From NCBI GenBank assembly GCA_964585425.1, contig CAZPDI010000001.1:4804-68803 (forward strand): a stretch of 64,000 nucleotides of DNA, given 5' to 3'. Below, one piece after another: positions 1 through 64,000 of this stretch. The notes beneath the pieces were generated by a model. The model worked only from the letters and a program-made list of their open reading frames with translations. It searched no databases and was not told the DNA's origin. Numbering within the stretch: position 1 is the stretch's first letter; every line of letters begins with the position of its first letter. The translations under genes and the position numbers were made by a program. This stretch comes from an uncultured Candidatus Saccharibacteria bacterium. Its GTDB lineage: Bacteria; Patescibacteriota; Saccharimonadia; UBA4664; CAYXHD01.

Positions 1-2
1 AG

Positions 3-113
3 TGGAGCTCCAACATTAGGGGTATGATCACCTTTGCCGACAGTAGTGAAGTTGAGTCTAAGCTACCGGCGGTTAAGCAAATTATTACACAATGGCTTAG
101 TATACCTGCATGA
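3..113 (+). CDS. 3' end of an unidentified CDS entering from the left window edge (partial)
   Basis: Frame is open from the window edge (..GMITFADSSEVESKLPAVKQIITQWLSIPA) and ends at TGA 111-113. No recognisable motif. Confidence 0.3.
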   Translation, partial: WSSNIRGMITFADSSEVESKLPAVKQIITQWLSIPA

Positions 114-200
114 TAAACTTGTAATAGATAACATAAGGAGGGTGCGTATGGCTAAATACGTAGATGGATTTGTGCTCGTAGTACCCAAGGGCAAACGAGC

Positions 201-647
201 ATGAGTGATGCAGATATGCGCAAAGACATGACGGTAGAACAATACCTCCAATCGCTTGAGGACGAGTCGCTTCAGGCTGATACCAAGCAGCTCATGGGGA
301 TCATGCAGAAAATCAGTGGCGAACAGCCAATATTTTACGGCTACGGTACTATTGGTTATGGCATATACAAATACGAGTATACTAGCGGCCGTAGGGGCGA
401 AGCTCATACTCTGGCCTTCTATCCGCGCAAGGGCAAGATAACCATTTACCTTATGGACGGCACTAAACGCTACTCAGAGCTACTAGCAAAACTAGGCACA
501 CACACTACCACTGGTTACTGCATTTATCTTAAGCGATTAAGCGATATTGACTTAGAGGTTTTAGAAAAAATTCTGCAGGAATCATACAACCATATACGCG
601 AGTTATCGGCGGCCGGGCCCATAGATCACATCTTGTGGCAAAAATAA
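201..647 (+). CDS. DUF1801/YdhG-like domain protein
   Basis: 148 aa. The pattern TVEQYLQSL..GYGTIGYGIYKYEYTSGRRGE..AFYPRKGKITIYL..KLGTHTTTGYCIYLKRLSDIDLEVLE resembles the DUF1801 family as I remember it. Confidence 0.55.
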   Translation: MSDADMRKDMTVEQYLQSLEDESLQADTKQLMGIMQKISGEQPIFYGYGTIGYGIYKYEYTSGRRGEAHTLAFYPRKGKITIYLMDGTKRYSELLAKLGTHTTTGYCIYLKRLSDIDLEVLEKILQESYNHIRELSAAGPIDHILWQK

Positions 648-709
648 GAATCTACATCTTGCACAACAATAGTACTTATGGTAATCTCAAGCTATCAGAC
701 AGGTAAAAA

Positions 710-1390
710 ATGCCATCAAAAAAGAAAAAGACTCAATTTAAGAACATCAAAAAGGGCTGGCTCCCCAGTAGCCGTAAGGCCAGATTTACACTTATCGGCT
801 TATTCGCCTTAATAATTGCCGCTGTCGGTTACGTCGCTATTCGACAAAGTTTTGCCTACTCTGGCTATTTTGTGTACTACAACCAAAAAGACTACCGCTG
901 GGCCAATAAGCCTTACCCTTATATTCCTGGCACTCGAGATCAATCGGACATTGCTATGTCACGCAGCGGCTGTGGGCCAACGGCCATGGCCATGGTAGCC
1001 AGTAGCCTTAGCCGGAGCGCTTCACCGCCCGACGTAGCCCTGTGGTATGGTAAGCGGTTTCACACCAGCGATGGAACCTTGACTAGCGTATATCCAACGT
1101 TCGCTCGAGACTATGGCCTAAAGCAGGCGTATCTGGGTAACTTTGCTAATGGGCAGGGTCGTCAAGCCGTTCAAAATAGACTCAAGATAAGCCGCTCACT
1201 AGTAATCGTTCATGCTGGTCCGGGCCTCTTTACCAGGGGCGGACACATCATCGTGCTGCGCGACTACAACCCCAGGACAAAGCAATACTTAATAGCTGAC
1301 CCTAATAACTCCAACAATAATCGCTGGTTTAGTGATCTTGATCTTATTCGTAACGGAAATCTGAACTACGCCTACGGATTTACCCGCTAA
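710..1390 (+). CDS. Membrane-anchored C39-like cysteine peptidase domain protein
   Basis: 226 aa with a basic N-terminus and one TM helix. SGCGPTAMAMV is the catalytic Cys motif typical of Peptidase_C39_2-like domains. Confidence 0.55.
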   Translation: MPSKKKKTQFKNIKKGWLPSSRKARFTLIGLFALIIAAVGYVAIRQSFAYSGYFVYYNQKDYRWANKPYPYIPGTRDQSDIAMSRSGCGPTAMAMVASSLSRSASPPDVALWYGKRFHTSDGTLTSVYPTFARDYGLKQAYLGNFANGQGRQAVQNRLKISRSLVIVHAGPGLFTRGGHIIVLRDYNPRTKQYLIADPNNSNNNRWFSDLDLIRNGNLNYAYGFTR

Positions 1391-1402
1391 CAAGTCGAGC
1401 TG

Positions 1403-3034
1403 CTAATTATGCGGCATGTGGTCGTAGAGATGCTCCATGCCGTAAGAATGGCGCAGTAGCTTCTTGGTCTGATCGGTGGTGACGCCAATCTTTTTACCGG
1501 GATTCATGATGTTGTGCGGATCAAAGAGCTTTTTAACTTCTACGAATACCTTATACACATCCTGTCCATACAGGTCTTTAAGATAGGGCGCGCGACTCAA
1601 GCCGTCGTTATGTTCACCGCAGGTACTACCGCCAAGACTGATGACCATTTTGTAATACTCATCAGCTAGCTTAAGAACCTTGGTGCGATCTGTGGCTTTA
1701 CTAACATCCATAAAGGGCTGTAAGTGCAGATTAGCGTCGCCGGCATGCCCCCAAACCGCAATATCCAACTTATACTTTTTAAGAAGTTTGTAGGTCCCCT
1801 CTAGGAGCTTCTTAATATTATGGAGCGGCACCACGCCGTCTTCAATGATTGGTAAGGCTTTTTGTTTGCCTTTGTTCATCCAGATTACGGCAGCAGCCGA
1901 GTGACGTATGCGCCAGAGTTGCTGTTGCTCATCTTTTTTAACCGACATGCGGTGACTACGTGCATAGTTTTCGAGTATCCTAATAGCCCGATGAGCTTTG
2001 GTTTGACGCACAACGCTCGAATGATTATCGAACTCACACAACAAGACAATCTTGGGTGTTGGCGAAGGAACTAAACCACGGATCATACTGGGATGGTTCT
2101 TTTGTAAGAACTCCAACAGATTCTTATCGACAAACTCTAGAGCACTAGGCTCGAGCTTAATGAGTTTACGGCACGCCGCGGCCATATGGTCAAGATCATC
2201 AAAAAAGCCAACGAGCAGCGTAGTGTGCGGGTTATAGATAGGCACACTTAATTGAGCCTCGGTAACGATACCAAGCGTACCTTGCGAACCAACGATCATC
2301 GGCGTCAGGTCAAAACTACCGTACTTACCGCGAACGCCCCATAGGTTGTAACCGGCAGCATTTTTGCTGGTATGAGGACGAGCTTTATTAAGTAATGATT
2401 GGTTCTTGGCAATGAGCTCATCGAGCTCTCGGTAGATTTTACCCTCAAGGTTCTGTTGCTGCTTTTTACGAGCCAGTCCAAGCGGTGTAAGGCGTTTCGT
2501 AGTAATGATTTCGCCATTACTGAGCACCACCTGTAGGCTGCGTACATACTCGCGGGTTGATCCGTACTTAATCGTTTTTTCGCCACAAGCATTATTGCCA
2601 ATGGCCCCGCCAATACTACTAAAGTTAATGCTCGATGGATATGGAGGCATAAAGCGATGATGGCTATGAAGCACCCGCTGCAATGATGCATAGTGGACGC
2701 CCGGCTGAACAATCACCAGGTTCTTATCGATTTCTTTAATATGATGCATGTGGGCCGGGAACACCAGGCTCACCCCTTCGCCCAGAGCACCACCAGATTG
2801 ATCGGTGCCGCGGCCACGAGCTGTAATGCCAATGGTTTTGCGCTTACTGCGGGCTTCTTCGTCTAAAATCTTGACCACTTCGCTCACATCCTTGGTACTT
2901 GTAGGGTATACTACCGCCTGAGGTGTTTGGGTAAAAATACTACCATCAACGGCAAAGTAATCACGAATGTTTTGATCGGTAAAAATATCGGCCTTGGTGG
3001 CTTTTTCGATTTTAGTAATAAGTTCTTTGCGCAT
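1403..3034 (-). CDS. FAD-linked oxidase (GlcD / D-lactate dehydrogenase family)
   Basis: 543 aa with an FAD_binding_4-like N-terminal region (VVYPTSTKDVSEVVKI..GRGTDQSGGAL) and an FAD-oxidase C-terminal region (GGSTCGEHNDGLSRAPYL). Confidence 0.8.
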   Translation of the reverse strand: MRKELITKIEKATKADIFTDQNIRDYFAVDGSIFTQTPQAVVYPTSTKDVSEVVKILDEEARSKRKTIGITARGRGTDQSGGALGEGVSLVFPAHMHHIKEIDKNLVIVQPGVHYASLQRVLHSHHRFMPPYPSSINFSSIGGAIGNNACGEKTIKYGSTREYVRSLQVVLSNGEIITTKRLTPLGLARKKQQQNLEGKIYRELDELIAKNQSLLNKARPHTSKNAAGYNLWGVRGKYGSFDLTPMIVGSQGTLGIVTEAQLSVPIYNPHTTLLVGFFDDLDHMAAACRKLIKLEPSALEFVDKNLLEFLQKNHPSMIRGLVPSPTPKIVLLCEFDNHSSVVRQTKAHRAIRILENYARSHRMSVKKDEQQQLWRIRHSAAAVIWMNKGKQKALPIIEDGVVPLHNIKKLLEGTYKLLKKYKLDIAVWGHAGDANLHLQPFMDVSKATDRTKVLKLADEYYKMVISLGGSTCGEHNDGLSRAPYLKDLYGQDVYKVFVEVKKLFDPHNIMNPGKKIGVTTDQTKKLLRHSYGMEHLYDHMPHN

Positions 3035-3123
3035 ATGCTTATTGTAGCAATTTGGCGACTGTTATGCGACAGTTCAGGGGAACATTTATACGAAAAATCC
3101 TTTGGGATGATCCTTGTTCAAAA

Positions 3124-3193
3124 AAACACTTTTTTGCTTATTGCAACTTTGTGGCATTAAGGGGGTCTTATCGCAACTAATTCGCAATAAGCA
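3124..3193. promoter_or_regulatory. Dual-box operator-like module upstream of the FAD-oxidase gene, homologous to the znuA/zur intergenic module
   Basis: Box 1 is TTATTGCAActTTGTGGCATTA (3137-3158) and box 2 is TTATCGCAActAATTCGCAATAA (3167-3189). An 11-bp perfect inverted repeat TTGCTTATTGC (3133-3143) / GCAATAAGCAA (3183-3193) is also present. About 80% identical by eye to 60241-60304. Confidence 0.5.
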
Positions 3194-3279
3194 AACAAGC
3201 CGTTTTTTAGATAGAACCCCGCCCCAGCCCCTGGCTTAAAGGCAAAAGATATGCTAGAATCTGCTAGTTACCCAACCAC

Positions 3280-3365
3280 GCGCGAGTGGTGGAATGGTAG
3301 ACACGCTGGCTTCAGGTGCCAGTGGGGGCAACCCCGTGGAGGTTCAAGTCCTCTCTCGCGCACCA
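3280..3365 (+). tRNA. tRNA-Leu (anticodon CAG), class II with long variable arm, CCA encoded
   Basis: Acceptor stem GCGCGAG/CTCGCGC. Anticodon stem CTGGC/GCCAG with loop TTCAGGT. Variable arm GGGGGCAACCCCGT. T arm GGAGG-TTCAAGT-CCTCT. Discriminator A followed by CCA. Confidence 0.9.
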
Positions 3366-3380
3366 TTTATGAATATTTAG

Positions 3381-5117
3381 TTACATACGCGGGACTAATG
3401 TACTGCGGACCGTCCAGTTTTGAACATTATAAAATCGATCGGCGGCAGTTATGATCTCGCCATCACTAATGCCCTGCACCGTTTCCTCGGTTACATACAG
3501 GTAGTTTGGCGTATAGAGCATAACTGCCGGATCATCGGCACTCCACGTGTCTAGGAAGCTTTTAAGGCGTACTTTGCGTACATTTGGGTCAGTGGTGGCG
3601 CGCGCCGAAACCAGGGCTTTATCGGCCACCGGGCTACTGTATTGTGCAACGTTTAAACCAGGAGCCTTAGCCTGCGAGGAATGCCAGTAGGGATACGGAT
3701 CTAAATCGGCACCGGCATTGAGCCCATACAACAACATGTCGTAATTACGGGGCGTAATATAACTACGCTGCAAGCTGGCGACGTCCAGAACCTCAACATC
3801 CAAAGCAATACCAACAGCAGACAACTGCTTAGTAAGACGCTCGGCGACTGCTTGATAATCATCATTCTGGGCAGTCACCATACTCAAGGTGAGCTGCTTT
3901 CCGTCCTTAGTTCGCACCGAATCGCCACTTTGTGTCCAGCCAGCCGAATCCAACAACTTTTTGGCTTCCTGGATATTCTGTTTAGGTATTTTGTAATCAC
4001 CGGCAGCTGGCAGCTGACTCGTCAAAGCTGGCACAACCAGCGGCTTAGCCTGATCCTGCAAAATAGATGAAATAATTTCTTGACGATCAACGGCCGCAGC
4101 GATGGCTGATCGAACGTTAACGTCGCTCAAAATTGGACTCTGATTCCTCAAGAATAAGGCGACTTCCTCGGGGATCGAAAGGGCATGTAACGTGGTGCCG
4201 CGACCATAGCTGGACCCCGAAGTATTTGCCGAGCGCGCCATACCCATAACTTGATGCTTGCGGAAAGCCGATTGCAGCTCCGCCTGGGTGGCATAGACGC
4301 GCAATACGATACTGTCCAACTTGGGCTTACCACGGAAGTAGTTAGCATTGGCCTGCAAGGTAACTGAGCCGTTTTCGGTATCAAAGTTAGTCACCGCAAA
4401 GGGCCCGCTCCCCACCGGTACCTGGTTAAAGTCGGAGACCCGCAAATCAGCGGCGGCCGTAGTCTTGAGTATGTGTTCCGGCAAAATGCCCACGGTGGTT
4501 GAGTTTAAAAACGCGTCGTAACGTACCGGCAGCGTAACTACCACGGTTGTCGCATTAGGCGTAGCAACCTCAACGCCCTTCCAGGCCGAGGCCATTGGCG
4601 ATCGCGTATCCGGATTTTGAATACGATTAATGGTAAACGCCACGTCGGCCGACGTGACCGGCTGATCATCCTGCCACTTAGCATTGGGCTGGAGCACAAA
4701 CGTATAGGTTCGCCCATCAGGACTTACCGTCCAGGATTTAGCTAGGTCACCCTCAATTTCGGCCTTATGGTTATAGCGAGTCAGGCCAGAGAACACTAGT
4801 CGCGCAGCATCGGCATTGGCGCCGCTATCTGCCAGAATTGGGTTGATGGTAGTAATGCTACCGGTTATACCCTCGGTATAGGTGCCGCCCGGCTGGCCAG
4901 CTAAACGTAAATAAAAACTGCGTAGGGACCTGAGCTGCAAAAAGCTCACGATGCTAATAAGGGCCACGACGCTCAGCCACAACACCGTCACGCGGCGCAC
5001 CGGCTTATTGTTCTTCCAAGGCGTTACGCCCTCATGTTGAACCCGCTCCCAAAAATGTCGAATAGTAAGCGACAAGCGCTCTCTGGTTCTATGTAGGGAT
5101 CGTGGCGTTAGCCCCAT
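3381..5117 (-). CDS. ABC transporter substrate-binding protein, family 5 (peptide/nickel type), membrane-anchored
   Basis: 578 aa with an N-terminal TM anchor. SBP_bac_5-like signature: LAKSWTVSPDGRTYTFVLQPNAKWQDDQPVTSADVAFT. Confidence 0.8.
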   Translation of the reverse strand: MGLTPRSLHRTRERLSLTIRHFWERVQHEGVTPWKNNKPVRRVTVLWLSVVALISIVSFLQLRSLRSFYLRLAGQPGGTYTEGITGSITTINPILADSGANADAARLVFSGLTRYNHKAEIEGDLAKSWTVSPDGRTYTFVLQPNAKWQDDQPVTSADVAFTINRIQNPDTRSPMASAWKGVEVATPNATTVVVTLPVRYDAFLNSTTVGILPEHILKTTAAADLRVSDFNQVPVGSGPFAVTNFDTENGSVTLQANANYFRGKPKLDSIVLRVYATQAELQSAFRKHQVMGMARSANTSGSSYGRGTTLHALSIPEEVALFLRNQSPILSDVNVRSAIAAAVDRQEIISSILQDQAKPLVVPALTSQLPAAGDYKIPKQNIQEAKKLLDSAGWTQSGDSVRTKDGKQLTLSMVTAQNDDYQAVAERLTKQLSAVGIALDVEVLDVASLQRSYITPRNYDMLLYGLNAGADLDPYPYWHSSQAKAPGLNVAQYSSPVADKALVSARATTDPNVRKVRLKSFLDTWSADDPAVMLYTPNYLYVTEETVQGISDGEIITAADRFYNVQNWTVRSTLVPRM

Positions 5118-5136
5118 AACATATCCTATCCGTTAC

Positions 5137-5358
5137 TTACTTCTTAGCCAGTAGACCGAGAATCAGCGACAGCACAAACACGACACCGCTAATGATAGTG
5201 AGGTTAAATACTACCTTTTCGGCTCCTCGTTTGTTTCTAAAATTTCCTGAGCTGCCACCAAAGGCATCACCCAAGCCGCTGCTTTGTTGCTGGAGTAAAA
5301 TCATAATCGTCATGATTATGGCCGATATTACGGTAATAGTGTAAAAGAATGTTTTCAT
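5137..5358 (-). CDS. secG: Preprotein translocase subunit SecG
   Basis: 73 aa with two TM segments and the central motif LLQQQSSGLGDAFGGSS typical of SecG. Confidence 0.7.
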   Translation of the reverse strand: MKTFFYTITVISAIIMTIMILLQQQSSGLGDAFGGSSGNFRNKRGAEKVVFNLTIISGVVFVLSLILGLLAKK

Positions 5359-5720
5359 GCTGTTGCCTTCTCCGATCTGTCATCTAATAAATAATTGACG
5401 CCCCAAATAATAATAACTGCCATTATGGCTGAGCGTACCGAGGTAATGGTGAACTTGGGATATAAAAAGGTTACCAGGTAGAGCATCAAGGCGTTAATCA
5501 CCAGCATAAACAGGCCGAGCGTCACGGCGATGAGCGGCAAGGTAAGCACGACGATCAAGGGGCGCAACAAGGCATTCACGATACTGAAGATGAGTGCCGC
5601 CCAGATGAGCACGCGTAATCGACCAGTATAATCAATACCGCTTAGCAGTGTAGCAGCAGCCCACAACCCTAAAAAGTTGACGATCCAGCGGAGTATAAAG
5701 CTTTTTGCGATGTAACTCAT
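5355..5720 (-). CDS. DUF360 / holin-family-4-like small membrane protein
   Basis: 121 aa with four hydrophobic segments. IVNALLRPLIVVLTLPLIAVTLGLFMLVINAL matches the DUF360 pattern. The 4-nt overlap with secG suggests an operon. Confidence 0.55.
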   Translation of the reverse strand: MSYIAKSFILRWIVNFLGLWAAATLLSGIDYTGRLRVLIWAALIFSIVNALLRPLIVVLTLPLIAVTLGLFMLVINALMLYLVTFLYPKFTITSVRSAIMAVIIIWGVNYLLDDRSEKATA

Positions 5721-5728
5721 TTTGCATT

Positions 5729-7228
5729 CTATTTTAGCATATTGGCGTCTAAATAGCCACGGAGAGCCTTGGCTTTGGCGGGGCCAATAACCTCTGCCAA
5801 TTGCTCACGAGTGGCCTCTTGAACACCTCGACCAGACCCAAAAGCCTTGACCAATTTTTTGCGCGTGGCCGGCCCAATGCCCGGCGCATCATCAAGAATT
5901 GATTTGGTCGCCCGCTTGCCACGCAACAGACTATGATACGTCACCGCAAAACGATGAGCTTCATCGCGTACGCGCTGTAGTAATTGTAAAACGTGCGAGC
6001 TTTCGGGTAGCAAAATGACTTCGAAATCAACATTAGCGTACACCCAGGCCTCATCTTCGTAATGTCCACGCCTATCAATAGCTACATCAGCTGTTCGGCG
6101 ACGAATAATTTCTTCTTCACGCTTAGCCAATCCAATGGCCGGGATGGTGATGCCGAGCTCGTCGAGTACGCCCAAGGCGGCACCAAGTTGCCCCTTACCG
6201 CCATCGATAAGTAGTAAATCGGGCTTCGGCCACGCAGTCAGGTTCTTGGCGCTAAAGCGTCGTCGCATAACTTCGCGCATGTGCCCAAAATCATCATTAC
6301 CCTTAAGTTGCATTTTAAAGCGCCGATACTCATCTTTATGCGGCACGCCATCGGTAAACACCACCATACTAGCAACATTGTCGCTACCCTGCATATGCGA
6401 GATATCATAGGCCTCGATACGCCGCGGTGCGCCCTTGAGTTGCAACCTGTCGGCTAACCCCACGAGAGCTTGATCGTTACGCAGATCAAACGCTTCATTT
6501 TCGCCAAAGATCATCTGCTTTTTAAAGCTCAGGAGCAACTGGAGCTTGTCGCGCAGCTGACCGGCCGCTTCGAACTCCTTCTTTTTTGCGGCTCGATCCA
6601 TATCCTTTTTTACCTGATCAATCAGCTTGGTGTGTTCGCCACGAAGATATAACTTGAGCTGACGGACCGTGCGCGCATATTCCGCTGGTGTAATGGCGTT
6701 TTCTTCGGGCCCCGGGCATAAGCCAAGGTGGAACTGCAAACAACCGCGAGCCGGCATGGTGCTATGAGTAACATACGGAAAGGCTTTACGTAGTATTTTA
6801 AGTGCTTGCCGTACACTGTAGCCATCACTAAACGGTCCATAATAGCTAGCACCGTCATCCAGCGGACGACGAACGTAGCTCAATACTGGATATACATCCT
6901 TACTAAGCCGCACATATTGCCAATGTTTGTCATCGCGCAAATCGATATTAAACTTCGGCATGTAGCGTTTTATAAACTCACTCTCTAAAAAGAGTGCTTC
7001 GACTTCACTATCAACCGTTATCCAGTCTGTCATCGCAATGTTCTGCAGCAGAACCAACGTCTTAGGATCACGATCTTTGCGAGTCTGGAAGTATGAGCTG
7101 ACACGGTTCTTAAGATTGGCGGCCTTACCAATATAAATAATCTTGCCCTTGGCGTCTTTGTGGAAGTAGACACCTGGTTGTTGCGGCAAGGTTTTAAGCT
7201 TATCTTTAAGTTTTTGACTAATTTCCAT
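5729..7228 (-). CDS. uvrC: Excinuclease ABC subunit C (short form)
   Basis: 499 aa with a GIY-YIG N-terminus (GVYFHKDAKGKIIYIGKAANLKNRV), a UVR motif (EFEAAGQLRDKLQLL), an endonuclease domain and a C-terminal HhH. Confidence 0.9.
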   Translation of the reverse strand: MEISQKLKDKLKTLPQQPGVYFHKDAKGKIIYIGKAANLKNRVSSYFQTRKDRDPKTLVLLQNIAMTDWITVDSEVEALFLESEFIKRYMPKFNIDLRDDKHWQYVRLSKDVYPVLSYVRRPLDDGASYYGPFSDGYSVRQALKILRKAFPYVTHSTMPARGCLQFHLGLCPGPEENAITPAEYARTVRQLKLYLRGEHTKLIDQVKKDMDRAAKKKEFEAAGQLRDKLQLLLSFKKQMIFGENEAFDLRNDQALVGLADRLQLKGAPRRIEAYDISHMQGSDNVASMVVFTDGVPHKDEYRRFKMQLKGNDDFGHMREVMRRRFSAKNLTAWPKPDLLLIDGGKGQLGAALGVLDELGITIPAIGLAKREEEIIRRRTADVAIDRRGHYEDEAWVYANVDFEVILLPESSHVLQLLQRVRDEAHRFAVTYHSLLRGKRATKSILDDAPGIGPATRKKLVKAFGSGRGVQEATREQLAEVIGPAKAKALRGYLDANMLK

Positions 7229-7229
7229 A

Positions 7230-7258
7230 TTGCCTATTATAGCTCATTATGATGTAAT
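7230..7258 (+). promoter_or_regulatory. Candidate sigma70-type promoter for the tandem small-protein pair
   Basis: TTGCCT (7230-7235), a 17-nt spacer, then TGTAAT (7253-7258). Confidence 0.35.
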
Positions 7259-7320
7259 CTATGCATCCGTCGAAACAGGGTGCGACGCGAAGCACTTTCT
7301 TACATAATCATCCAGGGGGA

Positions 7321-7596
7321 ATGATGAGTATCTCTACGAGTCGAGAAAACGTCATTCGCAGCGTGGCGCAACATTCGGCCGCCGAGCTCGAGCTCAAGGT
7401 ACTCGATGGCGGCGTAGATCAGTCGGGTGTCACCACATATGTACTGAAAAAAGTCACACTCGTCACGCCAAGTCTAGAAGAAGAGGAGCTTCTACTGCTG
7501 CTTATTAATCAGCAGCTTCGATGCGGTCTGTTCGTTACTGAACTCAGAATCTGTTACCCCATGACCTCGATGGTCAAGTTCATCAGCCTCAACTAG
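7321..7596 (+). CDS. Small hypothetical protein, paralog A of a tandem pair
   Basis: The start was moved to ATG 7321, which follows the SD AGGGGGA; the track ORF starts at 7261. It shares RENVI..AAELE..DQSGVT..LLL..NQQLRCGLFVT..YP..MV with the next ORF. Confidence 0.5.
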   Translation: MMSISTSRENVIRSVAQHSAAELELKVLDGGVDQSGVTTYVLKKVTLVTPSLEEEELLLLLINQQLRCGLFVTELRICYPMTSMVKFISLN

Positions 7597-7615
7597 TATC
7601 CAGGAGGTATGACAT

Positions 7616-7885
7616 ATGCCCGTTCCTGAAAAACGCGAAAACCTGATCCATACAATGGCTATGAATCTGGCTGCCGAGCTAGAGGAGGCTGCCGAAAGCA
7701 AGGCGGACCGATCAGGCCTAACCAGGCACTTGCTTAAAGGTCCAATGCATCAACCGGCCAATAATGATGAACTCGTGCTATTGAGAGATTCACTCAATCG
7801 ACAACTCCAATATGGTCTTTACATCACCTGTATGTACACCCTCTATCCAAATGGCTACATGGTAGATGTGATTTGCGTAAATTAA
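7616..7885 (+). CDS. Small hypothetical protein, paralog B of a tandem pair
   Basis: 89 aa behind the SD AGGAGG. It shares RENLI..AAELE..DRSGLT..LVLL..NRQLQYGLYIT..YP..MV with the previous ORF. A T6 run at 7928-7933 follows a GC-rich segment. Confidence 0.55.
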   Translation: MPVPEKRENLIHTMAMNLAAELEEAAESKADRSGLTRHLLKGPMHQPANNDELVLLRDSLNRQLQYGLYITCMYTLYPNGYMVDVICVN

Positions 7886-8003
7886 CGCCCTACTGCGCGA
7901 GCCTCCGCCGCCTGGTGGGGCGCTCGTCTTTTTTACAACAGATTATTGGATTTCGTGCGTAGGATTTAAGATAATTTTAAGATTTATTCCTTATTCTTGA
8001 TAT

Positions 8004-8204
8004 GTGAATACACAATTACTAGACGCAATGAGAATCATTATCAGAGAAGAGCTTAAACCGTTTTACTTGAGACTGGATGAACACGACTACAAACTCGATG
8101 CCATACTTGAGGCTTGGCAAATTCAAAAACGACACCAAAGCAAACTCGAAGATCATGAACATCGTATACGGCATATTGAGCATCGACTACCCGCTATCAG
8201 GTAA
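8004..8204 (+). CDS. Small charged helical hypothetical protein
   Basis: 66 aa with a GTG start in the track; ATG at 8028 is an alternative. The sequence is His/Glu/Lys-rich and coiled-coil-like, and lies directly upstream of nadD. Confidence 0.3.
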   Translation: MNTQLLDAMRIIIREELKPFYLRLDEHDYKLDAILEAWQIQKRHQSKLEDHEHRIRHIEHRLPAIR

Positions 8205-8222
8205 TCTGCTAAACTAATAGAT

Positions 8223-8693
8223 GTGAAACGCATCGGACTACTCTTTGGCTCGTTTAACCCATTGCATAATGGACATCTATTATTATCTGACTCTGCGCAA
8301 AAAAGTACCGAGCTCGATGAGGTCTGGTTTATAGTACAGCCTCAGAACAGCTACAAGCCCATTACGGAGTTATTAGATTATGACACACGTAAAAATCTGA
8401 TTATTACATCCGGTTTATATCTTTTTGAGCCCAAGACGAAAAATTATGCTCATTATATTCTTGAGACACTTAAAGAGATTAAAGGCGCTGACCTGACGCT
8501 CATTCTTGGCGAAGACCTATCGGCAAGCTTCCCCTATTGGGAGGATTACCACGAGATCAAAGAGTTGGCACAAGTGTATGAATCACCGCGCCTGGACGAT
8601 ATCTCATCCGGACTGGTTCGTGATCGCTTACAGGCCGGCCAGCCTATTGACCATCTGGTTCCACGCTCAGTAGCCGATTACCTTCGGCCGTAA
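8223..8693 (+). CDS. nadD: Nicotinate/nicotinamide-nucleotide adenylyltransferase-like (cytidylyltransferase fold)
   Basis: 156 aa with a GTG start. [17 protein letters not shown] is the (H/T)xGH nucleotidyltransferase motif in NadD context. Confidence 0.65.
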
Positions 8694-9879
8694 TGAGCAC
8701 GTCGTCTTCGATGCGGACACCTATCCCCTCTTCGGCGATATAAATACCCGGCTCACATGTCAGCACCATACCGGCTTCGAAGACTGCTTCACGACTGCCC
8801 ACGTCATGAGCGTCAAGACCTAAAAAGTGTTAGGTAATATGTTTAAAATAACGACGATAAGCTGGCCAACCTAGCTCACCTTCTAACTCATCGGCCTTTT
8901 CTAAAGTTTCAAATAATCCAATCTCAACCAACGTATTAGCCATGATCTGAGCCGCTTGGCGTTCAAATTCGTTGAATTTGACTCCTGGTTTCATCAAAGC
9001 TAATGCCTCTTGCTGGACCAATCGGACTGTATCTATAATCTGCTGTTGGCGTTCACTCAACTCATCAATCGAAAACGTTCGCGAGATATCCGCCGCATAA
9101 CCTTCGACTTCGACGCCGACATCAAACAAGACCAGATCACCCTTATTCATTTTAGTCGCATCTGGCTGATGATGAATAATACAGGTATTTTTGCCAAATG
9201 AGATAATAGGCGGGAAGGCTTGCTCATAGCCTCGCGCGCTACAAAATTTAATAAATTCGGCAGCTATTTCTCGCTCAGTAACCCCCACTTTCAACAATGA
9301 TTTGGCGTGAGCTATGGCTAGATGCGTCTCAGATATAGCCTGGGATATCACATCAACTTCTTCATCAGATTTAATCACGCGCAAATTTTCTATTTCGGGA
9401 TTGATCGCCGCCAACTCTACATCTGGATGAGATTCTTTGATCAGGTTCCATAACTGCCAAGCTGCTATCTGACTCACTGCAGTATCTGGCATGTCTATAT
9501 ACACAATTTGTGGCGAATCCTTCAGGAGCTTTGCTATCAGCTCATCTCGCTCTTTATACTCCTGGATCGAATCTATACCGCTCTGAGTCCTCAGTTCAGC
9601 AATCTGATTGCTACGCCCCTCCCAGACTGCCATAAAGGGATGGAGCTGTGTAATGTACAGCTCTTCAATAATACGCTCATCCTGGGTCTTTTTAAGCACC
9701 AAAATCGCATCTGGCTGACTGATACCGGTCAGATACAAAAAATTATTACTCTGCCGGAACGGATAGGTGGCGTCGGCAGTACGCTCAATCTCTGAATTAC
9801 CCGCCAGTATAAGCATACTATCTGGAGCCATAGTGGCCGCTATCTGTTGACGCCGATGTAGATAAGTCGCGCTATTCAT
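8644..9879 (-). pseudogene. pepP: Xaa-Pro aminopeptidase (M24B, PepP-like) interrupted by one in-frame TAA at 8830-8832
   Basis: The track ORF 8830..9879 ends ..YFKHIT*. The same frame continues [61 protein letters not shown] to TAG 8644-8646. That stretch carries the conserved M24 metal-ligand blocks (GLDxHD, EPG, RIED). Confidence 0.75.
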
Positions 9880-9906
9880 ACCTCTATACTACCATGTCAA
9901 AACCTA

Positions 9907-9936
9907 TTGACATTACTATCACTTGGGAAGATAATA
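9907..9936 (+). promoter_or_regulatory. Candidate promoter of GC-rich cassette 1a
   Basis: TTGACA (9907-9912), an 18-nt spacer, then ATAATA (9931-9936). A 5' stem-loop TGAGCGT/ACGCTCA at 9948-9966 follows. Confidence 0.5.
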
Positions 9937-9977
9937 TCACACATGTTTGAGCGTCTCTGACGCTCAGATAGAAACCC

Positions 9978-10318
9978 GACAAAGCCAACCTACTACCCCG
10001 AAAGAGGTCCCGTGACCAAAATCACGAACCGCAGCATCGCTCCTGCTGGCAGCATCTCCCAGATCGCTCAGCTCCACCAGGACGGAGAGATCGACCGCGA
10101 CCAGACCACTCAGGTGATCGAAGTGGTTGCGGAACATGCCGCAGAGGCGCCAAACACCTGTCCGCGCTGTCAGCGCGCCAACTGCCCAGTGACGAGGGGC
10201 GGCAACTGCCAGTTGCCAGACATGAAGGTGGTGGATCACCTGGTTCGTCAGCTGCAGACCTCCAACTGATCTCGAGTCGGTCCTATGGGATCGAGGGGCG
10301 ACGAGGCTTGGCTTTGTC
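9978..10318 (+). repeat. 11-bp perfect inverted repeat bracketing cassette 1a (leader versus 3' hairpin loop)
   Basis: GACAAAGCCAA at 9978-9988 and TTGGCTTTGTC at 10308-10318. The 3' copy lies in the loop and 3' arm of the hairpin GGGGCGAC(10295-10302)/GTCACCCC(10316-10323). Confidence 0.7.
10012..10269 (+). CDS. GC-rich ORFan, 85 aa, with a C-terminal Cys cluster (CPRCQRANCPVTRGGNC)
   Basis: GTG start 5 nt after the SD AAGAGG. GC3-rich codons. No recognisable family. Confidence 0.55.
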   Translation: MTKITNRSIAPAGSISQIAQLHQDGEIDRDQTTQVIEVVAEHAAEAPNTCPRCQRANCPVTRGGNCQLPDMKVVDHLVRQLQTSN

Positions 10319-10335
10319 ACCCCCTTATAAAATAG

Positions 10336-10364
10336 TTGACTTTACATGATTATTAAAGTATAGT
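10336..10364 (+). promoter_or_regulatory. Candidate promoter of GC-rich cassette 1b
   Basis: TTGACT (10336-10341), a 17-nt spacer, then TATAGT (10359-10364), inside an AT-rich 80-nt spacer between two GC-rich ORFs. Confidence 0.6.
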
Positions 10365-10403
10365 TATTGTCATGCTTGCATACGAAGTATGCGCGCACCT
10401 TAC

Positions 10404-11207
10404 GACAAAGCCAACAACTACACCGAAAGGGGTCCCGATGGGATCTTCTGGAATTCTGGGGTTTCCCAAGGCTGCACACCGCGCCCCCACCATCAGCGAG
10501 GGGTACCAGGAGTACGTCGAGGAGATGACCGGCCTGGCCGTGTGCATGATCTGCGATAGCGGAACATGCCCCGGCGCCAGTGGACGCGCTTGCCCCTATG
10601 AACTCGACGTCTGCACCGTCTGCTGGCAGCTCGACTGCATTAGCGTCTTCGGTCACGACTGCCCTTCGGAGGAACGCTGCAACAACTGCGGTCACCTCCG
10701 GAACGAATTCGGCCATTACAGCAACTGCTCAATGCCCACAATGAAGCTGTGCGACGAGTGCGGGAGCGCAACCTGTCGCGTCAACCCGCCAAAGGAAATG
10801 CGAGAGGAGTACCCGTCGGACTACAATCCGTACTGGGATGACCACCACAGCATCTTCGATACGCTGGGCTGCCTCTTGGGTAGCCCGATCAGCGAGGAAG
10901 AACGGATCGCGGAAGAGATCGCATCGTGTTGGGCTCCGCGCACCGACCAGATGTCCCGAGATCGAGTACGGCAACAGATGCTGAGAACATGGATTGATCG
11001 TGATCTGGACAAAGCAGCTGAGGAAGCTCAGCAGCGCGCCGACCAGATGTCCCAGTCCATGCATCAGCTCACCGAGCTTGCGGACGACTACGACGACGGA
11101 CTGATCTCCGAGAACGTGGTTCTGATGCTCCTCCGGGCTGATCATCGCGGTGTACGGCTCTCCGGGTGACCTTTGAGGGTCGGTGAGCGTCAAGGCTTGG
11201 CTTTGTC
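10404..11207 (+). repeat. Second copy of the same 11-bp inverted repeat pair, bracketing cassette 1b
   Basis: GACAAAGCCAA at 10404-10414 and TTGGCTTTGTC at 11197-11207. The 3' copy lies in the hairpin GGTGAGCGTC(11182-11191)/GTCACTCACC(11205-11214), whose 13-nt loop aAGGCTTGGCTTT is conserved. Confidence 0.7.
10438..11169 (+). CDS. GC-rich ORFan, 243 aa, Cys-rich N-terminal half (14 Cys, four CxxC pairs) and acidic helical C-terminal half
   Basis: The start was moved to ATG 10438, behind the SD GAAAGGGG; the track start 10372 lies in the promoter. CxxC pairs are CMIC, CTVC, CNNC and CDEC. No family recognised. Confidence 0.55.
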   Translation: MGSSGILGFPKAAHRAPTISEGYQEYVEEMTGLAVCMICDSGTCPGASGRACPYELDVCTVCWQLDCISVFGHDCPSEERCNNCGHLRNEFGHYSNCSMPTMKLCDECGSATCRVNPPKEMREEYPSDYNPYWDDHHSIFDTLGCLLGSPISEEERIAEEIASCWAPRTDQMSRDRVRQQMLRTWIDRDLDKAAEEAQQRADQMSQSMHQLTELADDYDDGLISENVVLMLLRADHRGVRLSG

Positions 11208-11275
11208 ACTCACCTAAGTGTATATACACGATAAATACATTTAGGTGAGTATTATTAAGATAAACACAACTTCTA

Positions 11276-11304
11276 TTGACAAATAGGGTTTAGTTTGCTA
11301 TACT
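11276..11304 (+). promoter_or_regulatory. Candidate promoter of GC-rich cassette 1c
   Basis: TTGACA (11276-11281), a 17-nt spacer, then TATACT (11299-11304). Confidence 0.65.
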
Positions 11305-11365
11305 TATGCGCAATCTGGTGGAACACCCATCCGATAGAACACAGACCACAACCCAAGGAAAGCCC

Positions 11366-12103
11366 ATGTCTCAGCTCGTCATCGTCCAGGGCCCCAAGCC
11401 CCGCACGTCCGCGGTGTCCGACAAGGATGCCCACAACCTCCGCCTCCAGGCGGACAAGGTGCTGGCCAGGCACCGCGGTGATCTCCCCCAGGAGATCGTC
11501 ACGCAGCTGACCAGCCCGATGCCCGGCATCGTGGGCATGGGACTGCACGACGCGGCCTCCTGGATCAAGCAGCGCACCGCCAACCTCAAGCTGCAGTACG
11601 TGCAGCAGCACCCCGACTGCGAGGCGGCCATGGCCCTCAAGACCCGAGTCGACAACGTCCTCAACGGCGAGTTCGGCGACAAGGTCAAAAAGAGCCTCGA
11701 CATGCGTGGTCAGCGCATCCTCGAGCTGGACCTGTACCAGATCTTGAGCACCGACCAGCTGAAGAGCTTCGCCCACTTCGTCAAGAAGGCCGAGGCAGTC
11801 GAGGGTCGCTTGCAGACCGAGAAGGCACGCAAGGCGGTGCCGGCCCAATCGCTCCAGATGCTGTTCCCGTCCAAGGAGAAGCGCGAGCGCAAGCCGAAGA
11901 AGGTCAAGCCGGCCTACGCCGGTCTCCCCGCACCGTCCACCGGGATCGTCACCGACTGGAAGAGCGACGTCGGCAGCGTCGGTGCCCCGAACCCCCAGGG
12001 TCCGGCGCCGGCACGCGGCGTCACCCTCCGCAAGTCCGACAAGGCTCGCGCCAAGGGAGTGAAGGGTGGTGGCGTCAAGACCCGTCCGGGGCGACGCAAC
12101 TGA
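11366..12103 (+). CDS. GC-rich ORFan, 245 aa, with a Lys/Arg/Pro/Gly-rich basic C-terminal tail
   Basis: The start was moved to ATG 11366, behind the SD AAGGAAAG; the track start is 11306. The tail reads KEKRERKPKKVKP..KARAKGVKGGGVKTRPGRRN. No family recognised. Confidence 0.55.
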   Translation: MSQLVIVQGPKPRTSAVSDKDAHNLRLQADKVLARHRGDLPQEIVTQLTSPMPGIVGMGLHDAASWIKQRTANLKLQYVQQHPDCEAAMALKTRVDNVLNGEFGDKVKKSLDMRGQRILELDLYQILSTDQLKSFAHFVKKAEAVEGRLQTEKARKAVPAQSLQMLFPSKEKRERKPKKVKPAYAGLPAPSTGIVTDWKSDVGSVGAPNPQGPAPARGVTLRKSDKARAKGVKGGGVKTRPGRRN

Positions 12104-12119
12104 CCAGTTGATCTGCGTT

Positions 12120-12153
12120 CCCCGAGTCATGACATCGTCGTCATGGCTCGGGG
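12120..12153 (+). terminator. GC-rich hairpin closing cassette 1c, convergent with the uvrA 3' end
   Basis: CCCCGAGTCATGAC-atcgtc-GTCATGGCTCGGGG forms a 14-bp stem with one G-U pair. No clear U tract follows. Confidence 0.5.
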
Positions 12154-12163
12154 GATCAACACT

Positions 12164-15016
12164 TTATGACTTATTAGAAAATATACGATTCAAGTAAATA
12201 CCGGTATGGCTGCCTTTTACTTTGGCGACTTTTTCGGGGGTACCTTCGGCTATAACGGTACCGCCACCAGCACCACCTTCGGGGCCCATGTCGACGAGCC
12301 AGTCGCTGGATTTGATGATGTCCAGATTATGTTCGATAATCAGCACTGAGTTACCAGTATCGACGAGACGGTTGAGAACCTGCAGGAGACGTCGGACGTC
12401 TTCGAAGTGCAGACCGGTAGTCGGTTCGTCGAGGATGTAGAGAGTTTTACCGGTGCTACGGCGGCTTAGCTCGGAGGCGAGTTTAATACGCTGAGCTTCG
12501 CCACCACTAAAGGTTGTGGCTGATTGACCGAGGTGAATATAGCCCAGGCCGACATCATTAAGGGTTTCGAACTTGCGGCGAATGGCTGGAATGTTTTCGA
12601 AGAACGCCACCGCTTCTTCGACAGTCATGTCCAAGACTTCGCTAATGTTTTTACCTTTATAACGAATTTCTAAGGCTTCACGGTTATAACGTTTGCCCTT
12701 ACATTCGTCGCAGGTTACATAAACGTCTGGCAAGAAGTGCATTTCGATCTTGATAATACCGTCACCACGGCAGACTTCGCAGCGCCCACCCTTGACGTTA
12801 AAACTAAAGCGCCCGGCTTTATACCCACGAATCTTGGCTTCGGGCGTGGATGCAAATAATTCACGAATGTTGCTAAAGACGCCAGTGTAGGTAGCCGGAT
12901 TAGATCGCGGTGTGCGACCGATTGGCGATTGATCAATACTGATGACTTTGTCCAGATTCTTGAGGCCTTCAATGTCATCGTGTTTGCCAGGAACATCGCC
13001 GGCTCGATGATATACTTGCGCGAGTTTCTTGGAAAGAATGTCGTTAATCAGGCTTGACTTACCAGAGCCCGACACACCGGTAACCGTCGTCATCATGCCC
13101 AGAGGCAATGATACATCGATGCCTTTAAGATTATGCTCGCGGGCATTTTTAATAACTAAGTGCTTGCCATTGCCTGGTCGGCGCTTTTTAGGTATCTCAA
13201 TTTTACGAGCACCACTAATGTACTGGCCGGTTAAACTTTCTTTAACTTTGGCAACTTCGTCTGGCGTACCGGCAGCCACCACGTTACCGCCGTGTTTACC
13301 AGCAGCTGGGCCGATATCGATCACGTAATCGGCCGTGCGGATAGTGTCTTCGTCGTGTTCGACGATAATGACGGTATTACCAAGATTGCGTAGACGCTCC
13401 ATGGTGACGATCAACCGATCATTGTCGCGTTGGTGCAGACCAATGCTTGGTTCGTCCAGGATGTAGAGTACGCCCATCAGACTGGAGCCAATTTGCGTAG
13501 CCAAACGAATACGCTGAGCCTCGCCACCAGCTAGGGTGTTAGCACTGCGATCAAGCGTAAGGTATTGCAGGCCAACATCCTGCAAAAAGCTCAGACGCGC
13601 GCAAATCTCTTTCATGATTTGTTTGGCAATCACTTGATCTTTTTCGCTAAGTTCCAAGCCATCGAAGAACTCTACAGCGTCGCCAATACTATAGGTTGTC
13701 ACATCCGCGATGTTTTTACCGTTGACGGTAACGGCCAACACTTCGGGCTTGAGGCGCTTGCCTTCACACACCGGACAAGGACGTTCGGCCATGTACTTTT
13801 CGATTTCCTTGCGCACAAAGTCACTATCGGTGTCATGATATCGTCGCTCCATATTGGGAATGACGCCCTCAAATGTTGACTGATAGGTACGGCCGCCTGG
13901 ACCGCGTACTGGAATCTTCTCGTCCCCTGTTCCGTACAAAATCGTCTTGAGGTCGTTGGGTTTCATGGCGTTTACGGGCGTATCAATACTAAATCTAAAC
14001 TTATTAGCCACACCATTGAGTAGTTTGGTATACCACGTCATCCGACTCGTAGTACGACTCCATGGGCGAATAGCTCCTTCGTTAATGCTGAGGCGACGAT
14101 TTGGGATGACAAGCTCAGGGTCAACTTCTAAGCGTATACCAAGTCCCGTACAGTGCGGGCAGGCACCATGCGGTGAGTTAAAACTAAAGTTACGGGGAGC
14201 AATTTCTGGAAAACTGATCTCGCGGTGCACCGGACAGGCAAAGTGCTCGCTAAAGTCTTTTTCTTCATCAGTATCCACAAAGTGAACCTTAACGATGCCG
14301 TCACCCAGGCCCAACGCTTGTTCCACCGATTCGCTCAATCGCTTAACGACATCTTCGGCAATAACCAATCGATCGACGATGGCCTCTACGGTGTGCTTTT
14401 TTTGTTTATCGAGATCCGGGAATTCATCAATATCATATAGAGTGCCGTTAACCCGCAAGCGCGAATACCCAGCTTTTTTAAGTTCTTGCACGACACCGCG
14501 ATGCTCGCCCTTTTTGTCGCTAACTACTGGCGCAATAATCATGATTTTAGAATCTTGCGGGGATTTCATGATTTGGCTCACAATTTGATCGGCCGATTGT
14601 TTGGTGACTTCGCGACCGCAGACGGGACAATGTGGCACGCCAACGCGCGCGTACAAAAGACGCAAATAATCATAAATTTCCGTAACGGTACCAACCGTAC
14701 TGCGCGGATTACGGCTCGACGATTTTTGATCAATAGAAATCGCTGGGCTCAGACCGTCAATTTGATCGACGTCTGGTTTTTCCATAAGACCCAAAAACTG
14801 CCGGGCGTAGGCACTTAGGCTCTCGACGTAACGGCGCTGACCTTCGGCATAAATGGTATCGAATGCCAAGCTAGACTTGCCTGATCCAGAAAGGCCAGTA
14901 ATAACGACCAGCTTATCGCGTGGAATCTCCACGTTAATATTTTTGAGATTATGCTCCCGGGCACCACGAACTACGATTTTGTCATGCATAACAGACGGTT
15001 CTCCACGGTGACTCAC
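12164..15016 (-). CDS. uvrA: Excinuclease ABC subunit A
   Basis: 950 aa with two ABC ATPase modules ([18 protein letters not shown]) and zinc-finger Cys clusters. The true start may be the internal Met at 14989. Confidence 0.95.
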
Positions 15017-15131
15017 ATGTCACGTTAGGCTCAAATTATACACAGTTTAGACGAACTTTACAAGTCTCTACAAGCGCTTTCAACAGATATAACTATGTCA
15101 AAAGTGTTCATTATGAATGACAATTTAGTTA

Positions 15132-15938
15132 TTACTTATTTGTAGCAAACTTTTCGTTATAGATGGCGCTGGCTCTATTCCCCATACGGTCTTGGATAGT
15201 TCGTAATTCTGTCCGAACGTCATCATTAACCTGTCGAATTTGTCGACGCACACCCTCGACCACATTCTGTCGTAGGTCCTGAGCAGATATGTCAAAACTG
15301 CTCCTATTACCAGCGTCAGTAATATCCAATGACCCCTGTTGAATTGCGGACAGTTGACTTGCGATAGCATCAATATCTTGTTCATACGAGTCAGCCGCAG
15401 AAGAAACTACAAATCGTAAATTATCTAATGCGCCGAACAATTGCGAATCATTATTACGATACGCTTGAGTATCGGTAGCTCGCAATAACGTGTCTGCACT
15501 GTCGCTGCCAAGTGTTTCGGTGACAAACAATTGTTTACGGACTTCTACGCTACCTGCCCTGGTATCCTTTGAAGGCTGATCTTTGTCAGGCTCCTCCATG
15601 TCTTTGACGGCGGTCTGAATTCGAGTAATTAAGCCTTTAATACTCGTTTCCAGTGAGGTACCATCTGCTAATTCTTGTAGTCGTGGCAATTCTTCGGCAG
15701 CTAACTTATGCAATGTGACGGCTTGCGCGGCGATCACCTCAGTAAACTGATTTACGTCATCTATTACTTGATTAAAATCATTTTGATACTCTCTGAGTAA
15801 GTCTTGGATCTTTTCTTCACTAAACTGGGTTACTTCTTCTGGGGCGGATTCAACAATAAGTTCGCTAGCGTCTACCGCTGGCGTTATTGCTTCGGAATGA
15901 TCTTCGTTTTCTGGTCCATTTGCTCCTTGTTCTGGCAT
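15132..15938 (-). CDS. Acidic helical hypothetical protein
   Basis: 268 aa, the longest ORF in the gap between uvrA and uvrB. No motif recognised. Confidence 0.45.
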   Translation of the reverse strand: MPEQGANGPENEDHSEAITPAVDASELIVESAPEEVTQFSEEKIQDLLREYQNDFNQVIDDVNQFTEVIAAQAVTLHKLAAEELPRLQELADGTSLETSIKGLITRIQTAVKDMEEPDKDQPSKDTRAGSVEVRKQLFVTETLGSDSADTLLRATDTQAYRNNDSQLFGALDNLRFVVSSAADSYEQDIDAIASQLSAIQQGSLDITDAGNRSSFDISAQDLRQNVVEGVRRQIRQVNDDVRTELRTIQDRMGNRASAIYNEKFATNK

Positions 15939-15941
15939 CTT

Positions 15942-17921
15942 CTATCTCCTTTTGGCTTTCTTTAATTCTTTTAAATCGGCAATTTGATCGCGCAACGCAG
16001 CAGCTTTTTCGAACTGTAAATTTTCTGCCGCAAGATCCATTTGAGCGGTCAGTTCTTTAATAAGGCGACCACGCTCTTCCTGAGGTATTTCTTTAGTGTT
16101 GAGCTTTTGAATATCTTCGACCTCAGCTTCTTTTTCGGCCTGCATACGTTCGGCCAATGCCTTCTTGATTCCAGCTGGCGTGATGCCATGCTCTTTATTA
16201 TAAGCCTCTTGTCGCTCACGACGTTCACGAGTAGTGGTGATGGCTCGGTCCATAGATCCGGTAATGTTATCGGCATACATAATTACGCGACCTTCGACGT
16301 GACGTGCCGCACGCCCCATGGTCTGGATCAAGGCTGATTCACTACGCAGGAAACCTTCTTTATCGGCATCCATAATAGCGACGAGTGACACTTCGGGCAG
16401 ATCAAGCCCTTCTCGGAGAAGGTTAATACCGACTAGGACGTCGTATACGCCTAGTCGCAGATCATGAAGAATATCAGTTCGATCCAAGGTATGTACTTCG
16501 CTGTGGAGGTACTGAACTTTAATACCTGCTTCTTTGAGGTACTCGGTTAAATCCTCGGCCATGCGCTTAGTAAGGGTAGTCACTAATACGCGCTCGTGTT
16601 TGGCGATTGTGTCGCGGATCTCGCCCATAAGGTCATCAATCTGGCCTTTGATTGGGCGGACATCGATTATCGGATCAAGAAGGCCGGTGGGGCGAATTTC
16701 TTGCTTGGCGATTTGTTTACTGACGCTCAGTTCGTAATCACTAGGCGTGGCCGATACATAGATAGCCTTGTTGATATGACGATCGAATTCGGCAAAGTTC
16801 AGTGGGCGGTTATCCAGGGCACTGGGCAGGCGGAAGCCATAATCAACCAAGGTAGTTTTACGAGCCCGATCACCATTAAACATACCGCGGACCTGCGGAA
16901 TCGTGATGTGACTTTCATCCACAAACATTAAAAAGTCGTCCGGGAAATAATCGAGCAAAGTTGCTGGCTGCTCACCGGCTTCGCGATCGCTTAAGTAACG
17001 CGAGTAGTTTTCGATACCACTCACAAAGCCAGTTTGCTCCAGCATCTCCACATCAAAATTAGTGCGCTGTTCAATGCGCTGGGCTTCGATCAGTTTACCT
17101 TCTTGTTTGAACTTAGCAACTTGAATCTCGAGATCAGCCTTAATATTGGTAATGGCATTACGCAGCTTTTCCTGGGGCGTTACAAAGTGTTTACCCGGAA
17201 AGACCTTGAGGTTATCGAGCTTCTTAACTACTTCGCCGGTGAGGGGGTCAACTTGTTTGATGTCGTCAACTTCATCGCCGAAGAACTCGACGCGATAAGC
17301 TGTTTCCTCGCCAATCGGAAAAATGTCGACATTGTCGCCACGTACGCGGAAGGTACCACGATGAAAGTCGGTATCGTTGCGCGTATATTGAATATCCGTC
17401 AGTTGGCGGAGCATTTTGTCACGCTTACGGGCAGTCCCTTTTTGGATATCCATGGTTAGAGCGGTATAGTCGGCTACATTTCCTAGACCATAAATACAAC
17501 TCACACTGGCGATAATAATGACATCCTTACGAGTCAACAAGCTCATGGTTGCGGCGTGACGCAGTCGATCAATTTCTTCGTTAATCGACGAATCTTTTTC
17601 GATAAAGGTATCACTACGAGCAATGTACGCTTCCGGCTGGTAGTAATCGTAGTAGCTCACAAAGTACTGTACAGCGTTATCTGGGAAGAATTGCTTAAAT
17701 TCGCTATACAGTTGGGCTGCCAATGTTTTATTGTGACACAGGACCAACGTGGGCTTTTGTTGATCTTGAATAATATTAGCCATCGTAAACGTCTTACCCG
17801 AGCCAGTTACACCGAGTAAGGTTTGGTCGCGATAATTCTTTTGCAAACCATCTACCAGCTCGCCGATCGCTCGGGGCTGATCACCAGTCGGTTTGTAATC
17901 ACTTTTAAGGGTAAACTTCAT
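15942..17921 (-). CDS. uvrB: Excinuclease ABC subunit B
   Basis: 659 aa with helicase motifs ([14 protein letters not shown]) and a C-terminal UVR motif ([15 protein letters not shown]). Confidence 0.95.
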
Positions 17922-17944
17922 ACCCTAAGTATAGCACTGTCCAG

Positions 17945-19036
17945 TTAGTCTTTACCTATACCCTTGAGCACTACAGCGGTTTTGATTCCATCCGGTAATG
18001 GTTCTCCCTCGTGTCCCATTTCTGCCCAACGCAGTTGCATTCTTTCCTCAATATGACTAAGTCTTTCAGTTTTATCTTGATATATATTTCTAAACGATTC
18101 AGGGTCAGGATCCATTTTTGAACGCAAAAAAGGTGATACCACCTCTACTGCCAGCACGACTTTTATATAGGATTTTTCAGTAACGAGCTGTAATAGCTTC
18201 TTTAAGTAAACAGTTTCAGTTGCATCGACGCGCAATGTATATGTTAAATCAGGATATTGAAGATGAAGCTGATCAATTTGCTGCAAAGTTTCGTCATAGG
18301 TTAAAGAGTTAACGTCATCATAAACAATCGTCTCTGCATCGCGTAGCCCGACCTCGTCTAGTATTAAAGCCTCAGCATAACCTCGGTAACTGTCGTTTTC
18401 ACCGGTTTGTCTACGTTGACTCTGTAATTCCCTGCTGCGTAAGGCACTCATCATGTCAACCGGAGGTTCGCCAGTTTGCAAGCTATCCCCAGTAGTATAA
18501 ACTGATCTGTTACTCACATCTTCTTTAAAAACAATTTCAACTGGCCCATAACTTTGTGCCAGATCCTGCTCCCCCAGTAGATCTACATCTTCTAAAAAAC
18601 CATGGATGATTTCTGATCCGTCCTCCTGTCGTAATCCATATTTTTCCTCATAATCTCGACGAACTTTTTGATATGAGTCCATATTGGTACGCGCTCCGCC
18701 CTGGGTTATACCGGTATCGAAGAAAGATTTGAGATCACCACCTGAGTCAATTAATTTGTTAAAATTTTCTCTCGAGATACGGTGTGCCACACGCACAAAC
18801 GGCTCACGCTCTTGAGCTCTTTCGATGATCGTTTTAGCTACTTCAGAATCTTTTATTCCCCACTGTCGAGAAAACCCTGCAACATCATCAGGATATGGCC
18901 GTTGGATTTCTTGAGCCCGCTTTTCGGCACGCTCATGTCGGCCAACAATGAGCATGCCGTGTAGCTCTTGATTAAAATCCGGATTAGCAGAATCTTGATC
19001 ACCAAGCAGATTGTTATCTTGAAGTGTCTCAACCAT
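17945..19036 (-). CDS. Hypothetical protein
   Basis: 363-aa ORF with backbone composition. No motif recognised. Confidence 0.45.
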   Translation of the reverse strand: MVETLQDNNLLGDQDSANPDFNQELHGMLIVGRHERAEKRAQEIQRPYPDDVAGFSRQWGIKDSEVAKTIIERAQEREPFVRVAHRISRENFNKLIDSGGDLKSFFDTGITQGGARTNMDSYQKVRRDYEEKYGLRQEDGSEIIHGFLEDVDLLGEQDLAQSYGPVEIVFKEDVSNRSVYTTGDSLQTGEPPVDMMSALRSRELQSQRRQTGENDSYRGYAEALILDEVGLRDAETIVYDDVNSLTYDETLQQIDQLHLQYPDLTYTLRVDATETVYLKKLLQLVTEKSYIKVVLAVEVVSPFLRSKMDPDPESFRNIYQDKTERLSHIEERMQLRWAEMGHEGEPLPDGIKTAVVLKGIGKD

Positions 19037-19048
19037 ACGTCAAGTATA

Positions 19049-19615
19049 TCACTTCAGTTTTCGGTAGCGGTGATCGACCATTTGTGTGAGGCGGGAAACG
19101 AGGGTAGCCGGGTCATCGTCAAAGATGATTCCGGAGCGATTCCGTTTAGCTGCCTTGAGTACGGTTTCGACGGCGTCAGTCATGCCGCCAGACCCGACAA
19201 GCACACCCACTGGTGTTTTTTCTTCCAACGCGATCATGAGTTCGTTGAGGGTTCCAAGCCGTCCGCCGACCATTATTAAGGCGTCGCTAGATCGGACCAG
19301 CAATACATCGCGCCCCATGTAGCCAAAGCCCGTGTAAATGATGCTGCCATAAGCATCGGTTGGTAACTTATATTTATTGCGATGATCAATGCGGCTGGTA
19401 GCCGGCGAAAAGCCCAGACTGGTGACATAGTTGCTATCCTGATCATGGGCGGCTTTGGCGGCATAGTACGGTAAGCCGGTGGTAGCACCAGTTACAACTA
19501 CATGGCCCTGCTGAACAATTTGTACGCCCACAGCCTTGGCCAAGCCTTTGGCCAAATTAACACCATCACCCTTGGCTGCGCCTGACACGCAAATATTGTA
19601 TTTAAGTTTGGCCAT
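19049..19615 (-). CDS. LOG / TIGR00725-family Rossmann-fold protein
   Basis: 188 aa. The VGGRLGTLNELMIALE motif (GGxGTxxE) is typical of the LOG/TIGR00725 superfamily. Confidence 0.6.
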   Translation of the reverse strand: MAKLKYNICVSGAAKGDGVNLAKGLAKAVGVQIVQQGHVVVTGATTGLPYYAAKAAHDQDSNYVTSLGFSPATSRIDHRNKYKLPTDAYGSIIYTGFGYMGRDVLLVRSSDALIMVGGRLGTLNELMIALEEKTPVGVLVGSGGMTDAVETVLKAAKRNRSGIIFDDDPATLVSRLTQMVDHRYRKLK

Positions 19616-20841
19616 TATAGTTCCTCCGGTTTAATAATTTCGTTATCTAGGCGCTCCAGAATCTGTTGCCGTAATACATCTGAGCCCATGTAGCGCGCAA
19701 AGACCTCGTTCCACAGACTTTCGCGAAAATGATAGCTATAGCGATCCTCAAAACTAACGCCGTTAGAGTAACCAAAGGCATTGTCTATAAGGTTAAAGCT
19801 AATGATACCGCCCTCCAGCTGCGTACCAATAAAATCCAGTCCTTGCCAAAATTTGAGCTGTGGATCGATATCAAACAATGCCTCATCTGCGGCCCGCCAA
19901 TGTAAGTCCTCGGGCTGAACATGCGGTTCAAAAATCTCGGGGTGCTGTTCGTCGCCGAGCTTGGCGAAGTAGCGCTGGATTACGCGCCAATGGACATGAT
20001 GATTGGCATGGATGGAGACCTTTGGCGTACCAGCGATCAAGGTCTTACTGAGTACCTCGCCAAAATTTTTCTTAGCCGAAATGAGCTTAAAGTAGGCGCT
20101 ATAGAGGCGAATCTCGTTATGATAATGCAGCAACATCGACAGTATCTTGAGTGGTGCGCCGGGCATGCGCTCCACCGTCATTGGCACCACACCAACTACC
20201 CCCATTTCTTTACTATGCGTTAAGTTATGAAGTTTTTTAGTTACAAAATGCTCGGCGACATCACCCCACTTGTGCGGATCAAAGACAATTACCTTAATCT
20301 GGCGCTCTTCAAAGTCGTCCGGCGTCATATGGTTATATATTTCGTTAAATTTATTAAGCCAGTCGGGAGTTTCGGCAAAGCGTAAGGCTACGAACAGCTC
20401 GGCAACATCCTCGTGTCGCAACAGGGTCTCGATGGAGTCGTACCCGAGTCGTCGCATGATTGTTGTGGGCGTAAACTCCGTAAGCAGCGTTTGAGCCACA
20501 GACTCCTTAAGCGCAAAACAAGTCCGCTCAATATTAGCCTGTTGCACCGTCTCGATGAGCTTTGGAATTAAGGTGGCCAACGTCTCGTCGTCTGGAGCCC
20601 CAACCACCTGCGCCAGTCGACGGTTATCATCTTTGGACCGCTGCATTAACGCCGCAAAGGCTTCTTGTGCAGTCGCTTGGGTAGTAAGGCCAAGTTCGGT
20701 CAAAACAGCGGCCGAGCGCGTGGCCAACTCCGCCAACAATTGTACGTCGGCACCAATGTGACCGCTGCGCTGCTCAAGCTCTTTGATGCTTTCGGTAAAT
20801 AACGGTTCTTTAGCTAGTAATAAATCTGCAAGCTTACTCAA
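19615..20841 (-). CDS. Hypothetical protein
   Basis: 408-aa ORF that overlaps the downstream gene by 1 nt, suggesting an operon. No motif recognised. Confidence 0.45.
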   Translation of the reverse strand: MSKLADLLLAKEPLFTESIKELEQRSGHIGADVQLLAELATRSAAVLTELGLTTQATAQEAFAALMQRSKDDNRRLAQVVGAPDDETLATLIPKLIETVQQANIERTCFALKESVAQTLLTEFTPTTIMRRLGYDSIETLLRHEDVAELFVALRFAETPDWLNKFNEIYNHMTPDDFEERQIKVIVFDPHKWGDVAEHFVTKKLHNLTHSKEMGVVGVVPMTVERMPGAPLKILSMLLHYHNEIRLYSAYFKLISAKKNFGEVLSKTLIAGTPKVSIHANHHVHWRVIQRYFAKLGDEQHPEIFEPHVQPEDLHWRAADEALFDIDPQLKFWQGLDFIGTQLEGGIISFNLIDNAFGYSNGVSFEDRYSYHFRESLWNEVFARYMGSDVLRQQILERLDNEIIKPEEL

Positions 20842-20848
20842 CGCAACC

Positions 20849-21817
20849 TCACAAACGAATGGTAGTTAGCTCAATGGGCTTGAGTTTTTGGGGCTTTAAA
20901 ATTCCCGCCTTAGCGCCATAGTGCTGCACCACCGACGTGGCGTTGGCGCTTGCAAAGGTTACCGCCTCGGCCAGACTACCGCCAGCTGCCAGAACCGCAA
21001 CGAATCCAGACCCAAAGGCATCGCCGGCGCCGGTTCTATCAATAACGTTAACTTTTTTATAGGCGCCAGCCTTATAAATTTTGTCGCTGTCGCTTACGTA
21101 CACGCCGCGAGGACCATCGGTAACCACTACGTAATGACAGGCGCCTATAGTGTTCAGCATCAATTCTTTCGTATCACGTATACCAAACAGTTCCTGTATC
21201 TCTTGGGCGTTACCAAGCAATACATCAATATCTGGCAATACGGCCCTAAGCTTTTTGGGCTTAGCTAGCTCCGCGCTACCCGGCGCCAAGGCAATCTTGA
21301 TGCTGCGGGTTTTGGCTTGCTTAATAAGTTGCTTTAGTACATCAAAGTTTCCGGCCAAGGAGGTGATGTACACCCAATCACCCTTAAAGCGATCCCATTT
21401 TATTTCTTTAGCCGACAGGTTGTGCGACGCCCCGCGGTAATTTAACACAACTCGTTCGCCGCTAGGAGCCACCAGTATTGTGGAGTACGACGTACCGTAC
21501 TTTTGATCCTGCATAGCCAGATCAACATTCACCCCTTCGCGCCGCAATACACGCACTATCTCGGCTCCAGCCGCATCGCTACCAATCTTGCCTAAAAAAC
21601 TCACATTAAATCCCTGGCGAGCAAAGGTTACCGCGGCATTGGTAGCACCACCCCCGGTGCTATGATACACATTATCAACCTCGACCTTAGCGCCTAGAGG
21701 GAACTGCTCAACCGTGGCTTTAGTGCGAACATCGCGCTTGGCGGTCAAAGACTTACCCGTTAAATAAACGTCCTGAACCGCCGCACCAACACAAATAATT
21801 TTAGATGCTGGCTTCAT
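20849..21817 (-). CDS. PfkB-family carbohydrate kinase (ribokinase-like)
   Basis: 322 aa with the N-terminal GGGATNAA motif and the C-terminal DRTGAGDAFGSGFV PfkB signature. Confidence 0.8.
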   Translation of the reverse strand: MKPASKIICVGAAVQDVYLTGKSLTAKRDVRTKATVEQFPLGAKVEVDNVYHSTGGGATNAAVTFARQGFNVSFLGKIGSDAAGAEIVRVLRREGVNVDLAMQDQKYGTSYSTILVAPSGERVVLNYRGASHNLSAKEIKWDRFKGDWVYITSLAGNFDVLKQLIKQAKTRSIKIALAPGSAELAKPKKLRAVLPDIDVLLGNAQEIQELFGIRDTKELMLNTIGACHYVVVTDGPRGVYVSDSDKIYKAGAYKKVNVIDRTGAGDAFGSGFVAVLAAGGSLAEAVTFASANATSVVQHYGAKAGILKPQKLKPIELTTIRL

Positions 21818-22833
21818 GAGCTGCTCTTTTCGGTATTAATTAACCACCGCCCCGATGATGATACATACACCACGGTATAGGTAAAGCTGGTGGTGTACTG
21901 ATCGGTGGTATTGGTTTCGCTGTTTTTATACTTATTAAGTACATTGACCTGCACCACGTATCCGGCATCACCAGACTTAGTGTTACTTACTACGCGATAA
22001 CTGGCTGGATAGGTATATTTTCGGCTATCGGCACTGATCTGGGAAAAGTTGTACTCACTGGCAAAGGCCGGCGTCATATAACGCTTCATTTTCGTTGCAT
22101 CACCCGAGATATAGCCGTCCATAAAGCCAGTGATACTTGACTCAACAAGCTGCTTGTCTAAAACGTCTTGTTCGGCCTGCTGCTTCTTAGTCTTTATTTC
22201 GGCAGCCGCTTTAGCCTTGGCTTCATCACTTAGTTTCTTAAGTGATTCCAAATACTCATCAACGTTAAACAGTGCCTGATTTACATCTTCGGTAAGGTAG
22301 GTTAAGTCTTTTTTAGTCTTGGCGGTTTGATCAGCAGCTTCATTCGATAACTTCTGGGCCTTTGCCAGATCATCTTCGGTAATAGCGGTGATGTCATCGC
22401 TCATACCAGCTATTTGTGAGGAATATGAACCCATTTTAGTAACGAAGGCGCCGTAGGAGTCGATGGCTCGTTTATCGTTAAGGAGTAATGGGATGAGGGA
22501 CAAACTAATTTTCTGATCCTTCATCGTGCTATCGAGTTTTCGCAGACTTGTGGCCAATACGCTAGTTTTTTCGAGGCTAGCATCGCCCTTAGTTATGCCG
22601 GCAATTTCATCAGATTGCACGGTTACGTCGTGCCAACCCTCGATAGTAAATTGCTTAGTGTAGCTCATGCGACGATTACGCCAGAATAAAAGACCCCCGA
22701 TGATAAGCAGTAAAATCAATCCGCCAGCAATCCAGGCATTGCGTTTATTAATATGCCGTTTAAGACCCGGCTTGGACGCTTGAGGCTCGACGGTACTTTC
22801 GACTTCTACCGCAGGATTTTCAGATTGTTCCAT
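21814..22833 (-). CDS. Membrane-anchored hypothetical protein
   Basis: 339 aa with one N-terminal TM helix (WIAGGLILLLIIGGLLFW), a coiled-coil middle section and a beta-rich C-terminus. Confidence 0.45.
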   Translation of the reverse strand: MEQSENPAVEVESTVEPQASKPGLKRHINKRNAWIAGGLILLLIIGGLLFWRNRRMSYTKQFTIEGWHDVTVQSDEIAGITKGDASLEKTSVLATSLRKLDSTMKDQKISLSLIPLLLNDKRAIDSYGAFVTKMGSYSSQIAGMSDDITAITEDDLAKAQKLSNEAADQTAKTKKDLTYLTEDVNQALFNVDEYLESLKKLSDEAKAKAAAEIKTKKQQAEQDVLDKQLVESSITGFMDGYISGDATKMKRYMTPAFASEYNFSQISADSRKYTYPASYRVVSNTKSGDAGYVVQVNVLNKYKNSETNTTDQYTTSFTYTVVYVSSSGRWLINTEKSSS

Positions 22834-22857
22834 GGTGTTCCTTATTTGTTATGCTTA

Positions 22858-23745
22858 TCATACCTTAGCTTGGCCAGTACTGCCAAATACGTCCATATGG
22901 GACTCTACGATATGCTGTATCGAGTCCTCAACGGGACCCATGAGCTTCATAACAGCGTACTCGTCGGGATTGGCCTTTAGCTGCTCTTCCAGTGTCGCCC
23001 GGAAGGCTCGACGCATCTCGGAGTTTATATTTATTTTGGTGACACCGATCTTGGCCGCATCCCGGAAGAAATGCGGTGGCGTGCCAGAACCACCGTGCAG
23101 TGAAATGTAGCAATCAATGCTATCGCGAATGGCTTGAAGCAATTGCAAATCAAGCTTTTTTGGCACGGGGTACAGGCCATGGAGATTACCAATACTGGCT
23201 GCTAACGTATCAATACCTGTAGCACGAACAAAAGCGGCTGCCTCCTCTGGTTTTGTAAATGTCTGCTTGACCTCATCATAGTTAATGGCTTCGGTGTGCA
23301 CATTAGAGCTGCCAGCAAAATAATGCATCTCGCTCTCCACCAGCGCACCAGTCTTGGTGGCATAATTAACGACTTGTTTTGTTTCTTTAACAATCTCATC
23401 ATACGTCGCATTGTGTCGCTCTTGAGAAATATCAATATGAATAAATTCAAAGCCGGCATCCACCGCCGCCATGGACGCTTCGACACTGGGCGAATGGTCC
23501 AAGTTAAGATACATTTCTATCTTGTATTCCTGCTTGTAGTTATCGACCATGTCACAAATATTTTGCAAGCCTATGGCCTGTACTTCGCCATGACTGACCT
23601 CAACTAAACAAGGAGCATTTTTGGCTTTGGCAGCTCGAGCAATCGCGACCAAAGTTTCTTGATTATCAATGTTAAACGCACCAAGAGCGTAATGATTAGC
23701 GCGTGCCCGTTTAAATGCCGCTCGAGCCTTATGTTGATTGGTCAT
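22858..23745 (-). CDS. fba: Class II fructose/tagatose-bisphosphate aldolase
   Basis: 295 aa with the motifs NLDHS, HIDIS and SLHGGSGTP typical of class II aldolases. Confidence 0.8.
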   Translation of the reverse strand: MTNQHKARAAFKRARANHYALGAFNIDNQETLVAIARAAKAKNAPCLVEVSHGEVQAIGLQNICDMVDNYKQEYKIEMYLNLDHSPSVEASMAAVDAGFEFIHIDISQERHNATYDEIVKETKQVVNYATKTGALVESEMHYFAGSSNVHTEAINYDEVKQTFTKPEEAAAFVRATGIDTLAASIGNLHGLYPVPKKLDLQLLQAIRDSIDCYISLHGGSGTPPHFFRDAAKIGVTKININSEMRRAFRATLEEQLKANPDEYAVMKLMGPVEDSIQHIVESHMDVFGSTGQAKV

Positions 23746-24725
23746 GAATTCTTCCTCTTGATTACTTCTTTGGCTGCCTGGGCAATATCAGCACTAGTTA
23801 ACTTATAATGTTTAAGGAGTTCTGTCGGTGCACCCGATTGTCCGAATTCGTCCTGCACACCAATACGGGTCAGTGGTGTTGGACGCTGCTCACCTAACAC
23901 CTCGGCCACGGCCCCGCCCAAACCCCCAGTTATCTGCGCTTCTTCGGCCGTAACCACCGCACCTGTTTTTCGAGCACTAGCAATAACCGTATGGCCATCT
24001 AACGGTTTGATGACGGCTGCATTTATTACCTCGGCTTCAATACCATCTTTGCTTAACTTGTCTGCTGCAACTAGTGCCTGATACACCATGGTTCCAGTAG
24101 CCACGATGGTCACATCTGTTCCTTGGCGATATACTTCGGCCTTACCAAACGTAAAAGGCGTGTCGGCAGTAGTTACGATAGGTGTAGCTTCGCGTGCCAA
24201 GCGGAGATAGGCCGGCTTAGCTGATTTGGCCAGTAGTTCTGTAGCCTTTTGAGCCTGAACCGAATCACAAGGAATAATCACCTGCATATTTGGTAAGGAT
24301 CGCATCAGCGCGATATCCTCGAGCATTTGATGCGTAGCGCCATCCGGACCAACACTAACACCAGCGTGAGAACCGACGATCTTAACGTTTACGTCATTCA
24401 ATGCAACGGTGGTACGAATCTGCTCCCAATTACGCCCCGGGCTAAAAGCAGCATAACTTGAAGTAAAGGGAATTTTACCCATAGCTGCCATACCGGCCGC
24501 CACGGTGACTAAGTTCTGCTCGGCAACTCCGACCTCAATAAAACGCTCAGGAAATTCTTTCGCGAAAGCATCCATTTTGGTACTTTCCGTTAAGTCTGCG
24601 CATAAGGCTACAACCTGCTTATTGTGCCTGGCGGCTTCGACTAAACCACGACCGAAACCCGCACGAATCGGTTCATACTTGAGTTCTGGCTGGAACAATT
24701 GAGGATTGAGATACATAGTACTCAT
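23742..24725 (-). CDS. Transketolase, C-terminal (pyrimidine-binding) subunit
   Basis: 327 aa, part of a split transketolase. FIEVGVAEQNLVTVAAGMA and GSHAGVSVGPDGATHQ are present. Confidence 0.85.
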   Translation of the reverse strand: MSTMYLNPQLFQPELKYEPIRAGFGRGLVEAARHNKQVVALCADLTESTKMDAFAKEFPERFIEVGVAEQNLVTVAAGMAAMGKIPFTSSYAAFSPGRNWEQIRTTVALNDVNVKIVGSHAGVSVGPDGATHQMLEDIALMRSLPNMQVIIPCDSVQAQKATELLAKSAKPAYLRLAREATPIVTTADTPFTFGKAEVYRQGTDVTIVATGTMVYQALVAADKLSKDGIEAEVINAAVIKPLDGHTVIASARKTGAVVTAEEAQITGGLGGAVAEVLGEQRPTPLTRIGVQDEFGQSGAPTELLKHYKLTSADIAQAAKEVIKRKNS

Positions 24726-25567
24726 TACTGGTGCTCCGATCTGATTTTACCGCCCAGGGTGCGCAGTTCATGAAGGGCTTTTTTGGCTTCATCAGCTACT
24801 GGCGGCTTACCATGCCAATGGAAATCATTTTCCATAAAGTCCACGCCTTTGCCCGGTACGGTATGTGCGATGATGACAGTCGGTCGAAGCGAGATACGCG
24901 CTGCAGTACAAGCATCGATGACAGATTGAACGTCATTGCCATCAATCTCTTGCACCGCCCAACCATTGGCCTTCCATTTATCAGCTAAGTTTTCGAGTGG
25001 CATGACTTGCTCGGTCGGGCCATCAATTTGGATATTATTACGATCGATTATGACCGTTACATTTTTAAGCTGGTATTTGCCGACGAACATAGCGGCTTCC
25101 CATACGTTGCCTTCGTCAAGCTCACCGTCGCCCATAATACAAAATACATGCCGCTTCGTGTTACAGTCGATGCGCAAGGCGGTTGCCATGCCGGCCGCCT
25201 GACTGAGGCCAGAACCCAGCGGGCCGCTGGTCGTCTCCAGGCCTGGCAGCTTCGTACGTTCCGGATGACCTTGCAAGCGACTGCCAAATTTACGCAATGT
25301 TTTTAACTCTTTTCGATCAAAATAGCCCGCTCGAGCCATAGCCGCATAACGCACTGGAGCCGTATGGCCATTACTTGTAATCAATAAATCGCGCTCTTCC
25401 CAGTCTGGCTTTTTTGGGTCATGATGGAGTACCTTAAAGTACAATGCAGCATAGATATCGGCCAATCCCAATGGTCCAGCGGAGTGGCCACTGCCAGCCT
25501 CGAGCAGCATAGTAATAATATCTTCCCGGATCCCATTGGCAGCTAGTTCGAGTTCCTGAATGCTCAT
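24725..25567 (-). CDS. Transketolase, N-terminal (TPP-binding) subunit
   Basis: 280 aa with SGHSAGPLGLADIYAALYF and GDGELDEGNVWEAAMF, the TPP-binding motifs. Confidence 0.85.
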   Translation of the reverse strand: MSIQELELAANGIREDIITMLLEAGSGHSAGPLGLADIYAALYFKVLHHDPKKPDWEERDLLITSNGHTAPVRYAAMARAGYFDRKELKTLRKFGSRLQGHPERTKLPGLETTSGPLGSGLSQAAGMATALRIDCNTKRHVFCIMGDGELDEGNVWEAAMFVGKYQLKNVTVIIDRNNIQIDGPTEQVMPLENLADKWKANGWAVQEIDGNDVQSVIDACTAARISLRPTVIIAHTVPGKGVDFMENDFHWHGKPPVADEAKKALHELRTLGGKIRSEHQ

Positions 25568-26139
25568 TCGCCCACCATCGATAAATACGCCGATCCAACG
25601 TACAGGACATCGGCATTCAACTCACCGACATTTTCGGGTGCTACGCCGCCATCGATCGAAACTTCGAGATCCGGATTAATAGCCCGAGCAGCCTCAATCT
25701 TAGGTAACTGAGCTTTATCCATCACCCCGCCGTAATGACCGAGTTTGCCAGTAAAGATCAGGGCGTGATCAGCTTGCTGTAATAAATTATCAGGCTGGCT
25801 TTCGGGCAAATAGGCCACGCCGGCATCAACGCCAAAAGACTGAATTTCCTCAATACATTTTGCGTGATCACCATCGGCTTCGGCATGAACAATCACGAGA
25901 TTAGGTTTTAAAGCTAATGCAGATTCGAGATGACTCAAAGGATCTTTAACCATTAAATGAAGATCTAACGCTACATCCTCGGGGACGTAGACTTGTGCAA
26001 GATTGATAGTTTTGGTCGGCGCAAAAACTCCATCACAGATGTCAACATGAATGCGTTTTGTATGAGGGATGAGCTTTTCCAGCCGATCATGGTACTCGCC
26101 CGGAGTCGTAGCCAGAATAGTTGGTACGATCTCAGCCAT
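25564..26139 (-). CDS. rpe: Ribulose-phosphate 3-epimerase-like protein (short)
   Basis: 191 aa. IVPTILA..IHVDICDGVFAP resembles the Rpe HvDvMDGhFVP motif, and the gene sits in pentose-phosphate context. Confidence 0.6.
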   Translation of the reverse strand: MAEIVPTILATTPGEYHDRLEKLIPHTKRIHVDICDGVFAPTKTINLAQVYVPEDVALDLHLMVKDPLSHLESALALKPNLVIVHAEADGDHAKCIEEIQSFGVDAGVAYLPESQPDNLLQQADHALIFTGKLGHYGGVMDKAQLPKIEAARAINPDLEVSIDGGVAPENVGELNADVLYVGSAYLSMVGE

Positions 26140-26587
26140 ATATGTCCTCGATCTCCTTGAGTCGTCGTTCGTATTTTGGATTGGTGCTGAATTCTTCTTC
26201 TAGCCACGCTTCGGCCACATCAAAGGCTTCTTGCCGCGTTAAAAAACGGGCCGGGATACACAGCACATTGCTATTGTTGTCCTGGCGAGTCTCGCGAGCT
26301 ACGGCAACATTCCAACATACTGCGGCGCGAATACCACGAACCCGATTTGCAGCTATGGCCATACCCTCGCCTGATCCACAGAGCAAGATGGCCCGTGCAT
26401 CATCGTCATCGCCAATTACTTGAGTAGCTGCGGCAAAAGCATATTGGGGGTAATCGTCTTGATCATCAAAGGTATCGGCGCCCAAATCTTTTACCTGGTA
26501 TCCGTTATGATGCAGGTGTTCGAGCAAAGCGTTCTTGTACTCAAAACCACCGTGATCGGCTGCTAAATAAATTGTTGATACTCCCAT
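26132..26587 (-). CDS. rpiB: Ribose-5-phosphate isomerase B
   Basis: The start was moved to Met14 (26587), giving MGVSTIYLAADHGGFEYKN..LLCGSGEGMAIAANR, typical of RpiB/LacA. Confidence 0.8.
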   Translation of the reverse strand: MGVSTIYLAADHGGFEYKNALLEHLHHNGYQVKDLGADTFDDQDDYPQYAFAAATQVIGDDDDARAILLCGSGEGMAIAANRVRGIRAAVCWNVAVARETRQDNNSNVLCIPARFLTRQEAFDVAEAWLEEEFSTNPKYERRLKEIEDIYG

Positions 26588-26594
26588 ATACCCC

Positions 26595-27611
26595 CTACGA
26601 TTTAAGACTTTGACCAGCCAGCGCAACCATCTCGACTAAGCGGTTAGAATATCCCCATTCATTGTCGTACCAAGCCACAACCTTTACGAGATTTCCACCG
26701 ACCACTTTGGTAAGTCCAAGGTCGACAATCGAAGAATGACTGTCACCAATAAGATCACTGGAGACCAATGGCTCGTTAGTCACGGCCAGGATGCCTTTAT
26801 AGCGATGTTCTTTGCTGGCAGCAATCAAGATTTCATTAACTTGCTCAACAGTAGTGTTCTTTTTTGACACCAAAGTAATGTCGCTCAAGCTCACTACTGG
26901 GGTTGGCACGCGAATACTTAACCCGTCAAATAAATCTTGGAGCTCGGGCACGGTCAGCGCGGCAGCCTTAGCGGCACCCGTAGTGGTTGGTACGATGTTT
27001 TCGGCAGCATTGCGACCCTCGCGCAGATCTTTGCTTGGACCGTCCTGCAGCGACTGGCTGGCAGTATAACTATGTACGGTGGTCATCATGGATTTTTCAA
27101 TACCGAGTTTCTCGCTTAATACCGCCATAACTGGCGCGATACAGTTAGTGGTACACGAGGCATTCGAAATGATTGCCTGATCATGACCAAGCTTGTCTTC
27201 GTTGGCGCCAAACACGAAGGTATCGTGGCTATGCTCGGTCTTTTCGGGCGCGCTCAATACCACCTTTTTAGCACCAGCATCAAGATGTAACTGCAAGTCC
27301 TCAGGCGTAGTAAAGCGACCGGAGCTCTCGATGACGACATCGATGCCAAGATCGGCCCACGGTAACTTGTTCGGCTCCTTCTCAGCTAAGACCTTAACGG
27401 GATGCTTATCGACGATCAGATGATCCTCGTCAAAGCTGACGTCATGACCATACGTTCCATAGTTTGAATCGTGCTTAAGTAGGTAAGCAAGAGTTTTAGT
27501 TTCACCTAAGTCGTTGATGGCAATAACTTGCATATCATCACGCGCGGCGGCGATTTTAAAGGCGTTGCGCCCAATGCGACCAAACCCATTTATAGCAATT
27601 TTTAGTTTCAT
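26595..27611 (-). CDS. gap: Type I glyceraldehyde-3-phosphate dehydrogenase
   Basis: 338 aa with INGFGRIGR, the SNASCTTNC active-site motif and WYDNEWGYS. Confidence 0.95.
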   Translation of the reverse strand: MKLKIAINGFGRIGRNAFKIAAARDDMQVIAINDLGETKTLAYLLKHDSNYGTYGHDVSFDEDHLIVDKHPVKVLAEKEPNKLPWADLGIDVVIESSGRFTTPEDLQLHLDAGAKKVVLSAPEKTEHSHDTFVFGANEDKLGHDQAIISNASCTTNCIAPVMAVLSEKLGIEKSMMTTVHSYTASQSLQDGPSKDLREGRNAAENIVPTTTGAAKAAALTVPELQDLFDGLSIRVPTPVVSLSDITLVSKKNTTVEQVNEILIAASKEHRYKGILAVTNEPLVSSDLIGDSHSSIVDLGLTKVVGGNLVKVVAWYDNEWGYSNRLVEMVALAGQSLKS

Positions 27612-27704
27612 AGAAGCGTCTTTCTTATGCTTCTATTGTACCCCGCTTATGGTTATTTTCTCAAGAGATACCAAAGCATGTTATACGGATTCGAGATGCG
27701 GTAT

Positions 27705-28223
27705 TTATCTAAGATTATCTACTGATTGAGACTGAACCCATATCGGTCCACCAGGGTACTTGTTGAATATATTCCCGTACACTAAATAACTAGCCTTAGT
27801 TGCGGTGAATTCTGCACTGCAATGTAGCTCAGTAGAAGTTCCGTATGTTTTAGTCGAAACGGCCCTCTTGCCAACATACTTGTAATTTAAATCGTACATT
27901 CGCATACTCAATTCTACCGTGGCCCGTCTGCCGCCCGACGCATAAGCACGCACACAGTATCTATATGTGCCACCCTTAGCTATTTTGACAAGCTTTGGCT
28001 CAAAGTCACTACTCTGCACTTCCTTACCCTCTGATATAGACATTTGCCGCTGCGTGCGCCAAAGGGAAACCCATGAGCTAGCGCTACTAAAGCGCACCAC
28101 CAGGGCACCAATGATTGCGACAGCCGCAATGCCGCCAACAATAAGCCATTTATTAACTTTCTTTTTTTGACCGGCTTTAAGTTTTGACTTAGTTACTGGT
28201 TTCTTTGTTGCCTTCGCAGCCAT
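27705..28223 (-). CDS. Membrane-anchored hypothetical protein
   Basis: 172 aa with a Lys-rich N-terminus, one TM helix and a beta-rich ectodomain. Confidence 0.45.
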   Translation of the reverse strand: MAAKATKKPVTKSKLKAGQKKKVNKWLIVGGIAAVAIIGALVVRFSSASSWVSLWRTQRQMSISEGKEVQSSDFEPKLVKIAKGGTYRYCVRAYASGGRRATVELSMRMYDLNYKYVGKRAVSTKTYGTSTELHCSAEFTATKASYLVYGNIFNKYPGGPIWVQSQSVDNLR

Positions 28224-28315
28224 AAGTGTTCCTTTGTTTTTATTTGATAAACCTTATGGTTACTTTATAGCGCGTTAACAGCACAGCGTCAAGTTTTTTA
28301 TTATCATTACGAAAG

Positions 28316-28915
28316 CTATTTGCGGACTAAATACTCAGGAATAACATCGGCTGCAAACTCTGGCAGTAAGTTTTTTCCGTAAAATAATCGACTAAAAGCT
28401 TCGGCCTCCCACTTGGCGCCGGTCAGAGCGTTGTGTGGATCAACTTCGTTGGGCAAACCTACATATTGGCAAATATAATGAGAATTAACCGCGCTCATAT
28501 TATTGTTTACCGGAATTCCTATGCCGCGTGCCATCATGTGTGCATAGACCACGCTATGCAGATCCAAGATGCGGTGACCAAGGTCCCAATCGATCTGGTT
28601 GCGACTAAAGGCGGCGTTAAGCATGGCCCAGTCGTTCCAAACGTTCTGACCAGCTAGCGTACGATCTTTGGCTTGATTGGCCCATTCTATAAATTGTTTA
28701 GCAAGCTCACCGAGTGTCGGTTTATTGGAATCTTTGATTTCTTCTTGGCTGAAGCCGTTGATCTGCATCGCGATCGGATCGGTGGTGGCCCAATCGGGCA
28801 ACTGACATTCACCATAAAACTCACGACTCGGATCATTCATATCTATTGCACCCAAGCTCAAAATGGCGTGCTTATTTGGATCTAAACCGCTAAATTCTCC
28901 ATCAACAACTATCAT
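28316..28915 (-). CDS. DEDD-type 3'-5' exonuclease-like protein
   Basis: 199 aa. VVDGEFSGLD matches the ExoI DxE motif, and later H/D motifs (DLHSVVYAH) are present. Confidence 0.55.
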   Translation of the reverse strand: MIVVDGEFSGLDPNKHAILSLGAIDMNDPSREFYGECQLPDWATTDPIAMQINGFSQEEIKDSNKPTLGELAKQFIEWANQAKDRTLAGQNVWNDWAMLNAAFSRNQIDWDLGHRILDLHSVVYAHMMARGIGIPVNNNMSAVNSHYICQYVGLPNEVDPHNALTGAKWEAEAFSRLFYGKNLLPEFAADVIPEYLVRK

Positions 28916-29496
28916 ACTTCTAGTTCCTTTCCTCTGAACTCGGGCAGCTGCATAAGTTCTTCGATCGAGTTTGCATTTTTAAATATGTCTGAATAATAAC
29001 GTAAACGCTGCTTAGCTCCAAGTGATTTGAACTCATCAAGGGTCATATATTCTACAACTATCTTCTCACCATTATCCATATTTTGATCAATTTGCTCATC
29101 AAAATCAGTTGCGACAAACGTATATACAAGCCAATCCACCTTATGAACCGGCGCCGATACGGTAACAAGTTTCCAGCTCTTAAATCGTAAGCCAGTCTCT
29201 TCGGCGAGCTCACGTTGCGCGGCCTGAAGTTCAGTTTCGGCCTCAACGTCGTGACGACCCGCCGGAATATCATAGAACTCTTTTGTGCCGGGCTGCTGCT
29301 CATGCACTACTACCAACTTATCGTCCTTAATAGCTATTACTTCAACGGTGTCAGGGCGCTTAAGCATCTCAAAGGTTTCGACGCTGCCATCAAACATGGT
29401 TTGTTGCCAGTGATATACATCAAAAATAACTCCATCAAAAACTTTCTGCGCCTTGTCCGGCAGGAGCTGTGCGTTCTCAGGAACAACCGTTCGCAT
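28912..29496 (-). CDS. NUDIX hydrolase
   Basis: 194 aa with a Nudix-box-like sequence: GRHDVEAETELQAAQRELAEETGL. Confidence 0.7.
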   Translation of the reverse strand: MRTVVPENAQLLPDKAQKVFDGVIFDVYHWQQTMFDGSVETFEMLKRPDTVEVIAIKDDKLVVVHEQQPGTKEFYDIPAGRHDVEAETELQAAQRELAEETGLRFKSWKLVTVSAPVHKVDWLVYTFVATDFDEQIDQNMDNGEKIVVEYMTLDEFKSLGAKQRLRYYSDIFKNANSIEELMQLPEFRGKELEV

Positions 29497-29500
29497 AGGT

Positions 29501-30028
29501 CTACTGTGCGGCTTCGATTGATTTCTTAATTACTTCGCGAGCTTCGGCGGCGTTGCCCCAGCCGTTAAAGCTAACTGGCGTACCTGCCCAATCCTTCTTC
29601 CAATCCTTGTAGTGAGTATAGAAATGCTCCACAACTTTTTTAAATTCTGGGCCAAGATCTTCTACTTCTTGTATGTGGCTCTTGCTAACATCATCTGCGG
29701 CTACACAAATGAGTTTTTCGTCACCTTCGCCATCATCAATCATATTAAGCACGCCAATGGCGCGAGCCGGAACAACGATACCGGCTGGAACAGATTCGTC
29801 AATTATCACTAAGGCGTCGAGTGGATCGCCGTCATCACAAAGCGTTTCTGGCACATACCCATAATCGGCCGGATAGCCAAGAACTGTTCCGTTTACACGA
29901 TCAAGCGTGATCATGCCCGTTTCTTTATCCATTTCGTATTTGTTGCGACTACCTTTTTGAATTTCGATAATAACGTTGATTTCGTCTGGGGCGTTTTTGC
30001 CCGGACCAATGTGGGTGTGATGACTCAT
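29501..30028 (-). CDS. ppa: Inorganic pyrophosphatase (family I)
   Basis: 175 aa with NVIIEIQKGSRNKYE, YGYVPETLCDDGDPLDALV and the DDGEGDEK motifs. Confidence 0.9.
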   Translation of the reverse strand: MSHHTHIGPGKNAPDEINVIIEIQKGSRNKYEMDKETGMITLDRVNGTVLGYPADYGYVPETLCDDGDPLDALVIIDESVPAGIVVPARAIGVLNMIDDGEGDEKLICVAADDVSKSHIQEVEDLGPEFKKVVEHFYTHYKDWKKDWAGTPVSFNGWGNAAEAREVIKKSIEAAQ

Positions 30029-30088
30029 ATAAGCTTCCTTTTATCTGGTTAGATTATAGCAAAGCCGGCACATTTGCACCACAATTAC

Positions 30089-30117
30089 TTGATTAAATAT
30101 TACTTTTATAGTAGAGT
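30089..30117 (+). promoter_or_regulatory. Candidate promoter of GC-rich cassette 2
   Basis: TTGATT (30089-30094), a 17-nt spacer, then TAGAGT (30112-30117). Confidence 0.45.
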
Positions 30118-30181
30118 TTGCTTATTCTTTTACAATCTAGCTAATCAGCCCACCACAACCAAACAAACAAAGGAGCGAGCG

Positions 30182-30556
30182 ATGATCACATGTGAAGTGC
30201 AGGACCAGGCTGGCGGGAAGTCCACGAGCGTCATCACCCTCGGTGATGCCCTGGCTGCCGTTGCCTACCTGATCGGCATCAGCGGGAACTCCCAGCTTGA
30301 GTACCACGAGCTGATCGAGGGCCAGTCGTTGACCATCATCTCGGAAGGACATGCCCTCGTTGGGCAGATCGAGATGCCGGACTTCGAGGAGGAGGAGCCC
30401 TACTTCGGCCTGATGTACACCTTCTCCAGCAACGGCGATCGCGACTTCGAGCTGTTCAGCCTGCTGGTTCTGCCGGCAATGTTGCTGAACCTGCAGCAAT
30501 GCGAACCGCAGGTGATCATCGAGCTCGAGCGGATGCGCCAACCGGTGACCGCCTGA
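30182..30556 (+). CDS. GC-rich ORFan, 124 aa, acidic
   Basis: The start was moved to ATG 30182, behind the SD AAAGGAG and a CA-rich leader; the track start 30074 lies in the AT-rich promoter. No family recognised. Confidence 0.55.
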   Translation: MITCEVQDQAGGKSTSVITLGDALAAVAYLIGISGNSQLEYHELIEGQSLTIISEGHALVGQIEMPDFEEEEPYFGLMYTFSSNGDRDFELFSLLVLPAMLLNLQQCEPQVIIELERMRQPVTA

Positions 30557-30573
30557 GGTTGCGGTGAGTAGGC

Positions 30574-30595
30574 CAGGTTCCCTCCGGGGAATCTG
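30574..30595 (+). terminator. Hairpin with C(UCCG)G tetraloop closing cassette 2
   Basis: CAGGTTCCC-tccg-GGGAATCTG forms a 9-bp stem with one G-U pair. No U tract. It is convergent with the HAD gene. Confidence 0.45.
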
Positions 30596-30630
30596 TGCCG
30601 ACCACCGGCTGATTGGCTAGATAAAAAGAT

Positions 30631-31191
30631 TTATGATAAAAGTTTTTGAACTTGCGAGATCGAGGTATACAGCTCGGCTTGTAAGCCGGCTCGCAGGGCG
30701 CCGTCGACGTTGGCTTGGCGATCATCAAAGAATATAACATCTTGAGCCTCAAAACCTAATTGCTGTACAGCATACTGGTAAATACGAGCATCGGGCTTCA
30801 TCATATTTAATTCACCCGAAATAAAGATTTGATCAAAATGCCGAGTAATACCATGACCTTCCATATACGGCCGTAAGCTTGAGCCATCATTAGAAAGCAC
30901 GGCGGTTTTTATTCCCTTTTGTCGCAACTGATCAATGACTGCCAGCAAGGGGTGGTTGATAGCTACTTCGTTTTTAAGCTCCTGCTTAACAACCGAAACG
31001 GGACGTCCCACCCCGGCGGCTAATGCTTCGAAATACTGGTCTAGGCTAATCTCGTCCAGATCAATTTTGCGAGATGCCTCTTTTACCACATCATGGATGT
31101 CAGGATGTTGCGCTACTTGGTTTTCGGCCCAAATAATAACTTCGTCCGTTTGGATAACGCCATAAAAATCAAAGATGGCCGCTTTAATCAT
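30631..31191 (-). CDS. HAD-superfamily hydrolase (subfamily IA-like)
   Basis: 186 aa with AAIFDFYGVI (motif I), LSND (motif II) and FFDD (motif IV). Confidence 0.7.
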   Translation of the reverse strand: MIKAAIFDFYGVIQTDEVIIWAENQVAQHPDIHDVVKEASRKIDLDEISLDQYFEALAAGVGRPVSVVKQELKNEVAINHPLLAVIDQLRQKGIKTAVLSNDGSSLRPYMEGHGITRHFDQIFISGELNMMKPDARIYQYAVQQLGFEAQDVIFFDDRQANVDGALRAGLQAELYTSISQVQKLLS

Positions 31192-32144
31192 GAGATATGA
31201 TGCGAGGCCAACCAGCGCTCGGCGTCAATGGCCGCCATGCAACCCGAACCGGCCGAAGTAACTGCCTGACGATATTCGTGGTCTTGCACGTCGCCAGCAG
31301 CAAATACACCCTCGACGTTCGTCATGGTGCCGTGATGCGTTTTGATATAGCCATTTTCCAGCAGATGAATCTGATCGGCAAAGAGCTCGGTATTTGGTCG
31401 ATGGCCAATAGAATAAAAGAGTCCTTGGAGCGGCATCTCCGTGTATTCATTGGTGTGATTATTGTGGAGCTTGGCCGCGGTGAGCTCAGGCTTACCAATA
31501 AGTTCTTTGACTTCGGTATTCCAATGGAATTCTATCTTTTCATTGGCTTTGGCGCGATCCTGCATAATCTGGCTGGCGCGCAAGTGGTTGCCGCGCACGA
31601 AAACATTTACCTTAGTGGCAAATTTGGTAAGGAATACTGCCTCCTCCATGGCGGCGTCACCACCACCAACAATACCAACTTCTTTACCAGTAAAGAAGAA
31701 CCCGTCGCAGGTGGCACAAGTACTCAAGCCGTGACCAATCATCTCGTCTTCGCGGTCCAGACCAAGCATAATAGACTTGGCACCAGTCGAGATGATAATA
31801 GCTTCGGATTGAAACTCTTTATCGCCCACCCATACCCTAAACGGACGCTTGCTAAAGTCGACCTTGGTAACATCTTCGGTTAAGAAGTCGACATCAAAGC
31901 GTTGAGCTTGCTTACGCATAGTACTCATAAGCTCGGGGCCAAGAATACCATTTTCGAAACCCGGATAATTTTCTACTTCCGTCGTCCACATTAACTGACC
32001 GCCCGGCAAATTGCCTTGTGGGCCAGCGCCACCACCCTCGATAACCAAGGGCTTGAGCGCTGCTCGACCGGTATAAATGGCAGCTGTCAGACCGGCAGGG
32101 CCGGAACCTATGATTATTACTTTGCGGGTGGTGTTGCCTGTCAC
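31188..32144 (-). CDS. trxB: Thioredoxin-disulfide reductase
   Basis: 318 aa with IIGSGPAGLTAAIY, the CATCDG redox-active motif and GGGDAAMEEA. Confidence 0.9.
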   Translation of the reverse strand: MTGNTTRKVIIIGSGPAGLTAAIYTGRAALKPLVIEGGGAGPQGNLPGGQLMWTTEVENYPGFENGILGPELMSTMRKQAQRFDVDFLTEDVTKVDFSKRPFRVWVGDKEFQSEAIIISTGAKSIMLGLDREDEMIGHGLSTCATCDGFFFTGKEVGIVGGGDAAMEEAVFLTKFATKVNVFVRGNHLRASQIMQDRAKANEKIEFHWNTEVKELIGKPELTAAKLHNNHTNEYTEMPLQGLFYSIGHRPNTELFADQIHLLENGYIKTHHGTMTNVEGVFAAGDVQDHEYRQAVTSAGSGCMAAIDAERWLASHHIS

Positions 32145-32401
32145 TACGCCAGACCTAGTGCTGCATCAATTTTAGGCTTATCGAAGCCAAGGATGTGAAC
32201 ATCGTCTTTACCATCCTGGGCAATAACAGTAAAGGGTACACCCATTTGGCCACTGAGTTCAATCATCTCTTTGGCTTTGTCCTGATCAAGGTCGACCATG
32301 ACGTCCTCAAAAGCAATGCCCTTCTCGGCCAAATACTCTTTTTCCTTCTTGCAGAAACCGCACCAAGTTGTGCTGTAAATTGTGATTTTTGGCTTACTCA
32401 T
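32144..32401 (-). CDS. Glutaredoxin-like (NrdH/Grx family) protein
   Basis: 85 aa. ITIYSTTWCGFCKKEKEYL carries the CxxC motif. The gene is adjacent to trxB. Confidence 0.75.
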   Translation of the reverse strand: MSKPKITIYSTTWCGFCKKEKEYLAEKGIAFEDVMVDLDQDKAKEMIELSGQMGVPFTVIAQDGKDDVHILGFDKPKIDAALGLA

Positions 32402-32638
32402 AATTGTTTTCCTCCTATTCCCATTGTAGCAAACATGTCAAATAATGTAAGTGGCTAACATATTGCTTTGTGGTTATTTTGAGCGGCGAACAACCAGCCA
32501 TGTATGACTACCTACCCCCGCGGGTAACCATCTACGGCTGGCAGCTCGCACCTCAAACACTCACCTGTTTCTAGAATAACAAATTTAGTGACGCGGGGCT
32601 AGGAGTGGTATACAATACATGCATAACGAGGATGGAAG

Positions 32639-33031
32639 ATGCTCAAAGATTTTAAAAAGTTTTTACTCCGTGGCAATGTAGTTGATCTAGCTGTTGGTAT
32701 TGTCGTTGGTGCCGCCTTTACGGCCGTAGTTAACAGTTTTGTAACCGCCTTTATTAACCCACTGCTTGGTATATTCTTGGGTAAAACTGATTTCTCTAAG
32801 GTCGTGTTTACCCTTGGGAAAACCACCTTCCCCATCGGCGTGTTTATTAGTTCGCTGATTTCGTTTGTAATTATCGCCAGCGTCATCTTCTTCTTTGTCA
32901 TTACCCCAATTAATAAACTGATGATGGCAGCGCAGCGCAAAGAAGACAAAAAAGAAGCCGAGGAAATCAAGACTGATGCCGCAATACTAGAAGAGTTAAA
33001 ACAGATCAACAAAACGCTAGCTAAAAAGTAG
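32639..33031 (+). CDS. mscL: Large-conductance mechanosensitive channel
   Basis: 130 aa. MLKDFKKFLLRGNVVDLAVGIVVGAAFTAVVNSFV is the canonical MscL N-terminus. Confidence 0.9.
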   Translation: MLKDFKKFLLRGNVVDLAVGIVVGAAFTAVVNSFVTAFINPLLGIFLGKTDFSKVVFTLGKTTFPIGVFISSLISFVIIASVIFFFVITPINKLMMAAQRKEDKKEAEEIKTDAAILEELKQINKTLAKK

Positions 33032-33034
33032 CTG

Positions 33035-34966
33035 TTATTTAATTAGATTCAGCGCGTCGCCGCGAACAACCAGATCAGAGACCTTGGCCAAGGCTGATTG
33101 CTCATCATACACAATCTTGCAGGCCGATAGCGCAGTTACCCTGTGGTCATCTGCCTTATAGCAGGTGCCGCTTTCGAACTTACCGTCGCCAGGGTTAGTA
33201 TAGAGTACATCGTTAGTCTCGATTATTTCTATAGACCCAGCGGTATTGCGTCGTATTGCTACTGGCTTACGTGGACTTAAGAGGTCCTGACCAAGCATGG
33301 TCCGTGGCGTTTTGATGCCTAATAACCCCAGGATTGTTGGGGCGTAATCCAAATGACTGGCCGGTGCATCATCCTGAACAATAATGCTACTACCTGGAAC
33401 ATGCACGATCAGCGGAACATTTTCGCCATTGGTAAAGAACGTTTTTTGATCAAAGGCGTCGAGACCGCGGAACTTAGCAAAACCCTTGTCGTTTTCGCTA
33501 CTCATAAAAGCACGGTGATCGCCGTAGAGTGCAAAGATGCTGCTGTCGTACAGGCCGTTGGCTTTGAGTTTATCGATCAACAGACCCACCTGCTTATCGA
33601 CGTAGGCCAGACTTTGAATGTAGTTGATCTGGAACTGACTTAAACCTTCGGTACCCTTAATGCCGAGCACTTGCTCATCTTTAGGTATATCAAACGGCGT
33701 ATGCGAGGTAAGCATGGTTAGCTGGGCGTAGAATGGCTGCGGTAACTTGGTAAGGTACGGCACGCTCTGTTCCACGAACTCTTTGTCGCTCAAGCCCCAA
33801 CCAATAGGCTTGGTGACTTTATAAGAATTTATATCGTAATACTTTTGCCATCCAAGATAAGGATAGGCTACATTGCGATTCCAAAACGTAGCAGCGTCGC
33901 CATGGAAGACATTCGTGCTATAACCGGCATCACGCAGGAGCTCAGGCAAGCCAGCATAATCGTGCGTAGGATACTCAAAGAAGGCGACTCGATCCATGGT
34001 AGGTAAGAGTGAGTTCTGCGTCTCAAACTCACCATCAGCGGTGCGGCCGGTGCTCACTTGATCATGATATTTAGAATAATAGGCACTTTCTTTAACCAGC
34101 TTATTGAGGTTTGGCGTGATCTCTTGACCCTGGATGCTTCGACCAATCGCAAAGGCCTCGTATGATTCGAGCTGGACGGCGATCACGTTTTTACCCTTGG
34201 CGATACCAAAATTTGGACCAGGCTGCTGCTCGGGCGATCGACCCTTAGCCCACTGGGTAATATAGGTTTTATCGGCCTCGCTAATGCCGCGGGAGCTGGT
34301 GAAGTAGCGATAGGTATCGAGCACCGAGTACATATGCACGCCGACTTTAGCTACCATAGTACTGTTGTCGTATGGCACCTCCAGCAACTCGCGCAAACCG
34401 CCGTGCTTGCGCCGCTCTAGGCTCAGCATGCCGCCAAAGGCTATTACAAAAACAAGACCCACGCCCACCAAGGCGATGAGTCGGGTGCGCAAACGATAGC
34501 GCGGCTGTGGCTTTTTGCGATCAATGAACCAATACCACAGCGCAATTATTGGAAGCATGGCCACAAACACTAGTAGAATGGGTGATATTTTTACCTTAAT
34601 CGAATCGCCAACCGAACCAACATACATTACGTACCGGAGTGCCGAACCACGAATAAAGGTGTTAAACGAAAGGAAGTAAATAAATTGGGCAACAAATAAT
34701 AACTCAGCCAGAAATGCGGCAACACTCAGCCAAACATAGCGCCCGCGTCGATACAAGACGACGGCCGGACCAAATAAAAAGATACCAATGGCCAAGGCAG
34801 CAATAGTTCGTTGCCGCGATACCAAACCAGATATGTCCAGCCAACTATTAAATAAATGAGTCTGAACCACAAACACAAATATAAGAATAACCGGCAGCGA
34901 CCATTGCTGACGGGCAGCCCAAACTTTAATGGCGAGCCTTTTTGCCCCCCGAACGATATTTGTCAT
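33035..34966 (-). CDS. LTA synthase family protein (membrane sulfatase-fold, LtaS-like)
   Basis: 643 aa with five N-terminal TM helices and an extracellular sulfatase-like domain (LESYEAF..TADGEF..LTSHTPF). Confidence 0.7.
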   Translation of the reverse strand: MTNIVRGAKRLAIKVWAARQQWSLPVILIFVFVVQTHLFNSWLDISGLVSRQRTIAALAIGIFLFGPAVVLYRRGRYVWLSVAAFLAELLFVAQFIYFLSFNTFIRGSALRYVMYVGSVGDSIKVKISPILLVFVAMLPIIALWYWFIDRKKPQPRYRLRTRLIALVGVGLVFVIAFGGMLSLERRKHGGLRELLEVPYDNSTMVAKVGVHMYSVLDTYRYFTSSRGISEADKTYITQWAKGRSPEQQPGPNFGIAKGKNVIAVQLESYEAFAIGRSIQGQEITPNLNKLVKESAYYSKYHDQVSTGRTADGEFETQNSLLPTMDRVAFFEYPTHDYAGLPELLRDAGYSTNVFHGDAATFWNRNVAYPYLGWQKYYDINSYKVTKPIGWGLSDKEFVEQSVPYLTKLPQPFYAQLTMLTSHTPFDIPKDEQVLGIKGTEGLSQFQINYIQSLAYVDKQVGLLIDKLKANGLYDSSIFALYGDHRAFMSSENDKGFAKFRGLDAFDQKTFFTNGENVPLIVHVPGSSIIVQDDAPASHLDYAPTILGLLGIKTPRTMLGQDLLSPRKPVAIRRNTAGSIEIIETNDVLYTNPGDGKFESGTCYKADDHRVTALSACKIVYDEQSALAKVSDLVVRGDALNLIK

Positions 34967-34968
34967 GC

Positions 34969-36009
34969 TTATAGCTTATCCTGTTCGGGTGGGTTAGTAA
35001 ATATTGTGGCAGCCTGCTCTTGTATCGCTCGGTAGCTACGACCCACTGGCACGAGGTTACCGTTGGCGCCGCTGGTAAGCAATCCACCGGGTGCCGTGGA
35101 TAATACCCATCGTATAGGTTCGCCAGTTTTTTGCGACCACATCCAGGCCAAACGCACCATATTAGGGCCGCTAATATCAGTATCCATGCCAGTGCGCAGA
35201 GCATTGCTGACGGCCGCCGCACTTACCGGATTGAGCCAAACACGCGGCTGAACGAGCTTGGCCATTAATAAGGAAATCACTTCTTGCTGACGCGCCGCTC
35301 GACCAAAATCATTACCACACGTCCCCTTACGGCAGCGGGTGTACTCCAGGGCGCGGGCGCCATCCATGTGTTGCAAACCGGGCTGAATATTTATGCCGCA
35401 CGAACGATATTCATTATCGGCACACGGATATTCGTTATCGATCAAGGCCTCTTTAACATCGACGTCTATGCCACCGACAGCATCAACCAGTTTACTCAAT
35501 CCACTAAAGTTAGTTACTACCGTGTAATCAATCGGTAGATCTAAAAATTCACTAACGGTTTGTGTTGCCAACTTACTCCCGCCCAGCGCGTTAGCATTGT
35601 TAATCTTACGATAACCATAACCCGGGATATTCGCCTCGGTGTCGCGTGGGATACTAATAGTCGCCACTTGTTTAGTAGCCTTATTAAAACTCACAACCAT
35701 AATGCTGTCGCTTAATTCTTGGCCGGCATGGCCAGGATCACCTTTACCGAGAATAAGTACATTAGTGCGTCCGTTGTTATCGGCTGATAATCCGGCCGGA
35801 TCAAACGGCTTACTACTGACGCCCCGCAGAGTATGGATACCAAACCAACCCAGGGCAACGGCCGAAAGTATAATAATAGCCAAGAGCGCCAGGAAAAATC
35901 GTTTTACCCAGCGCCACGGCGAACTGCCTGCCGACTGCAATTTGCGTCGGTTTTCCTCTTCTTCTATCTGTCGTAAGTAATCATCGGGGCTCTGCATATG
36001 TGCTGCCAT
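34969..36009 (-). CDS. LytR-CpsA-Psr (LCP) family protein
   Basis: 346 aa with one TM helix. NVLILGKGD..SDSIMVVSFN..SIPRDT..INNANALGG is the LCP signature. Confidence 0.8.
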   Translation of the reverse strand: MAAHMQSPDDYLRQIEEEENRRKLQSAGSSPWRWVKRFFLALLAIIILSAVALGWFGIHTLRGVSSKPFDPAGLSADNNGRTNVLILGKGDPGHAGQELSDSIMVVSFNKATKQVATISIPRDTEANIPGYGYRKINNANALGGSKLATQTVSEFLDLPIDYTVVTNFSGLSKLVDAVGGIDVDVKEALIDNEYPCADNEYRSCGINIQPGLQHMDGARALEYTRCRKGTCGNDFGRAARQQEVISLLMAKLVQPRVWLNPVSAAAVSNALRTGMDTDISGPNMVRLAWMWSQKTGEPIRWVLSTAPGGLLTSGANGNLVPVGRSYRAIQEQAATIFTNPPEQDKL

Positions 36010-36034
36010 ACCCCCATTATACTCCTATTAACGG

Positions 36035-36457
36035 TTATTTGTGGCTATGCTTCTCCCAGCGCTGCTCACGGCGATCTTGGAACTTATCGAGCTTAGCGAG
36101 TCGAGCGGCGATCTCTTTTTCGCCAACACCATCGGCCTTCCAGGTGGCAATTAATTCATCTTTAACCTTCTGGCTAAACTGAATGGGCGTTAAACCGGCA
36201 TCTTTGACCAGCTGATCAAGCTTCTTGGTACCACGCGCCTCTTTAAACTGCTCGATGGTCATCCCCAGAGCCTTAGCCTCGGCAGCTTTAAGCCCCACTC
36301 GCCAGGCCGGAGCCTTACGTTGGATGCTGGCATGACGATGCGTGGGCGCGCCATCAGCCGCACTGGCCATAGCTGGCGTCATTACCATACCTACGGCGAC
36401 AGCCGAGGTAACGATTCCGGTGGCTATTCGTTTGTAACGCTTGCGTTGTTTCTTCAT
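36035..36457 (-). CDS. Secreted small hypothetical protein
   Basis: 140 aa with a signal-peptide-like N-terminus (..AVAVGMVMTPAMASAADG) and a Lys/Glu-rich helical body. Confidence 0.45.
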   Translation of the reverse strand: MKKQRKRYKRIATGIVTSAVAVGMVMTPAMASAADGAPTHRHASIQRKAPAWRVGLKAAEAKALGMTIEQFKEARGTKKLDQLVKDAGLTPIQFSQKVKDELIATWKADGVGEKEIAARLAKLDKFQDRREQRWEKHSHK

Positions 36458-36483
36458 TGGGCAACCTCCTTGTTACCTCTGTA

Positions 36484-36996
36484 CTACAACGCTGGCGGTA
36501 AGTTTCTTTCGTTTTGAATCGACCTTGGTATAGGTTGCTCGTAAAAAGGACGGAACGGTCCTTGGCGCTGCAAATCGCGATTAATTGAGCTACGCGACAG
36601 ACCGGATCCTAGGCAAATCACAAAGACGATTACCCCTAAGACAATGCTCCACTCTGGCAAATTTCTGGCATAATGCGAGCGATGGCGGAGCAGGTAAATC
36701 ACCCCGGCGATAGATAAAGCAGCGATAAGCAAGAAGCCCAGCGGCAAATGATGCACATCAAAATAATAGCGGCCAAGCAGCCACGGCTTAAGTCCGCTGC
36801 GCGCAATCTCAAAACGTAGTACAGCCAAGTTAACTGCATAAATGCCAACTACCAGCGTAAAGGCTAATGCCGCCGCAAAGCCGGTACTAAGCAAGGCAAA
36901 ATACCAGTCGGCATGCATGCGCACCTGTCCGTCCTTGATCTGGTCGAGAACCTGATTGCTAATGGTTGGTTGTTTACTTGTTCTTTTATTACTCAT
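36484..36996 (-). CDS. Membrane protein, putative anti-sigma factor partner of the ECF sigma
   Basis: 170 aa with about four TM segments. It overlaps the 3' end of the ECF sigma gene by 4 nt. The function is inferred from position only. Confidence 0.4.
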   Translation of the reverse strand: MSNKRTSKQPTISNQVLDQIKDGQVRMHADWYFALLSTGFAAALAFTLVVGIYAVNLAVLRFEIARSGLKPWLLGRYYFDVHHLPLGFLLIAALSIAGVIYLLRHRSHYARNLPEWSIVLGVIVFVICLGSGLSRSSINRDLQRQGPFRPFYEQPIPRSIQNERNLPPAL

Positions 36997-37580
36997 GGCG
37001 ACACTCCCTGCGATGACAATAATGTTCTCATCTGCTCCTTAGCTCGACGGATGCGAGTAGCAACGGTATTGATTGGTAATTCTAGAATATCAGCAATTTC
37101 TTGGTAGCCATAGCCTTCTACCAGATTCAATAATAATGGCTCACGATACTTCGGCTGCAGTTCTTTAAACGATAATCGCAAGTTTTCGCCGAGTAGCTTC
37201 TGATCAGCCTCATCGGCCAGCGTATCGGGTACCGAAAACTCTGGCAGCGAATCAATCACCTGATCATCGGGTATGGCCACATAGCGCTTATTCTTTTTGG
37301 CGACGTTAATGGCCGTGTTATGAGCAATACGGTATATCCAGGCACTAAAGCTGTACTTGGGTTTATAGCTACGCAAGTTGGTGTAGGCCTTAATAAACGT
37401 CTCTTGTACCACGTCGGCACTGGCGTAATCCCCGCCCAATACGTAGGTCACATAGCGCAATAACTTGGCCTCATAGCGCTGCATAAGCTCTCCGTACACC
37501 TCAAGATCCCCGGCGATAACCTGGGCTACAAGATCGGCATCGCTGGCGGTCTGATGTTTGCTCATACGCCTATTATACAA
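36993..37580 (-). CDS. ECF-type RNA polymerase sigma-70 factor
   Basis: 195 aa with region 2 (DVVQETFIKAY) and region 4 (GYGYQEIADILELPINTVATRIRRAKEQM). Confidence 0.85.
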   Translation of the reverse strand: MYNRRMSKHQTASDADLVAQVIAGDLEVYGELMQRYEAKLLRYVTYVLGGDYASADVVQETFIKAYTNLRSYKPKYSFSAWIYRIAHNTAINVAKKNKRYVAIPDDQVIDSLPEFSVPDTLADEADQKLLGENLRLSFKELQPKYREPLLLNLVEGYGYQEIADILELPINTVATRIRRAKEQMRTLLSSQGVSP

Positions 37581-37606
37581 CCGTGGACGACAAAAACTTT
37601 CAGAAA

Positions 37607-38416
37607 TTAGGCGCTGGCAATATTGCGGCGAGCAAAGACTATGCCACCAATAATGAGCAGAACAATTGATGCAGCCACCATTATTGCGACGTGACTGTAA
37701 TTTAACCCTTTGATCAGTACGTTCTCGGAACCATAGTAATAATAGACCGAAAGTTTATCATACGGTTTGAGGGCTTCGACGCCAGCGGCCATAGCGTTTA
37801 AGAAATATCCGGAAACCGCCAATATGCTGCTGACGGCAATGGCGATGCTACGCTTACCGAATATCGCGGCCACGGCATAGGTTAAGGAGAGGAAGAAGAC
37901 GAGGAAGAGCCAGACGTTAGCGGTGGCGGCAATAACCTTAAATACATCGAGGCTTAGGCCTTGTTGCCAGAGGCTGATACCTAAACCAATACACAAGCCC
38001 ACCATCAGTAAGGCAAAGATAATAACGGGGGCGATCCACTTACTAAGATACACTCGGGTGCGACTAACTGGTGCAGCCAGGAGGGTTTGCAGGGTGCCAT
38101 CTTCTTCTTCGGTAGCCAAACCAATACCCAGCATAATGCCCAGCACGGCGGCAATCATTGGCATGGTTTTACCAAAGATTTGTGAGCCAAAATACCCGGG
38201 CACGGTATTAAAGTCGCCACTCAAGCCGGCAATACTCTTGAGTGCCGGTGGCAGCGTCTGGAACTGCTGGTTGATAACGTCGCTACTGCCAAAGGTGCTG
38301 TAAAACACGCCGACAAACCAGGCGAGGAAGGCGAAGCCCAGGAACCAGCCGAGCAAGAACCAGCGTCGATCATATAGGGTTTTAGTAATTACACCGTGTG
38401 GCTTATACTTACTCAT
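37607..38416 (-). CDS. ABC-2 type transporter permease
   Basis: 269 aa with about six TM segments. It overlaps the upstream ABC ATPase gene by 4 nt. Confidence 0.6.
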   Translation of the reverse strand: MSKYKPHGVITKTLYDRRWFLLGWFLGFAFLAWFVGVFYSTFGSSDVINQQFQTLPPALKSIAGLSGDFNTVPGYFGSQIFGKTMPMIAAVLGIMLGIGLATEEEDGTLQTLLAAPVSRTRVYLSKWIAPVIIFALLMVGLCIGLGISLWQQGLSLDVFKVIAATANVWLFLVFFLSLTYAVAAIFGKRSIAIAVSSILAVSGYFLNAMAAGVEALKPYDKLSVYYYYGSENVLIKGLNYSHVAIMVAASIVLLIIGGIVFARRNIASA

Positions 38417-39303
38417 TTGATTTCTCCGTACAGCTTCATAAATACTTCTTCGAGCTCCAGCTCACGGTTGGATATGCTAACAACTTCATACTTACTGAGT
38501 GCTTTTAAGAATTCGCTAACATTGCCAGTAACGGTGCACGTCATGACATTGTCTTCAAAATGTATATCCTTCATACTCTTAAACGATTTAAAGGCGTCAT
38601 GGGCTGGCTCTTTGGCAAAACGCACTTCGAATTCCTGTAATGAAGATTGGCGAAGCTTATTAACGGTGCTGACTTCGGCCAATTCGCCGCCCCGGATAAA
38701 GCCGACGCGATCACAAACCTTTTGGACCTCACTTAAGTTATGACTACTCATAAAGGTGGTGCCGCCATTAGCTTGATGATCGGCCAGTAACTCATAAAAT
38801 GCCTCTTGCATCAATGGGTCTAGCCCAGTAGTTGGCTCATCCATAATAAGCAGCTGCGGTTTGTGCATCATGGCAGCAATCAAACCAATCTTTTGTTTGT
38901 TGCCGCGCGAGAGGTGCTTGATGCGCGGTCGCAAATCGGCCTGTAGCTTACTGGCCAAGATGGCAATCTGACCACTCTCCACATCGCCATGGAGGTTTGC
39001 CATGTAGCCGATGTATTGCTCAGCCCGCAAATTATCGTACATACTCATATCCCCGGCCAAGTAGCCGATGTGCTTGTGGAGCTCTTTATAATCTTGTACC
39101 GAATCATATCCCAAGATTTTAATCGAGCCGGAAGTAGGATGTATCAAATTCAACATGGCGCGTATAGCAGTAGTTTTACCAGCACCGTTTGGCCCTAAAA
39201 ACCCGAAAATCTCTTTTTCTTTAAAGGTCAGGTTTATGTCTTTAAGCGCAGTCAGGTTACCGAATTGCTTGCATAAATCCTTAATTTCTACCGCATACTT
39301 CAT
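38413..39303 (-). CDS. ABC transporter ATP-binding protein
   Basis: 296 aa with Walker A GPNGAGKTT, signature LSRGNKQK and Walker B LLIMDEPTTGLD. Confidence 0.9.
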   Translation of the reverse strand: MKYAVEIKDLCKQFGNLTALKDINLTFKEKEIFGFLGPNGAGKTTAIRAMLNLIHPTSGSIKILGYDSVQDYKELHKHIGYLAGDMSMYDNLRAEQYIGYMANLHGDVESGQIAILASKLQADLRPRIKHLSRGNKQKIGLIAAMMHKPQLLIMDEPTTGLDPLMQEAFYELLADHQANGGTTFMSSHNLSEVQKVCDRVGFIRGGELAEVSTVNKLRQSSLQEFEVRFAKEPAHDAFKSFKSMKDIHFEDNVMTCTVTGNVSEFLKALSKYEVVSISNRELELEEVFMKLYGEIK

Positions 39304-39315
39304 ATGCTTATTGTA

Positions 39316-39942
39316 CTACCAGTCGAAGTATTTCTCAATTTCGGCATGCAGTACGGCTAACGGATCTTGATCATCCGTATGCTTAGCATCTTCCGGGGCA
39401 GCAGCATCGGCTTTATTCTTTGGCTTAGCCTTGGGTCGCTTCTTTTTATAGGCCAAGGTGCTTTTGAGGTTGTTCATAAAATGGAGGTAAGGCTCAAACA
39501 TTTCTTCTTTATACAGGGCCGAGTATTTATTTCGATTCGGTATGATGAGCGTTTCAAGCTTGTCTTGTTCTATAAAGTACTTCACCAAGCACTGGAAGTC
39601 GCCGTCACCGCTTATCACAATTGCTTTATCGTATTTGTCATAATCTATCATGGCCTGCAGCACCAGCTCGGCGTCACAGTTACCCTTGGTGGTGCCGTCT
39701 TTATGCTCGATAGTCGGTTTATAAATACATACAAAACCGGCCGCCTCCAAGGTGTTATAGAGGTCTTCGTGCCCCTCAATAAAACCCACAAAAATATAGG
39801 CCTTCACCACGTTGTAATTTTCGGCTAGATAGGCTCGGAAACGCTTATGATCAAGCGGCCAGCCCATTTCGCGAATGGAGAGGTTGAGGTTTTGACTATC
39901 GATAAATGCATAATTGCCGAGCTGGTCGGTCTTGGGTTCCAT
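39316..39942 (-). CDS. NYN-domain (LabA/DUF88-like) protein with a Lys-rich C-terminal tail
   Basis: 208 aa. FIDSQNL..GNCDAELV..ISGDGDFQCLV matches the LabA-like NYN pattern. The tail reads KKKRPKAKPKNK. Confidence 0.65.
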   Translation of the reverse strand: MEPKTDQLGNYAFIDSQNLNLSIREMGWPLDHKRFRAYLAENYNVVKAYIFVGFIEGHEDLYNTLEAAGFVCIYKPTIEHKDGTTKGNCDAELVLQAMIDYDKYDKAIVISGDGDFQCLVKYFIEQDKLETLIIPNRNKYSALYKEEMFEPYLHFMNNLKSTLAYKKKRPKAKPKNKADAAAPEDAKHTDDQDPLAVLHAEIEKYFDW

Positions 39943-39977
39943 GCAAAGATTGTATCACATACAGCCCCTCATTGCTA

Positions 39978-40006
39978 TTGCATTATGTCGCAAAATATGA
40001 TTAAAT
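39978..40006 (+). promoter_or_regulatory. Candidate promoter of GC-rich unit 3a
   Basis: TTGCAT (39978-39983), a 17-nt spacer, then TTAAAT (40001-40006) with TG two nt upstream. The aaatNtgaTTAAAT block is shared with the unit 3b promoter. Confidence 0.5.
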
Positions 40007-40040
40007 AGTATGGTTCTGCTACCTATCCCTAAGGATTCCA

Positions 40041-40415
40041 ATGAATGCACCTGCCCGTCCCATGCCCGACATCACCGATGTGGAGCTGACCAAGAAGATC
40101 ATCGATGAACGTGTGAAGCACCACAACCTGCGCCATGAAGATGGTGAAGCGATCTGGATGGTAGTCACGGCCATCGGTCATGCCATCAAGATCGGTGATC
40201 CTCAGTACAGCCCGATGATCGACCGCAACGTCACGGGGCTGCGCAACGAGGCGAGGCCAGGCGAAGTTCCGGTCATCTTGCTGTCCGACCTGAACCGCAT
40301 CTTCTGTGACGACACGTTGATACGCGAGCTGCAGCGGGTGTTCCCGAGCATCGTCAATGATGCGGCGCGCGTTGCCTGCTGGAAGTTCCGCAACTGCATG
40401 TACGGATGCGACTGA
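40041..40415 (+). CDS. GC-rich ORFan, 124 aa (variable partner of module copy 1)
   Basis: ATG follows the SD TAAGGA. GC3-rich codons. It ends in the junction GAC TGA TC ATG. Confidence 0.55.
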   Translation: MNAPARPMPDITDVELTKKIIDERVKHHNLRHEDGEAIWMVVTAIGHAIKIGDPQYSPMIDRNVTGLRNEARPGEVPVILLSDLNRIFCDDTLIRELQRVFPSIVNDAARVACWKFRNCMYGCD

Positions 40416-40417
40416 TC

Positions 40418-40627
40418 ATGCGCCTTCGGATCCCCTGGCGCAAGCAAACCGTGCCGCCGCCACCCGCGACTGTCGCGATGAAGGCTGCGCCCCTGGTGCC
40501 GCCACCTCATCGCCGGATGACGGCCGAAGAACGCGCTGCGTGCTGCCAAGATCAGAGGAAGATCAAGCTGCGTGCTGCCAAGCGTTGTCGGCGCAAGGCC
40601 CGAAAGCGCCGACTGCGCAACAAGTAA
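40418..40627 (+). CDS. Pro-rich / strongly basic mini-protein, 69 aa (conserved partner, copy 1)
   Basis: The start was set at ATG 40418, matching the paralog junction TGATCATG; the track start is 40406. It shares the core VAMKxAPLxPPPxRRMTAEERAA and a K/R tail with ORF 42234..42467. Confidence 0.55.
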   Translation: MRLRIPWRKQTVPPPPATVAMKAAPLVPPPHRRMTAEERAACCQDQRKIKLRAAKRCRRKARKRRLRNK

Positions 40628-40647
40628 CCCCCGTGAGGCGGATCGCC

Positions 40648-40680
40648 GAAAGGTCCCTCTTGCGGGGGATCTTTCGTTAT
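40648..40680 (+). terminator. Terminator hairpin, divergent copy of the conserved island-3 terminator
   Basis: GAAAGGTCCC-tcttgcg-GGGATCTTTC followed by GTTAT. Confidence 0.55.
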
Positions 40681-40687
40681 GGTGATA

Positions 40688-40716
40688 TTGATTTATACCT
40701 GTAAATGTGATTAAAT
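40688..40716 (+). promoter_or_regulatory. Candidate promoter of GC-rich unit 3b
   Basis: TTGATT (40688-40693), a 17-nt spacer, then TTAAAT (40711-40716) with upstream TG. Confidence 0.5.
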
Positions 40717-40750
40717 TTCCCTATTCCGTTTCGAGTCCAAAGGAGAGACC

Positions 40751-40984
40751 ATGACGGACGCACATGCCACGGCCGTCTCCACGGTCTATTTTTGGCTCGA
40801 GTACGAGTTGGGTATCGATAATCCTGATCACGTTGAACTGACCATGATTATCGAGAATGGCTGGCTGCGCTATCGGTGCCCGGCCCACGACATCACCCCG
40901 CTTGAAATCGCCCGCCTCGAAGCTGCCTGCCGGCACCACGCCCATTCTCTTGAAGTGCACCTGAACCTGGAGGTTCAATCATGA
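40751..40984 (+). CDS. GC-rich ORFan, 77 aa
   Basis: ATG follows the SD AAAGGAGAG. ATGA overlap at 40981-40984 couples it to the next ORF. Confidence 0.5.
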   Translation: MTDAHATAVSTVYFWLEYELGIDNPDHVELTMIIENGWLRYRCPAHDITPLEIARLEAACRHHAHSLEVHLNLEVQS

Positions 40985-41733
40985 TTGTCCACAAGCACGA
41001 CATCGATACCGCAGCTCGTCTGGCCGCCAAAGAGCGGTTCATGAACGAGTCATGGCTGGATGATCGCAAGGTGCGATCATGGTTCGCTTGGCTCGGTATC
41101 CGTCCTGACGGTCATCAAGCATTGCGCATCTTGCGCGCTGTGCATGCCACGGCTGCCACCGTGCGTGAGTACAAGATCCACCATCGCCACACGCGCTTCG
41201 GTCGAACGATGCGCCTGCAGCGCCGGCTCCCACCGTGGCCCGCCAAGTACGCGGATACCCCGGTCATCAATGCCGCGCAGATGCTGCTGGTGACTCAGCG
41301 CACGGACTACATCCACCTCACGGAGCTGACGCGACCAATTACGGGTACCAGTTATCGGCACGGCGACAATCGACGCGTCGATATGGAAACGTGCAAGATG
41401 TTCCTGGAGAACGTGCAGAGCAAGTTCATGCGCGAAGCCGTTTGGTCAGATGAGTTGGTATGTATCGAGAGCTTTGCGCGGCTCGGCCTGACGCCCGATG
41501 AGCTGCTGGTGGCCGAGATGGCTCTGATCCGTCTGATGAGTAGGTATCGGCACGAAAAGGGGCTTACCTGGTATCTGATGCCGACCTATGGCAGCCGGAG
41601 CCGCCGCTTGCACACCCTCACCATGGGTGATTTCTTGAACATCACCCGATTTCTCCAACCCAACTATGGCGACACCGACATGGAGTTTCTCATGACGCTG
41701 GCCGATCGTCTGCGTTCGCGACTTGCGACCTGA
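40981..41733 (+). CDS. GC-rich ORFan, 250 aa, Arg/His-rich
   Basis: Translationally coupled to the 77-aa ORF. No motif recognised. Confidence 0.55.
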   Translation: MIVHKHDIDTAARLAAKERFMNESWLDDRKVRSWFAWLGIRPDGHQALRILRAVHATAATVREYKIHHRHTRFGRTMRLQRRLPPWPAKYADTPVINAAQMLLVTQRTDYIHLTELTRPITGTSYRHGDNRRVDMETCKMFLENVQSKFMREAVWSDELVCIESFARLGLTPDELLVAEMALIRLMSRYRHEKGLTWYLMPTYGSRSRRLHTLTMGDFLNITRFLQPNYGDTDMEFLMTLADRLRSRLAT

Positions 41734-41753
41734 TCTCGACACATACCCTCGCG

Positions 41754-41796
41754 GGGGCTTTTCTACGGAAAGGTCCCTGCGGGGGATCTTTCGTTT
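41754..41796 (+). terminator. Conserved 43-nt terminator element, copy A
   Basis: The element reads GGGGCTTTTCTACGGAAAGGTCCCTGCGGGGGATCTTTCGTTT. It contains the mini-hairpin CTTTTC-tacg-GAAAGG plus a 10-bp stem GAAAGGTCCC/GGGATCTTTC and a T-rich tail. Confidence 0.65.
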
Positions 41797-41801
41797 ATAG
41801 C

Positions 41802-41830
41802 TTGCAATATCAATACTTTAAATGTATAAT
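41802..41830 (+). promoter_or_regulatory. Candidate promoter of GC-rich unit 3c
   Basis: TTGCAA (41802-41807), a 17-nt spacer, then TATAAT (41825-41830) preceded by TG. Confidence 0.65.
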
Positions 41831-41859
41831 TTGTAAATCCGTACGACCAAGGAGTACCC

Positions 41860-42231
41860 TTGACCGAAGCCAATACCCTACCCAAGGCCGATGCCAGCGT
41901 CAAGCTGTCCGACGACATCATCGCAAGCTGCTACGAGGGCTGCGATCCCCGTGAGTCCGATCGAGCTCGCGGCTGCATCGCCGCCCTCAAGGACCTGCTA
42001 CGGCTCGCCGAGAAGACGCCGAACGACGCGCGCTACCAGGAGATCCGGGAGTTCGACGCCGACACCCTGACCGTTGGCCAGTTCATCACCCTGATGTACC
42101 TGCCGGCGATGTCGCCGAATCAGCCCCGCCAGCTGATGCGCAACGTGCGTAGCAACTGGGGGCGACTCAACCAGCGAGTTCTCATCGAGCTGCGAGACAA
42201 GCTGGATGAGCGCTACGAGCCCCAGGACTGA
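41860..42231 (+). CDS. GC-rich ORFan, 123 aa (variable partner of module copy 2)
   Basis: TTG start 5 nt after the SD AAGGAG. It ends in the same GAC TGA TC ATG junction as 40041..40415, but the two proteins show no visible similarity. Confidence 0.5.
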   Translation: MTEANTLPKADASVKLSDDIIASCYEGCDPRESDRARGCIAALKDLLRLAEKTPNDARYQEIREFDADTLTVGQFITLMYLPAMSPNQPRQLMRNVRSNWGRLNQRVLIELRDKLDERYEPQD

Positions 42232-42233
42232 TC

Positions 42234-42467
42234 ATGGGCATCTGGAACTCTCGGCGCAAGAAGACGACACCACCGCCACCTCCTCCTGCACCTCCTCCGC
42301 CGCCCGCGGCTGTCGCGATGAAGACTGCACCACTGGCGCCGCCACCGCGTCGCCGAATGACGGCCGAAGAACGCGCCGCTCTCAAGCTGCCCAAAGTGAA
42401 GGCCCGGCAGCGCCTGGCCAAGAACCGACGCGCCAAGGTCAGGAAGCGCAAGCACAAGAAGTCCTGA
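42234..42467 (+). CDS. Pro-rich / strongly basic mini-protein, 77 aa (conserved partner, copy 2)
   Basis: Paralog of 40418..40627. It contains PPPPPPAPPPPPAAVAMKTAPLAPPPRRRMTAEERAA and the tail KARQRLAKNRRAKVRKRKHKKS. Confidence 0.6.
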   Translation: MGIWNSRRKKTTPPPPPPAPPPPPAAVAMKTAPLAPPPRRRMTAEERAALKLPKVKARQRLAKNRRAKVRKRKHKKS

Positions 42468-42479
42468 TCGCGCCCCTGT

Positions 42480-42523
42480 GGGGACTTTTCTACGGAAAGG
42501 TCCCTGCGGGGGATCTTTCGTTT
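42480..42523 (+). terminator. Conserved 44-nt terminator element, copy B
   Basis: The element reads GGGGACTTTTCTACGGAAAGGTCCCTGCGGGGGATCTTTCGTTT. It is identical to copy A except for one inserted base. Confidence 0.65.
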
Positions 42524-42534
42524 TTAAATGAGAA

Positions 42535-42558
42535 AGACCCAGGATTTCTCCTAGGTCT
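42535..42558 (-). terminator. Hairpin with GAAA tetraloop terminating the minus-strand 143-aa cassette
   Basis: On the minus strand: AGACCTAGGA-gaaa-TCCTGGGTCT, a 10-bp stem with one G-U pair, followed by TTCTCATTT. Confidence 0.55.
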
Positions 42559-42603
42559 AGGGGCCAGGGATTCGACTACCCTGCACCCCCATCCACAACC
42601 TGT

Positions 42604-43035
42604 TCACGCCTGCATATCAGGCGGCAAGGTGAAGGCGTCAGGGTACGAGATGACCAGATCATTATCGTTCAACGGATAGATCGCGCCCCAGTCCGTAAGC
42701 ACGAACCGTTCGCAGAACGTCTGATCCACAGCACGAGCATACGCTGGTATATCACGCAGATCGTCTTTCGTCAGCTCTTGCCCCCAGTAAAAGGTCCCTT
42801 TGTCATGAGAGTTGTGAGTAACGACCTTGTCATCAGGACATATGAATGTGTAGATCTCTGTGAAATCAAAGCCGATAGCCCCTTGCTGGTGCTTAACCCC
42901 GAGAGGGTCACGGCCTGCCGTGACGATGGCATCAACTCGAGACAACACGCCAGTCGGGTATATGTAGCGAGCCACCAACAACTTGGTGGCGACCACGTCG
43001 ATGTGCTTGGTCTGGCTTTCACCCTCGGTATCCAT
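42604..43035 (-). CDS. ORFan, 143 aa, intermediate GC, own promoter and terminator
   Basis: ATG follows the leader ..CCAACCAACGAAGGGG, which carries the SD. No motif recognised. Confidence 0.5.
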   Translation of the reverse strand: MDTEGESQTKHIDVVATKLLVARYIYPTGVLSRVDAIVTAGRDPLGVKHQQGAIGFDFTEIYTFICPDDKVVTHNSHDKGTFYWGQELTKDDLRDIPAYARAVDQTFCERFVLTDWGAIYPLNDNDLVISYPDAFTLPPDMQA

Positions 43036-43076
43036 GATGCGCCCCTTCGTTGGTTGGACTTGAAAAGGATAGTTGC

Positions 43077-43105
43077 ATAATACTCCCGGCAGTTCACTGC
43101 CGCAA
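43077..43105 (-). promoter_or_regulatory. Candidate promoter of the 143-aa cassette
   Basis: On the minus strand: TTGCGG (43105-43100), a 17-nt spacer, then TATTAT (43082-43077). Confidence 0.45.
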
Positions 43106-43119
43106 GAGTAAGCGGTTTA

Positions 43120-43545
43120 CTAGAGCCCCTCTATAAATGTCTCGATAAAGCTATTCAGCTTGCTGCCAACTCGAGTAATGATCGAGTCTCGCTCCAAAAT
43201 CTTGGGCTTAGCTATTAATGTAGCGGCAATCTCATTGCGGCGTGGCTTGCGGCCAGTGAATAAGTAATCGTTAATCAGTTTTTGCAATTCATCGGTCATT
43301 AGACCTTCTTCAACACACATGGCCTCAAAAGCTTTAGCGCGCTCGACATTCCAGAACGAATCAAACTCACCAGCTACATCTTCAGGATTCTCGATCTTGG
43401 GTAGCGATCGGGCAATAAATTTCTCAATCAGCTCGCGCTTGCTACGCAGCACGGCATTGCCCATAAGCGTGTTATTAAGATTATCGATTATCTGAGCTTT
43501 TTTTGATCTTCCGACATAACCCCTCGCTTTGTGTCTATTGTACAC
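43120..43545 (-). pseudogene. hsdR: Fragment resembling the C-terminal domain of a type I restriction enzyme R subunit (EcoR124-type HsdR)
   Basis: 141 aa. LRSKRELIEKFIARSLPKI..FDSFWNVERAKAFEAMCVEEGL..LINDYLFTGRKP..KLNSFIETFIEGL matches my memory of the HsdR C-terminal domain. The helicase and nuclease body is absent. Confidence 0.55.
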
Positions 43546-43577
43546 GTTTTCTTCTAATGTTTATATCTGTCGCCATC

Positions 43578-43606
43578 TTGACATATCGCTTGTGCTAGCA
43601 TATTAT
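43578..43606 (+). promoter_or_regulatory. Strong orphan promoter in the hsdR-fragment / NYN intergenic gap
   Basis: TTGACA (43578-43583), a 17-nt spacer, then TATTAT (43601-43606). Confidence 0.6.
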
Positions 43607-43612
43607 ACGTAT

Positions 43613-43690
43613 ATCCAATGGTTGTACCATTCAACTGTCGGGGAATTACATCCGAGAGCGACCTTCTTTAAAGAGGGTCGTTATTTTTTT
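43613..43690 (+). ncRNA. Candidate small RNA of about 78 nt (promoter to intrinsic terminator, no convincing ORF)
   Basis: Downstream of the promoter above lie an internal hairpin AATGGT-tgt-ACCATT and a terminator CGACCTTCT-ttaa-AGAGGGTCG (43659-43680). The run TTATTTTTTT follows. Confidence 0.4.
43659..43690 (+). terminator. Intrinsic terminator (plus-strand orientation)
   Basis: A 9-bp stem with one G-U pair, loop TTAA, then TTATTTTTTT. It overlaps the stop codon of the minus-strand NYN gene. Confidence 0.6.
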
Positions 43691-44229
43691 GCGCGGTACA
43701 CCAGCGGCTTGCCCCAAATATCCTCACTTATTCTCAAAATATCAATGTAGCCATCGCCCCCTGTAAGAAGTTCACTAGATACATTATTTTTAGATGATAC
43801 AATATATACTTTTTTATCACGATTGCGGATAAAACTCACAAGTTCGAGGAAGTCTGAGTCGCCACTAAACAGGACGGCCACATCGTACGAATTGACTAGG
43901 GCTACAGCATCAATGGTAAGCTCAACATCCATATTACCCTTTTCAATAATTAATCCACTACCAGTTTTTATCTGCTTGAGTGGTTTTTTGCGGACTATAT
44001 ATCCCATTCTTTTTTGCAGTGCAGTGTAGAAAGAATGCTTATTCGAAACACTATACTCTCGAGTACCAACCTCGGGATAGGCATCATAATAGTAAATCTC
44101 TAATACACTTGCATGGTATTTTACTTTCAGATAGTTTTTGAGTTTTTTCATATCTAAAAGAACCCCTTTGGTCTTTTGGGCCTGCCAGAGATTAGAGGCA
44201 TCAATAAAAACGTGAACTCTTTTATTCAT
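43681..44229 (-). CDS. NYN-domain (LabA/DUF88-like) protein
   Basis: The start was moved to Met19 (44229). VHVFIDASNL..GNMDVELT..FSGDSDFLELV matches the LabA-like NYN pattern. Confidence 0.65.
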   Translation of the reverse strand: MNKRVHVFIDASNLWQAQKTKGVLLDMKKLKNYLKVKYHASVLEIYYYDAYPEVGTREYSVSNKHSFYTALQKRMGYIVRKKPLKQIKTGSGLIIEKGNMDVELTIDAVALVNSYDVAVLFSGDSDFLELVSFIRNRDKKVYIVSSKNNVSSELLTGGDGYIDILRISEDIWGKPLVYRAKK

Positions 44230-44393
44230 ATCATTAATTATACGGTATTTGTTCGGTATTAGTCGAGGCCGTAATGTCCCCACCGTGTCCGTTCTTCAAA
44301 GTGGGGTTTTTGAGCTCGAGAAAGTCGATGATGGGTTGGATACCTACCTTGGCCGAAGTAGTAACTTCTAGGCCTTTATCATTTATGTAGTGC

Positions 44394-44422
44394 TTGCTTT
44401 TTTATAAGTTTTATGCTAGTAT
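44394..44422 (+). promoter_or_regulatory. Candidate promoter of GC-rich cassette 4
   Basis: TTGCTT (44394-44399), a 17-nt spacer, then TAGTAT (44417-44422). Confidence 0.45.
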
Positions 44423-44457
44423 ATACGCATCTTGGCCGTCTAGCAAAAGGAAACATC

Positions 44458-44868
44458 ATGCCAAGCGCACAGACCATCCTCCCTCTGACCGCCGAACAGG
44501 TGGCCATGCCCGTGACCGCTGCCATCCTCACCACGGAGGACATCATCGGCGACCACGGGAGGTACCCGAAGGACATCGCTCACAGCTTGTCCACCATCTG
44601 CGAGTTCCTGCAGGAGGTCAAGCGGGAGGTCAAGCAGAGTCCAAGGGCCTACCTCGGCTGGTTGGAGTTGGCGGATGAGAACGGGGTGCGCTTCAGCGAG
44701 CGCGATTACCCCAGCATCACCGCAGGGTTCCTCCTGGCCGTGATGGAATCCAGCGCCGCCTGGGGCACCGTGATGAAGCACGGTCCGGAGGACTACTGCT
44801 TCGAGCAGCTGAACATGCTGAGGACGGCGGTCTACGCCCTCCTCTTCAAGCGGTCGCTGGCTGGCTGA
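44458..44868 (+). CDS. GC-rich ORFan, 136 aa
   Basis: The start was moved to ATG 44458, behind the SD AAAAGGAAA; the track start 44413 lies in the promoter. No motif recognised. Confidence 0.55.
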   Translation: MPSAQTILPLTAEQVAMPVTAAILTTEDIIGDHGRYPKDIAHSLSTICEFLQEVKREVKQSPRAYLGWLELADENGVRFSERDYPSITAGFLLAVMESSAAWGTVMKHGPEDYCFEQLNMLRTAVYALLFKRSLAG

Positions 44869-44893
44869 GGTTCTTCCTCCGCCAGCACCACGC

Positions 44894-44940
44894 CCCACTC
44901 GGGGTCTTCTACGGAAGACTCCGAGTGGGTTTTTCGTTTA
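44894..44940 (+). terminator. Intrinsic terminator with C(UACG)G tetraloop closing cassette 4
   Basis: CCCACTCGGGGTCTTC-tacg-GAAGACTCCGAGTGGG forms a 16-bp stem with one G-U pair, followed by TTTTTCGTTTA. It is convergent with typA. Confidence 0.75.
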
Positions 44941-44944
44941 TGCC

Positions 44945-46777
44945 TTACTTTTTGTTATTAGCGGCGCGCTTGCGCATGGAGGGGTTGAGTTCGCGTTTGC
45001 GGAGGCGGAGACTCTTGGGTGTGACTTCCAATAGCTCGTCGTTTTCCAGGAAGTCGATGCATTGTTCGAGGCTAAAAATAGTGTGTGGCGTGAGGCGGAC
45101 AGTGCCGTCACTGGATGAGCTACGCATGTTAGTGAGGTGTTTTTCTTTACAGACATTCATTTCCATATCGTCACCGCGGCTGTTGAGACCGACGATCTGA
45201 CCAGCGTAGACTTTGACGCCAGGACCAACGTACATGGTGCCGCGTTCTTCGGCCATTTGCAGGGCGTACGGCGTGGTCGTGCCAGTTTCGAAGGCAATCA
45301 GGGCACCGTTACGAAGTTGCTGCAGGGCGGGACCTTGCGGTTCGTAACCAACCATCAAGCTGTTCATGATAATTGTGCCCTTAGTGGCAGTTACTAAGAC
45401 GTTTCGAAGACCAAGTAAGGCTCGGGTTGGGAGTTCGTACACCAGTTTAGTGACGCCAGCGGCGTTGGCGAACTGCTCTTTAACGGTGGCGCGGCGTTGG
45501 CCAAGCTCCATTTGGACGGCACCGACGTATTCGGCCGGAACTTCGATGATGAGCTCTTCGATTGGCTCCATGGTCTTGCCGTTTTCTTGCTTGGTAACAA
45601 CTTGCGGGCGGCCAACTTCTAGCTCGTATCCTTCGCGGCGCATAGTTTCGATGAGCACCGACAGGTGTAGTTCGCCACGACCACTAACTAAATTGCCAAT
45701 TCCGCTGGGCTCGACACGCAGGCCAATATTGGTCTCCAGTTCTTTTTCGAGCCGTTCACCGATTTGACGGCTGGTAGTAAACTCACCTTCTAGACCCTTG
45801 AATGGACTAGTGTTTGGTCCTAGGTAAATCTGCAATGTTGGAGCTTCGATTTCCAGCACTGGTAGAGCTTCGGGCTGTTCGGCATCAGCAATGGTTTCAC
45901 CAATCTTGGCGTTAGCAATACCAGTAAGCTGGATAATCTCACCAGCAATGGCGCTGTCCACCGGATACTTGCTCACGCCTTGGCTGGCAAACACGCCATC
46001 AACTTTGGCTTTAGATTGCTTACCGTCTTTATCGATAAGGGTAACAGCATCACCAGTTTTAACACTACCGCGGGTAATGCGACCAACAGCGTATTTACCC
46101 TTAAATGAATCATACGAGAGAGCAGTGACAAGCATCTGGAAAGGCTTATCGAGCTCTACGTCTGGCGCAGGAATATCGTTCTTAATGGCAGTAAAGATTA
46201 CCTCCAGGTTAGCATCTTCTTCGGGATTAGCTGGCACCCCGGCCCAAGCTTTACCGGCGCGACCAATGGCGTAATAAATTGGGTAAAAGAGTTGATCTTC
46301 GTGCACGGCCAGCTCGAGGAAGAGGTCAGCTAATTCTTCTTCGACTTCGGCAATACGACTACCTGGCTTATCAATTTTGTTAATAACAACGATAGGCTTG
46401 AGACCCATGGCAAGTGCCTTAGAAAGCACAAACTTAGTTTGTGGCATCGGACCTTCTTGGGCGTCGACTATCAGTAAACAGCCGTCTGCCATATTAAGGG
46501 TTCGCTCTACCTCACCACCAAAGTCGGCGTGTCCAGGCGTATCGATAATATTAATGCGGATATCATCGTGCTGCACGGCCGTAACTTTAGCGGTAATAGT
46601 AATACCGCGCTCGCGCTCTTGGTCGCCACTATCCATGATCAGTTCTTGACCCATCTCGGCCTGGTTATCACGAAAGATTTTTGACTGCTTTAACAGGCCA
46701 TCTACCAGGGTAGTTTTACCGTGATCGACGTGAGCAATAATAGCAATATTACGAATGTTTTTTGGATCTTGTTGCAT
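44945..46777 (-). CDS. typA: Translational GTPase TypA/BipA
   Basis: 610 aa with [33 protein letters not shown] and NKID, plus the TypA-specific C-terminal domain. Confidence 0.95.
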
Positions 46778-46883
46778 TAAAAAACGCCTCCCCGGCGTGC
46801 TAGGTATTATTAGAGTAATTATAGCATAAATATCCTAAATATCATACAATTAGACAGTTCGCCCATCTACTAAAGGGGAAGTA

Positions 46884-47258
46884 GTGCACCTCACTAATCC
46901 AAGTCGCCGCCGAACTGATTCTGACGTGGTCATGCTGGTTCGTACGCCAGGTGGCCACCTGGCTGTGCTGGTCTTTACTGCTACAGCCCGTGGACAACGC
47001 CTTCGTCTGGATAGTCAAACATGGAATGGTGTGACGTTTGACGATATGGATGACGCCATCAAAGCGCTCCAGGAAACGGCCGACGCTCACTTGATTACCG
47101 AGAACAACCGTGTGACGGACACGTTGCTTCATGCCAATCCATTGGATTCGCACTTCTTCTTGATGGAGCCCTGGGATCACAAACGCTTCATCGAAGCGAT
47201 CAAACGGGATGGTCTGTTCGATTGTCAGCGTCCGGTGTTCACACCCGTCACCCGCTGA
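46884..47258 (+). CDS. ORFan, 124 aa, moderately GC-enriched
   Basis: GTG start follows the SD AAAGGGGAAG. No motif recognised. Confidence 0.45.
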   Translation: MHLTNPSRRRTDSDVVMLVRTPGGHLAVLVFTATARGQRLRLDSQTWNGVTFDDMDDAIKALQETADAHLITENNRVTDTLLHANPLDSHFFLMEPWDHKRFIEAIKRDGLFDCQRPVFTPVTR

Positions 47259-47269
47259 TTTCAGTAGCA

Positions 47270-47320
47270 CCCACCTACGACAAGCCCACCGCTGGTTGTA
47301 GGTGGGCTTCGTCGTTTATA
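47270..47320 (+). terminator. Hairpin region with two alternative pairings after the 124-aa ORFan
   Basis: CCCACCTAC (47270-47278) can pair with GTAGGTGGG (47298-47306). Alternatively ACGACAAGCCCACC (47277-47290) pairs with GGTGGGCTTCGTCGT (47301-47315). TTTATA follows. Confidence 0.45.
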
Positions 47321-47326
47321 AGGTTA

Positions 47327-48412
47327 TTAGATGTTGTAGACAGGTTTGCCGAGAGCACGACCAACGGCTTGCGTAAGAGCACCCATGCCCATAATGTACA
47401 CCGCCATACCGGCAAAGATATTTAGCACCGGTACGAGATAAACCAGCAAGACTACGAGTGAACCGACGGCCATGATTACTAGCGGCTGATGCGAGTCTTG
47501 CAGTAATTTTCGACCGACAACGTAGGCTACCACCGGCCCAGACAAAATGCCAGCTCCTGCCCATACTATTCCAAGCAACAGAGCTAATGGAATGCCGACT
47601 ATTGTTACCAGGAGCAAGACCAAGACAAAAGGAAGTAAAAAGGTGGTTATGAGGCCAATGGCCAAGGTTTTGCTAGGTTTGGTTAGCACCAACTCCGCTA
47701 ACCCATTAAAGCGACGAGGAGCTACTATCACCAGCAGCATAGCAGTAATGAACATCATTAAATTAATGAAGAACAAGAAGCCCAGCCCAGCTTTAGGCGC
47801 GCTCTCTTTTGCTGATTCCTTGGCTTTGTTGTCTGGCGATTTGACCTGATTTACGGTTCCGTCCACCGAACCGGCGGAGACTGTTAAGTCATCGGTGCGG
47901 GCATCGAAATTACGAGCAACGTTGCCGGTAACTGTAACGGTAGCCCCGGCAGCATAAGCATCACGCGCTAGATTACCGGCTACCAAAACACTGGATCCGG
48001 CCAGTGTGGCGTCACCGCCAATTTTGGCATCTGGTTCAACGCTAACACTCTGGCCGGCTAGACTAATGGCACGCTGCACAGTGCCCGCTATACTCACGCT
48101 TTGGCCCGCAGCTCTGACACTGCCGTTAACCGTACCGCCGATTCTCACCTCTTGACCGGCGCACATCACATCGCCGTTAACCGTGCCGGTAACAAATACC
48201 GTTTTACCTGCACAAAATACATCGCCGTTAACTGTGCCCGCAATAGTAACGGTACTACCGGTAACAAATAAACTATGATCCACCACTTCCGTCGGTGATA
48301 CGACTGTATTGGTTCCAGATCGATATGGTTGATTGGCTGCTACAGCTACGCCGCCAAAGACAAAAATAGCCAACACCGCTGTAAGTGTCGACGTGAATGC
48401 TAATCGCTTCAT
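47327..48412 (-). CDS. Bactofilin-like (polymer-forming, DUF583-type repeats) protein fused to a polytopic membrane domain
   Basis: 361 aa with a signal/TM N-terminus, repeated GTVNGDV / G.V.G.V beta-helix units and about four C-terminal TM helices. Confidence 0.6.
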   Translation of the reverse strand: MKRLAFTSTLTAVLAIFVFGGVAVAANQPYRSGTNTVVSPTEVVDHSLFVTGSTVTIAGTVNGDVFCAGKTVFVTGTVNGDVMCAGQEVRIGGTVNGSVRAAGQSVSIAGTVQRAISLAGQSVSVEPDAKIGGDATLAGSSVLVAGNLARDAYAAGATVTVTGNVARNFDARTDDLTVSAGSVDGTVNQVKSPDNKAKESAKESAPKAGLGFLFFINLMMFITAMLLVIVAPRRFNGLAELVLTKPSKTLAIGLITTFLLPFVLVLLLVTIVGIPLALLLGIVWAGAGILSGPVVAYVVGRKLLQDSHQPLVIMAVGSLVVLLVYLVPVLNIFAGMAVYIMGMGALTQAVGRALGKPVYNI

Positions 48413-48436
48413 AATGCTCCTGCCCTTATAGTTGTA

Positions 48437-49159
48437 TCATACGCCCGCATTACGGCGCTTGGCAAGCCACATTTTTCGCTCTTGGGAGTTAAAATGTTCA
48501 ATGGCATAACGCAAGGTTGTTCGTGGCATAGTCGCAGCATGTTTTTGTAAAAAATCACGTAACAAATTGGGGTCGACTCGCTTACCCATTTCGCGTAACA
48601 TCCAACCGACGGCTTTATGCATTAAGTCTTGTTTATCATTGATGAGCAGTTCGGCAATTTCGAGGGTTGGACCAGGCTCACCCTTAGTGAGGTAATAATG
48701 GGTGGCGATCATGGCGATGCGCCGCTCCCACATATTTGAAGAGGCGGCGAGGTCCGGCAGTACTTTCGAGTTGGGATACGCAAAGAGATATCCCCCAACG
48801 ATTTGCCGGGCGCTACTATCGACGATATCCCAGTTATTTATATGCGCGGTATTTGCCAAATAGAAATCATATATAATTTTTTGTTGCTGGGTGGCGCCGC
48901 GTTCAAATTGCTTAACGAGTATGATGACGGCTAATAATCGATCTTCGTGCCAAGTACTTTGCAGCAATTTCTTTATCTCAGACAATGACAAATCTTTTCC
49001 AGTTTTGGCCACCTTACGAATATTCGGTACCGTCACGCCAATAAATTCATCGCCTTCGCCATACTCACCCGGTCCAGTCTTAAAAAAATGTGGAAAAAAG
49101 GCGGCCTTTTCTGGGTTAACATAGTCGAGCAATAATTGATGTAAAGACTCGGCGCTCAT
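48437..49159 (-). CDS. DNA alkylation repair protein (AlkD/AlkC-like HEAT-repeat glycosylase family)
   Basis: 240 aa. PEKAAFFPHFFKTGPGEYGEGDEFIGVTVPNIRKVAK..WHEDRLLAV is typical of this family as I remember it. Confidence 0.65.
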   Translation of the reverse strand: MSAESLHQLLLDYVNPEKAAFFPHFFKTGPGEYGEGDEFIGVTVPNIRKVAKTGKDLSLSEIKKLLQSTWHEDRLLAVIILVKQFERGATQQQKIIYDFYLANTAHINNWDIVDSSARQIVGGYLFAYPNSKVLPDLAASSNMWERRIAMIATHYYLTKGEPGPTLEIAELLINDKQDLMHKAVGWMLREMGKRVDPNLLRDFLQKHAATMPRTTLRYAIEHFNSQERKMWLAKRRNAGV

Positions 49160-49188
49160 ACTACACTCTTAATACGTTAAAAATCATT

Positions 49189-50709
49189 TTAGCTAAACAA
49201 ACTCGGTTGCGTGCCGGCAGTTCCCCTGGTTATTTCATCGAGCACTTCGTAAATGCGCACCATGGCCAAGGTATCGAGCGCACAATAGACCAGCAAATCA
49301 TCGAAAACCTTTTGCGCCTCATCGGCCGGCATGTCGCCAAACACCGCACGCATGTATGAACCTTGGGCATCACCACCATTTTGAATACCAAGTTCTTTAT
49401 AGCTTAAATCAGGTGCCAACACTGGTAGGACATTTTTAATACTGGCACTGCCCATAAAACGGGAGTCAACATAGAGCTGTTGCTGGAAGGGATCGATGAG
49501 ATCAACCACACGAGCATTTAGATCAAGCAAGAAGTCGGCGTGCTCCGGGAACATCTCGGCCATTTCGCTGTGGCGCCCGCATTCGAACGCTTTATACCAT
49601 ACGGCGATACTACCAGTAGGGCCAATATCGCGCTTGAGCTGCTCAATGAGTGGCGGCATGGGATTACTCTGCTCCGTCCATAAAAATTCGGTGTGACGCA
49701 ACTCTTGGCCCGGCGCATCAAGAATATGCAAACTGTACTGCATAGGAATTTGCTGATACGGCTTGGTGCCGTCGTATAGTGGCACCGCATCGGCCGCCGT
49801 TTCGTAATCTAAAAAGTAAATTGGGAATTGGATGGTTTGCATAAATTTAGCGATGGCTGGGGCGTCGATGCGCACCTCTCCACTCTTGGTGGTAGCGATT
49901 TGCATTTGCTGAGCCGGCGCCAGCGTACTAATAATCTCCGCGGGTACGTCTTGGATTTTAGTAACTCCGGCGGCCTCCAGCTGCTCAATAAGTTTTGGAT
50001 TCAACCGAGCGAGATTAAGGATGCTGTCAGTCGGCACTTCGCCTTTGAGTTTCTTGTAAATAGGCATCCAATCAAAATAGCCACCATAACTTGCCAGTCG
50101 CGGTGACAAGCTTGGACAATCCGGACTTAGAATCACGTCAAAGGCTTCTTGGACTTTAGCGTCCATGGCCAACATTGTATTATGTACGTCATCAGTCACA
50201 TCGGTGATGCTAGTGAGAGCCATAACATCGATATCACCATTCCGCACATACTGACCATTAACATGGACCACGGCAGTTTTGCGCACCCGATAGCCGCAAG
50301 CCTCTATGGTACGCTTTTGGAATGCCAGATCCCAGGTGTGATCCGGCTTGGCTTTGGTACTAACTTTAATTTCATAAATATCAAACTCATCACCGCCGAC
50401 GCGAACCATGACATCGGTTAAGCAAGCCGTGTTATCAGGCGCCGTGAATTTGGCCTGAAATAATGTTTGAGCGCCAGTCGCCAATAAACGCGCCGTGACT
50501 CGATCCTTTTCGAAGTAATCACCAGTGATGCGTTGACCATCACTAAACAGTTGCTCGGCAAGAGCTTCGAAGCGAAAGCCCATATCAAAAAGAGCTTGGG
50601 TATTAGCATCAATCGGCGGCAGCTTATTGGGCTCAAACTTTTTAAGCCACAACCAAGCCGGGTGTTTTAAAAATACCATAAAGTCAGATTTAGAAAGTTG
50701 ACGTGCCAT
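49189..50709 (-). CDS. DUF2779-like protein (putative PD-(D/E)xK nuclease N-terminus plus exonuclease-like C-terminus)
   Basis: 506 aa. The N-terminus LSKSDFMVFLKHPAWLWLKK resembles the DUF2779 family start. The assignment is from memory only. Confidence 0.45.
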   Translation of the reverse strand: MARQLSKSDFMVFLKHPAWLWLKKFEPNKLPPIDANTQALFDMGFRFEALAEQLFSDGQRITGDYFEKDRVTARLLATGAQTLFQAKFTAPDNTACLTDVMVRVGGDEFDIYEIKVSTKAKPDHTWDLAFQKRTIEACGYRVRKTAVVHVNGQYVRNGDIDVMALTSITDVTDDVHNTMLAMDAKVQEAFDVILSPDCPSLSPRLASYGGYFDWMPIYKKLKGEVPTDSILNLARLNPKLIEQLEAAGVTKIQDVPAEIISTLAPAQQMQIATTKSGEVRIDAPAIAKFMQTIQFPIYFLDYETAADAVPLYDGTKPYQQIPMQYSLHILDAPGQELRHTEFLWTEQSNPMPPLIEQLKRDIGPTGSIAVWYKAFECGRHSEMAEMFPEHADFLLDLNARVVDLIDPFQQQLYVDSRFMGSASIKNVLPVLAPDLSYKELGIQNGGDAQGSYMRAVFGDMPADEAQKVFDDLLVYCALDTLAMVRIYEVLDEITRGTAGTQPSLFS

Positions 50710-50789
50710 GTTATTAGTATAGCAGTGGGAGCACCTAGGTTAAAAACAACTTTTCTGGTTATTGCGACTAATTCGCAGTAAGTAAAAAT

Positions 50790-51470
50790 CTACTTTTTTA
50801 GAGTCCTCTGGAACAAACGATGCCAGCGCCAAAACGCACCAATACCCTTAATGGTGGTAGCCGTATGATTACCAACATTGTAGCGATGCACCTTCATGCC
50901 AGGTAAAGCCGTAATAAGTAACTCGGTATTAGTAGGCGGAATAACAGTGTCTTTTTGTGAATAGATCAGATACACCGGACGCCCATCAAGCAACCCCATA
51001 TCTTTGAGCGGTTCGACCGGACTTAGCTCTTGTGAAAGCTGCGTGAAATCATAACCATTCTTTGTATATGCTGGTTTAAAAGATTTGCCGGCCGGGCTCT
51101 TCCAGATAAATCGCGCAATTGAACCACGAGCTGTCACTAAGGCGGCGGCTCGCAATTGTGGCGTATGCTTGAGCGCGTACAGTGCACTCTCGGAGCCTAA
51201 CGAGTTCCCCATCGTGTAGGACGGAATATCTTTTGGCAAGGTTGCAAGCGTAGCGGCGATATCGCGCTGAACAGCCTCAATCTGCCCAACGTAGGCCATA
51301 ATGTTAGAGGATACTACCGTTTGCGAATCCAGCACATAGGCATAGACTCGGTAGCCGAGCAGTCGCATCATCCAGTAGGCTGGCAGATAGGTGCCAATCC
51401 TCGTACGGTAGCCACCGATAAAAAAGATGACGCGACGCCTGGACAAACCAAACTGGCGCCGCTCAAACAT
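50790..51470 (-). CDS. Alpha/beta hydrolase fold protein
   Basis: 226 aa with the nucleophile elbow GNSLGS and a length and pattern consistent with a small alpha/beta hydrolase. Confidence 0.5.
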   Translation of the reverse strand: MFERRQFGLSRRRVIFFIGGYRTRIGTYLPAYWMMRLLGYRVYAYVLDSQTVVSSNIMAYVGQIEAVQRDIAATLATLPKDIPSYTMGNSLGSESALYALKHTPQLRAAALVTARGSIARFIWKSPAGKSFKPAYTKNGYDFTQLSQELSPVEPLKDMGLLDGRPVYLIYSQKDTVIPPTNTELLITALPGMKVHRYNVGNHTATTIKGIGAFWRWHRLFQRTLKK

Positions 51471-53113
51471 TAGTGACCGGCCATGGCTTTCTCATCTTTT
51501 TCGAGGTTCTGGACGTTGGGCAATTGTGTCGAGAGACCAAGGGCAATCAGCACAAATACCGACATCAAAGCAAGGGCCGTCTTGTTGGCATCAACAGTTG
51601 CCTGATGAGCAATAGTAACCATTTCTTTAGCAATTATCGGGTTGGTTTTACTGCTCTGCTTTTCGGTCCCAAACTGAATTTCGCCAGCATGACCAGCGAC
51701 AGCCTGAACTACAGCAGCTTTGGCTGGATCGGGAATGACCTTACTATCCTTAATACCGGTGGTGAGATTGGTAGCGATGCTGCTTAAAACTACAGCGCCA
51801 ATAATAGCCGAGCCCAGCGTTGAGCCGACATTACGCAGAGTATTATTAACACCCGAAGCTTCACCAGATTGCTGGACGCTCACGGCAGACAACGTGAGGT
51901 TAGAAATCATACCCATCACAAAGCCCATACCAATGCCATAGACGAAGAGCATGGGGGCCATGTCCATAACACCAACCGAAGGTGTCAAAGTAGCCCGCAA
52001 CCACAAGGTACTAGCGATACTAATCGCCAAACCAATCTGAATAATGCGCTTTGGCGTAAGTTTTTTACGTAATGCGATTGAACCAGGCGCGCCTAAGAAA
52101 ATACCCAGTGGTAAGGGCAAGAGAGCCAAGCCAGTATGGAAGGCATCCAAACCGAGAACACCCTGCAAGAAGACCGGCAGCGCAAAGAACAACCCGACTT
52201 GACCAAGCGAAAGTACCGAAACTACTACGCTACCACTCACAAACTGCTTGTTTTTAAACAAACTCATGCTCACTAACGGCGTCTTACCAATTTTTTCCTG
52301 ATGGAACTGCCAACGCACGAACAAGAACAGGACGAATAAACCAAAGGCAATAGCGAGCGGAACTGGCGATAATCCAAACGGTGTGGCGCTGTTACCAAAG
52401 ATCGCAAAGTTCTGCGTTGCCCTCCACCAGCCATAGGTACTGGTTTCGATAAAGCCATAGACCAACCAGAATAAACCGACGGCCGAAAGCAATACGCCAA
52501 GTATATCTAACTCGGCTTTTTCCTCGGTGTCGCGTGATTCTTTAACAAAGAGAACGGTACCCACAACTAATACGGCGGCGACAAAAATATTAATCAGGAA
52601 CGCCCAGCGCCAGGTGTAATTGGTGCCGAGCCAGCCCCCAAGGATTGGCCCAATGGCGGCACTGGCAGCAGCCATGCTCCCCCACACACCAAACGCAATG
52701 GCGCGATCTTTGCCTTTATAGGTAGCTACTAATAGCGAGGCGGTGGCTGGCATCATTAGGGCTGCACCAATACCCTCGATGATCGACTCGCCGGCTAGCA
52801 ACATCGGGAATCCATTGGCGGCTGCTGCCATGCCAGAACCAATGGCAAACAAAATTGCGCCCAGCATAAACATCTTTTTACGGCCGTAGAGATCGCCCAA
52901 ACGGCCACCAGTAATGGTAAAGGCTGCCAAGGTTAAAGAATATGCAGCGATTACCCACTGCAAGTTTTGAACCGTTGTATTAAGATCACTAATAATAGCC
53001 TTAATCGATACGTTCAAAATAGTGGTATCAATAATAATAATGGACAGCGCCAGCGCTAAGACGACAAGTGGTATCCACTTGCGCACGCCGGACATAATTC
53101 TACTTTTTGTCAT
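51470..53113 (-). CDS. MFS transporter, DHA2 (14-TMS, EmrB/QacA-like) family
   Basis: 547 aa with about 14 TM segments and the motif GGRLGDLYGRKKMF. Confidence 0.8.
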   Translation of the reverse strand: MTKSRIMSGVRKWIPLVVLALALSIIIIDTTILNVSIKAIISDLNTTVQNLQWVIAAYSLTLAAFTITGGRLGDLYGRKKMFMLGAILFAIGSGMAAAANGFPMLLAGESIIEGIGAALMMPATASLLVATYKGKDRAIAFGVWGSMAAASAAIGPILGGWLGTNYTWRWAFLINIFVAAVLVVGTVLFVKESRDTEEKAELDILGVLLSAVGLFWLVYGFIETSTYGWWRATQNFAIFGNSATPFGLSPVPLAIAFGLFVLFLFVRWQFHQEKIGKTPLVSMSLFKNKQFVSGSVVVSVLSLGQVGLFFALPVFLQGVLGLDAFHTGLALLPLPLGIFLGAPGSIALRKKLTPKRIIQIGLAISIASTLWLRATLTPSVGVMDMAPMLFVYGIGMGFVMGMISNLTLSAVSVQQSGEASGVNNTLRNVGSTLGSAIIGAVVLSSIATNLTTGIKDSKVIPDPAKAAVVQAVAGHAGEIQFGTEKQSSKTNPIIAKEMVTIAHQATVDANKTALALMSVFVLIALGLSTQLPNVQNLEKDEKAMAGH

Positions 53114-53136
53114 AAAACTACCTCGTTTTATTTACG

Positions 53137-53586
53137 TTATTTACAGTCTTTGTCGGCGCCACAACTGTGAGCCAACTTTTTGAGCAGCACCAAGAGCTCG
53201 GTAATGTCTTGGTCACTTAAACCGGCCAGTAACTCTACAATGTGACCGTGTGCAGCCAATCGCAAACCCTCGACCTTCTTTTTACCGGCTACCGTTAAAC
53301 GCACATCGACGACTCGACGGTCCTCGGTTGAAGCCTCACGACTCACAAGCTCCATTTGTACCAAACCTTCGGTTAGCTGGGTAGCGGCACTGCTGCTAAT
53401 ACCCAACAGCTCGGCCATCAGCTTAATGGTAGCTGACTCGCGGCAACTCAAAAGATGCAGGGCTTCGGCTTGAGGGCGGCTCAAGCCTTGCGACGCTGCC
53501 GAGCTAGCCTTAATCGGCAGCACCTGGCGTTGCACCATGGCCATGACTTGCATGTATTCTTTTACGAGTTCTTCGCGCTTGGTCAT
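53137..53586 (-). CDS. MarR-family transcriptional regulator
   Basis: 149 aa with a winged-helix pattern (LSRPQAEALHLLS..TIKLMAELLGISSSAATQLTEGLVQMELVSR..DRRVV). It lies upstream of the MFS gene. Confidence 0.8.
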   Translation of the reverse strand: MTKREELVKEYMQVMAMVQRQVLPIKASSAASQGLSRPQAEALHLLSCRESATIKLMAELLGISSSAATQLTEGLVQMELVSREASTEDRRVVDVRLTVAGKKKVEGLRLAAHGHIVELLAGLSDQDITELLVLLKKLAHSCGADKDCK

Positions 53587-53646
53587 GTAATTATGTTAGT
53601 TTCTTAATTAATTACTGTCAAGCGCATGAGGGTGCAAAACGCCCTA

Positions 53647-54582
53647 TTATTTAGTAAAGTAGGTGGTCTTTACCAGGGTATAGACTTTTGATCCCAGCGG
53701 GATAAGCAACAATACGATGCCGAGCCCAAGCAAGTAATAGGTTTGGCTGTTAAAGGTGGCAATGAAGGCGTTGTAGACATTTTCTACGACGATACGCAAG
53801 TTCTGCTGGTTGACCTGAGCCAATACTGGCGGCTTAAACAATGGACCGACCAAGAGTGCCAGCAAGCCTGCGGTTGAGACAGCGATACCCTGCCCGACCA
53901 GTAACTTGTTAGTTGGATAGCGTTTTTTCACATGTGGCCAGACCAGCAAGAAGAGCGCCAACAGGAAGGCTAATGGTGCTACAAAGGTCAGCACTACACC
54001 AGCCTGATAGAATGATGGGATCTTATCGATATTTTTAAAGATAGTAATAGTGTCAGGTACTTGATCAACCTTAACTACCGCTTCATCCTTATTAGCCAAG
54101 GTCAGCAACTTGGTAATGGTGGTTTTGATACCGCTTAGATCATAGGTGATTGGCTCTGGTCGCTTAGAGGTAAACAAGATCTGCACTTTACCCACTACGG
54201 CATTCAGAGCATTCTGCGCTTGCTGAGTATTAAGCAATCCAGCAATAAAGTTGGTGGCTGGCTCGGCCACTACGGCACGAGCGGCTGGCTGGCTTTGCAA
54301 AGCGGTATCGACAATTTCGCCAGCTAGCGCATTACGGCTGCTTTGCGAGAGTAGTGCTTGACTGGTTACCGTAGTAAACTCCTTGGTATCAAACATCGTA
54401 CGGTTCACCCAAATAGCTGAGTTCGCCACTACTAAAAGCAGCGCAGCCAAGATGGTACTTAGAATAAAATTACGCTTCTTATGTGATTTCTTAGTTGGCG
54501 CAGCAACCGTCTGGCTGGCAACGGACTGAGTTTTTTTCTTTACAGGTGTTTTTGTTGTCTTCTTAGGTGCGGTCCTTGCCAT
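53647..54582 (-). CDS. Membrane hypothetical protein
   Basis: 311 aa with a Lys-rich N-terminus and TM helices at the N- and C-terminal parts. Confidence 0.45.
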   Translation of the reverse strand: MARTAPKKTTKTPVKKKTQSVASQTVAAPTKKSHKKRNFILSTILAALLLVVANSAIWVNRTMFDTKEFTTVTSQALLSQSSRNALAGEIVDTALQSQPAARAVVAEPATNFIAGLLNTQQAQNALNAVVGKVQILFTSKRPEPITYDLSGIKTTITKLLTLANKDEAVVKVDQVPDTITIFKNIDKIPSFYQAGVVLTFVAPLAFLLALFLLVWPHVKKRYPTNKLLVGQGIAVSTAGLLALLVGPLFKPPVLAQVNQQNLRIVVENVYNAFIATFNSQTYYLLGLGIVLLLIPLGSKVYTLVKTTYFTK

Positions 54583-54611
54583 AACAAATCCTTTTCTTGC
54601 TTTATAGCGCT

Positions 54612-54639
54612 ATTATACATCTATTTTCATAAATTGCGA
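54612..54639 (-). promoter_or_regulatory. Candidate promoter of the backbone gene 53647..54582; its sequence is repeated upstream of pyrC
   Basis: On the minus strand: TCGCAA-tttatgaaaatagatg-TATAAT, with a 16-nt spacer. Confidence 0.45.
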
Positions 54640-54642
54640 GCT

Positions 54643-54672
54643 GGCGCCGAGCGAGTCTTCCCGCCCGGCGCC
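54643..54672 (-). terminator. GC hairpin after pyrC
   Basis: GGCGCCG (54643-54649) pairs with CGGCGCC (54666-54672), a 7-bp GC stem 17 nt after the pyrC stop. No U tract. Confidence 0.45.
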
Positions 54673-54688
54673 AATCTCATGCTGCTGG

Positions 54689-55771
54689 CTACCCTGTCCA
54701 GCGCTGACGCTGCAGATCCTCTACCTGCCAACGCAACGTTTGTCCCGCCCGGAATGGCACCACCCCGCCGATCTCTTCAGGCACAGCCCAGGGGATCCTC
54801 GACAACAACACATAATTGTCGTCTTGTGGGGGCTCGACGCCGTAGAACTTGCAACCAGCAATGGAGACAAACTGCTCCAGCCTCTCCGGCCAGTCCTCCA
54901 GACCACTGTCCTCGAACAGTTCCGCCAGCACCGGCAGAGCAACTGGTCCGGAATACACGCCGTTGTTAGGCTTTGCCTTCAGCTTGTCCTCGATTCGATG
55001 AGGCGCCGAGTCGCTACCGAAGAAGATCTTGGGCGGATCACCCGGCTTGACACTGAGCATCGCAGCCAAGATGGCTTGACGATCTTCCTCGGTCTTGGCT
55101 CGCGGCAAACAGGCATGATGCGGCTGATCGATGACACCATCGTGCTCAACGTCATTAATGGTCAAGCATGGATGATGAGCCGTGATGGTGGCAGCGACGT
55201 TGGCCGGCAGCTCCATGATGAGGTTGATGGCATCGGCAGAAGAGACGTGCTCGAAGACGATTCGCAGACCCGGGAATGCCTCATGCACCTCCATGAACAG
55301 CTCGAGGAACATCTGCTCAGCATGAGCGAGATCGTCGGTTGAGACTTCGCCGTGCACGTTAAGCACGACATCAAGCTCCTGCATCACTTCAAATACTGGC
55401 CACCCGTCGTGGATATCCCGCAAACCAAAACCCGAATGAGTCGTGGTGTTGTACGGATAATACTTGACCGAACAGAATCCGTTGCGACGTTCGTACATCA
55501 GACGGATGATCGCTTCATCAGTGTCTGGCGTGAGGTACAAGGTCGGCCACAAGTTCACCATGTTCAGGCCTTTCAGCCCTGCCTGCACCTCTTGCAGATA
55601 GTGGAACGCATGCATAGCGTCACTTACTGGCACCGGGTTGAGGTTTGGCATGAGCAAGGCGTAATGGAGATGACCAATGCTGGGACGAACAACATCTTTC
55701 AGCAGACGTCCTTGACGAACATGAACGTGCCAATCGCTCGGACGACGCATCTTGAGTGCCAAGTAGGGCAT
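54689..55771 (-). CDS. pyrC: Dihydroorotase, short homodimeric (E. coli-like class II) type, GC-rich
   Basis: 360 aa. Motifs line up with E. coli PyrC as I remember it: KMRRPSDWHVHVRQG, MPNL, VKYYPYNTTT (carboxylated Lys position), HGEV, VFEHVSS, ATITAHH, FFGSDSAPH, FYG, VPFRAGQTLRW. Confidence 0.85.
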   Translation of the reverse strand: MPYLALKMRRPSDWHVHVRQGRLLKDVVRPSIGHLHYALLMPNLNPVPVSDAMHAFHYLQEVQAGLKGLNMVNLWPTLYLTPDTDEAIIRLMYERRNGFCSVKYYPYNTTTHSGFGLRDIHDGWPVFEVMQELDVVLNVHGEVSTDDLAHAEQMFLELFMEVHEAFPGLRIVFEHVSSADAINLIMELPANVAATITAHHPCLTINDVEHDGVIDQPHHACLPRAKTEEDRQAILAAMLSVKPGDPPKIFFGSDSAPHRIEDKLKAKPNNGVYSGPVALPVLAELFEDSGLEDWPERLEQFVSIAGCKFYGVEPPQDDNYVLLSRIPWAVPEEIGGVVPFRAGQTLRWQVEDLQRQRWTG

Positions 55772-55839
55772 GGTGAGTCCTTTCGGGACGTTGTGAGTGA
55801 ACGAACAAAGGTGTGCCTAAGCACACCTCCATAACCATT

Positions 55840-55867
55840 ACTATACACTATTATTCATAAATTGCGA
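55840..55867 (-). promoter_or_regulatory. Candidate pyrC promoter, near-duplicate of the 54612-54639 promoter
   Basis: On the minus strand: TCGCAA-tttatgaataatagtg-TATAGT. The shared string is GCTCGCAATTTATGAAnAATAGnTGTATA. A leader hairpin AGGTGTGC-ttag-GCACACCT follows. Confidence 0.45.
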
Positions 55868-55871
55868 GCGT

Positions 55872-55901
55872 CTGGGCCAGGGGAACTCTCCCCCGGCCCA
55901 G
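55872..55901 (-). terminator. GC hairpin after the pyrE-like gene
   Basis: CTGGGCCAGGGGA-actc-TCCCCCGGCCCAG forms a 13-bp stem with one mismatch. No U tract. Confidence 0.45.
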
Positions 55902-55923
55902 CGCGAACCGTTGAATACGGGGC

Positions 55924-56583
55924 TCAGGCTGCGAGTAACTGGACCCAGCCACCCTCGTACTGCGGGTTGACCTCATCGCGGTAGTGGGCACCGTGACCCA
56001 GCGCACCATCGACAACAATGGGCTTGCCAGCTTCACAGAGCGGACAAGCTTCGGCGTCGTAGGACGCGAAGTCCACGTGCGTCAGCTGCTCCAACCGGGG
56101 AACTCCGATGGCGTCAGCCTCCACACCGCCTCGGTTGCAGACGGCACTGATGCCGATCACCTCACCACCACAGGCTTCGATGGCCGCGCAGGTGCCCTGA
56201 ACCGAACTGCCAGTGGTCAGCAGATCCTCGATCACGAGAACGCGTTTGTTCTGCAGGTGCTGCGGGAAGCTCAGGCGATCGACCACGAAGTTGTTGCCCT
56301 CCTTGTCGGCCCACAGGCCAGGCACACGAAGACCCTTCTTGTGCAGTAGCCAGTTCGAGGCAGTGCTGGTGAGCGCCACGCCACCGGTTGCCGGTGATGC
56401 GACAACATCGAAACCGCCGTCGAATGGTCTGAGGAGATCCGAGACGATCTGGCTGAGCATCACTGGATCAGCGAAGATCGGGTCCATGCAGATGTAGCCC
56501 TCACCGTGTCCACCCTTCTTGTACACGAAGTGGTTGTCGAGAAAGACGGCTCCGACCTTCTGGAGGTACTCGAGAATGTCCAT
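55924..56583 (-). CDS. pyrE: Type I phosphoribosyltransferase, probable orotate phosphoribosyltransferase, GC-rich
   Basis: The start was moved to Met14 (56583), behind the SD AGGAA. The PRPP-binding motif is RVLVIEDLLTTGSS. The position between pyrC and pyrF supports the call. A C-terminal CPLCEAGKP motif is present. Confidence 0.6.
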   Translation of the reverse strand: MDILEYLQKVGAVFLDNHFVYKKGGHGEGYICMDPIFADPVMLSQIVSDLLRPFDGGFDVVASPATGGVALTSTASNWLLHKKGLRVPGLWADKEGNNFVVDRLSFPQHLQNKRVLVIEDLLTTGSSVQGTCAAIEACGGEVIGISAVCNRGGVEADAIGVPRLEQLTHVDFASYDAEACPLCEAGKPIVVDGALGHGAHYRDEVNPQYEGGWVQLLAA

Positions 56584-56631
56584 GTGCGTTCCTAACGTGA
56601 GACGAATGCGCCAACTGGTCACATCCGAATT

Positions 56632-56660
56632 ATTATCCTATTCATAAAAGTTATTTACAA
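56632..56660 (-). promoter_or_regulatory. Candidate promoter of the pyrE-like gene
   Basis: On the minus strand: TTGTAA-ataacttttatgaatag-GATAAT, with a 17-nt spacer. It shares TTTATGAATAG with the two promoters downstream. Confidence 0.45.
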
Positions 56661-56675
56661 GCATAAGTGTGTCGC

Positions 56676-56736
56676 CGGACGGGTGGGCAAAAAGTTTACA
56701 GTCCGAAGACCTTCTTCCTCCTCGCCCACCCGTCCG
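56676..56736 (-). terminator. Long hairpin after pyrF
   Basis: A perfect 13-bp stem joins CGGACGGGTGGGC (56676-56688) and GCCCACCCGTCCG (56724-56736), with a 35-nt loop that contains an inner mini-hairpin. Confidence 0.45.
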
Positions 56737-56742
56737 AGCATG

Positions 56743-57675
56743 TCAGGCCGCCAGGCGAACTCGCTCGATGGTCTCGTGCATGTTGGAGGCCTCAGCTTCC
56801 GACGCCTCAGCCGGAGCCAGACCCTCGTACTGCTGGTTGTCGTGAGCATGGGTGATGCCGCTCGAGGAGTTGATGGCGATGCCAGCCTGCTGGCTGTTGT
56901 GTCCGTTCTGGTAGGCGGCTGCAGCGTCACCGCCCTGCTTGTTTCCTACCCCAGGGATCAGGATCGGAACCTGCTCGCCAACACAACGACGAACGTTGGC
57001 AAGGTCGTCGATGGACTCGGGACTTGCGCCGGCCACCACACCGACGTTGCCTCGCTTGTTCCAGCCCTCCAGGCTGGCGACGTTCTGTGCGACTCGCTCG
57101 TACAGGAAGCCCTCCATAGTCACGCCCATGAGGGTTGACGAGCAGGTATCAAGCTTCTGGAACTCCTCGGCGCCAGGGTTGGATGTACGAGTCAGTACGA
57201 AGACCCCCTTGTCGCCACGGTCCAGCCACGGGGCCATGGCCTGTGCACCCATGTAGTTGTGGACGGTGACTGCATCAGCTCCGCAGACGTCGTAGGCGAA
57301 CGAGGCGTAGGTGTCATTGGTCGCTCCGATGTCGCCGGCCTTGAGGTCAAGGATCTTGACGACATCTGGCGCGTGGGTACGCATGTGCTTGAAGAGCAAC
57401 TCCAATGCCTGGATGCCTTCATGGCCATGCTTGAGGTAGAACCCCAAGTTGGGTTTCATCCAGCCGACTTTGCCGGCCAGGGCCTCGACGATCGGGAACA
57501 AGAAGGTGGTGAGCGTACCGCAGATGCTGGCCCGCTGGAAGCCCTCCGGGATGCGTGTGATCACCGGATCATCCTCGCGATAGGTGCTCTTGAGCGTTGG
57601 GTCGAGACCGGCGCAGACTGCACGGTGCTGCCCGGCGTTCAAGGCCACGAGCTCCGAAAAGCTGAGGTCGGACAT
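56743..57675 (-). CDS. pyrF: Orotidine 5'-phosphate decarboxylase, subfamily 2 (long form), GC-rich
   Basis: The start was moved to Met7 (57675), behind the SD GGAGAGGAG. Motifs are MKPNLGFY, the LDLKAGDIGATN signature (DxKxxDIxxT) and PGVGNKQGGD. Confidence 0.8.
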   Translation of the reverse strand: MSDLSFSELVALNAGQHRAVCAGLDPTLKSTYREDDPVITRIPEGFQRASICGTLTTFLFPIVEALAGKVGWMKPNLGFYLKHGHEGIQALELLFKHMRTHAPDVVKILDLKAGDIGATNDTYASFAYDVCGADAVTVHNYMGAQAMAPWLDRGDKGVFVLTRTSNPGAEEFQKLDTCSSTLMGVTMEGFLYERVAQNVASLEGWNKRGNVGVVAGASPESIDDLANVRRCVGEQVPILIPGVGNKQGGDAAAAYQNGHNSQQAGIAINSSSGITHAHDNQQYEGLAPAEASEAEASNMHETIERVRLAA

Positions 57676-57778
57676 GTCAGACTCCTCTCCCATCTGACGA
57701 TGAGATAGATTCGTGCGACCGAATTAGCCACATCCATATTAGTATGGTTTCTGGGACGCTTAAGAGCAAGCGTAAGAG

Positions 57779-58597
57779 TTATTTACTGCGCAACCGTGCG
57801 ATGACAAAGCGAGCGAGGAAGTAAATGAGGAAGCTAAGGAATGTTACAAAAACACTTGGCTTAATAGTTCCGCTGGCTAAGCTCAGGAGTACACCCCCAG
57901 CTCCGGCAACGAAGGCAAAGCCAACGGAAAGACTAGCGACCATGGCGGGTCTGGCCGATAAACGCATAGCGGCAGCGGCTGGTGTAATGGCTAAACTTAA
58001 GACGAGTAGGGTGCCGACGATTTGGGCCGCGGCAGTTACGGTCAGCGCCAAGAGGATCAAGAACGCTATACCAAGCGCACGAACTGGCACGCCACGAGCA
58101 GCGGCGACCTGCGGGTCAATCGAAGCAAACTGTAATGGTCGATACATAATAATGAGGCCCACGATGACGAGCACACAAATTCCTATTAAGAATCCGAGTT
58201 GCGTGGCACTTACGCCATATACATTACCAAAGAGGATGTTGGTCGCCGCGGTGGCGAAGCCACGATAATAACTCAGGAACAACACGCCAAGCCCAAGCCC
58301 AAAGGCCAAGATGACGCCAATGGATGAATCACGTTCTTTTTCACGCACGCCAAGTAAACCGATTGATACGGCGACGATAAGTGCGCCAATAATTGAGCCA
58401 AGCGGCGCATTATTGAGGAACAATAGTCCGGCGGCCGCACCAGTAAAGGCCAGTTCGCTAATGCCATGCACCGCAAACGCCATGCTGCGACGAATCACAA
58501 AAGGGCCCACCAGACCACAAATCATGGCAATGATGGTTGCCGCCAATAAAGCGTGTTGCGCAAAGGGCTGACCTAAATAGAATAGGAAGTTATTCAT
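57779..58597 (-). CDS. znuB: Metal (Zn/Mn) ABC transporter permease, ABC-3 family
   Basis: The start was moved to Met32 (58597), which overlaps the znuC stop. The protein has about eight TM segments in ZnuB/TroD-like context. Confidence 0.8.
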   Translation of the reverse strand: MNNFLFYLGQPFAQHALLAATIIAMICGLVGPFVIRRSMAFAVHGISELAFTGAAAGLLFLNNAPLGSIIGALIVAVSIGLLGVREKERDSSIGVILAFGLGLGVLFLSYYRGFATAATNILFGNVYGVSATQLGFLIGICVLVIVGLIIMYRPLQFASIDPQVAAARGVPVRALGIAFLILLALTVTAAAQIVGTLLVLSLAITPAAAAMRLSARPAMVASLSVGFAFVAGAGGVLLSLASGTIKPSVFVTFLSFLIYFLARFVIARLRSK

Positions 58598-59330
58598 GAT
58601 GCCCTCCCAGTGCCTCGGCGTGTAAACTATCTTCGGCGCCAAGCACCACCATGCGACCGTGGATATTGAGCACTTCGACGGGTGAGCCATACAGCTTACT
58701 CAGGGTCTTAGTTGTCAGGATTTCCTCAGGCGTGCCTAGCAACCACTTCTGCCCCACTAAATATAAAACCTTATCAACCATTGGCAGAATCGGATTAATG
58801 TCGTGCGTCACAAATACCACCGCCGTATTATGTTTGGTACGACGTTCATTAATGAGATTGCTGACGATTTGCTGTTGCGTTAAATCGAGCGAAAGCAGCG
58901 GCTCGTCACATAGCAAAATACTTGGATCTTCAACTAAGGCCTGGGCCACACGCAATCGCTGTTGCTGACCACCACTCAGGGTGCCGAGCGGTTTGTGCGC
59001 AAACTCTTCGGCACCGACGGCTTTAATTGCCTTATCGACGGCCGTCTTCTTGCCTAAGCCTACACCATACTTATGGCCATCTAAACCAAATCGCACTAAG
59101 TCGTAGCCGCGAATGGCGGTGTCATCATCAAAGCCACGGTGCTGCGGAATGTAGCCAATACACTGATCGGCGTGATTTTCTAACAGGCGTTTTAACAAGC
59201 TCGTCTTGCCCGACCCGTTTGGCCCCAGCACCACCAAAAACTCACCGGGCTCTATATTAAGATTAAGATTTTGCCAAAGCTTATGCTCGCCAAATTGCAA
59301 GCTAACGTTCTTTAAGGAAATGAGACTCAT
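58590..59330 (-). CDS. znuC: Metal ABC transporter ATP-binding protein
   Basis: 246 aa with Walker A GPNGSGKTS, signature LSGGQQQR and Walker B ILLCDEP. Confidence 0.85.
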   Translation of the reverse strand: MSLISLKNVSLQFGEHKLWQNLNLNIEPGEFLVVLGPNGSGKTSLLKRLLENHADQCIGYIPQHRGFDDDTAIRGYDLVRFGLDGHKYGVGLGKKTAVDKAIKAVGAEEFAHKPLGTLSGGQQQRLRVAQALVEDPSILLCDEPLLSLDLTQQQIVSNLINERRTKHNTAVVFVTHDINPILPMVDKVLYLVGQKWLLGTPEEILTTKTLSKLYGSPVEVLNIHGRMVVLGAEDSLHAEALGGHHE

Positions 59331-60226
59331 AATGCCCCTAGTATGGCACTAAGTTGTTGCATTTGCCAGGTCTGAAAGTTCTTAACCTTGGGAATCGTTT
59401 CGCTGACCCCTACTACCGCTACGCCGGCTTGCTGGGCAGTCTTTTGCAACTGCTCCGTGACATCATTTACCGCCTGATTGTTATAGAGGAGTACTTTTAC
59501 CTGCCCCGACTTTAATACTGCTTCGAATGCTTGTATTTGCTGTGGGGTTGGCTCACTGCCGTTTTCGACCGATTGCGAAAAGCCAGTCGGAGTTTTGTCG
59601 GTCAAACCAAGATCCTCGATCAAATAGCCGGCCACTCGTTCGGTATAGGCCACGCCGCCATTCACCTGAGTAATTTTGCTGGTTAATTTTTGCATATCGG
59701 CAATAAAGTTTTGAGTGTTTGCCTTATAGCTGATCTCGTGCTCTGGGTCAATTGCAATCAGGTCATTCTGGATGGCTAAGGCCACCTCCTGGATGCGCGG
59801 CAGATCATACCAGAGATGCGGGTTATCATCCTGGTTGGATTTAAGAACTTCGCTGACATTGAGTATTGTTTTATCATTTTGTGGAGCCGCCTCTAAGAGC
59901 TTGTCCATAAACTCGTCGTAGCCCAGACCATTAACTATGATGAGCTGGGCAGATCCTAGCTGCGAGGCAGTTTTAGCGTCGGACTCAAATAAGTGCGGAT
60001 CAGCTTCGGGGTCGCTTAATATAGAAGTAACTTCGACATGCTCGCCACCTACCTGGGCCGCAATATCACCCCAAACGTTGGTGCTCGCAACGATTTGAAC
60101 TTTATTACTATCGTGCGCAACTTGATTCTTTGACTGCAAATATACCACCCCCCATATAAAGAATAGGGCCGATATAAGCATGGCGGCGCCGAGAGCAAAT
60201 GTTCGTTTTTTCGATATATGTGACAT
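59327..60226 (-). CDS. znuA: Metal ABC transporter substrate-binding protein (ZnuA/TroA family)
   Basis: The start was moved to ATG 60226; the track GTG at 60244 lies inside the operator module. The protein has a TM/signal N-terminus and the motifs DPHLFE and NPHLWYD. Confidence 0.8.
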   Translation of the reverse strand: MSHISKKRTFALGAAMLISALFFIWGVVYLQSKNQVAHDSNKVQIVASTNVWGDIAAQVGGEHVEVTSILSDPEADPHLFESDAKTASQLGSAQLIIVNGLGYDEFMDKLLEAAPQNDKTILNVSEVLKSNQDDNPHLWYDLPRIQEVALAIQNDLIAIDPEHEISYKANTQNFIADMQKLTSKITQVNGGVAYTERVAGYLIEDLGLTDKTPTGFSQSVENGSEPTPQQIQAFEAVLKSGQVKVLLYNNQAVNDVTEQLQKTAQQAGVAVVGVSETIPKVKNFQTWQMQQLSAILGAL

Positions 60227-60240
60227 GTCTTTAAAATAAA

Positions 60241-60304
60241 ACACCTTTTTGCTTATTGCAAATTTGTCGCATTAGTGATATCTTATTGCAACAAAGTCGC
60301 ATTA
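60241..60304. promoter_or_regulatory. Dual-box operator-like module in the divergent znuA / zur promoter region (candidate Zur boxes)
   Basis: Box 1 is TTATTGCAAatTTGTCGCATTA (60253-60274) and box 2 is TTATTGCAAcaAAGTCGCATTA (60283-60304). Each is an imperfect palindrome, TATTGCAA..TCGCATTA. The boxes overlap TTGCAA -35-like hexamers on both strands. Confidence 0.55.
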
Positions 60305-60321
60305 ACGAAAGATTAATAAAA

Positions 60322-60765
60322 ATGAAGTCGGACCTACACGTCTACCTCTTAAATCATAAAAAACGCTTAACTCCCTCTAAGGAGCTCGTTTTTGAGCTAC
60401 TCAATAATCACCAGGCAATTACAATCAATGAGCTCTATTCCAAAGTTTCGAAGCAGATGGACAGGGCGACCATGTACCGTATCCTGCAACAATTTTATGA
60501 GCTTAAAGTTATTAAGGACGTAGTTATAAATGGCGTACGCAAGATTGAGTTAGCCGACTACTTTAACAGCCATCACCATCATTTAATTTGCGGCAGATGT
60601 GGCAACGTAGTAAACATTAACGACATGAAACTTGAGCAATACCTTAAGCGGCTTGCTCTCGTTAATAAATTTGTGCATGTATCACATAGTTTTGAAATTG
60701 TCGGTCTATGCCCCACTTGCCGACCACAACCTACCGCTGACTTGCCTTGGGCGGGCGTAGAATAA
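60322..60765 (+). CDS. zur: Fur-family metalloregulator, probably Zur
   Basis: The start was moved to ATG 60322. The protein has a winged helix (RATMYRILQQF), HHHH and two CxxC pairs (CGRC, CPTC). It is divergent from znuABC. Confidence 0.75.
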   Translation: MKSDLHVYLLNHKKRLTPSKELVFELLNNHQAITINELYSKVSKQMDRATMYRILQQFYELKVIKDVVINGVRKIELADYFNSHHHHLICGRCGNVVNINDMKLEQYLKRLALVNKFVHVSHSFEIVGLCPTCRPQPTADLPWAGVE

Positions 60766-61513
60766 GTATACTAGTACGCTTCTTGTATTCTTTATAAGCA
60801 GGGTTACTTCCCCACTTTTTATCGGCGGATTTCTCTAATATGGGTATCCCCGAAGCAAAGATAAGTGTGCCGGCAATGGCCAGGGGGCTGATTAAACCTA
60901 TGAGTCTTTCAAGATTTGTAAGCGATACGAAGAGCGTGATGTACATACCAACCCATACCGTGATTTCACCAAAATAGTTTGGATGACGTGACCAGCTCCA
61001 CAAGCCCTCTTGGATCCATTTGCCTTTATTCTTTGCGTTCTGGGTAAACCGAAACTTTTGTATGTCGGCTACCGCTTCTACAACAAAGCCAAAGGCCCAG
61101 ATTAAGAATCCGAGGACTGCCACGTAACCCAAGGTGACATTGGTTTTTTGGAGCGCAAACAATAATGGCAGCAAGACCACCCAGGCAACGATGGCCTGGA
61201 GCACCCAAAAGCGGCCGAGTAACCAAAAGCTATTGCGCCAGGCATCAAAGCGCTGATCACGGCCAGTTTTTTGGATGCGATACAGCAAGAAGCCACCCAG
61301 TCGGAATGCCCAAACAGCCACCATACCGGTCACCAATAAACGCTGCAAGGTTGCATCACCGCTCAAGTAACCAAACATAGCTAAGACAAAAAAGCTCAGA
61401 GCGTAAGCCGCGTCGGTCAATTTATCGGTCTTAAATGTATAGGCGATTAAAAATAAAACAATGTTGATTCCGAGCGAATAAAGCAGGGCATTGAGTAAAT
61501 AGTATGATGTCAT
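60731..61513 (-). CDS. DUF1295 / steroid-5-alpha-reductase-like membrane protein
   Basis: 260 aa, polytopic, with the WSWSRHPNYFGE motif typical of the DUF1295/ICMT-like superfamily. Confidence 0.6.
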   Translation of the reverse strand: MTSYYLLNALLYSLGINIVLFLIAYTFKTDKLTDAAYALSFFVLAMFGYLSGDATLQRLLVTGMVAVWAFRLGGFLLYRIQKTGRDQRFDAWRNSFWLLGRFWVLQAIVAWVVLLPLLFALQKTNVTLGYVAVLGFLIWAFGFVVEAVADIQKFRFTQNAKNKGKWIQEGLWSWSRHPNYFGEITVWVGMYITLFVSLTNLERLIGLISPLAIAGTLIFASGIPILEKSADKKWGSNPAYKEYKKRTSILILRPPKASQR

Positions 61514-61549
61514 AATTGCAGTTTACCATAAGTAGGTTACAATGAAGAT

Positions 61550-61948
61550 ATGGAATTTATAAAACTCTACGTACTAAGCTTTTTGTGCTTCTTGGGCCTC
61601 GACTCGTTATGGCTAACTAAGGTTTCGCCAAAACTCTATAAAGAACAAATTGGCCACCTGATGGCCGACAAGCCTAACCTAGGAGCGGCTGGACTTTTTT
61701 ATCTGATCTATATTACCGGGCTGGTTGTTTTTGTAGTGCAGCCAGCCGTACAAAAAGAATCAATTATGTATGCCGCCAGCCGCGGCGCATTGTTTGGGTT
61801 GGTCGCCTATGCCACCTTTGACCTTACAAGTTTAGCGGTTCTTAAAAACTGGCCGGTCAAGATAACGGTAATTGACCTCATTTGGGGATCGGTACTAACT
61901 GCCAGCGTCTGTGCCCTGGCCAGCTTCTTAGCCTTACGCGTTAAATAG
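61550..61948 (+). CDS. DUF2177-like small membrane protein
   Basis: 132 aa with four TM segments. The N-terminus MEFIKLYVLSFLCFLGLDSLWL resembles DUF2177 as I remember it. Confidence 0.45.
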   Translation: MEFIKLYVLSFLCFLGLDSLWLTKVSPKLYKEQIGHLMADKPNLGAAGLFYLIYITGLVVFVVQPAVQKESIMYAASRGALFGLVAYATFDLTSLAVLKNWPVKITVIDLIWGSVLTASVCALASFLALRVK

Positions 61949-61956
61949 GACCAACT

Positions 61957-62445
61957 ATGGAGATTGCCAAGAACCAATATATCCGCACCATCATCTTTGC
62001 GGTCGAAGACAGCTTGGTTTCGACCACCGGCCTGATTGCCGGTATTAGCGTCGGCGTCAACAACAAGGCCGTGGTCATCGTGAGCGGTATCGTGGCTATT
62101 GCCGTAGAGGCCATCAGTATGGGTGCCAGTCAGTATATTAGCGATGACGCCATCGAGCAAGCCATTAAAAAGCGTGGTGACAGCCAAGCGTTTAAGGATG
62201 GGCTTCTTATGCTGGCCTCGTACTTTGCAGCCGGCCTCATCCCGCTCCTGCCAGTGGTGTTCTTTACCTATCCAACATCCCTTTACTTTTCGGTGCTCTT
62301 CGCCCTGGTGGGCTTAATAATTCTGGGTTATGTAAAAAGCAGGGTGCTACGCACCAACCCCCTACGTGGTGCCGTAAAAGTCGTCGTAGTTGGTGGTTTA
62401 GCCACCATACTCGGCATCATCGTTGGGCTTATCTTTAAGATTTAA
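61957..62445 (+). CDS. VIT1/CCC1-family (iron/manganese) transporter-like protein
   Basis: 162 aa. IIFAVEDSLVSTTGLIAGIS and AVEAISMGASQYIS match the VIT-family pattern. Confidence 0.6.
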   Translation: MEIAKNQYIRTIIFAVEDSLVSTTGLIAGISVGVNNKAVVIVSGIVAIAVEAISMGASQYISDDAIEQAIKKRGDSQAFKDGLLMLASYFAAGLIPLLPVVFFTYPTSLYFSVLFALVGLIILGYVKSRVLRTNPLRGAVKVVVVGGLATILGIIVGLIFKI

Positions 62446-63458
62446 GCTTCTAGATTGCGGTGTTTAAGAAGAACATTAATGGTTTCTTTGCACGTGGCCG
62501 CCACCGGAATAGCCAGCAGCGTACCTAGCACACCAGCAATCGCCGCGCCAATTAAAACTGCAATTAGCACCGTTAGTGGCGAAATATCAACTTTTTTAGA
62601 GTAGACAAGTGGATTCAGTACGGCATTTTCGAGCTGGACGTAGACGATGGTGAAGGCCACAAAAATAGCAGCCACCCAGGCTTGCCCAGAAAGCAAGGCT
62701 ACGACGGCGATCAAGATGGCGGCCATAGTCGAGCCAACCAGCGGGATCAAATCCAGCAACGCAGCAATGAGGCCTAAAATCAAGAAATAAGGATTGCCCA
62801 ATATCCAGAGAAGCAAGCCACTAGCCACGCCGTACATCATGCTTAGTAAAAAGTTGCCGACGACATAGCCGTTAATAATGCCGTAGACTTTACTGCCAAG
62901 CTCACTCACATCCTTGCGCATAGCAAGGGGCGTCAGCCGAGCTACCGTTTGTTTGATGCTCTTGCCCTCAAGGGTCATAAAGAACATTAGGGCAATAATG
63001 GTCACAAAGGCTACCACAATTTGCACGGTGCTACTCACCAGCGAGACCACCACGCCGCTCAACTGACCAAAGGAGTTGGCAATTTGATTGGCATTAGTCT
63101 TAATGGTATCTGCCCACGGCAAACCAGCAATCACCTGCTCGGCTTTGGCGGTAAGCTCCGGAAGATTAGCGGCAAGATTAGCAGCCTGCTGCGCTACTGG
63201 CGTAAACAGCGCCCAAGCCAAAGCAAAACTAGCTCCACAAAAAACAACTAACAGTAAAAAGGTGGCCAGGCCAATACTCTTTTTGGGCATAAATCGCTGC
63301 AACCAATGAACAATTGGGTTAATGGCAACCGCTAAAAACGCCGCAATGCCAACCCATACCAGGGGCGTACGAGCCAGAAATGCTAAATACAATACGATGG
63401 CTAGCCCTAGCGTAACACCAACTTTTTTTACAAAGGGAGCAATTGATTGATCAGTCAT
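62442..63458 (-). CDS. AI-2E family transporter (PerM/UPF0118)
   Basis: 338 aa, polytopic. LIAALLDLIPLVGSTMAAI matches the family signature. Confidence 0.7.
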   Translation of the reverse strand: MTDQSIAPFVKKVGVTLGLAIVLYLAFLARTPLVWVGIAAFLAVAINPIVHWLQRFMPKKSIGLATFLLLVVFCGASFALAWALFTPVAQQAANLAANLPELTAKAEQVIAGLPWADTIKTNANQIANSFGQLSGVVVSLVSSTVQIVVAFVTIIALMFFMTLEGKSIKQTVARLTPLAMRKDVSELGSKVYGIINGYVVGNFLLSMMYGVASGLLLWILGNPYFLILGLIAALLDLIPLVGSTMAAILIAVVALLSGQAWVAAIFVAFTIVYVQLENAVLNPLVYSKKVDISPLTVLIAVLIGAAIAGVLGTLLAIPVAATCKETINVLLKHRNLEA

Positions 63459-63471
63459 GCCGAATCCTCAT

Positions 63472-64000
63472 TTAAAATAATATCTTAACTTTAGCATTTG
63501 CTACCAAAATACCAACCATAACGGCACTAAATCCGACCATAAAACTCAGGTTCGAGACCGCCAATTGCGCAAAGGCTACTGCCACGCTGGCCGCAAAGAC
63601 ACTCGGAAACACCAATCCACCACGATACCCAAGCGCCTTACTCCAGGCAATAGCTAAAATTTTGATGCCAAATATCCAGGCCAGACCAACATAGCCCAAT
63701 GATGCAGCTTGTTGAATCATGGGTGCTATGGCTTGATTTCCGGTAAACTGCACCAGCGGGCCGCCAAATAGGTAAAGTGCCGACAAACCAGTCCCAGCCA
63801 AAAGTGCCCTGCCCCACCAGGAGCCACTCGTCACAAACTCAAAGTCATTAACGAATACCCGATGAGCAATGGCTATAAGATGCGTTATCGCAAAACCTAC
63901 CGCCACCAACAAGACGCAAGCCAAGACAGCTGCCGAATCGGGACTTGCTACATGGCTGGGCAAGCTTACGTAGGCTGATCCATCGATCAGCTGCAGCGTA
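63472..64000 (-). CDS. C-terminal part of a ClC-type chloride channel-like membrane protein (partial; the frame stays open to the window edge)
   Basis: YRGGLVFPSVFAASVAVAF resembles the ClC GGxFxP motif. The reading frame upstream of the track TTG start (63963) remains open to position 64000. Confidence 0.45.
   Translation of the reverse strand, partial: TLQLIDGSAYVSLPSHVASPDSAAVLACVLLVAVGFAITHLIAIAHRVFVNDFEFVTSGSWWGRALLAGTGLSALYLFGGPLVQFTGNQAIAPMIQQAASLGYVGLAWIFGIKILAIAWSKALGYRGGLVFPSVFAASVAVAFAQLAVSNLSFMVGFSAVMVGILVANAKVKILF

Follow-up and report, generated by a model that had tools for sequence, protein, structure and literature searches.

In the window, by which we mean the whole 64-kb stretch of DNA that was analyzed, three consecutive plus-strand units (island 3) each consist of a predicted promoter, two ORFs and a terminator-like hairpin. 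Unit 1 opens with a promoter at 39972–40006, located by a consensus scan (−35 TTGCAT at 39978–39983, 17 nt, then TGn and TTAAAT at 40001–40006), and its ORFs, u1a (40041–40415, 124 aa) and u1b (40418–40627, 69 aa, proline-rich and basic), are coupled by TGATCATG. Directly after the u1b stop codon starts T1 (40628–40681, tail AUCUUUCGUUAU), a diverged member of the terminator family described below. The unit 2 promoter (40683–40716; −35 TTGATT at 40688–40693, 17 nt, TGn and TTAAAT at 40711–40716) forms with the unit 1 promoter a 34-nt direct repeat, D5, of 74% identity; it precedes u2a (40751–40984, 77 aa), u2b (40981–41733, 250 aa) and T2 (41746–41798), an 18-bp hairpin at 41746–41785 with a C(UACG)G loop and the tail AUCUUUCGUUUAU. 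Four nucleotides past that tail begins the unit 3 promoter (41802–41830, TTGCAA-17-TATAAT, 10/12 matches in the consensus scan), followed by u3a (41860–42231, 123 aa, TTG start), u3b (42234–42467, 77 aa, also proline-rich and basic) and T3 (42473–42525; 18-bp hairpin at 42473–42512, C(UACG)G loop, tail AUCUUUCGUUUUU). No promoter follows T3 because it is the last in the array. Abutting it on the minus strand is a convergent terminator-like hairpin (42535–42558 in the terminator scan; −35 kcal/mol over 42535–42590 in the hairpin scan), which belongs to the minus-strand ORF 42604–43035 and lies outside the family.

Further along the plus strand is a single-ORF unit, with a promoter read from the sequence at 44394–44422 (TTGCTT-17-TAGTAT; its −35 context, GCTTGCTTTTT, is the same as in units A and B of the related contig L006), a GC-rich orphan ORF (44458–44868) and T4 (44894–44941; 16-bp hairpin at 44894–44929, C(UACG)G loop, tail UUUUUCGUUUAU). 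The likely start of the orphan ORF is ATG 44458, after an AAAGGA ribosome-binding site; the automatic ORF list puts the start at 44413. Each hairpin is on the strand of its ORF, 0 (u1b), 12 (u2b), 5 (u3b) or 25 nt (ORF 44458–44868) past the stop codon. In an alignment of promoters (A6) that includes those of all four units, the TTG and −10 positions are invariant; the unit 1 promoter has an orthologue in L006, and that of unit 2 is kept in L004.

The cassette ORFs differ in composition from the backbone, with GC3 values of 0.77 (u1a), 0.71 (u1b), 0.67 (u2a), 0.73 (u2b), 0.84 (u3a), 0.71 (u3b) and 0.84 (ORF 44458–44868) versus about 0.5. Searches of Pfam, PHROGs, PADLOC and NCBIfam returned no match for ten ORFs, including u1a, u1b and ORF 44458–44868. 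Only two relatives of u2b were found among 5.8e9 proteins. For u3a, a set of 1.84e9 representatives yielded a single genuine but distant homologue; weak relatives lie in cassettes of L010 and L011. All told, large protein sets contain only 2 relatives of each of these two proteins, all from the same clade, and no high-GC donor of the cassettes is visible among them. A match of a cassette protein to P0124, a eukaryotic repeat protein, was rejected as spurious. AlphaFold2 yielded an unusable model for u2b (pLDDT 45) and an all-helical one for u3a (pLDDT 68); Foldseek searches against the PDB and BFVD gave no match better than E about 1.6. Phage origin was likewise considered and rejected: Megablast of 36–47 kb against 50,697 phage records found no match, tblastn of nine GC-rich ORFs found none at E 1e-3 or better, and IMG/VR scans with the DNA element and with u3a returned nothing. 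The backbone carries uvrA/B/C, typA and transporters, and relatives of its TypA are named Candidatus Saccharimonadales, which shows that this is not a T4-type phage genome.

A first-pass annotation of the window had described a terminator sequence reused by units 1–3, and the repeat is real. Its 29-nt core, GAAAGGTCCCTGCGGGGGATCTTTCGTTT, occurs exactly twice (41768–41796 and 42495–42523; 0 expected from 100 shuffles), and the 18-mer TGCGGGGGATCTTTCGTT three times, at 40661, 41778 and 42505. Reuse of the element therefore stands, but its supposed length of 43–44 nt does not: the two long copies (41746–41799 and 42473–42526) are 91% identical, in register and free of indels over 54 nt, 8 nt of which extend the repeat on the 5′ side, and the one-base insertion thought to separate them is a G/A substitution (GGGGGC versus GGGGAC). 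A third copy, at 40648–40680, had been rightly grouped with them but wrongly taken for a short variant; it aligns with the long form at full length, and T1 matches the covariance model of the family over 40628–40681 (33.4 bits, E 2.4e-6). Scores reach 65.8 bits for T2 (minimum free energy (MFE) −36.0 kcal/mol, z −6.1) and 67.9 bits for T3 (−35.6 kcal/mol, z −5.6). The model also identifies T4 (34.8 bits, E 1e-6; −39.1 kcal/mol for 44865–44950, z −5.4), previously regarded as a separate terminator of island 4, as the fourth family member in the window. The 16-bp C(UACG)G hairpin of T4 and a C(UCCG)G hairpin in island 2 (about 30576–30594) were confirmed, and UNCG-type loops do recur across cassettes, in 12 of 24 family members.

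The minimum-energy fold of T2 and T3 is a single 18-bp hairpin capped by the C(UACG)G tetraloop, at about −35 kcal/mol, followed by AUCUUUCGUUU; a terminator scan calls both, with 18 pairs, a 4-nt loop and a T-rich tail. The two stems differ at four positions, and pairing is retained at all of them via G-U or A-U pairs. In a MAFFT alignment of 11 sequences the helix is 96.9% paired, with double-sided changes at 5 pairs (14 cells) and a covariation score of 0.419 versus 0.287 in shuffles (0/500), while slid registers are only 42–64% paired. Judged from this alignment, the 18-bp structure is under selection. The long helix holds many G-U pairs along with compensatory changes, and folding is therefore strongly favored on the sense strand, by 10–19 kcal/mol over the antisense strand in the best members (−35.3 versus −16.2 kcal/mol for T2). 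The T1 orthologue in L004 carries three pair-strengthening changes and folds at −34.7 kcal/mol.

Two mutually exclusive folds had been drawn for the element, as would befit an attenuator-like regulatory switch. The tail AUCUUUC is complementary to GAAAGGU of the 3′ arm, so that a second hairpin of 10–11 bp can be drawn, and T1 has two folds of similar energy, a two-arm structure (40628–40668) and the 12-bp hairpin GAAAGGUCCCUC-UUGC-GGGGGAUCUUUC. The tail complementarity arises because a purine run faces the U-tract and a CCCnnnGGG palindrome is present twice. The first proposed fold is merely the apical 6 bp of the 18-bp hairpin; the second, at −15.1 kcal/mol, is 20 kcal/mol weaker than that hairpin, with an equilibrium probability of about 1e-14. 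At 85.7% pairing its helix does not exceed shuffles (31/500), and the register slid by −1 does as well (87.4%), so that covariation supports the 18-bp helix only. Moreover, the element lies 3′ of ORFs and not in a leader, and a switch is highly improbable. Complementarity between 5′UTR and terminator was not significant in the island-3 units and was significant in islands 1 and 2.

What, then, do the hairpins do? They are G+C-rich, with 16–18-bp stems, 4-nt loops, energies of −32 to −36 kcal/mol and z of about −5 to −6, and the 12 nt past the stem contain 7–9 U in the four window copies and 5–9 U in the tails of 24 members. This combination suggests that transcription terminates at the element. 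The U-tract is broken by C and G, which speaks against termination. In other GC-rich units of the same genome, hairpins just as strong are followed by hardly any U-tract or none; therefore, the hairpins might act mainly as RNA stabilizers or barriers. Under such a reading they would be 3′ structures that stabilize or process mRNA, or that block exonucleases or antisense transcription, with termination secondary. Stems of −32 to −46 kcal/mol do far exceed the needs of termination, several sister units miss the U-tract, and UNCG tetraloops are typical of stable RNA caps. Yet the U-rich tail ..UCGUU(U)AU is kept even where the stem has diverged, and a promoter follows directly, an arrangement that makes sense only if upstream transcription is stopped. 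We thus consider a mainly stabilizing or barrier role quite unlikely.

The source genome was searched within the 64-kb window, where the covariance model detects four members, T1–T4, each immediately behind a GC3-rich ORF; the backbone has none, its best match scoring 13.8 bits (E 0.4). About 25 more members lie behind GC-rich orphan ORFs on contigs of related Saccharimonadales (L004, L005, L006, L010 and L011 among them), mostly in the same hot spot. Across the window and relatives (~237 kb), every sense match of at least 24 bits is directly 3′ of a GC3-rich ORF, and in the window all intergenic hairpins of −34.4 kcal/mol or stronger are at the 3′ ends of GC-rich units. A sigma70-like promoter follows each internal copy and is absent if the unit is last in its array. 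Stem-loop, promoter and Shine-Dalgarno sequence thereby share one spacer (T1 with 40683–40716, T2 with 41802–41830), a layout also present in L004, L005, L006, L010 and L011. The earlier idea that GC-rich units reuse a terminator-like element behind different ORFs, and that it is a modular part tied to the cassettes, is borne out by this recurrence behind many different GC3-rich ORFs in related genomes. The upstream ORFs had also been called unrelated, which is correct only for unit 2 relative to its two neighbors; u1b and u3b, which close those neighboring units, are paralogous.

Against 185,579 species genomes the exact element gave one borderline match, in the low-GC Saccharibacteria MAG L001, at a level where ~1.6 matches are expected by chance and with a covariance score of only 16.5 bits. 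A first metagenome scan for the exact element returned no match. A second scan, with the family pattern, returned one contig, L016, with the same hot spot; it missed the matching JGI contigs of L010 and L011, the collection therefore being without those samples, and its silence is weak evidence. An Rfam search of the window found only a tRNA.

The distribution bears on two kinds of mobile sequence. The element had been likened to REPs, and as an imperfect palindrome of ~40 nt in several copies it could be a REP/BIME- or MITE-like repeat that spreads itself through the genome. However, backbone intergenic regions of the window and relatives hold no copy, all copies keep one orientation to the upstream ORF at 0–25 nt past the stop codon, the gene tables of L005, L006, L010 and L011 list neither a transposase nor a RAYT-like gene, and the genome survey gave the single borderline match; a self-spreading repeat is scarcely credible. 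Placed as an imperfect hairpin behind every cassette ORF of tandemly arrayed orphan genes, the element also recalls the attC recombination site of an integron-type cassette array. Here the tails read GTTTATA, GTTTTTA and GTTATGG, with no RYYYAAC / GTTRRRY core sites, and the 5′ arm lacks an inverse core; a separate promoter precedes each unit, the loci in L005, L006, L010 and L011 contain no tyrosine recombinase within a distance of 10 kb, and the G-U pairs favor the sense RNA strand, not bottom-strand DNA. An attC-like site is hardly conceivable.

Comparison with relatives reveals cassette turnover with apparent breakpoints at the terminator/promoter modules. L004 aligns collinearly with the window (91.6%) as far as the T2 tail, past which the two carry different cassettes, and cassette families occur in differing orders in L005, L006, L010 and L011. 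At 54.6–57.8 kb in the window, duplicated promoter modules stand on both sides of unit A and likewise of unit C, and these modules are present once in L015; this island is the only place where clean single-copy and duplicated states were seen, and the relatives compared offered no clean empty site for unit 3. Unit 3 itself is flanked by T2 and T3 as a 54-nt direct repeat, and the short-read contigs L002 and L003 end within the repeat. Four of the five T2/T3 differences lie within the first 12 nt and are followed by 39 identical nt, a clustering that suggests a mosaic or conversion tract. The terminator stays with its own ORF despite different neighbors: those of L010_223 and L011_211 are identical at 50/50 nt, while the ORFs are 84% identical. 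This conservation fits concerted evolution and, equally, strong constraint. The cassettes sit in hyper-variable hot spots beside restriction-modification systems, and since Saccharibacteria are naturally competent (PMC10633639), recombination is plausible.

Could the family have arisen by vertical descent alone? Tandem duplication, fast divergence of the ORFs and purifying selection on the terminators could account for the conservation, and the modules would then have no role in movement. The paralogues u1b and u3b (87% nucleotide identity over 86 nt; 62% amino acid identity over 47 residues) each follow a ~123-aa ORF via the same TGATCATG junction, several cassette proteins have an N-terminal W-L-D-x-Q motif in common, and the orthologous first units of five genomes carry terminators that are related and gradually diverged. 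On the other hand, no similarity links u1a to u3a, or u2b to either of them, and apart from their terminators (91% identity between T2 and T3) units 2 and 3 have nothing in common. The shuffled cassette order among genomes, the cassette replacement in L004 directly past the terminator and the confinement of T2/T3 differences to 12 nt also argue against it, and we regard purely vertical paralogy as unlikely.

Taken together, the elements are probably intrinsic terminators. Along with the promoters next to them they would delimit moron-like cassettes, as boundary modules similar to the PeSL (promoter-early stem-loop) motifs of T4-type phages, and recombination would reshuffle the cassettes. Each expression unit would comprise a promoter, a leader with a ribosome-binding site, one or two GC-rich orphan ORFs and a Rho-independent terminator. 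At 0–25 nt past the stop codon, the sense RNA would form the 16–18-bp G+C-rich hairpin with its UNCG-type tetraloop; the U-rich tract (A)UCUUUCGUUU would come next, and transcription would stop there. The near-consensus sigma70-type promoter of the next unit would begin 3–10 nt on. With terminator followed by promoter, the two would therefore make up a composite boundary insulating neighboring cassettes. Homologous recombination or gene conversion within these modules, drawn here from few comparisons, may insert, delete and reshuffle cassettes, as with PeSL motifs, and the copies would be alike because cassettes of common ancestry exchange sequence at their boundaries; recombination would thus be the cause of reuse. 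More tentatively, and on balance doubtful, the modules may serve naturally competent Saccharimonadales as recombination handles for exchanging chromosomal cassettes. Such a system would be the counterpart, on a bacterial chromosome, of phage PeSLs, and would maintain and reshuffle, beside restriction-modification loci, a pool of GC3-rich orphan genes that are strongly expressed and shared across the population. The genes of such a pool might be host-interaction or anti-defense factors, and if the exchange system is real, their extreme GC3 might reflect GC-biased conversion in a recombining pool, not recent import.

How Saccharibacteria and other members of the candidate phyla radiation, with their tiny genomes and dependence on hosts, gain and express new genes is poorly known. 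In one wastewater clade, accessory genes are packaged as promoter-ORF-terminator units, predicted to be insulated, with sequence-related boundaries. A reused terminator by itself is a tidy but modest result; if the boundaries mediate exchange, they would offer a simple, recombinase-free way of shuffling ready-to-express genes, and a mechanism known only from T4-type phages would extend to a cellular genome. For the newly tractable Saccharibacteria, both the terminators and the promoters could serve as genetic parts, and the covariance model is a marker for such cassettes in metagenomes.

Among known systems, canonical intrinsic terminators share with the element a G+C-rich hairpin, a UNCG-class tetraloop and a U-rich 3′ tract just past the stop codon; UUCG loops were reportedly found enriched in terminators by d'Aubenton Carafa and colleagues in 1990. 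The present stem is unusually long (16–18 bp), a conserved CG breaks up the U-tract, and sequence besides shape is conserved across genes and genomes. REP and BIME sequences, too, are repeated imperfect palindromes and possible terminators or mRNA stabilizers. REPs number in the hundreds, scattered over the whole genome, and are linked to RAYT transposases, whereas the present family, in the window and relatives, stands solely behind GC-rich cassette ORFs. Integron attC sites are likewise structured repeats at cassette 3′ ends in arrays of mostly orphan genes, but the present arrays have neither core sites nor an integrase, carry their own promoters and favor the RNA sense strand.

Also comparable are morons, a concept reportedly introduced by Hendrix and colleagues. 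Morons combine an autonomous promoter, a gene and a factor-independent terminator between conserved genes (Cumby et al. 2012, PMC3594210), and their base composition is unlike that of their neighbors, as is the case here. The present units differ in their chromosomal housekeeping context, with no prophage or phage proteins detected, and in being arranged in tandem, with boundaries related in sequence; movement by way of their regulatory sequences is not assumed for morons (PMC2839356). The closest known arrangement is the PeSL of T4-type phages (Arbiol et al. 2010, PMC2839356; Comeau et al. 2014, PMC4122927), a stop-to-start module in which a terminator with a G/C-rich stem-loop is followed by AT-rich sequence and by a strong sigma70-like promoter with a Shine-Dalgarno sequence. 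Both systems have this stop-to-start intergenic layout, many similar copies concentrated in hyperplastic regions and flanking ORFans, and transcriptionally insulated cassettes (here predicted). In the phages, the motifs also delimit the indels and replacements that distinguish close relatives; the few comparisons made here suggest that the present modules may do so too. The present modules reside in a Saccharimonadales chromosome with no phage similarity found, not in a T4-like phage; their stems are longer (16–18 bp, with UNCG loops), conservation is highest in the terminator half, which accompanies the upstream ORF, and lower in the promoters, and their ORFs are strongly GC3-enriched relative to the genome. 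On its sequence features, the arrangement appears closest to a PeSL-type variant in a cellular genome, not to a genome-wide repeat.

The chromosome carrying the repeated element is bacterial, with a backbone of about 48% G+C that encodes uvrA, uvrB, uvrC, typA, transporters, and NYN-domain genes. Named relatives of its TypA, at 80–82% identity, are 'Candidatus Saccharimonadales bacterium' and 'Patescibacteria group bacterium', and the closest other relatives come from wastewater and further metagenomes. The sole Rfam family in the window is a tRNA gene (3280–3362, + strand). At 40041–42526 lie three units in the same orientation, each comprising an AT-rich sigma70-like promoter, a short leader containing a ribosome-binding site, a pair of ORFs, and a hairpin; for unit 3, a consensus scan predicted the promoter TTGCAA-17-TATAAT at 41802–41830. 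The G+C content at third codon positions (GC3) of these ORFs is 0.67–0.84 versus ~0.5 in flanking genes, and none matched Pfam, PHROGs, PADLOC, or NCBIfam. The second ORF of unit 2 (u2b, 250 residues) has two relatives in 5.8 billion proteins, and the first ORF of unit 3 (u3a, 123 residues) has one genuine distant relative in 1.84 billion representatives. Convergent on the array is a 143-residue orphan ORF of intermediate GC3 (42604–43035, − strand; 0.64) that has a promoter-like site of its own and whose terminator hairpin (42535–42558) adjoins the hairpin of unit 3; this ORF is possibly another cassette, inverted relative to the array.

The first-pass annotation had proposed that a 43–44 nt element is reused by these units. 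Its element sequences are present where it placed them and the repeat is real, with an extent, by a repeat finder, of 54 nt: the copies ending units 2 and 3 (T2, 41746–41799; T3, 42473–42526) align in register and gapless at 91% identity, and the one-base insertion said to separate them is a G/A substitution (GGGGGC versus GGGGAC). Exactly two copies of the 29-nt core GAAAGGTCCCTGCGGGGGATCTTTCGTTT are present in the window (41768–41796 and 42495–42523), with zero occurrences expected by chance (100 dinucleotide-preserving shuffles), and the repeat finder located a third occurrence of the 18-mer TGCGGGGGATCTTTCGTT at 40661–40678.

Each long copy folds into one 18-bp hairpin topped by a C(UACG)G tetraloop (−36.0 and −35.6 kcal/mol; z −6.1 and −5.6; no shuffle equally stable) and directly followed by the tail AUCUUUCGUUU; a consensus scan independently called both terminator-like. 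By its sequence, the element qualifies as an intrinsic terminator and presumably ends transcription. Two mutually exclusive folds had been suggested, and with them a two-state, attenuator-type switch comes into question. The first, CTTTTC-uacg-GAAAGG, is merely the apex of the 18-bp hairpin; the second, GAAAGGTCCC...GGGATCTTTC, reaches −15.1 versus −35.3 kcal/mol, an equilibrium probability of ~1e-14. In a MAFFT alignment of 11 copies made independently of any structure, the 18-bp helix is paired in 96.9% of cells, with double-sided changes in five pairs (14 cells) and a covariation score of 0.419 versus 0.287 ± 0.025 for shuffles, reached by none of 500; sliding its register lowers pairing to 42–64%. 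The second helix is 85.7% paired, shows no excess over shuffles (31/500), and is equalled by a register slid one column (87.4%), its complementarity arising because a purine run opposes the U-rich tail and a CCCnnnGGG palindrome occurs twice. Covariation supports one helix only and the second stands at control level; therefore, there is no evidence for a two-state switch. All four stem differences between T2 and T3 preserve pairing (U-G/C-G, C-G/U-G, C-G/U-G, G-U/A-U), for which we estimate a chance of ~(1/3)^4. Owing to many G-U pairs, the sense strand folds better than the antisense strand, by 10–19 kcal/mol in the best members, which points to selection acting on the RNA. UNCG-type loops are enriched in terminators; in agreement, such loops (UACG, UUCG, UCCG) cap 12 of 24 members, bearing out the recurrence noted earlier, and both hairpins previously singled out, C(UACG)G on a 16-bp stem (44894–44929) and C(UCCG)G (~30576–30594), were recovered.

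Relatives were reached through u2b (loci L002–L004), the flanking ABC ATPase (L005–L013), and TypA (L014, L015). They share the location of the hot spot, between an NYN/ABC operon and a restriction-modification locus, and its set of small GC3-rich ORFs differs in every relative. Behind nearly all of these ORFs stands a hairpin built to a common plan, CCCC(T/C)G(Y)(R)GGGG, arm, loop, arm', CCC(T)G(Y)GGGGG, and the tail ..YTTTYCGTT(T)AT, followed by a promoter whose −35 (CTTGnn) starts 3–10 nt past the tail. A covariance model built from 11 long copies found in the window the three reported sites and a fourth (T4, 44894–44941; 34.8 bits), the 'island-4 terminator' of the first-pass annotation, behind the isolated GC-rich ORF 44458–44868; the window backbone gave no strong match (best 13.8 bits, E 0.4). 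Across the ~237 kb of window and relatives, all sense-strand matches of at least 24 bits lie directly 3′ of a raised-GC3 ORF; one is beyond the main hot spot (L014 3159–3207), yet it too follows a GC-rich inserted ORF. Every intergenic hairpin of −34.4 kcal/mol or stronger in the window is at the 3′ end of a GC-rich unit. A second metagenome scan added one contig, L016, where metK and hsdR border the same arrangement. A match in a low-GC Saccharibacteria MAG (L001) is at chance level (~1.6 expected by our own calculation). In that MAG (1840–2100, + strand), the only exact match to the element's second hairpin closes a ~200-nt GC-richer intergenic stretch downstream of ndk; the stretch gave no Rfam match at the gathering threshold and could be a small structured RNA. 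The earlier reading of a modular terminator linked to cassettes stands, and a two-fold switch falls with the second helix; a REP-like or BIME nature is rejected, as no dispersed backbone copies were found in the 64-kb window of the source genome or in the relatives (~237 kb in all).

Of the restriction-modification locus, the window retains only a 141-residue HsdR fragment (43120–43545, − strand) that aligns with nothing more than the C terminus of a type I restriction R subunit (EcoR124_C); it is a relic of an hsdMSR system, which is intact at the same place in L006 (1–6485). At this position, other relatives have EcoRII/Dcm, Vsr/Dcm, or MmeI systems; with restriction systems of several kinds, the hot spot is therefore a defence island too.

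The terminator is linked to its upstream ORF. Two homologous cassettes in different neighbourhoods (L010_223 and L011_211) have terminators identical at 50/50 positions, although one half of their ORFs aligns at 84% identity and the other half cannot be aligned; a second homologous pair has compensatory inner-stem changes in its terminator. The ORFs preceding the element, described as unrelated, are so in part: no similarity was detected between the first ORFs of units 1 and 3, and their last ORFs, u1b and u3b, are paralogues (87% nucleotide identity over 86 nt, 62% amino acid identity). These (40418–40627 and 42234–42467, both + strand) and L004 77–310 are small, Pro-rich, and highly basic with the core PPxRRMTxEERA, with the stop/start overlap TGATCATG coupling each to the ORF before it. 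An N-terminal W-L-D-(D/A/P)-Q-like motif, ~25–45 residues from the start, is shared by many cassette proteins that are otherwise unlike each other, including u2b (40981–41733) and ORFs of L005, L006, L008, L010, and L011. GC3 of the relatives' cassette ORFs rises to 0.96, yet the high-GC organisms and phages sampled so far contain no homologue; the ORFs may stem from mobile elements that have escaped sampling, or from GC-biased conversion within a pool of recombining genes.

Genomes also diverge at the terminator/promoter modules, which suggests recombination there. Collinearity between the window and L004 (91.6%) starts where unit 1 ends and runs up to the T2 tail, with different cassettes beyond, and short-read contigs L002 and L003 break within the repeat. 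Unit 3 is flanked on both sides by the 54-nt direct repeat, and four of the five T2/T3 differences fall within the first 12 nt, ahead of 39 nt without any difference, which to us looks like a crossover or conversion tract. Cassette families vary in order and combination among L005, L006, L010, and L011, and the 10 kb around the hot spot in these four loci contain neither an integrase nor a transposase. An integron attC site was rejected: the element lacks core sites, every cassette is served by a promoter of its own, and no integrase was found in those four surroundings. Natural competence of Saccharibacteria (PMC10633639) makes homologous exchange plausible.

Another GC-rich island of the window (54630–57760, − strand; also L014 1–3159 and L015 4964–5766) shows the same arrangement clearly. 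Its three units carry genes resembling OMP decarboxylase, phosphoribosyltransferase, and amidohydrolase, and each comes with a promoter of its own and a hairpin (−36 to −46 kcal/mol) that in most cases lacks a U-tract. Units A and C have direct repeats of a promoter module on both flanks (e.g., 54611–54641 and 55839–55869), and L015 has the phosphoribosyltransferase-like unit only, with single-copy modules. This is what one would expect if a resident module had undergone one crossover with a module-ORF-terminator segment, circular or incoming, or if a deletion had occurred between repeated modules. A single GC-rich + strand unit at 30070–30625 (promoter CTTGAT-17-TATAGT, ORF 30183–30557, C(UCCG)G-loop hairpin) has 16-nt inverted repeats in its 5′ UTR (ATCTAGCTAATCAGCC, 30137–30152) and 3′ flank (GGCTGATTGGCTAGAT, 30608–30623) that match at 15/16 positions, reached by 0/200 shuffles; at the equivalent position, L006 (20057–20482, − strand) has a different ORF and the same inverted repeat, altered in a compensatory way (CAGTC/GACTG). 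These repeats could mediate mRNA 5′–3′ pairing or be mobile-cassette terminal repeats. GC-rich island 1 (9964–12160, + strand; three promoter-ORF-hairpin units) reuses its own terminator (10288–10327 versus 11177–11216, 78% identity), and its common 5′ UTR motif CGACAAAGCCAAC (9977–9989, 10403–10415) complements the terminator core GGCTTGGCTTTGTC (12/13 and 11/12 matches; 0–1 of 200 shuffles).

Taken together, these sequence comparisons argue that, in this Saccharimonadales chromosome, the element bounds moron-like cassettes as part of a PeSL-like composite. In T4-type phages, PeSL motifs join a stem-loop terminator to a strong sigma70 promoter and a Shine-Dalgarno site, are concentrated in hyperplastic regions with ORFans between them, and recombine homologously to yield insertions, deletions, and mini-circles (PMC2839356, PMC4122927). 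The element and the promoter that follows it match this composite; however, they reside in a cellular chromosome, and searches of phage records and virus collections found no phage similarity, so the composite would act like a PeSL without belonging to that phage family. By the definition of a moron as a transcription unit that is independent and deviates in composition (PMC3594210), each cassette unit likewise qualifies, but the units here sit outside a prophage and have related boundaries.

Follow-up and report, generated by a model that had tools for sequence, protein, structure and literature searches.

The locus described here raises the question of how the C-terminal end of HsdR, the R subunit of a type I restriction system, came to stand next to a complete gene for a NYN-domain protein, and in particular whether the NYN gene has taken the place of the missing part of hsdR. 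The locus lies within a stretch of 64,000 nucleotides (the window) of a soil Candidatus Saccharibacteria genome assembled from a metagenome. A sequence-only reading of the window had proposed that remnants of hsdR lie on both sides of the NYN gene, that about 740 bp between them occupy the place of about 2.6 kb of helicase core, and that hsdR was apparently replaced in situ, with the NYN gene as possible incoming cargo. The analysis presented here indicates instead that the region from 43.1 to 44.3 kb probably contains two separate things: a resident module consisting of the NYN gene and a small RNA (sRNA) gene, and the remains of a type I R-M operon which would have collapsed through deletion. 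The features on which the argument depends are collected in Table 1; related loci and contigs are designated by numbers of the form L085.

Table 1. Features of the hsdR/NYN locus and its surroundings (window coordinates)
Feature	Coordinates	Strand	Description or basis
NYN2, divergent NYN-domain gene	39316..39942	-	Pfam NYN E 4e-13
GC-rich island 3	39990..43119	.	Composition, repeat families D1-D8; begins right after the stop of the hsdR remnant
hsdR 3' remnant	43120..43515	-	Residues ~810-942 of a ~945-aa EcoR124-type R subunit
hsdM 5' remnant	43497..43538	-	Partial 5'UTR, SD, ATG, codons 1-7 (MSEDQKK)
A7/T7 homopolymer at the probable deletion junction	43498..43504	.	Codon-by-codon comparison with hsdR of L002, L093 and L103 and hsdM of L085
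Predicted sRNA gene, convergent with NYN1	43578..43690	+	Promoter, terminator, nhmmer, covariation
NYN1, 182-aa NYN/LabA-like nuclease gene, intact	43681..44229	-	Pfam NYN E 7e-24, PADLOC NYN E 7e-13
Lineage-specific GC-rich cassette between typA and NYN1	44264..44944	+	blastn against L084; GC 0.62 vs ~0.40
typA/bipA	44945..46777	-	Syntenic anchor; relatives 93-76% identical

The surviving part of hsdR

The identification of the downstream piece as the C-terminal fragment of an HsdR is confirmed. The mechanically delimited open reading frame that contains it (43120-43545 on the minus strand, 141 aa, beginning at GTG 43545) matches the Pfam family EcoR124_C (PF12008) over profile positions 134-260 of 260 with an E-value of 2.2e-18 and a score of 67 bits, the cut-off being 23 bits, and it matches positions 840-927 of 976 of the PADLOC model REase_I. 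Alignment by blastp and tblastn to three full-length HsdRs from Saccharibacteria operons (L103, L178 and L174) places the fragment at the extreme C-terminus of each, with identities of 60% (residues 810-942 of 942), 55% (821-948 of 948) and 43% (821-947 of 947). These three proteins have no other match of meaningful E-value in the 64-kb window, and the DNA homology of the window to the hsdR genes of L001 and L002, which are fragmented full-length genes, is confined to 43119-43502. The share of hsdR that remains is 14%.

The SF2 helicase/translocase core (ResIII/DEAD, T1R_D3) was not found in the window when the full-length HsdRs of L103, L174 and L178 and the helicase piece of L001 were used as queries; these meet only unrelated UvrA/UvrB/typA regions, at E-values of 0.4-1. 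A tblastn search of the window with the HsdM, HsdS and HsdR N-terminal sequences of L085 returned nothing at E<=1, and the earlier statement that no hsdM or hsdS is visible therefore holds for intact copies; it does not hold for a 41-nt remnant of the 5' end of hsdM, which survives. Because no methylase, specificity subunit, nuclease domain or motor is left, the restriction system is dead. The description of the locus as a decayed type I restriction locus, with a genuine HsdR C-terminal fragment and no functional hsdM or hsdS, is to this extent sound.

The region upstream of the NYN gene

The short frame ..SAKVGIQPIIDFLELKNPT.. which had been taken for the N-terminal nuclease block of HsdR is present at about 44284-44378, but profile, tblastn and custom-HMM searches all leave it without HsdR similarity. 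A Pfam search of the frame 44237-44401 gives no match at E<=10, and HSDR_N (PF04313) is thus not among its matches; an NCBIfam search of the same frame, with the TIGR00348 hsdR model included, gives nothing at E<=1; the N-terminal parts of five close HsdRs have no tblastn match anywhere in the window; and a custom HMM built from five N-termini of the family lists 864 pieces of the six-frame translation at E<=1000, and the block is not one of them. An assignment of the frame to the 3' end of hsdM, the gene that precedes NYN in L085, was also tried and gave no match. Profile searches, which the sequence-only reading had itself suggested as a check, accordingly separate the two pieces, the C-terminal fragment being recognized and the upstream one not.

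Comparison with a close relative shows what the upstream frame belongs to. Positions 1-1527 of contig L084 align by blastn to 46478-44952 of the window and positions 1537-2201 to 44263-43601, and the 688 bp of the window at 44264-44951 are absent from L084. In that contig the NYN promoter lies 9 bp beyond typA, NYN is syntenic with typA, and hsdR is absent. The inserted segment is a cassette whose 5' part (44264-44412) is AT-rich, and the alleged N-terminal block is read from the antisense strand of this AT-rich region, which lies upstream of the cassette ORF at 44413-44868 (+); the ORF has no match in Pfam or PADLOC. At the 3' end of the cassette stand a hairpin (44894-44929) and, after it, a TTTTTCGTTTA tail reaching to the typA stop. 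The alleged N-terminal remnant of HsdR is a chance similarity within a cassette insertion, and remnants of hsdR do not flank the NYN gene on both sides. Since the upstream block has no HsdR similarity, the premise that 740 bp stand in place of 2.6 kb of helicase is baseless.

On the other side of the locus, the homology to L001 and L002 ends at 43119. Island 3, which begins there, is made up of several cassettes, each terminating in a hairpin and then GGGGGATCTTTCGTTTATA; this end motif occurs at 41779 and 42506, against a chance expectation of 0. GC-rich cassettes adjoin the remnant on both sides.

The junction between hsdM and hsdR

Downstream of NYN1 and just 5' of the hsdR homology lies the beginning of an hsdM gene, with the SD sequence GAGGGG at 43525-43520 and the ATG at 43517-43515. 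Its seven codons encode the family-typical N-terminus of HsdM, which is present in exactly this form in 67 of 120 homologues; after codon 7 the frame, which is +1 relative to that of the hsdR remnant, continues LR*. When the window and 173 loci were searched in six frames, the motif M[ST]E[DE]QKK was found elsewhere only at true hsdM starts. The remnant is identical to the hsdM of L085 at 18 of 21 nucleotides, all three differences being synonymous, and to L178/L180 at 32 of 41 nucleotides with the 5'UTR and SD included, as against only 10-12 of 21 for hsdR at the same place. In all four comparisons its local alignment score lies above those of all 200 shuffles.

An A7 run links hsdM codon 7 to hsdR codon ~812, and the microhomology GAA GAN CAA AAA, common to hsdM (E-D-Q-K-K) and hsdR (E-E/G-Q-K), is found at this junction. 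The microhomology introduces an ambiguity, in that the E-D-Q-K part may derive from the E-E-Q-K of hsdR if the A-run has undergone a +2 shift, and the discrimination between hsdM and a shifted hsdR comes only from the ATG-TCG and the SD and UTR upstream of it. Because the 5'UTR, SD and first seven codons of hsdM are joined to the tail of hsdR, the hsdM'-'hsdR fusion points to an internal deletion within the operon, and not to a replacement by NYN. What adjoins the tail is the start of hsdM rather than hsdR sequence, and the proposed in-situ replacement of hsdR fails at this point as well.

The NYN genes and the small RNA

Both of the NYN genes that had been reported in the window are real, with Pfam NYN (PF01936) scores of 85.4 bits for NYN1 and 50.5 bits for NYN2 against a cut-off of 24.2. 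NYN2 is 29% identical to NYN1, as aligned to the NYN1 gene of L003, and nhmmer finds no copy of the sRNA element near it. NYN1 has a promoter-like site at 44266-44237 and contains a single NYN domain only, according to Pfam, PADLOC and NCBIfam. The acidic NYN motifs DASN, GNMDVE and GDSDF are conserved in the protein, and no variation is seen at residues D10, N13, D101, E103, D107, D124 and D126 across 30 homologues, among them NYN1. The acidic residues of PIN-like folds are catalytic, and NYN1 is predicted to be an RNase.

By its genomic context NYN1 is a resident gene and not an invader, because L084 has typA directly before NYN without any hsdR. The view of NYN as an incoming replacement is further at odds with its more than 1300 homologues, at ~60% identity, across Patescibacteria, and with the relatives in which it resides in intact type I operons of the order hsdM-NYN-...-hsdS-...-hsdR. 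The comparison with relatives that had been proposed as a check likewise goes against that view, since L084 has typA-NYN-sRNA without hsdR.

The element between NYN1 and the hsdR piece that had been called an orphan promoter-terminator pair has promoter-like and terminator-like sites and no ORF, as described, and is a predicted small-RNA gene of ~80 nt convergent with NYN1. Its promoter (-35 TTGACA at 43578-43583, -10 TATTAT at 43601-43606) scores 11/12, the predicted transcript extends over ~43613-43690, and the terminator hairpin (43657-43682) and U-run overlap the last NYN codons. An apparently canonical promoter on the NYN strand, TTGAAT...TATAAT, was rejected for its 21-nt spacer, the well-formed promoter being on the opposite strand. 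Of ~85 loci examined by nhmmer, essentially all have the element immediately after the stop codon of NYN, whereas it occurs in none of 80 typA loci and only once in the window. An alignment of 70 sequences gives the promoter consensus TTGAC-17-TATACT and a terminator U-run antisense to the last NYN codons, and the structure has strong base-pair covariation (fold z = -3.7).

A single-stranded linker within the RNA, UAUUACAUCCAAG, is invariant, and this suggests that the RNA is recognized in trans or by a protein. Pairing of the linker with the translation-initiation region of NYN was considered and gave no signal (duplex energy -6.9 vs -7.0 for shuffles). A phage origin of the sRNA was rejected; among 2.9 million viral contigs a single one contains its core motif. 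Rfam 15 has no match at E<=1 in window positions 38000-47000, and in ten other loci none at the element except a chance-level SCARNA7 in L127 (24 bits vs a gathering threshold of 65). No description of this sRNA, or of Patescibacteria NYN proteins paired with an sRNA, was found in the literature. The sRNA may regulate or neutralize NYN, perhaps by acting in the manner of an antisense RNA or an antitoxin. It is tentatively proposed that NYN and its convergent, structured RNA of ~80 nt could form an undescribed two-component module found throughout Patescibacteria, an RNase with a dedicated RNA that serves as antitoxin, guide-like cofactor or autoregulator, which would have entered the accessory slot of type I operons repeatedly and would here have survived the operon next to it.

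Restriction operons in relatives and the history of the locus

The NYN gene lies beside or inside R-M operons in 10 of 80 metagenome NYN loci and the control gene, typA, in 1 of 80, so that the NYN-sRNA pair is found beside R-M genes about ten times as often; where the flanks are informative, ~85% of the NYN loci lack R-M genes in their neighbourhood. The operons of the relatives have the architecture hsdM-(NYN+sRNA, DUF4145 or DUF3800)-...-hsdS-(SduA_C, AAA_13 or Fic)-hsdR. The NYN gene is embedded between hsd genes in L085-L088, L100, L103, L106 and L151, while in the window it lies upstream of the scar; the order NYN-sRNA-hsdM-hsdS-hsdR is found in L161. Most relatives have NYN downstream of hsdM and not upstream of it, and the adjacency of NYN and hsdM in the window could therefore be a secondary juxtaposition. 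A precedent for internal deletion is provided by contig L098, in which NYN is accompanied by hsdS aa 2-94 and hsdR aa 400-446, and the in-frame stop in the hsdR of L002 counts among the precedents for decay. In the literature no connection between NYN domains and type I R-M systems was found.

The typA relatives (93-76% identical) are all Candidatus Saccharibacteria/Saccharimonadales MAGs. An intact hsdRMS was sought at the corresponding site in 80 typA genomes (76-93% identical), in none of which either hsdR or NYN lies downstream of typA, and the gene order downstream of typA is not conserved among them. No relative with an intact operon at the exact site of the window was found, and the ancestral state is a reconstruction. 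In this reconstruction the operon would formerly have begun directly downstream of the NYN-sRNA module, the ancestral order being typA - NYN - sRNA - hsdM - (accessory genes, hsdS, accessory genes) - hsdR, as seen today from NYN to hsdR in L161. One deletion within the operon, some 7-9 kb long and probably with its ends in the microhomology GAA GAN CAA AAA, would have brought hsdM codon 7 next to hsdR codon ~812. The hsdM 5'UTR, SD and MSEDQKK, the A7 run and the final ~130 codons of hsdR, which the hsdM ATG does not read in frame, would be what it left. Later, or independently, GC-rich cassettes would have entered the locus at two places, the typA-NYN interval and the position immediately following the hsdR stop.

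Alternative explanations

An hsdR gene split in situ, with its N-terminal block upstream of NYN1, its C-terminus downstream and the NYN cargo in place of the helicase core, would accommodate the short ELKNP-like string in one frame, the real C-terminal piece and the common strand of all the pieces. It is nevertheless hardly credible, given that the upstream piece fails in Pfam, NCBIfam, tblastn and custom-HMM searches alike and falls within the cassette missing from L084, that NYN is a conserved gene with its own sRNA, and that the tail is adjoined by an hsdM start. The same very low probability applies to a chimera in which low-GC and high-GC contigs of the MAG were wrongly joined. The source is a metagenome assembly, and composition changes in sharp GC steps at 43100 and 44400, as would be expected of such a join; but Logan contig L003 (SRR13208896), assembled independently from another run, is 100% identical to the window over 42943-44535 and spans both of these steps, and the cassette end motif is also found 3' of the typA stop in the relative L004. 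Because L003 has the same junctions, the hsdR/NYN arrangement is not an assembly artefact.

The two remaining alternatives concern the tail itself, and each is unlikely without being negligible. The resemblance of MSEDQKK to an HsdM start might be coincidental, the piece being part of an hsdR gene that was broken on its 5' side a few codons before the A-run, in which a +2 frameshift occurred; an unrelated rearrangement might have truncated it, or it might have arrived already incomplete, through natural transformation for instance. The occurrence of GAA GAN CAA AAA in both genes and the highly rearranged state of Saccharibacteria loci downstream of typA would agree with this, but the ATG-TCG and the SD and 5'UTR fit hsdM far more closely than hsdR in the nucleotide counts given above, and the motif, which is the family consensus N-terminus, is confined to true hsdM starts. 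Alternatively, the C-terminal domain of HsdR, of ~130-140 aa, might have been retained as a functional stand-alone protein which, for example, modulates or competes for methylase binding. Its expression would depend on the hsdM promoter and SD that survive, and slippage on the A7 run might bring MSEDQKKAQIIDNL... into frame. The tail has no stop and no frameshift and keeps 43 of 46 family-invariant residues; a promoter-like region, SD and ATG lie just upstream; and contigs L092 and L093 have similarly 5'-truncated tails with unrelated, non-hsdR sequence upstream and breakpoints within ~25 codons of that in the window (a tRNA was sought at the start of the L092 contig, and none was found). Against this, translation from the hsdM ATG would not enter the frame of the tail, the GTG and ATG that are in that frame lack an SD, and the partner methylase is absent from the window. 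A family of stand-alone tails was also considered, the closest homologues all being short, and was rejected: the same region forms the C-terminus of ~950-aa HsdRs, and most of the short matches are contig-edge fragments. The synonymous sites of the tail are saturated (pS 0.78-0.97), so that dN/dS is uninformative about recent constraint and selection on the fragment is inseparable from past selection on the intact gene. The surviving tail is most likely a young pseudogene, with the caveat that its stop-free frame and conserved residues would also fit a retained function.

Significance and comparison with known systems

Taken alone, the hsdR tail is unremarkable, the kind of relic that a restriction system leaves when it is lost, and the pairing of NYN with an sRNA is the interesting by-product of its study. 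The tail would mark a recent loss of restriction at this site in this lineage of Saccharibacteria. The organism has been reported to be naturally competent, and a loss of restriction is relevant to such an organism, whose genome contains many foreign-looking GC-rich cassettes. If the sRNA controls or partners the nuclease, the pair would be a new RNA-protein module in a setting where few regulatory RNAs have been characterized, and a new type of restriction-operon cargo alongside genes of the PrrC/RloC type.

The remnant resembles the EcoR124I-type type I R-M systems in that the tail corresponds to the C-terminal half of EcoR124_C and to the final ~130 residues of HsdRs of ~945 aa, and in that the surviving start-codon region belongs to the partner hsdM family; it differs in that so small a part of hsdR is kept, together with 7 codons of hsdM. 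R-M genes are often lost or pseudogenized, with decay into orphan hsd pseudogenes; the scar in the window is an hsdM'-'hsdR fusion and not a product of decay through point mutation. NYN1 matches the PADLOC models NYN (PDLC01154) and HEC-09 (PDLC04163), with E-values of 7e-13 and 4e-8, although its match to the former covers only the nuclease half (149-301 of 310 positions), and neither model as listed includes an sRNA partner.

Some type I toxin-antitoxin loci, among them txpA/RatA and bsrG/SR4 of B. subtilis, have a convergent antisense RNA whose 3' end overlaps that of the toxin gene. NYN and its sRNA are likewise convergent, with promoters of their own, a shared terminator hairpin and overlapping 3' ends; but NYN1 is a soluble nuclease of 182 aa and not a small hydrophobic membrane peptide, the overlap with coding sequence is only a few nucleotides, the sRNA has the invariant linker, and the role as a toxin is putative. 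The arrangement differs from that of type III toxin-antitoxin systems (ToxIN) in that the sRNA is single-copy and lies on the opposite strand downstream of NYN, instead of being a tandem-repeat RNA upstream on the same strand. Restriction-linked accessory genes inside type I hsd operons include PrrC in the EcoprrI locus and the RloC/rlo genes. NYN1, a single-domain protein with a PIN-like fold, lacks the architecture of ABC-ATPase plus anticodon nuclease, most NYN loci lie away from R-M genes, and NYN is accompanied by an sRNA gene of its own, which PrrC and RloC are not. It resembles these genes in occupying, together with its sRNA, the variable slot right after hsdM in relatives, and it resembles PrrC in being a predicted RNase.

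The hsdR relic and the loss of its operon

The open reading frame at the centre of this analysis is, as the sequence-only reading held, the C-terminal tail of an HsdR protein. Besides its Pfam match (see table), it matches positions 840-927 of 976 of the PADLOC REase_I profile, and three full-length HsdRs from Saccharibacteria operons (942-948 aa) align to 43123-43515 through residues 810/821 to the end, with 43-60% identity, and produce only chance-level matches (E 0.4-1), in unrelated genes, in the rest of the window. An exhaustive HMMER search equates the tail with residues 814-943 of 953-aa proteins; DNA homology to the nearest hsdR genes, on contigs L001 and L002, spans 43119-43502 and ends exactly at the stop codon; and the HsdR of L103, whose operon is complete, is 60% identical to the fragment at its C-terminus.

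The minus strand 5' of this homology reads GAGGGG-TT-ATG TCG GAA GAT CAA AAA AAG CTC AGA TAA, a Shine-Dalgarno sequence and then MSEDQKKLR*, which is in the +1 frame with respect to the tail. MSEDQKK is the N-terminus of the HsdM of the type I operon locus L085, and among the 120 best homologues of this HsdM 67 begin with exactly these residues (81 with conservative variants); a six-frame search of the window and 173 loci for M[ST]E[DE]QKK finds it elsewhere only at true hsdM starts. The DNA agrees with L085 hsdM at 18 of 21 nt, all three differences being synonymous third positions, compared with only 10-12 of 21 nt for hsdR at the corresponding position. Agreement with hsdM continues into the Shine-Dalgarno sequence and 5'UTR (24/28 nt to L174, 32/41 nt to L178/L180), and the alignment score exceeded all 200 shuffles in each of four comparisons. 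The two genes share microhomology at the A7 junction (hsdM GAA GAT CAR AAA AAA; hsdR GAA GAG/GGG CAA AAR). Lengthening this run by one A would bring the tail into the reading frame of the hsdM ATG, giving MSEDQKKAQIIDNL....

The operon next to the resident NYN gene has collapsed by deletion, and a single internal event would have joined hsdM codon 7 to hsdR codon ~812 with loss of the remaining operon. The absence of hsdM and hsdS that had been noted earlier holds, in that hsdM, hsdS and hsdR N-terminal sequences were not found elsewhere in the window. The order NYN-sRNA-hsdM-hsdS-hsdR exists in L161, and the 1.1-kb metagenome contig L098 (1-1109) carries NYN, the small-RNA gene and hsdS residues 2-94, the last running directly into hsdR at residues ~400-446. 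Here a NYN-linked type I operon has undergone internal deletion a second time and independently, which shows that such deletions recur.

We read the tail as a young pseudogene. Its in-frame starts, GTG (43545) and ATG (43464), have no Shine-Dalgarno sequence, and the hsdM ATG is out of frame. The 127 codons aligned with six homologues run without gap, stop or frameshift, and of 46 residues invariant in the family 43 are retained. pN falls in the range 0.17-0.28; saturation at synonymous sites makes them uninformative on recent constraint, and most of the divergence is thus older than the deletion. Retention as a stand-alone domain is kept as a minority case because the hsdR tails of L092 and L093, with unrelated sequence upstream, have been 5'-truncated independently.

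These two tails (L092 101-604, L093 356-877) are 54% and 71% identical to that of the window, with breakpoints no more than ~25 codons from its own. The nearest hsdR genes are themselves broken, by a single in-frame stop in L002 (1-1980) and by several frame breaks in L001 (600-4258); the latter may be long-read assembly errors, because the adjacent type IV secretion genes are also split. Both genes adjoin type IV secretion clusters, an RT-like ORF (YRDDYRIF) lies upstream in L001, and a gene of the same family as the window's DUF2779 gene lies just downstream of the L002 pseudogene. The hsdR relic is ordinary.

Features of the window (positions and strands as in the window)
Feature	Position	Strand	Remark
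NYN2	39316-39942	-	
Cassettes	39990-43119; 44264-44944		
Cassette end motif	41779; 42506		degenerate copies at 40661, 44927
Paralogous small ORFs	40406-40627; 42234-42467	+	73 and 77 aa, proline-rich and basic
hsdR tail ORF	43120-43545	-	Pfam EcoR124_C, E 2.2e-18, profile positions 134-260 of 260
hsdM start remnant	43525-43488	-	
A7 run at hsdM'/'hsdR junction	43498-43504		codon comparison of hsdM and hsdR
sRNA -35 TTGACA	43578	opposite NYN	
sRNA -10 TATTAT	43601	opposite NYN	
sRNA terminator hairpin	43657-43682	opposite NYN	U-run antisense to last NYN codons
NYN1	43681-44229	-	
GC-rich ORF of insertion	44413-44868	+	with AT-rich upstream region
Terminal hairpin of insertion	44894-44929		tail TTTTTCGTTTA
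typA	44945-46777	-	
DUF2779 gene	49189-50709	-	

The alleged N-terminal remnant and the GC-rich insertions

The second hsdR piece proposed earlier, an N-terminal block upstream of NYN1, is excluded by Pfam, NCBIfam, tblastn and a custom HMM. A frame KSKHYINDKGLEVTTSAKVGIQPIIDFLELKNPT... can be read there, but it has no Pfam match at E<=10 and no NCBIfam match at E<=1, in a run in which TIGR00348 finds the L103 HsdR at 1.8e-146; it is unmatched in tblastn by the N-terminal parts of the HsdRs of L001, L085, L103, L174 and L178, and absent among the 864 six-frame pieces reported by an HMM of five family N-termini (E<=1000). In the close relative L084 (typA 82% identical in nucleotides, NYN 78% in amino acids), the typA stop is followed by 9 bp and then by the NYN promoter region and NYN. 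Since L084 1-1527 corresponds in blastn to window 46478-44952 and L084 1537-2201 to 44263-43601, window 44264-44951 is a 688-bp insertion, and the alleged block, lying within it, is the antisense of the AT-rich region upstream of the GC-rich ORF.

The typA gene is 76-93% identical to that of 80 MAGs, all Candidatus Saccharibacteria/Saccharimonadales, which identifies the host as a soil-type Saccharibacterium (Patescibacteria/CPR). The window has a GC content of ~47%, with sharply bounded GC-rich islands. Of its larger ORFs, 20 belong to housekeeping or transport genes or lack a Pfam match. The Logan contig L003 (SRR13208896), assembled independently, is 100% identical over 42943-44535; this identity spans both composition steps, and the arrangement is thus not an assembly artefact.

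The cassettes of the window and of the relative L004 (4589-6600) are built alike: the 5' part is AT-rich and promoter-like, then come GC-rich ORF(s) without family match, a hairpin (loop CTACGG) and GGGGGATCTTTCGTTTATA. Insertions start directly behind the typA and hsdR-tail stop codons, and the reverse complement of the end motif follows the typA stop in L004, whose cassette genes differ. The two paralogous small ORFs (PPPP...VAMKxAPLxPPPxRRMTAEERAA...K/R-rich) each follow a ~123-aa cassette ORF, and they share a repeat of 86 nt at 87% identity.

A conserved small-RNA gene convergent with NYN

The ORF-less promoter-terminator pair that had been described as an orphan is present, and is a conserved small-RNA gene. 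Blastn aligns the ~85 nt that follow the NYN stop in L084 with those in L085, even though the NYN coding sequences of the two contigs have diverged beyond alignment. In essentially every NYN locus, an nhmmer profile places the element right behind the NYN stop and in the same orientation relative to the gene (86 matches over all loci; 85 with a first three-sequence profile), with none in 80 typA loci, none near NYN2 and a single copy in the window.

The consensus of a 70-sequence alignment comprises a promoter on the strand opposite NYN, TTGAC(T/A)-17 nt-TATACT, and a transcript predicted to begin some 7 nt past the -10 box. In this transcript a 5' hairpin, GUCUUUCAGUU-loop-AACUGAAAGGG, is followed by the single-stranded UAUUACAUCCAAG, which hardly varies, and by a 12-bp 3' hairpin that has a GNRA-like loop and ends in a U-run. 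The window copy folds better than 200 of 200 shuffles (z -3.7). Across the structure 96.8% of cells are paired, as against 87.5% when shuffled and 38-63% when partners are slid; double changes occur in 12 of 21 pairs, and the 147 compensatory cells (41 +/- 5 shuffled) are reached by none of 500 shuffles. Because loop lengths differ by amounts that are not multiples of three, the element cannot be read as coding sequence.

As far as tested, the element has not previously been catalogued: Rfam 15 has no match, the core motif occurs once in 2.9 million viral contigs, and a literature search found no paper on a NYN-linked sRNA. A test of whether the single-stranded linker pairs with the start region of NYN was negative. 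The RNA would most likely be an antitoxin-like or autoregulatory partner of the NYN nuclease.

NYN as a conserved resident gene and its recurrence in restriction operons

Both NYN genes of the sequence-only reading are borne out. Homologues of NYN1 number more than 1300; they are ~185-195 aa long, are about 60% identical to it and come from Saccharimonadales, Parcubacteria, Pacebacteria, Moranbacteria and others. The acidic motifs of the fold are invariant. The idea that NYN invaded and replaced hsdR fails, as NYN is a conserved resident, standing right after typA in L084; the earlier observation was half right, its interpretation not right. The relatives supplied the intact operon, hsdM(553)-NYN(188)-243-175-hsdS(406)-250-Fic(290)-hsdR(948), in L085-L088 (Saccharimonadales), and in L084 a typA-NYN arrangement free of the supposed N-terminal segment.

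Among 80 further NYN loci from a metagenome scan, restriction-modification genes are adjacent in 10: hsdM directly upstream of NYN (L100, L103, L106), hsdM, NYN, ...hsdR (L151), NYN, hsdM, hsdS, hsdR (L161), other N6-methylase genes upstream (L145, L155, L168, L171) and the decayed L098. The control gave any such gene in 1 of 80 typA loci (1.41 Mb). Elsewhere NYN has unrelated neighbours, for example pheS and pheT, between which it lies in L089.

In L131, L153 and L167 the NYN1-type gene has one or two extra divergent NYN paralogues (26-33% identical) no more than a few kb away, paralleling the NYN1/NYN2 pair. L084 carries after NYN-sRNA, in place of the hsdM'-'hsdR scar, a convergent gene (2377-3087, -) for a stand-alone 236-aa protein with a weak HSDR_N_2 match (PD-(D/E)XK-like domain) and no window counterpart.

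What merits pursuit is the NYN-sRNA module, which is found repeatedly inside restriction operons. The operon family concerned (L174-L180, L085, L103) is very widespread in Saccharibacteria/CPR, with HsdM 75-91% identical across 120 clusters and two accessory slots whose content varies. Behind hsdM come NYN and the sRNA, or in other operons DUF4145 or DUF3800; the hsdS-hsdR interval is occupied by SduA_C (Shedu-like), AAA_13, Fic or unknown genes. Both slots are of the PrrC/RloC kind.

Follow-up and report, generated by a model that had tools for sequence, protein, structure and literature searches.

Within the 64-kb stretch of DNA analyzed here (the window), which has a G+C content of about 48% and whose closest relatives are Candidatus Saccharimonadales/Saccharibacteria MAGs, a promoter and an intrinsic terminator on the forward strand lie between two genes carried on the reverse strand, namely a gene for a LabA-like NYN protein and the remnant of a type I restriction hsdR gene. 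The features of the locus are as follows.

43120 to 43545, reverse strand: remnant of a type I restriction hsdR gene (141-aa ORF), holding only the C-terminal half of the EcoR124_C domain (Pfam PF12008, positions 134 to 260 of 260)
43578 to 43583, forward strand: -35 hexamer TTGACA of the small RNA promoter
43601 to 43606, forward strand: -10 hexamer TATTAT, ending 6 nt before the first base of the RNA
43613 to 43690, forward strand: predicted small RNA of about 77 to 78 nt, starting at purine A43613 and ending in the U-tract
43615 to 43641, forward strand: helix P1, 43615-43624 paired with 43632-43641 (one A-C mismatch in the window), loop 43625-43631 UACCAUU
43642 to 43655, forward strand: near-invariant unpaired linker, GGAAUUACAUCCGA in the window (family consensus GGUAUUACAUCCAA)
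43656 to 43683, forward strand: helix P2, the terminator hairpin, 43656-43666 paired with 43673-43683, with top CCUUC/GAGGG (family CCCUC/GAGGG)
43684 to 43690, forward strand: U-tract (T7) of the terminator, complementary to the last two Lys codons of the NYN gene
43681 to 44229, reverse strand: gene for a LabA-like NYN protein (PF01936, predicted ribonuclease, 182 aa), convergent with the small RNA, its stop codon inside the base of P2
44237 to 44266, reverse strand: candidate NYN promoter TCGACT-18-TATAAT, the -10 ending 7 nt before the ATG

The original prediction of a near-consensus promoter followed by an intrinsic terminator, read as a candidate small RNA of about 78 nt, was correct as an observation. 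The promoter, with its 17-nt spacer, matches 11 of 12 consensus positions, is the best site between 38 and 50 kb, and is one of only three 11/12 sites on either strand of the whole window. A terminator scan reported a stem at 43657-43682 (11 pairs, G-T allowed) followed by ATTTTTTT, whereas the 9-bp stem originally described (43659-43667 with 43672-43680, loop TTAA) and its T7 run can be read directly from the sequence about 50 nt downstream of the promoter. The NYN ORF ends at 43681, and so its stop codon (43681-43683) and its two last Lys codons lie inside the base of the terminator stem and the T-tract. The 6-bp hairpin AATGGT-tgt-ACCATT (43618-43632) that had also been noted exists and appears in the single-sequence minimum free energy fold of the 79-nt RNA, which is more stable than that of shuffled sequences (-26 kcal/mol, z = -3.8), but it is not the helix conserved across relatives, and the consensus fold costs -22.3 against -26.0 kcal/mol on the window RNA. 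The 17-codon ORF in the interval (ATG at 43618) exists as well, but its ATG is absent from most relatives. Single-genome scans of this kind yield many false positives (21 promoter and 23 terminator sites found against 12 and 13 expected in 12 kb), and a single promoter-plus-terminator pair could arise by chance, but its presence at the same place in 80 of 80 relatives rules chance out.

To assess conservation, we first recovered identical copies in two short Logan contigs, which were uninformative, and then scanned one genome per GTDB species with the NYN protein, retaining the best 80 of 265 confirmed loci (NYN 55-64% identical). These came from Saccharimonadia, many Parcubacteria/Paceibacteria and ABY1 lineages, Doudnabacteria, and one cultured isolate of the Bacteroidota, Niastella vici DJ57. 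An nhmmer search with the 155-nt intergenic region of the window hit the segment just 3' of NYN, on the opposite strand, in almost all loci tested (75 of 80 at E ≤ 0.1), and blastn reached about 90% identity over 50 nt to loci whose NYN protein is only about 60% identical. Visual inspection showed the same layout everywhere: TTGAC(A/T), a 16-18 nt spacer and TATA(A/C)T, then six nucleotides and a purine, a 10-bp hairpin, the string GGGUAUUACAUCCAAGGG, a GC-rich hairpin, a U-tract and the NYN stop codon.

An alignment of 78 sequences supported two helices, P1 (alignment columns 3-12 with 25-34) and P2 (columns 49-59 with 66-76), in agreement with RNAalifold. Of 1587 cells, 97.2% form standard pairs, and 12 of 21 pairs show changes on both sides (6 of 10 in P1, where 95% of cells pair, and 6 of 11 in P2, where 99% of cells pair). 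None of 500 shuffles reached the observed values, and sliding the 3' partners by 1-3 columns dropped pairing to 38-63%. The alignment contains 269 G-U cells, and only 81% of cells would pair if the opposite strand were taken as the RNA. The hairpin is followed by a T-rich run only on the forward strand of the window (at least 4 T in the 6 nt after P2 in 70 of 78 sequences), whereas on the NYN strand it is followed by CCCUUGGAUG. The RNA is therefore encoded antisense to NYN.

The promoter is likewise conserved in both score and position. In 72 of 78 relatives the best -35/-10 pair within 60 nt upstream scores at least 9/12, against 17.5% of shuffled controls, and in 56 of 78 it scores at least 10/12, against 2.3% of controls. 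The -35 is TTGACT or TTGACA in 49 of 78, the -10 is mostly TATACT or TATAAT, and in 65 of 78 the -10 ends exactly 6 nt before the first column of the RNA, which is a purine. That these hexamers would not be conserved in any relative had been named beforehand as grounds for rejecting the small RNA, and this condition clearly fails. A DnaA-box-like 9-mer abuts the -35 in 21 of 78 relatives.

A covariance model built from this family gave a single strong hit in the window (43613-43689, 76.3 bits, E = 5e-19; next best 13 bits) and exactly one hit of 64-95 bits in each of the 80 genome loci, in every case directly 3' of and antisense to NYN, with no second copy in about 600 kb of flanking sequence. 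To remove ascertainment through NYN, we scanned a metagenome collection for a 20-mer of the linker and obtained 116 loci, of which 110 had enough sequence. Of these, 97 have a convergent NYN within 120 nt, while 13 carry a complete RNA (70-92 bits, with promoter) without an adjacent NYN. In two of these metagenome loci, L174 and L201, the stop codon of a DNA methylase gene abuts the terminator where NYN normally sits, and in another, L161, NYN lies about 200 nt further away. NYN was never seen without the RNA among the 80 closest homologues examined, whereas a 33%-identical NYN on a Sinorhizobium plasmid has no such RNA. This NYN subfamily is absent from IMG/VR and from GenBank phages, and a search of viral contigs with the 16-mer GGGTATTACATCCAAG gave 25 hits that all score 24 bits or less with the covariance model and lack NYN, which by our rough estimate is about the number expected by chance.

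No known RNA family accounted for the element. Against Rfam 15, only a tRNA passed gathering thresholds in the whole window, permissive local scans of the window copy and of a Parcubacteria-type copy gave best scores of 18.5 and 23.1 bits against thresholds of 55, and 15 relatives returned only a tRNA and a SAM riboswitch elsewhere. Literature searches on NYN in Patescibacteria, NYN and antitoxins, structured-RNA surveys and the linker sequence itself found nothing relevant within the limits of the libraries searched, and the family is apparently undescribed. A coding function was rejected, as the 17-codon ORF is not conserved and tblastn matches of a 71-aa ORF called in L110 (a locus on a 1.59-Mb contig, described below) only reflect nucleotide conservation.

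The bases of both helices covary freely, but the unpaired linker and the top five pairs of P2 are nearly invariant across class-level divergence. Simple cis-antisense pairing does not require this, because complementarity to the opposite strand is automatic, and the pattern instead suggests sequence-specific recognition by a conserved partner, probably a protein. No RNA partner was found: matches to the complement of the linker with up to 3 mismatches in the window are at chance level (4 found against 5 expected), and although RNAduplex picks a pairing of the linker with the NYN "NMDVE" codons (UGGAUGU) in 44 of 78 loci, duplex energies equal those of shuffled linkers (z = -0.3) and synonymous codon use at D and V does not differ from the rest of the gene, and we rejected this pairing as a by-product of two conserved sequences. 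The NYN protein is the obvious candidate partner, but this is an inference.

The protein belongs to the LabA-like NYN family (PF01936/COG1432), with a Pfam score of 85.4 bits against a cut-off of 24.2 (E = 7e-24). It keeps all the expected acidic residues, with D10, the E96-K-G-N-M-D-V-E103 motif, D107 and the G123-D-S-D-F127 motif (and thus D101, E103, D124 and D126) invariant in 30 homologues, and the catalytic motifs were likewise invariant across the 80 loci. An AF2 model (pLDDT 91) has a predicted PIN-like NYN fold, with best PDB matches to the LabA-like NYN protein VPA0982 (2qip, TM 0.72/0.80) and the NYN endoribonuclease domain of MARF1 (Foldseek E = 2e-10 for 2qip and 6e-6 for 6fdl), while PADLOC models for NYN-family defense candidates match only weakly. 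In the window and in about 15 relatives, a TATAAT-like -10 ends 5-8 nt before the NYN ATG, which may suggest a leaderless mRNA that would leave the 3' end as the accessible control point.

No neighboring gene is universally conserved, but restriction-modification genes recur, lying in the flanks of 14 of 80 genome loci and of 19 of 59 metagenome loci of 5 kb or more. In L110 the order is hsdM-NYN-[sRNA, antisense]-hsdS-PIN_12-hsdR, and recurrent flanking families include an HSDR_N_2 + N6_Mtase methylase directly upstream of NYN, a type I S subunit downstream, an N6_N4 methylase, and a Schlafen-type helicase fused to an S24 peptidase. The hsdR fragment of the window is 44% identical to the C terminus of the intact HsdR in L110, and the window therefore looks like a decayed operon in which only NYN and the small RNA remain intact. 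In Niastella the module (NZ_LVYD01000041.1, at about 135.7 kb; locus L058, RNA at 4561-4635) sits beside a large serine recombinase and a TraD-like ATPase in a low-GC stretch, that is, on a mobile element.

We conclude with high confidence that positions 43613 to 43690 are a genuine gene for a structured small RNA with its own sigma-70-type promoter and intrinsic terminator, although the transcript itself is inferred from sequence. The original interpretation, a cis-acting antisense regulator of the NYN gene in a type I toxin-antitoxin-like or attenuating arrangement, was only partly supported: a discrete gene of about 77 nt and its convergent overlap with the NYN 3' end are conserved, making such a relation plausible, but the RNA is not the orphan it was called, being tightly linked to NYN, and simple antisense pairing leaves the linker unexplained. 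We propose, at a confidence of about even, that the two genes form a toxin-antitoxin-like module in which the RNA keeps the NYN RNase in check. What the analysis establishes is the conserved promoter, the covarying helices, the terminator, the strand, the tight convergent linkage to NYN, and the position of the stop codon within a hairpin that no U-tract follows on the NYN strand, such that any complete NYN mRNA must carry sequence complementary to at least P2, and probably to the whole small RNA. What we infer is that NYN transcripts read into the small RNA gene, that the small RNA pairs with this 3' region and lowers NYN expression through duplex cleavage and decay, as in the bsrG/SR4 class, that the linker and the apex of P2 are recognized, and bound or cut, most likely by NYN itself as a second, type III-like layer of neutralization, that NYN is an active nuclease harmful when unchecked, and that the module rides in type I restriction-modification operons, defense islands and mobile elements, in the window outliving the operon around it. 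The asymmetry between NYN, never seen without the RNA in the loci sampled, and the RNA, sometimes seen without NYN, is what a toxin and its antidote would produce, though persistence of the RNA without NYN in about 11% of RNA-ascertained loci could equally mean an NYN-independent function.

Other explanations remain possible to differing degrees. A purely protein-binding, type III-like antitoxin or cofactor, bound or cleaved by the NYN RNase through the linker and the P2 apex so as to inhibit or direct the enzyme, with the convergent overlap reflecting only compact gene packing, is a tentative alternative; it would fit a conservation pattern typical of protein recognition, an RNA more conserved than the protein and the retained catalytic residues, but there is no tandem repeat array, the genes are convergent rather than cotranscribed, and the conserved stop-codon overlap makes antisense pairing unavoidable if both RNAs are made. 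We consider it unlikely that the RNA is a trans-acting or housekeeping regulator with the linker as its seed and NYN as a linked processing or turnover enzyme or a hitchhiking neighbor. Invariant single-stranded segments are typical of seeds, 13 of 110 loci keep an intact, promoter-bearing RNA without an adjacent NYN, and the DnaA-box-like site suggests physiological regulation, yet no complementary site above chance was found in the window, linkage to NYN is far tighter than expected for a trans-acting RNA, and the patchy distribution associated with mobile elements is not that of a core gene.

Less likely still is primary regulation of the restriction-modification operon, either as an antisense RNA against the NYN-hsdS intercistronic region or as a convergent-promoter roadblock setting the ratio of hsdM to hsdS/hsdR, with NYN as an accessory gene. 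The position of the RNA in L110, its abutment to the methylase gene in L174 and L201 and the recurrence of restriction-modification genes speak for this reading, but about 70-80% of loci show no such gene within the flanks, and the window has no functional operon even though both the RNA and NYN are intact. That the feature is no RNA gene at all, but a chance promoter-like match beside a bidirectional terminator of NYN or a small coding ORF, is a remote possibility already contradicted by the comparative data, as the promoter is conserved in position, both helices covary, G-U pairs fix the strand and the U-tract follows the hairpin only on the small RNA strand.

The proposed module works most like the type I toxin-antitoxin systems with a convergent, 3'-overlapping antisense RNA, such as Bacillus subtilis bsrG/SR4 and txpA/RatA, in which the RNA has its own promoter and intrinsic terminator and the overlap is at the 3' end of the toxin mRNA rather than at the ribosome-binding site. 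At the level of DNA geometry, the cis-encoded antisense overlap is present in the window and in relatives, where the NYN stop codon lies inside the base of P2 or the U-tract, though transcript overlap is inferred. However, classical type I toxins are small (usually under 60 aa) hydrophobic or membrane peptides, and the partner here is a 182-aa soluble NYN-fold protein, the overlap with the coding sequence is only a few nucleotides, and the invariant unpaired segment is conserved across a whole phylum, whereas type I antitoxins are usually conserved only narrowly. Type III systems (ToxIN, CptIN and TenpIN), which are associated with phage defense, similarly pair an endoribonuclease with a structured, sequence-conserved RNA that could bind it, but their antitoxins are tandem repeats upstream of and cotranscribed with the toxin; here, TRF found no repeats in 43000-44500, the RNA is single-copy, convergent and has its own promoter, and the predicted nuclease has an NYN/PIN-like rather than a ToxN-type fold. 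Restriction-linked latent RNases such as PrrC in the EcoprrI hsd locus have a ribonuclease gene embedded in a type I hsd operon, an arrangement that holds here in L110 and in a minority of loci, while the window keeps only a 3' hsdR fragment, but PrrC combines an ABC-ATPase with an anticodon nuclease and is not known to have an RNA partner, and most NYN-sRNA loci are not in such operons. A survey of PIN-like nucleases (Matelska et al. 2017, PMC5499597) noted that these are in some cases coupled to type I restriction-modification in which "antitoxin elements are missing", and an RNA antidote would explain such cases. The same review lists the function of the LabA-like NYN family as unknown and mentions no associated small RNA, and our other searches found no paper on one.

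Patescibacteria (CPR) are a large, mostly uncultured part of bacterial diversity for which, to our knowledge, almost no regulatory RNAs have been described. The family presented here, with 190 or more examples, a covariance model and a defined promoter and terminator, nearly always lies, in the loci sampled, tail-to-tail with a LabA-like NYN gene in Patescibacteria, plus one mobile element in Niastella. RNA-regulated nucleases and toxin-antitoxin modules are already known, and what is apparently new here is the RNA family. If the pair is a toxin-antitoxin or abortive-infection module, it would assign a role to a widespread NYN subfamily, explain the missing antitoxin of PIN-like nucleases coupled to type I restriction systems, and add a hybrid, type I and type III-like architecture to the toxin-antitoxin repertoire, an idea that is directly testable because Niastella vici DJ57 is a cultured isolate. 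More speculatively, and in our view doubtful although not excluded, the single-copy convergent RNA may act both as an antisense RNA and as a sequence-specific inhibitor or decoy of the nuclease in a restriction-linked abortive-infection or addiction device, which would be the first such system defined for Patescibacteria, with a DnaA box tying expression of the RNA to replication status in some lineages. Finally, as an unexplained curiosity that has no statistical power given the observed base frequencies, on the NYN-sense strand the linker reads AUG followed by a stop codon in 76 of 78 sequences by our reading of the alignment.

To assess what lies upstream of the sRNA promoter, we examined the 60 nt preceding the sRNA in 78 relatives, and found a DnaA-box-like 9-mer (TGTGGATAA or TTATCCACA, or a near variant) in 21 of them (loci L018, L023, L024, L027, L029, L035, L036, L038, L039, L043, L044, L046, L062, L065, L066, L071, L073-L075, L079, and L082). 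In most of these loci the 9-mer abuts the -35 hexamer, starting 44-47 nt before RNA +1, whereas it is absent from the corresponding region of the window (43540-43577). This frequency is far above chance and, though inferred from sequence alone, suggests DnaA-dependent control of the sRNA in Parcubacteria-type loci. On the opposite (-) strand, the NYN start codon lies 5-8 nt downstream of a TATAAT-like -10 element in the window (44229-44266; TATAAT at 44242-44237, ATG at 44229-44227) and in about 15 relatives, an arrangement which implies, by inference from this spacing, a leaderless NYN mRNA in many loci. Within the sRNA itself, the invariant linker, when read on the NYN-sense strand, gives AUG immediately followed by a stop codon (UAA, UGA, or UAG; window 43646-43651, columns 39-44 of the sRNA alignment A3) in 76 of 78 sequences by our reading of the alignment, and lies about 11 nt after the GGAGG of the hairpin arm. 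This could be either a start-stop mini-ORF or a coincidence, and base frequencies provide no statistical power here.

In the relative L110 (6445-13770), an intact type I R-M operon contains two embedded PIN-superfamily nuclease genes in the order hsdM-NYN-[antisense sRNA]-hsdS-PIN_12-hsdR, in which the gene caller annotated a 71-aa ORF over the sRNA region. Several metagenome loci carry intact sRNA copies (70-92 bits, with promoter) but no adjacent NYN, namely L174 (6017-6092) and L201 (1878-1953), as well as L125/L173, L124, L135, L140, L151, L180, and L212. In L174 and L201 the stop codon of an HSDR_N_2 + N6_Mtase methylase abuts the sRNA terminator, as if NYN had been precisely lost. A further metagenome contig, L199, carries two sRNA copies (1-64 and 3273-3348) and two NYN-like genes, one 58% and one 30% identical to the query, suggesting duplication or tandem modules. 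The NYN-sRNA pair also occurs in a cultured Bacteroidota isolate, Niastella vici DJ57 (locus L058, 4001-6340; NZ_LVYD01000041.1), where it sits next to a large serine recombinase and a TraD-like ATPase in a stretch of 32-35% GC that is probably an integrated mobile element. Its occurrence in this isolate offers an experimental entry point.

In the window, the low-GC NYN island is flanked by GC-rich islands (57-60% against about 48%) at 40000-42700 and 44413-44930, with similar GC jumps at about 10-12 kb and 55-58 kb. The flanking islands carry paralogous small Pro/Arg-rich ORFs (40406-40627 and 42234-42467, 87% identical over 86 nt), while a Pfam search returned no hits for the larger ORFs. 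The small ORFs are followed by near-identical long terminator-like hairpins, CCCYSYGGGG...TTCTACGGAA...CCCTGCGGGGG-ATCTTTCGTT, at 40654, 41746, 42473, and 44894.
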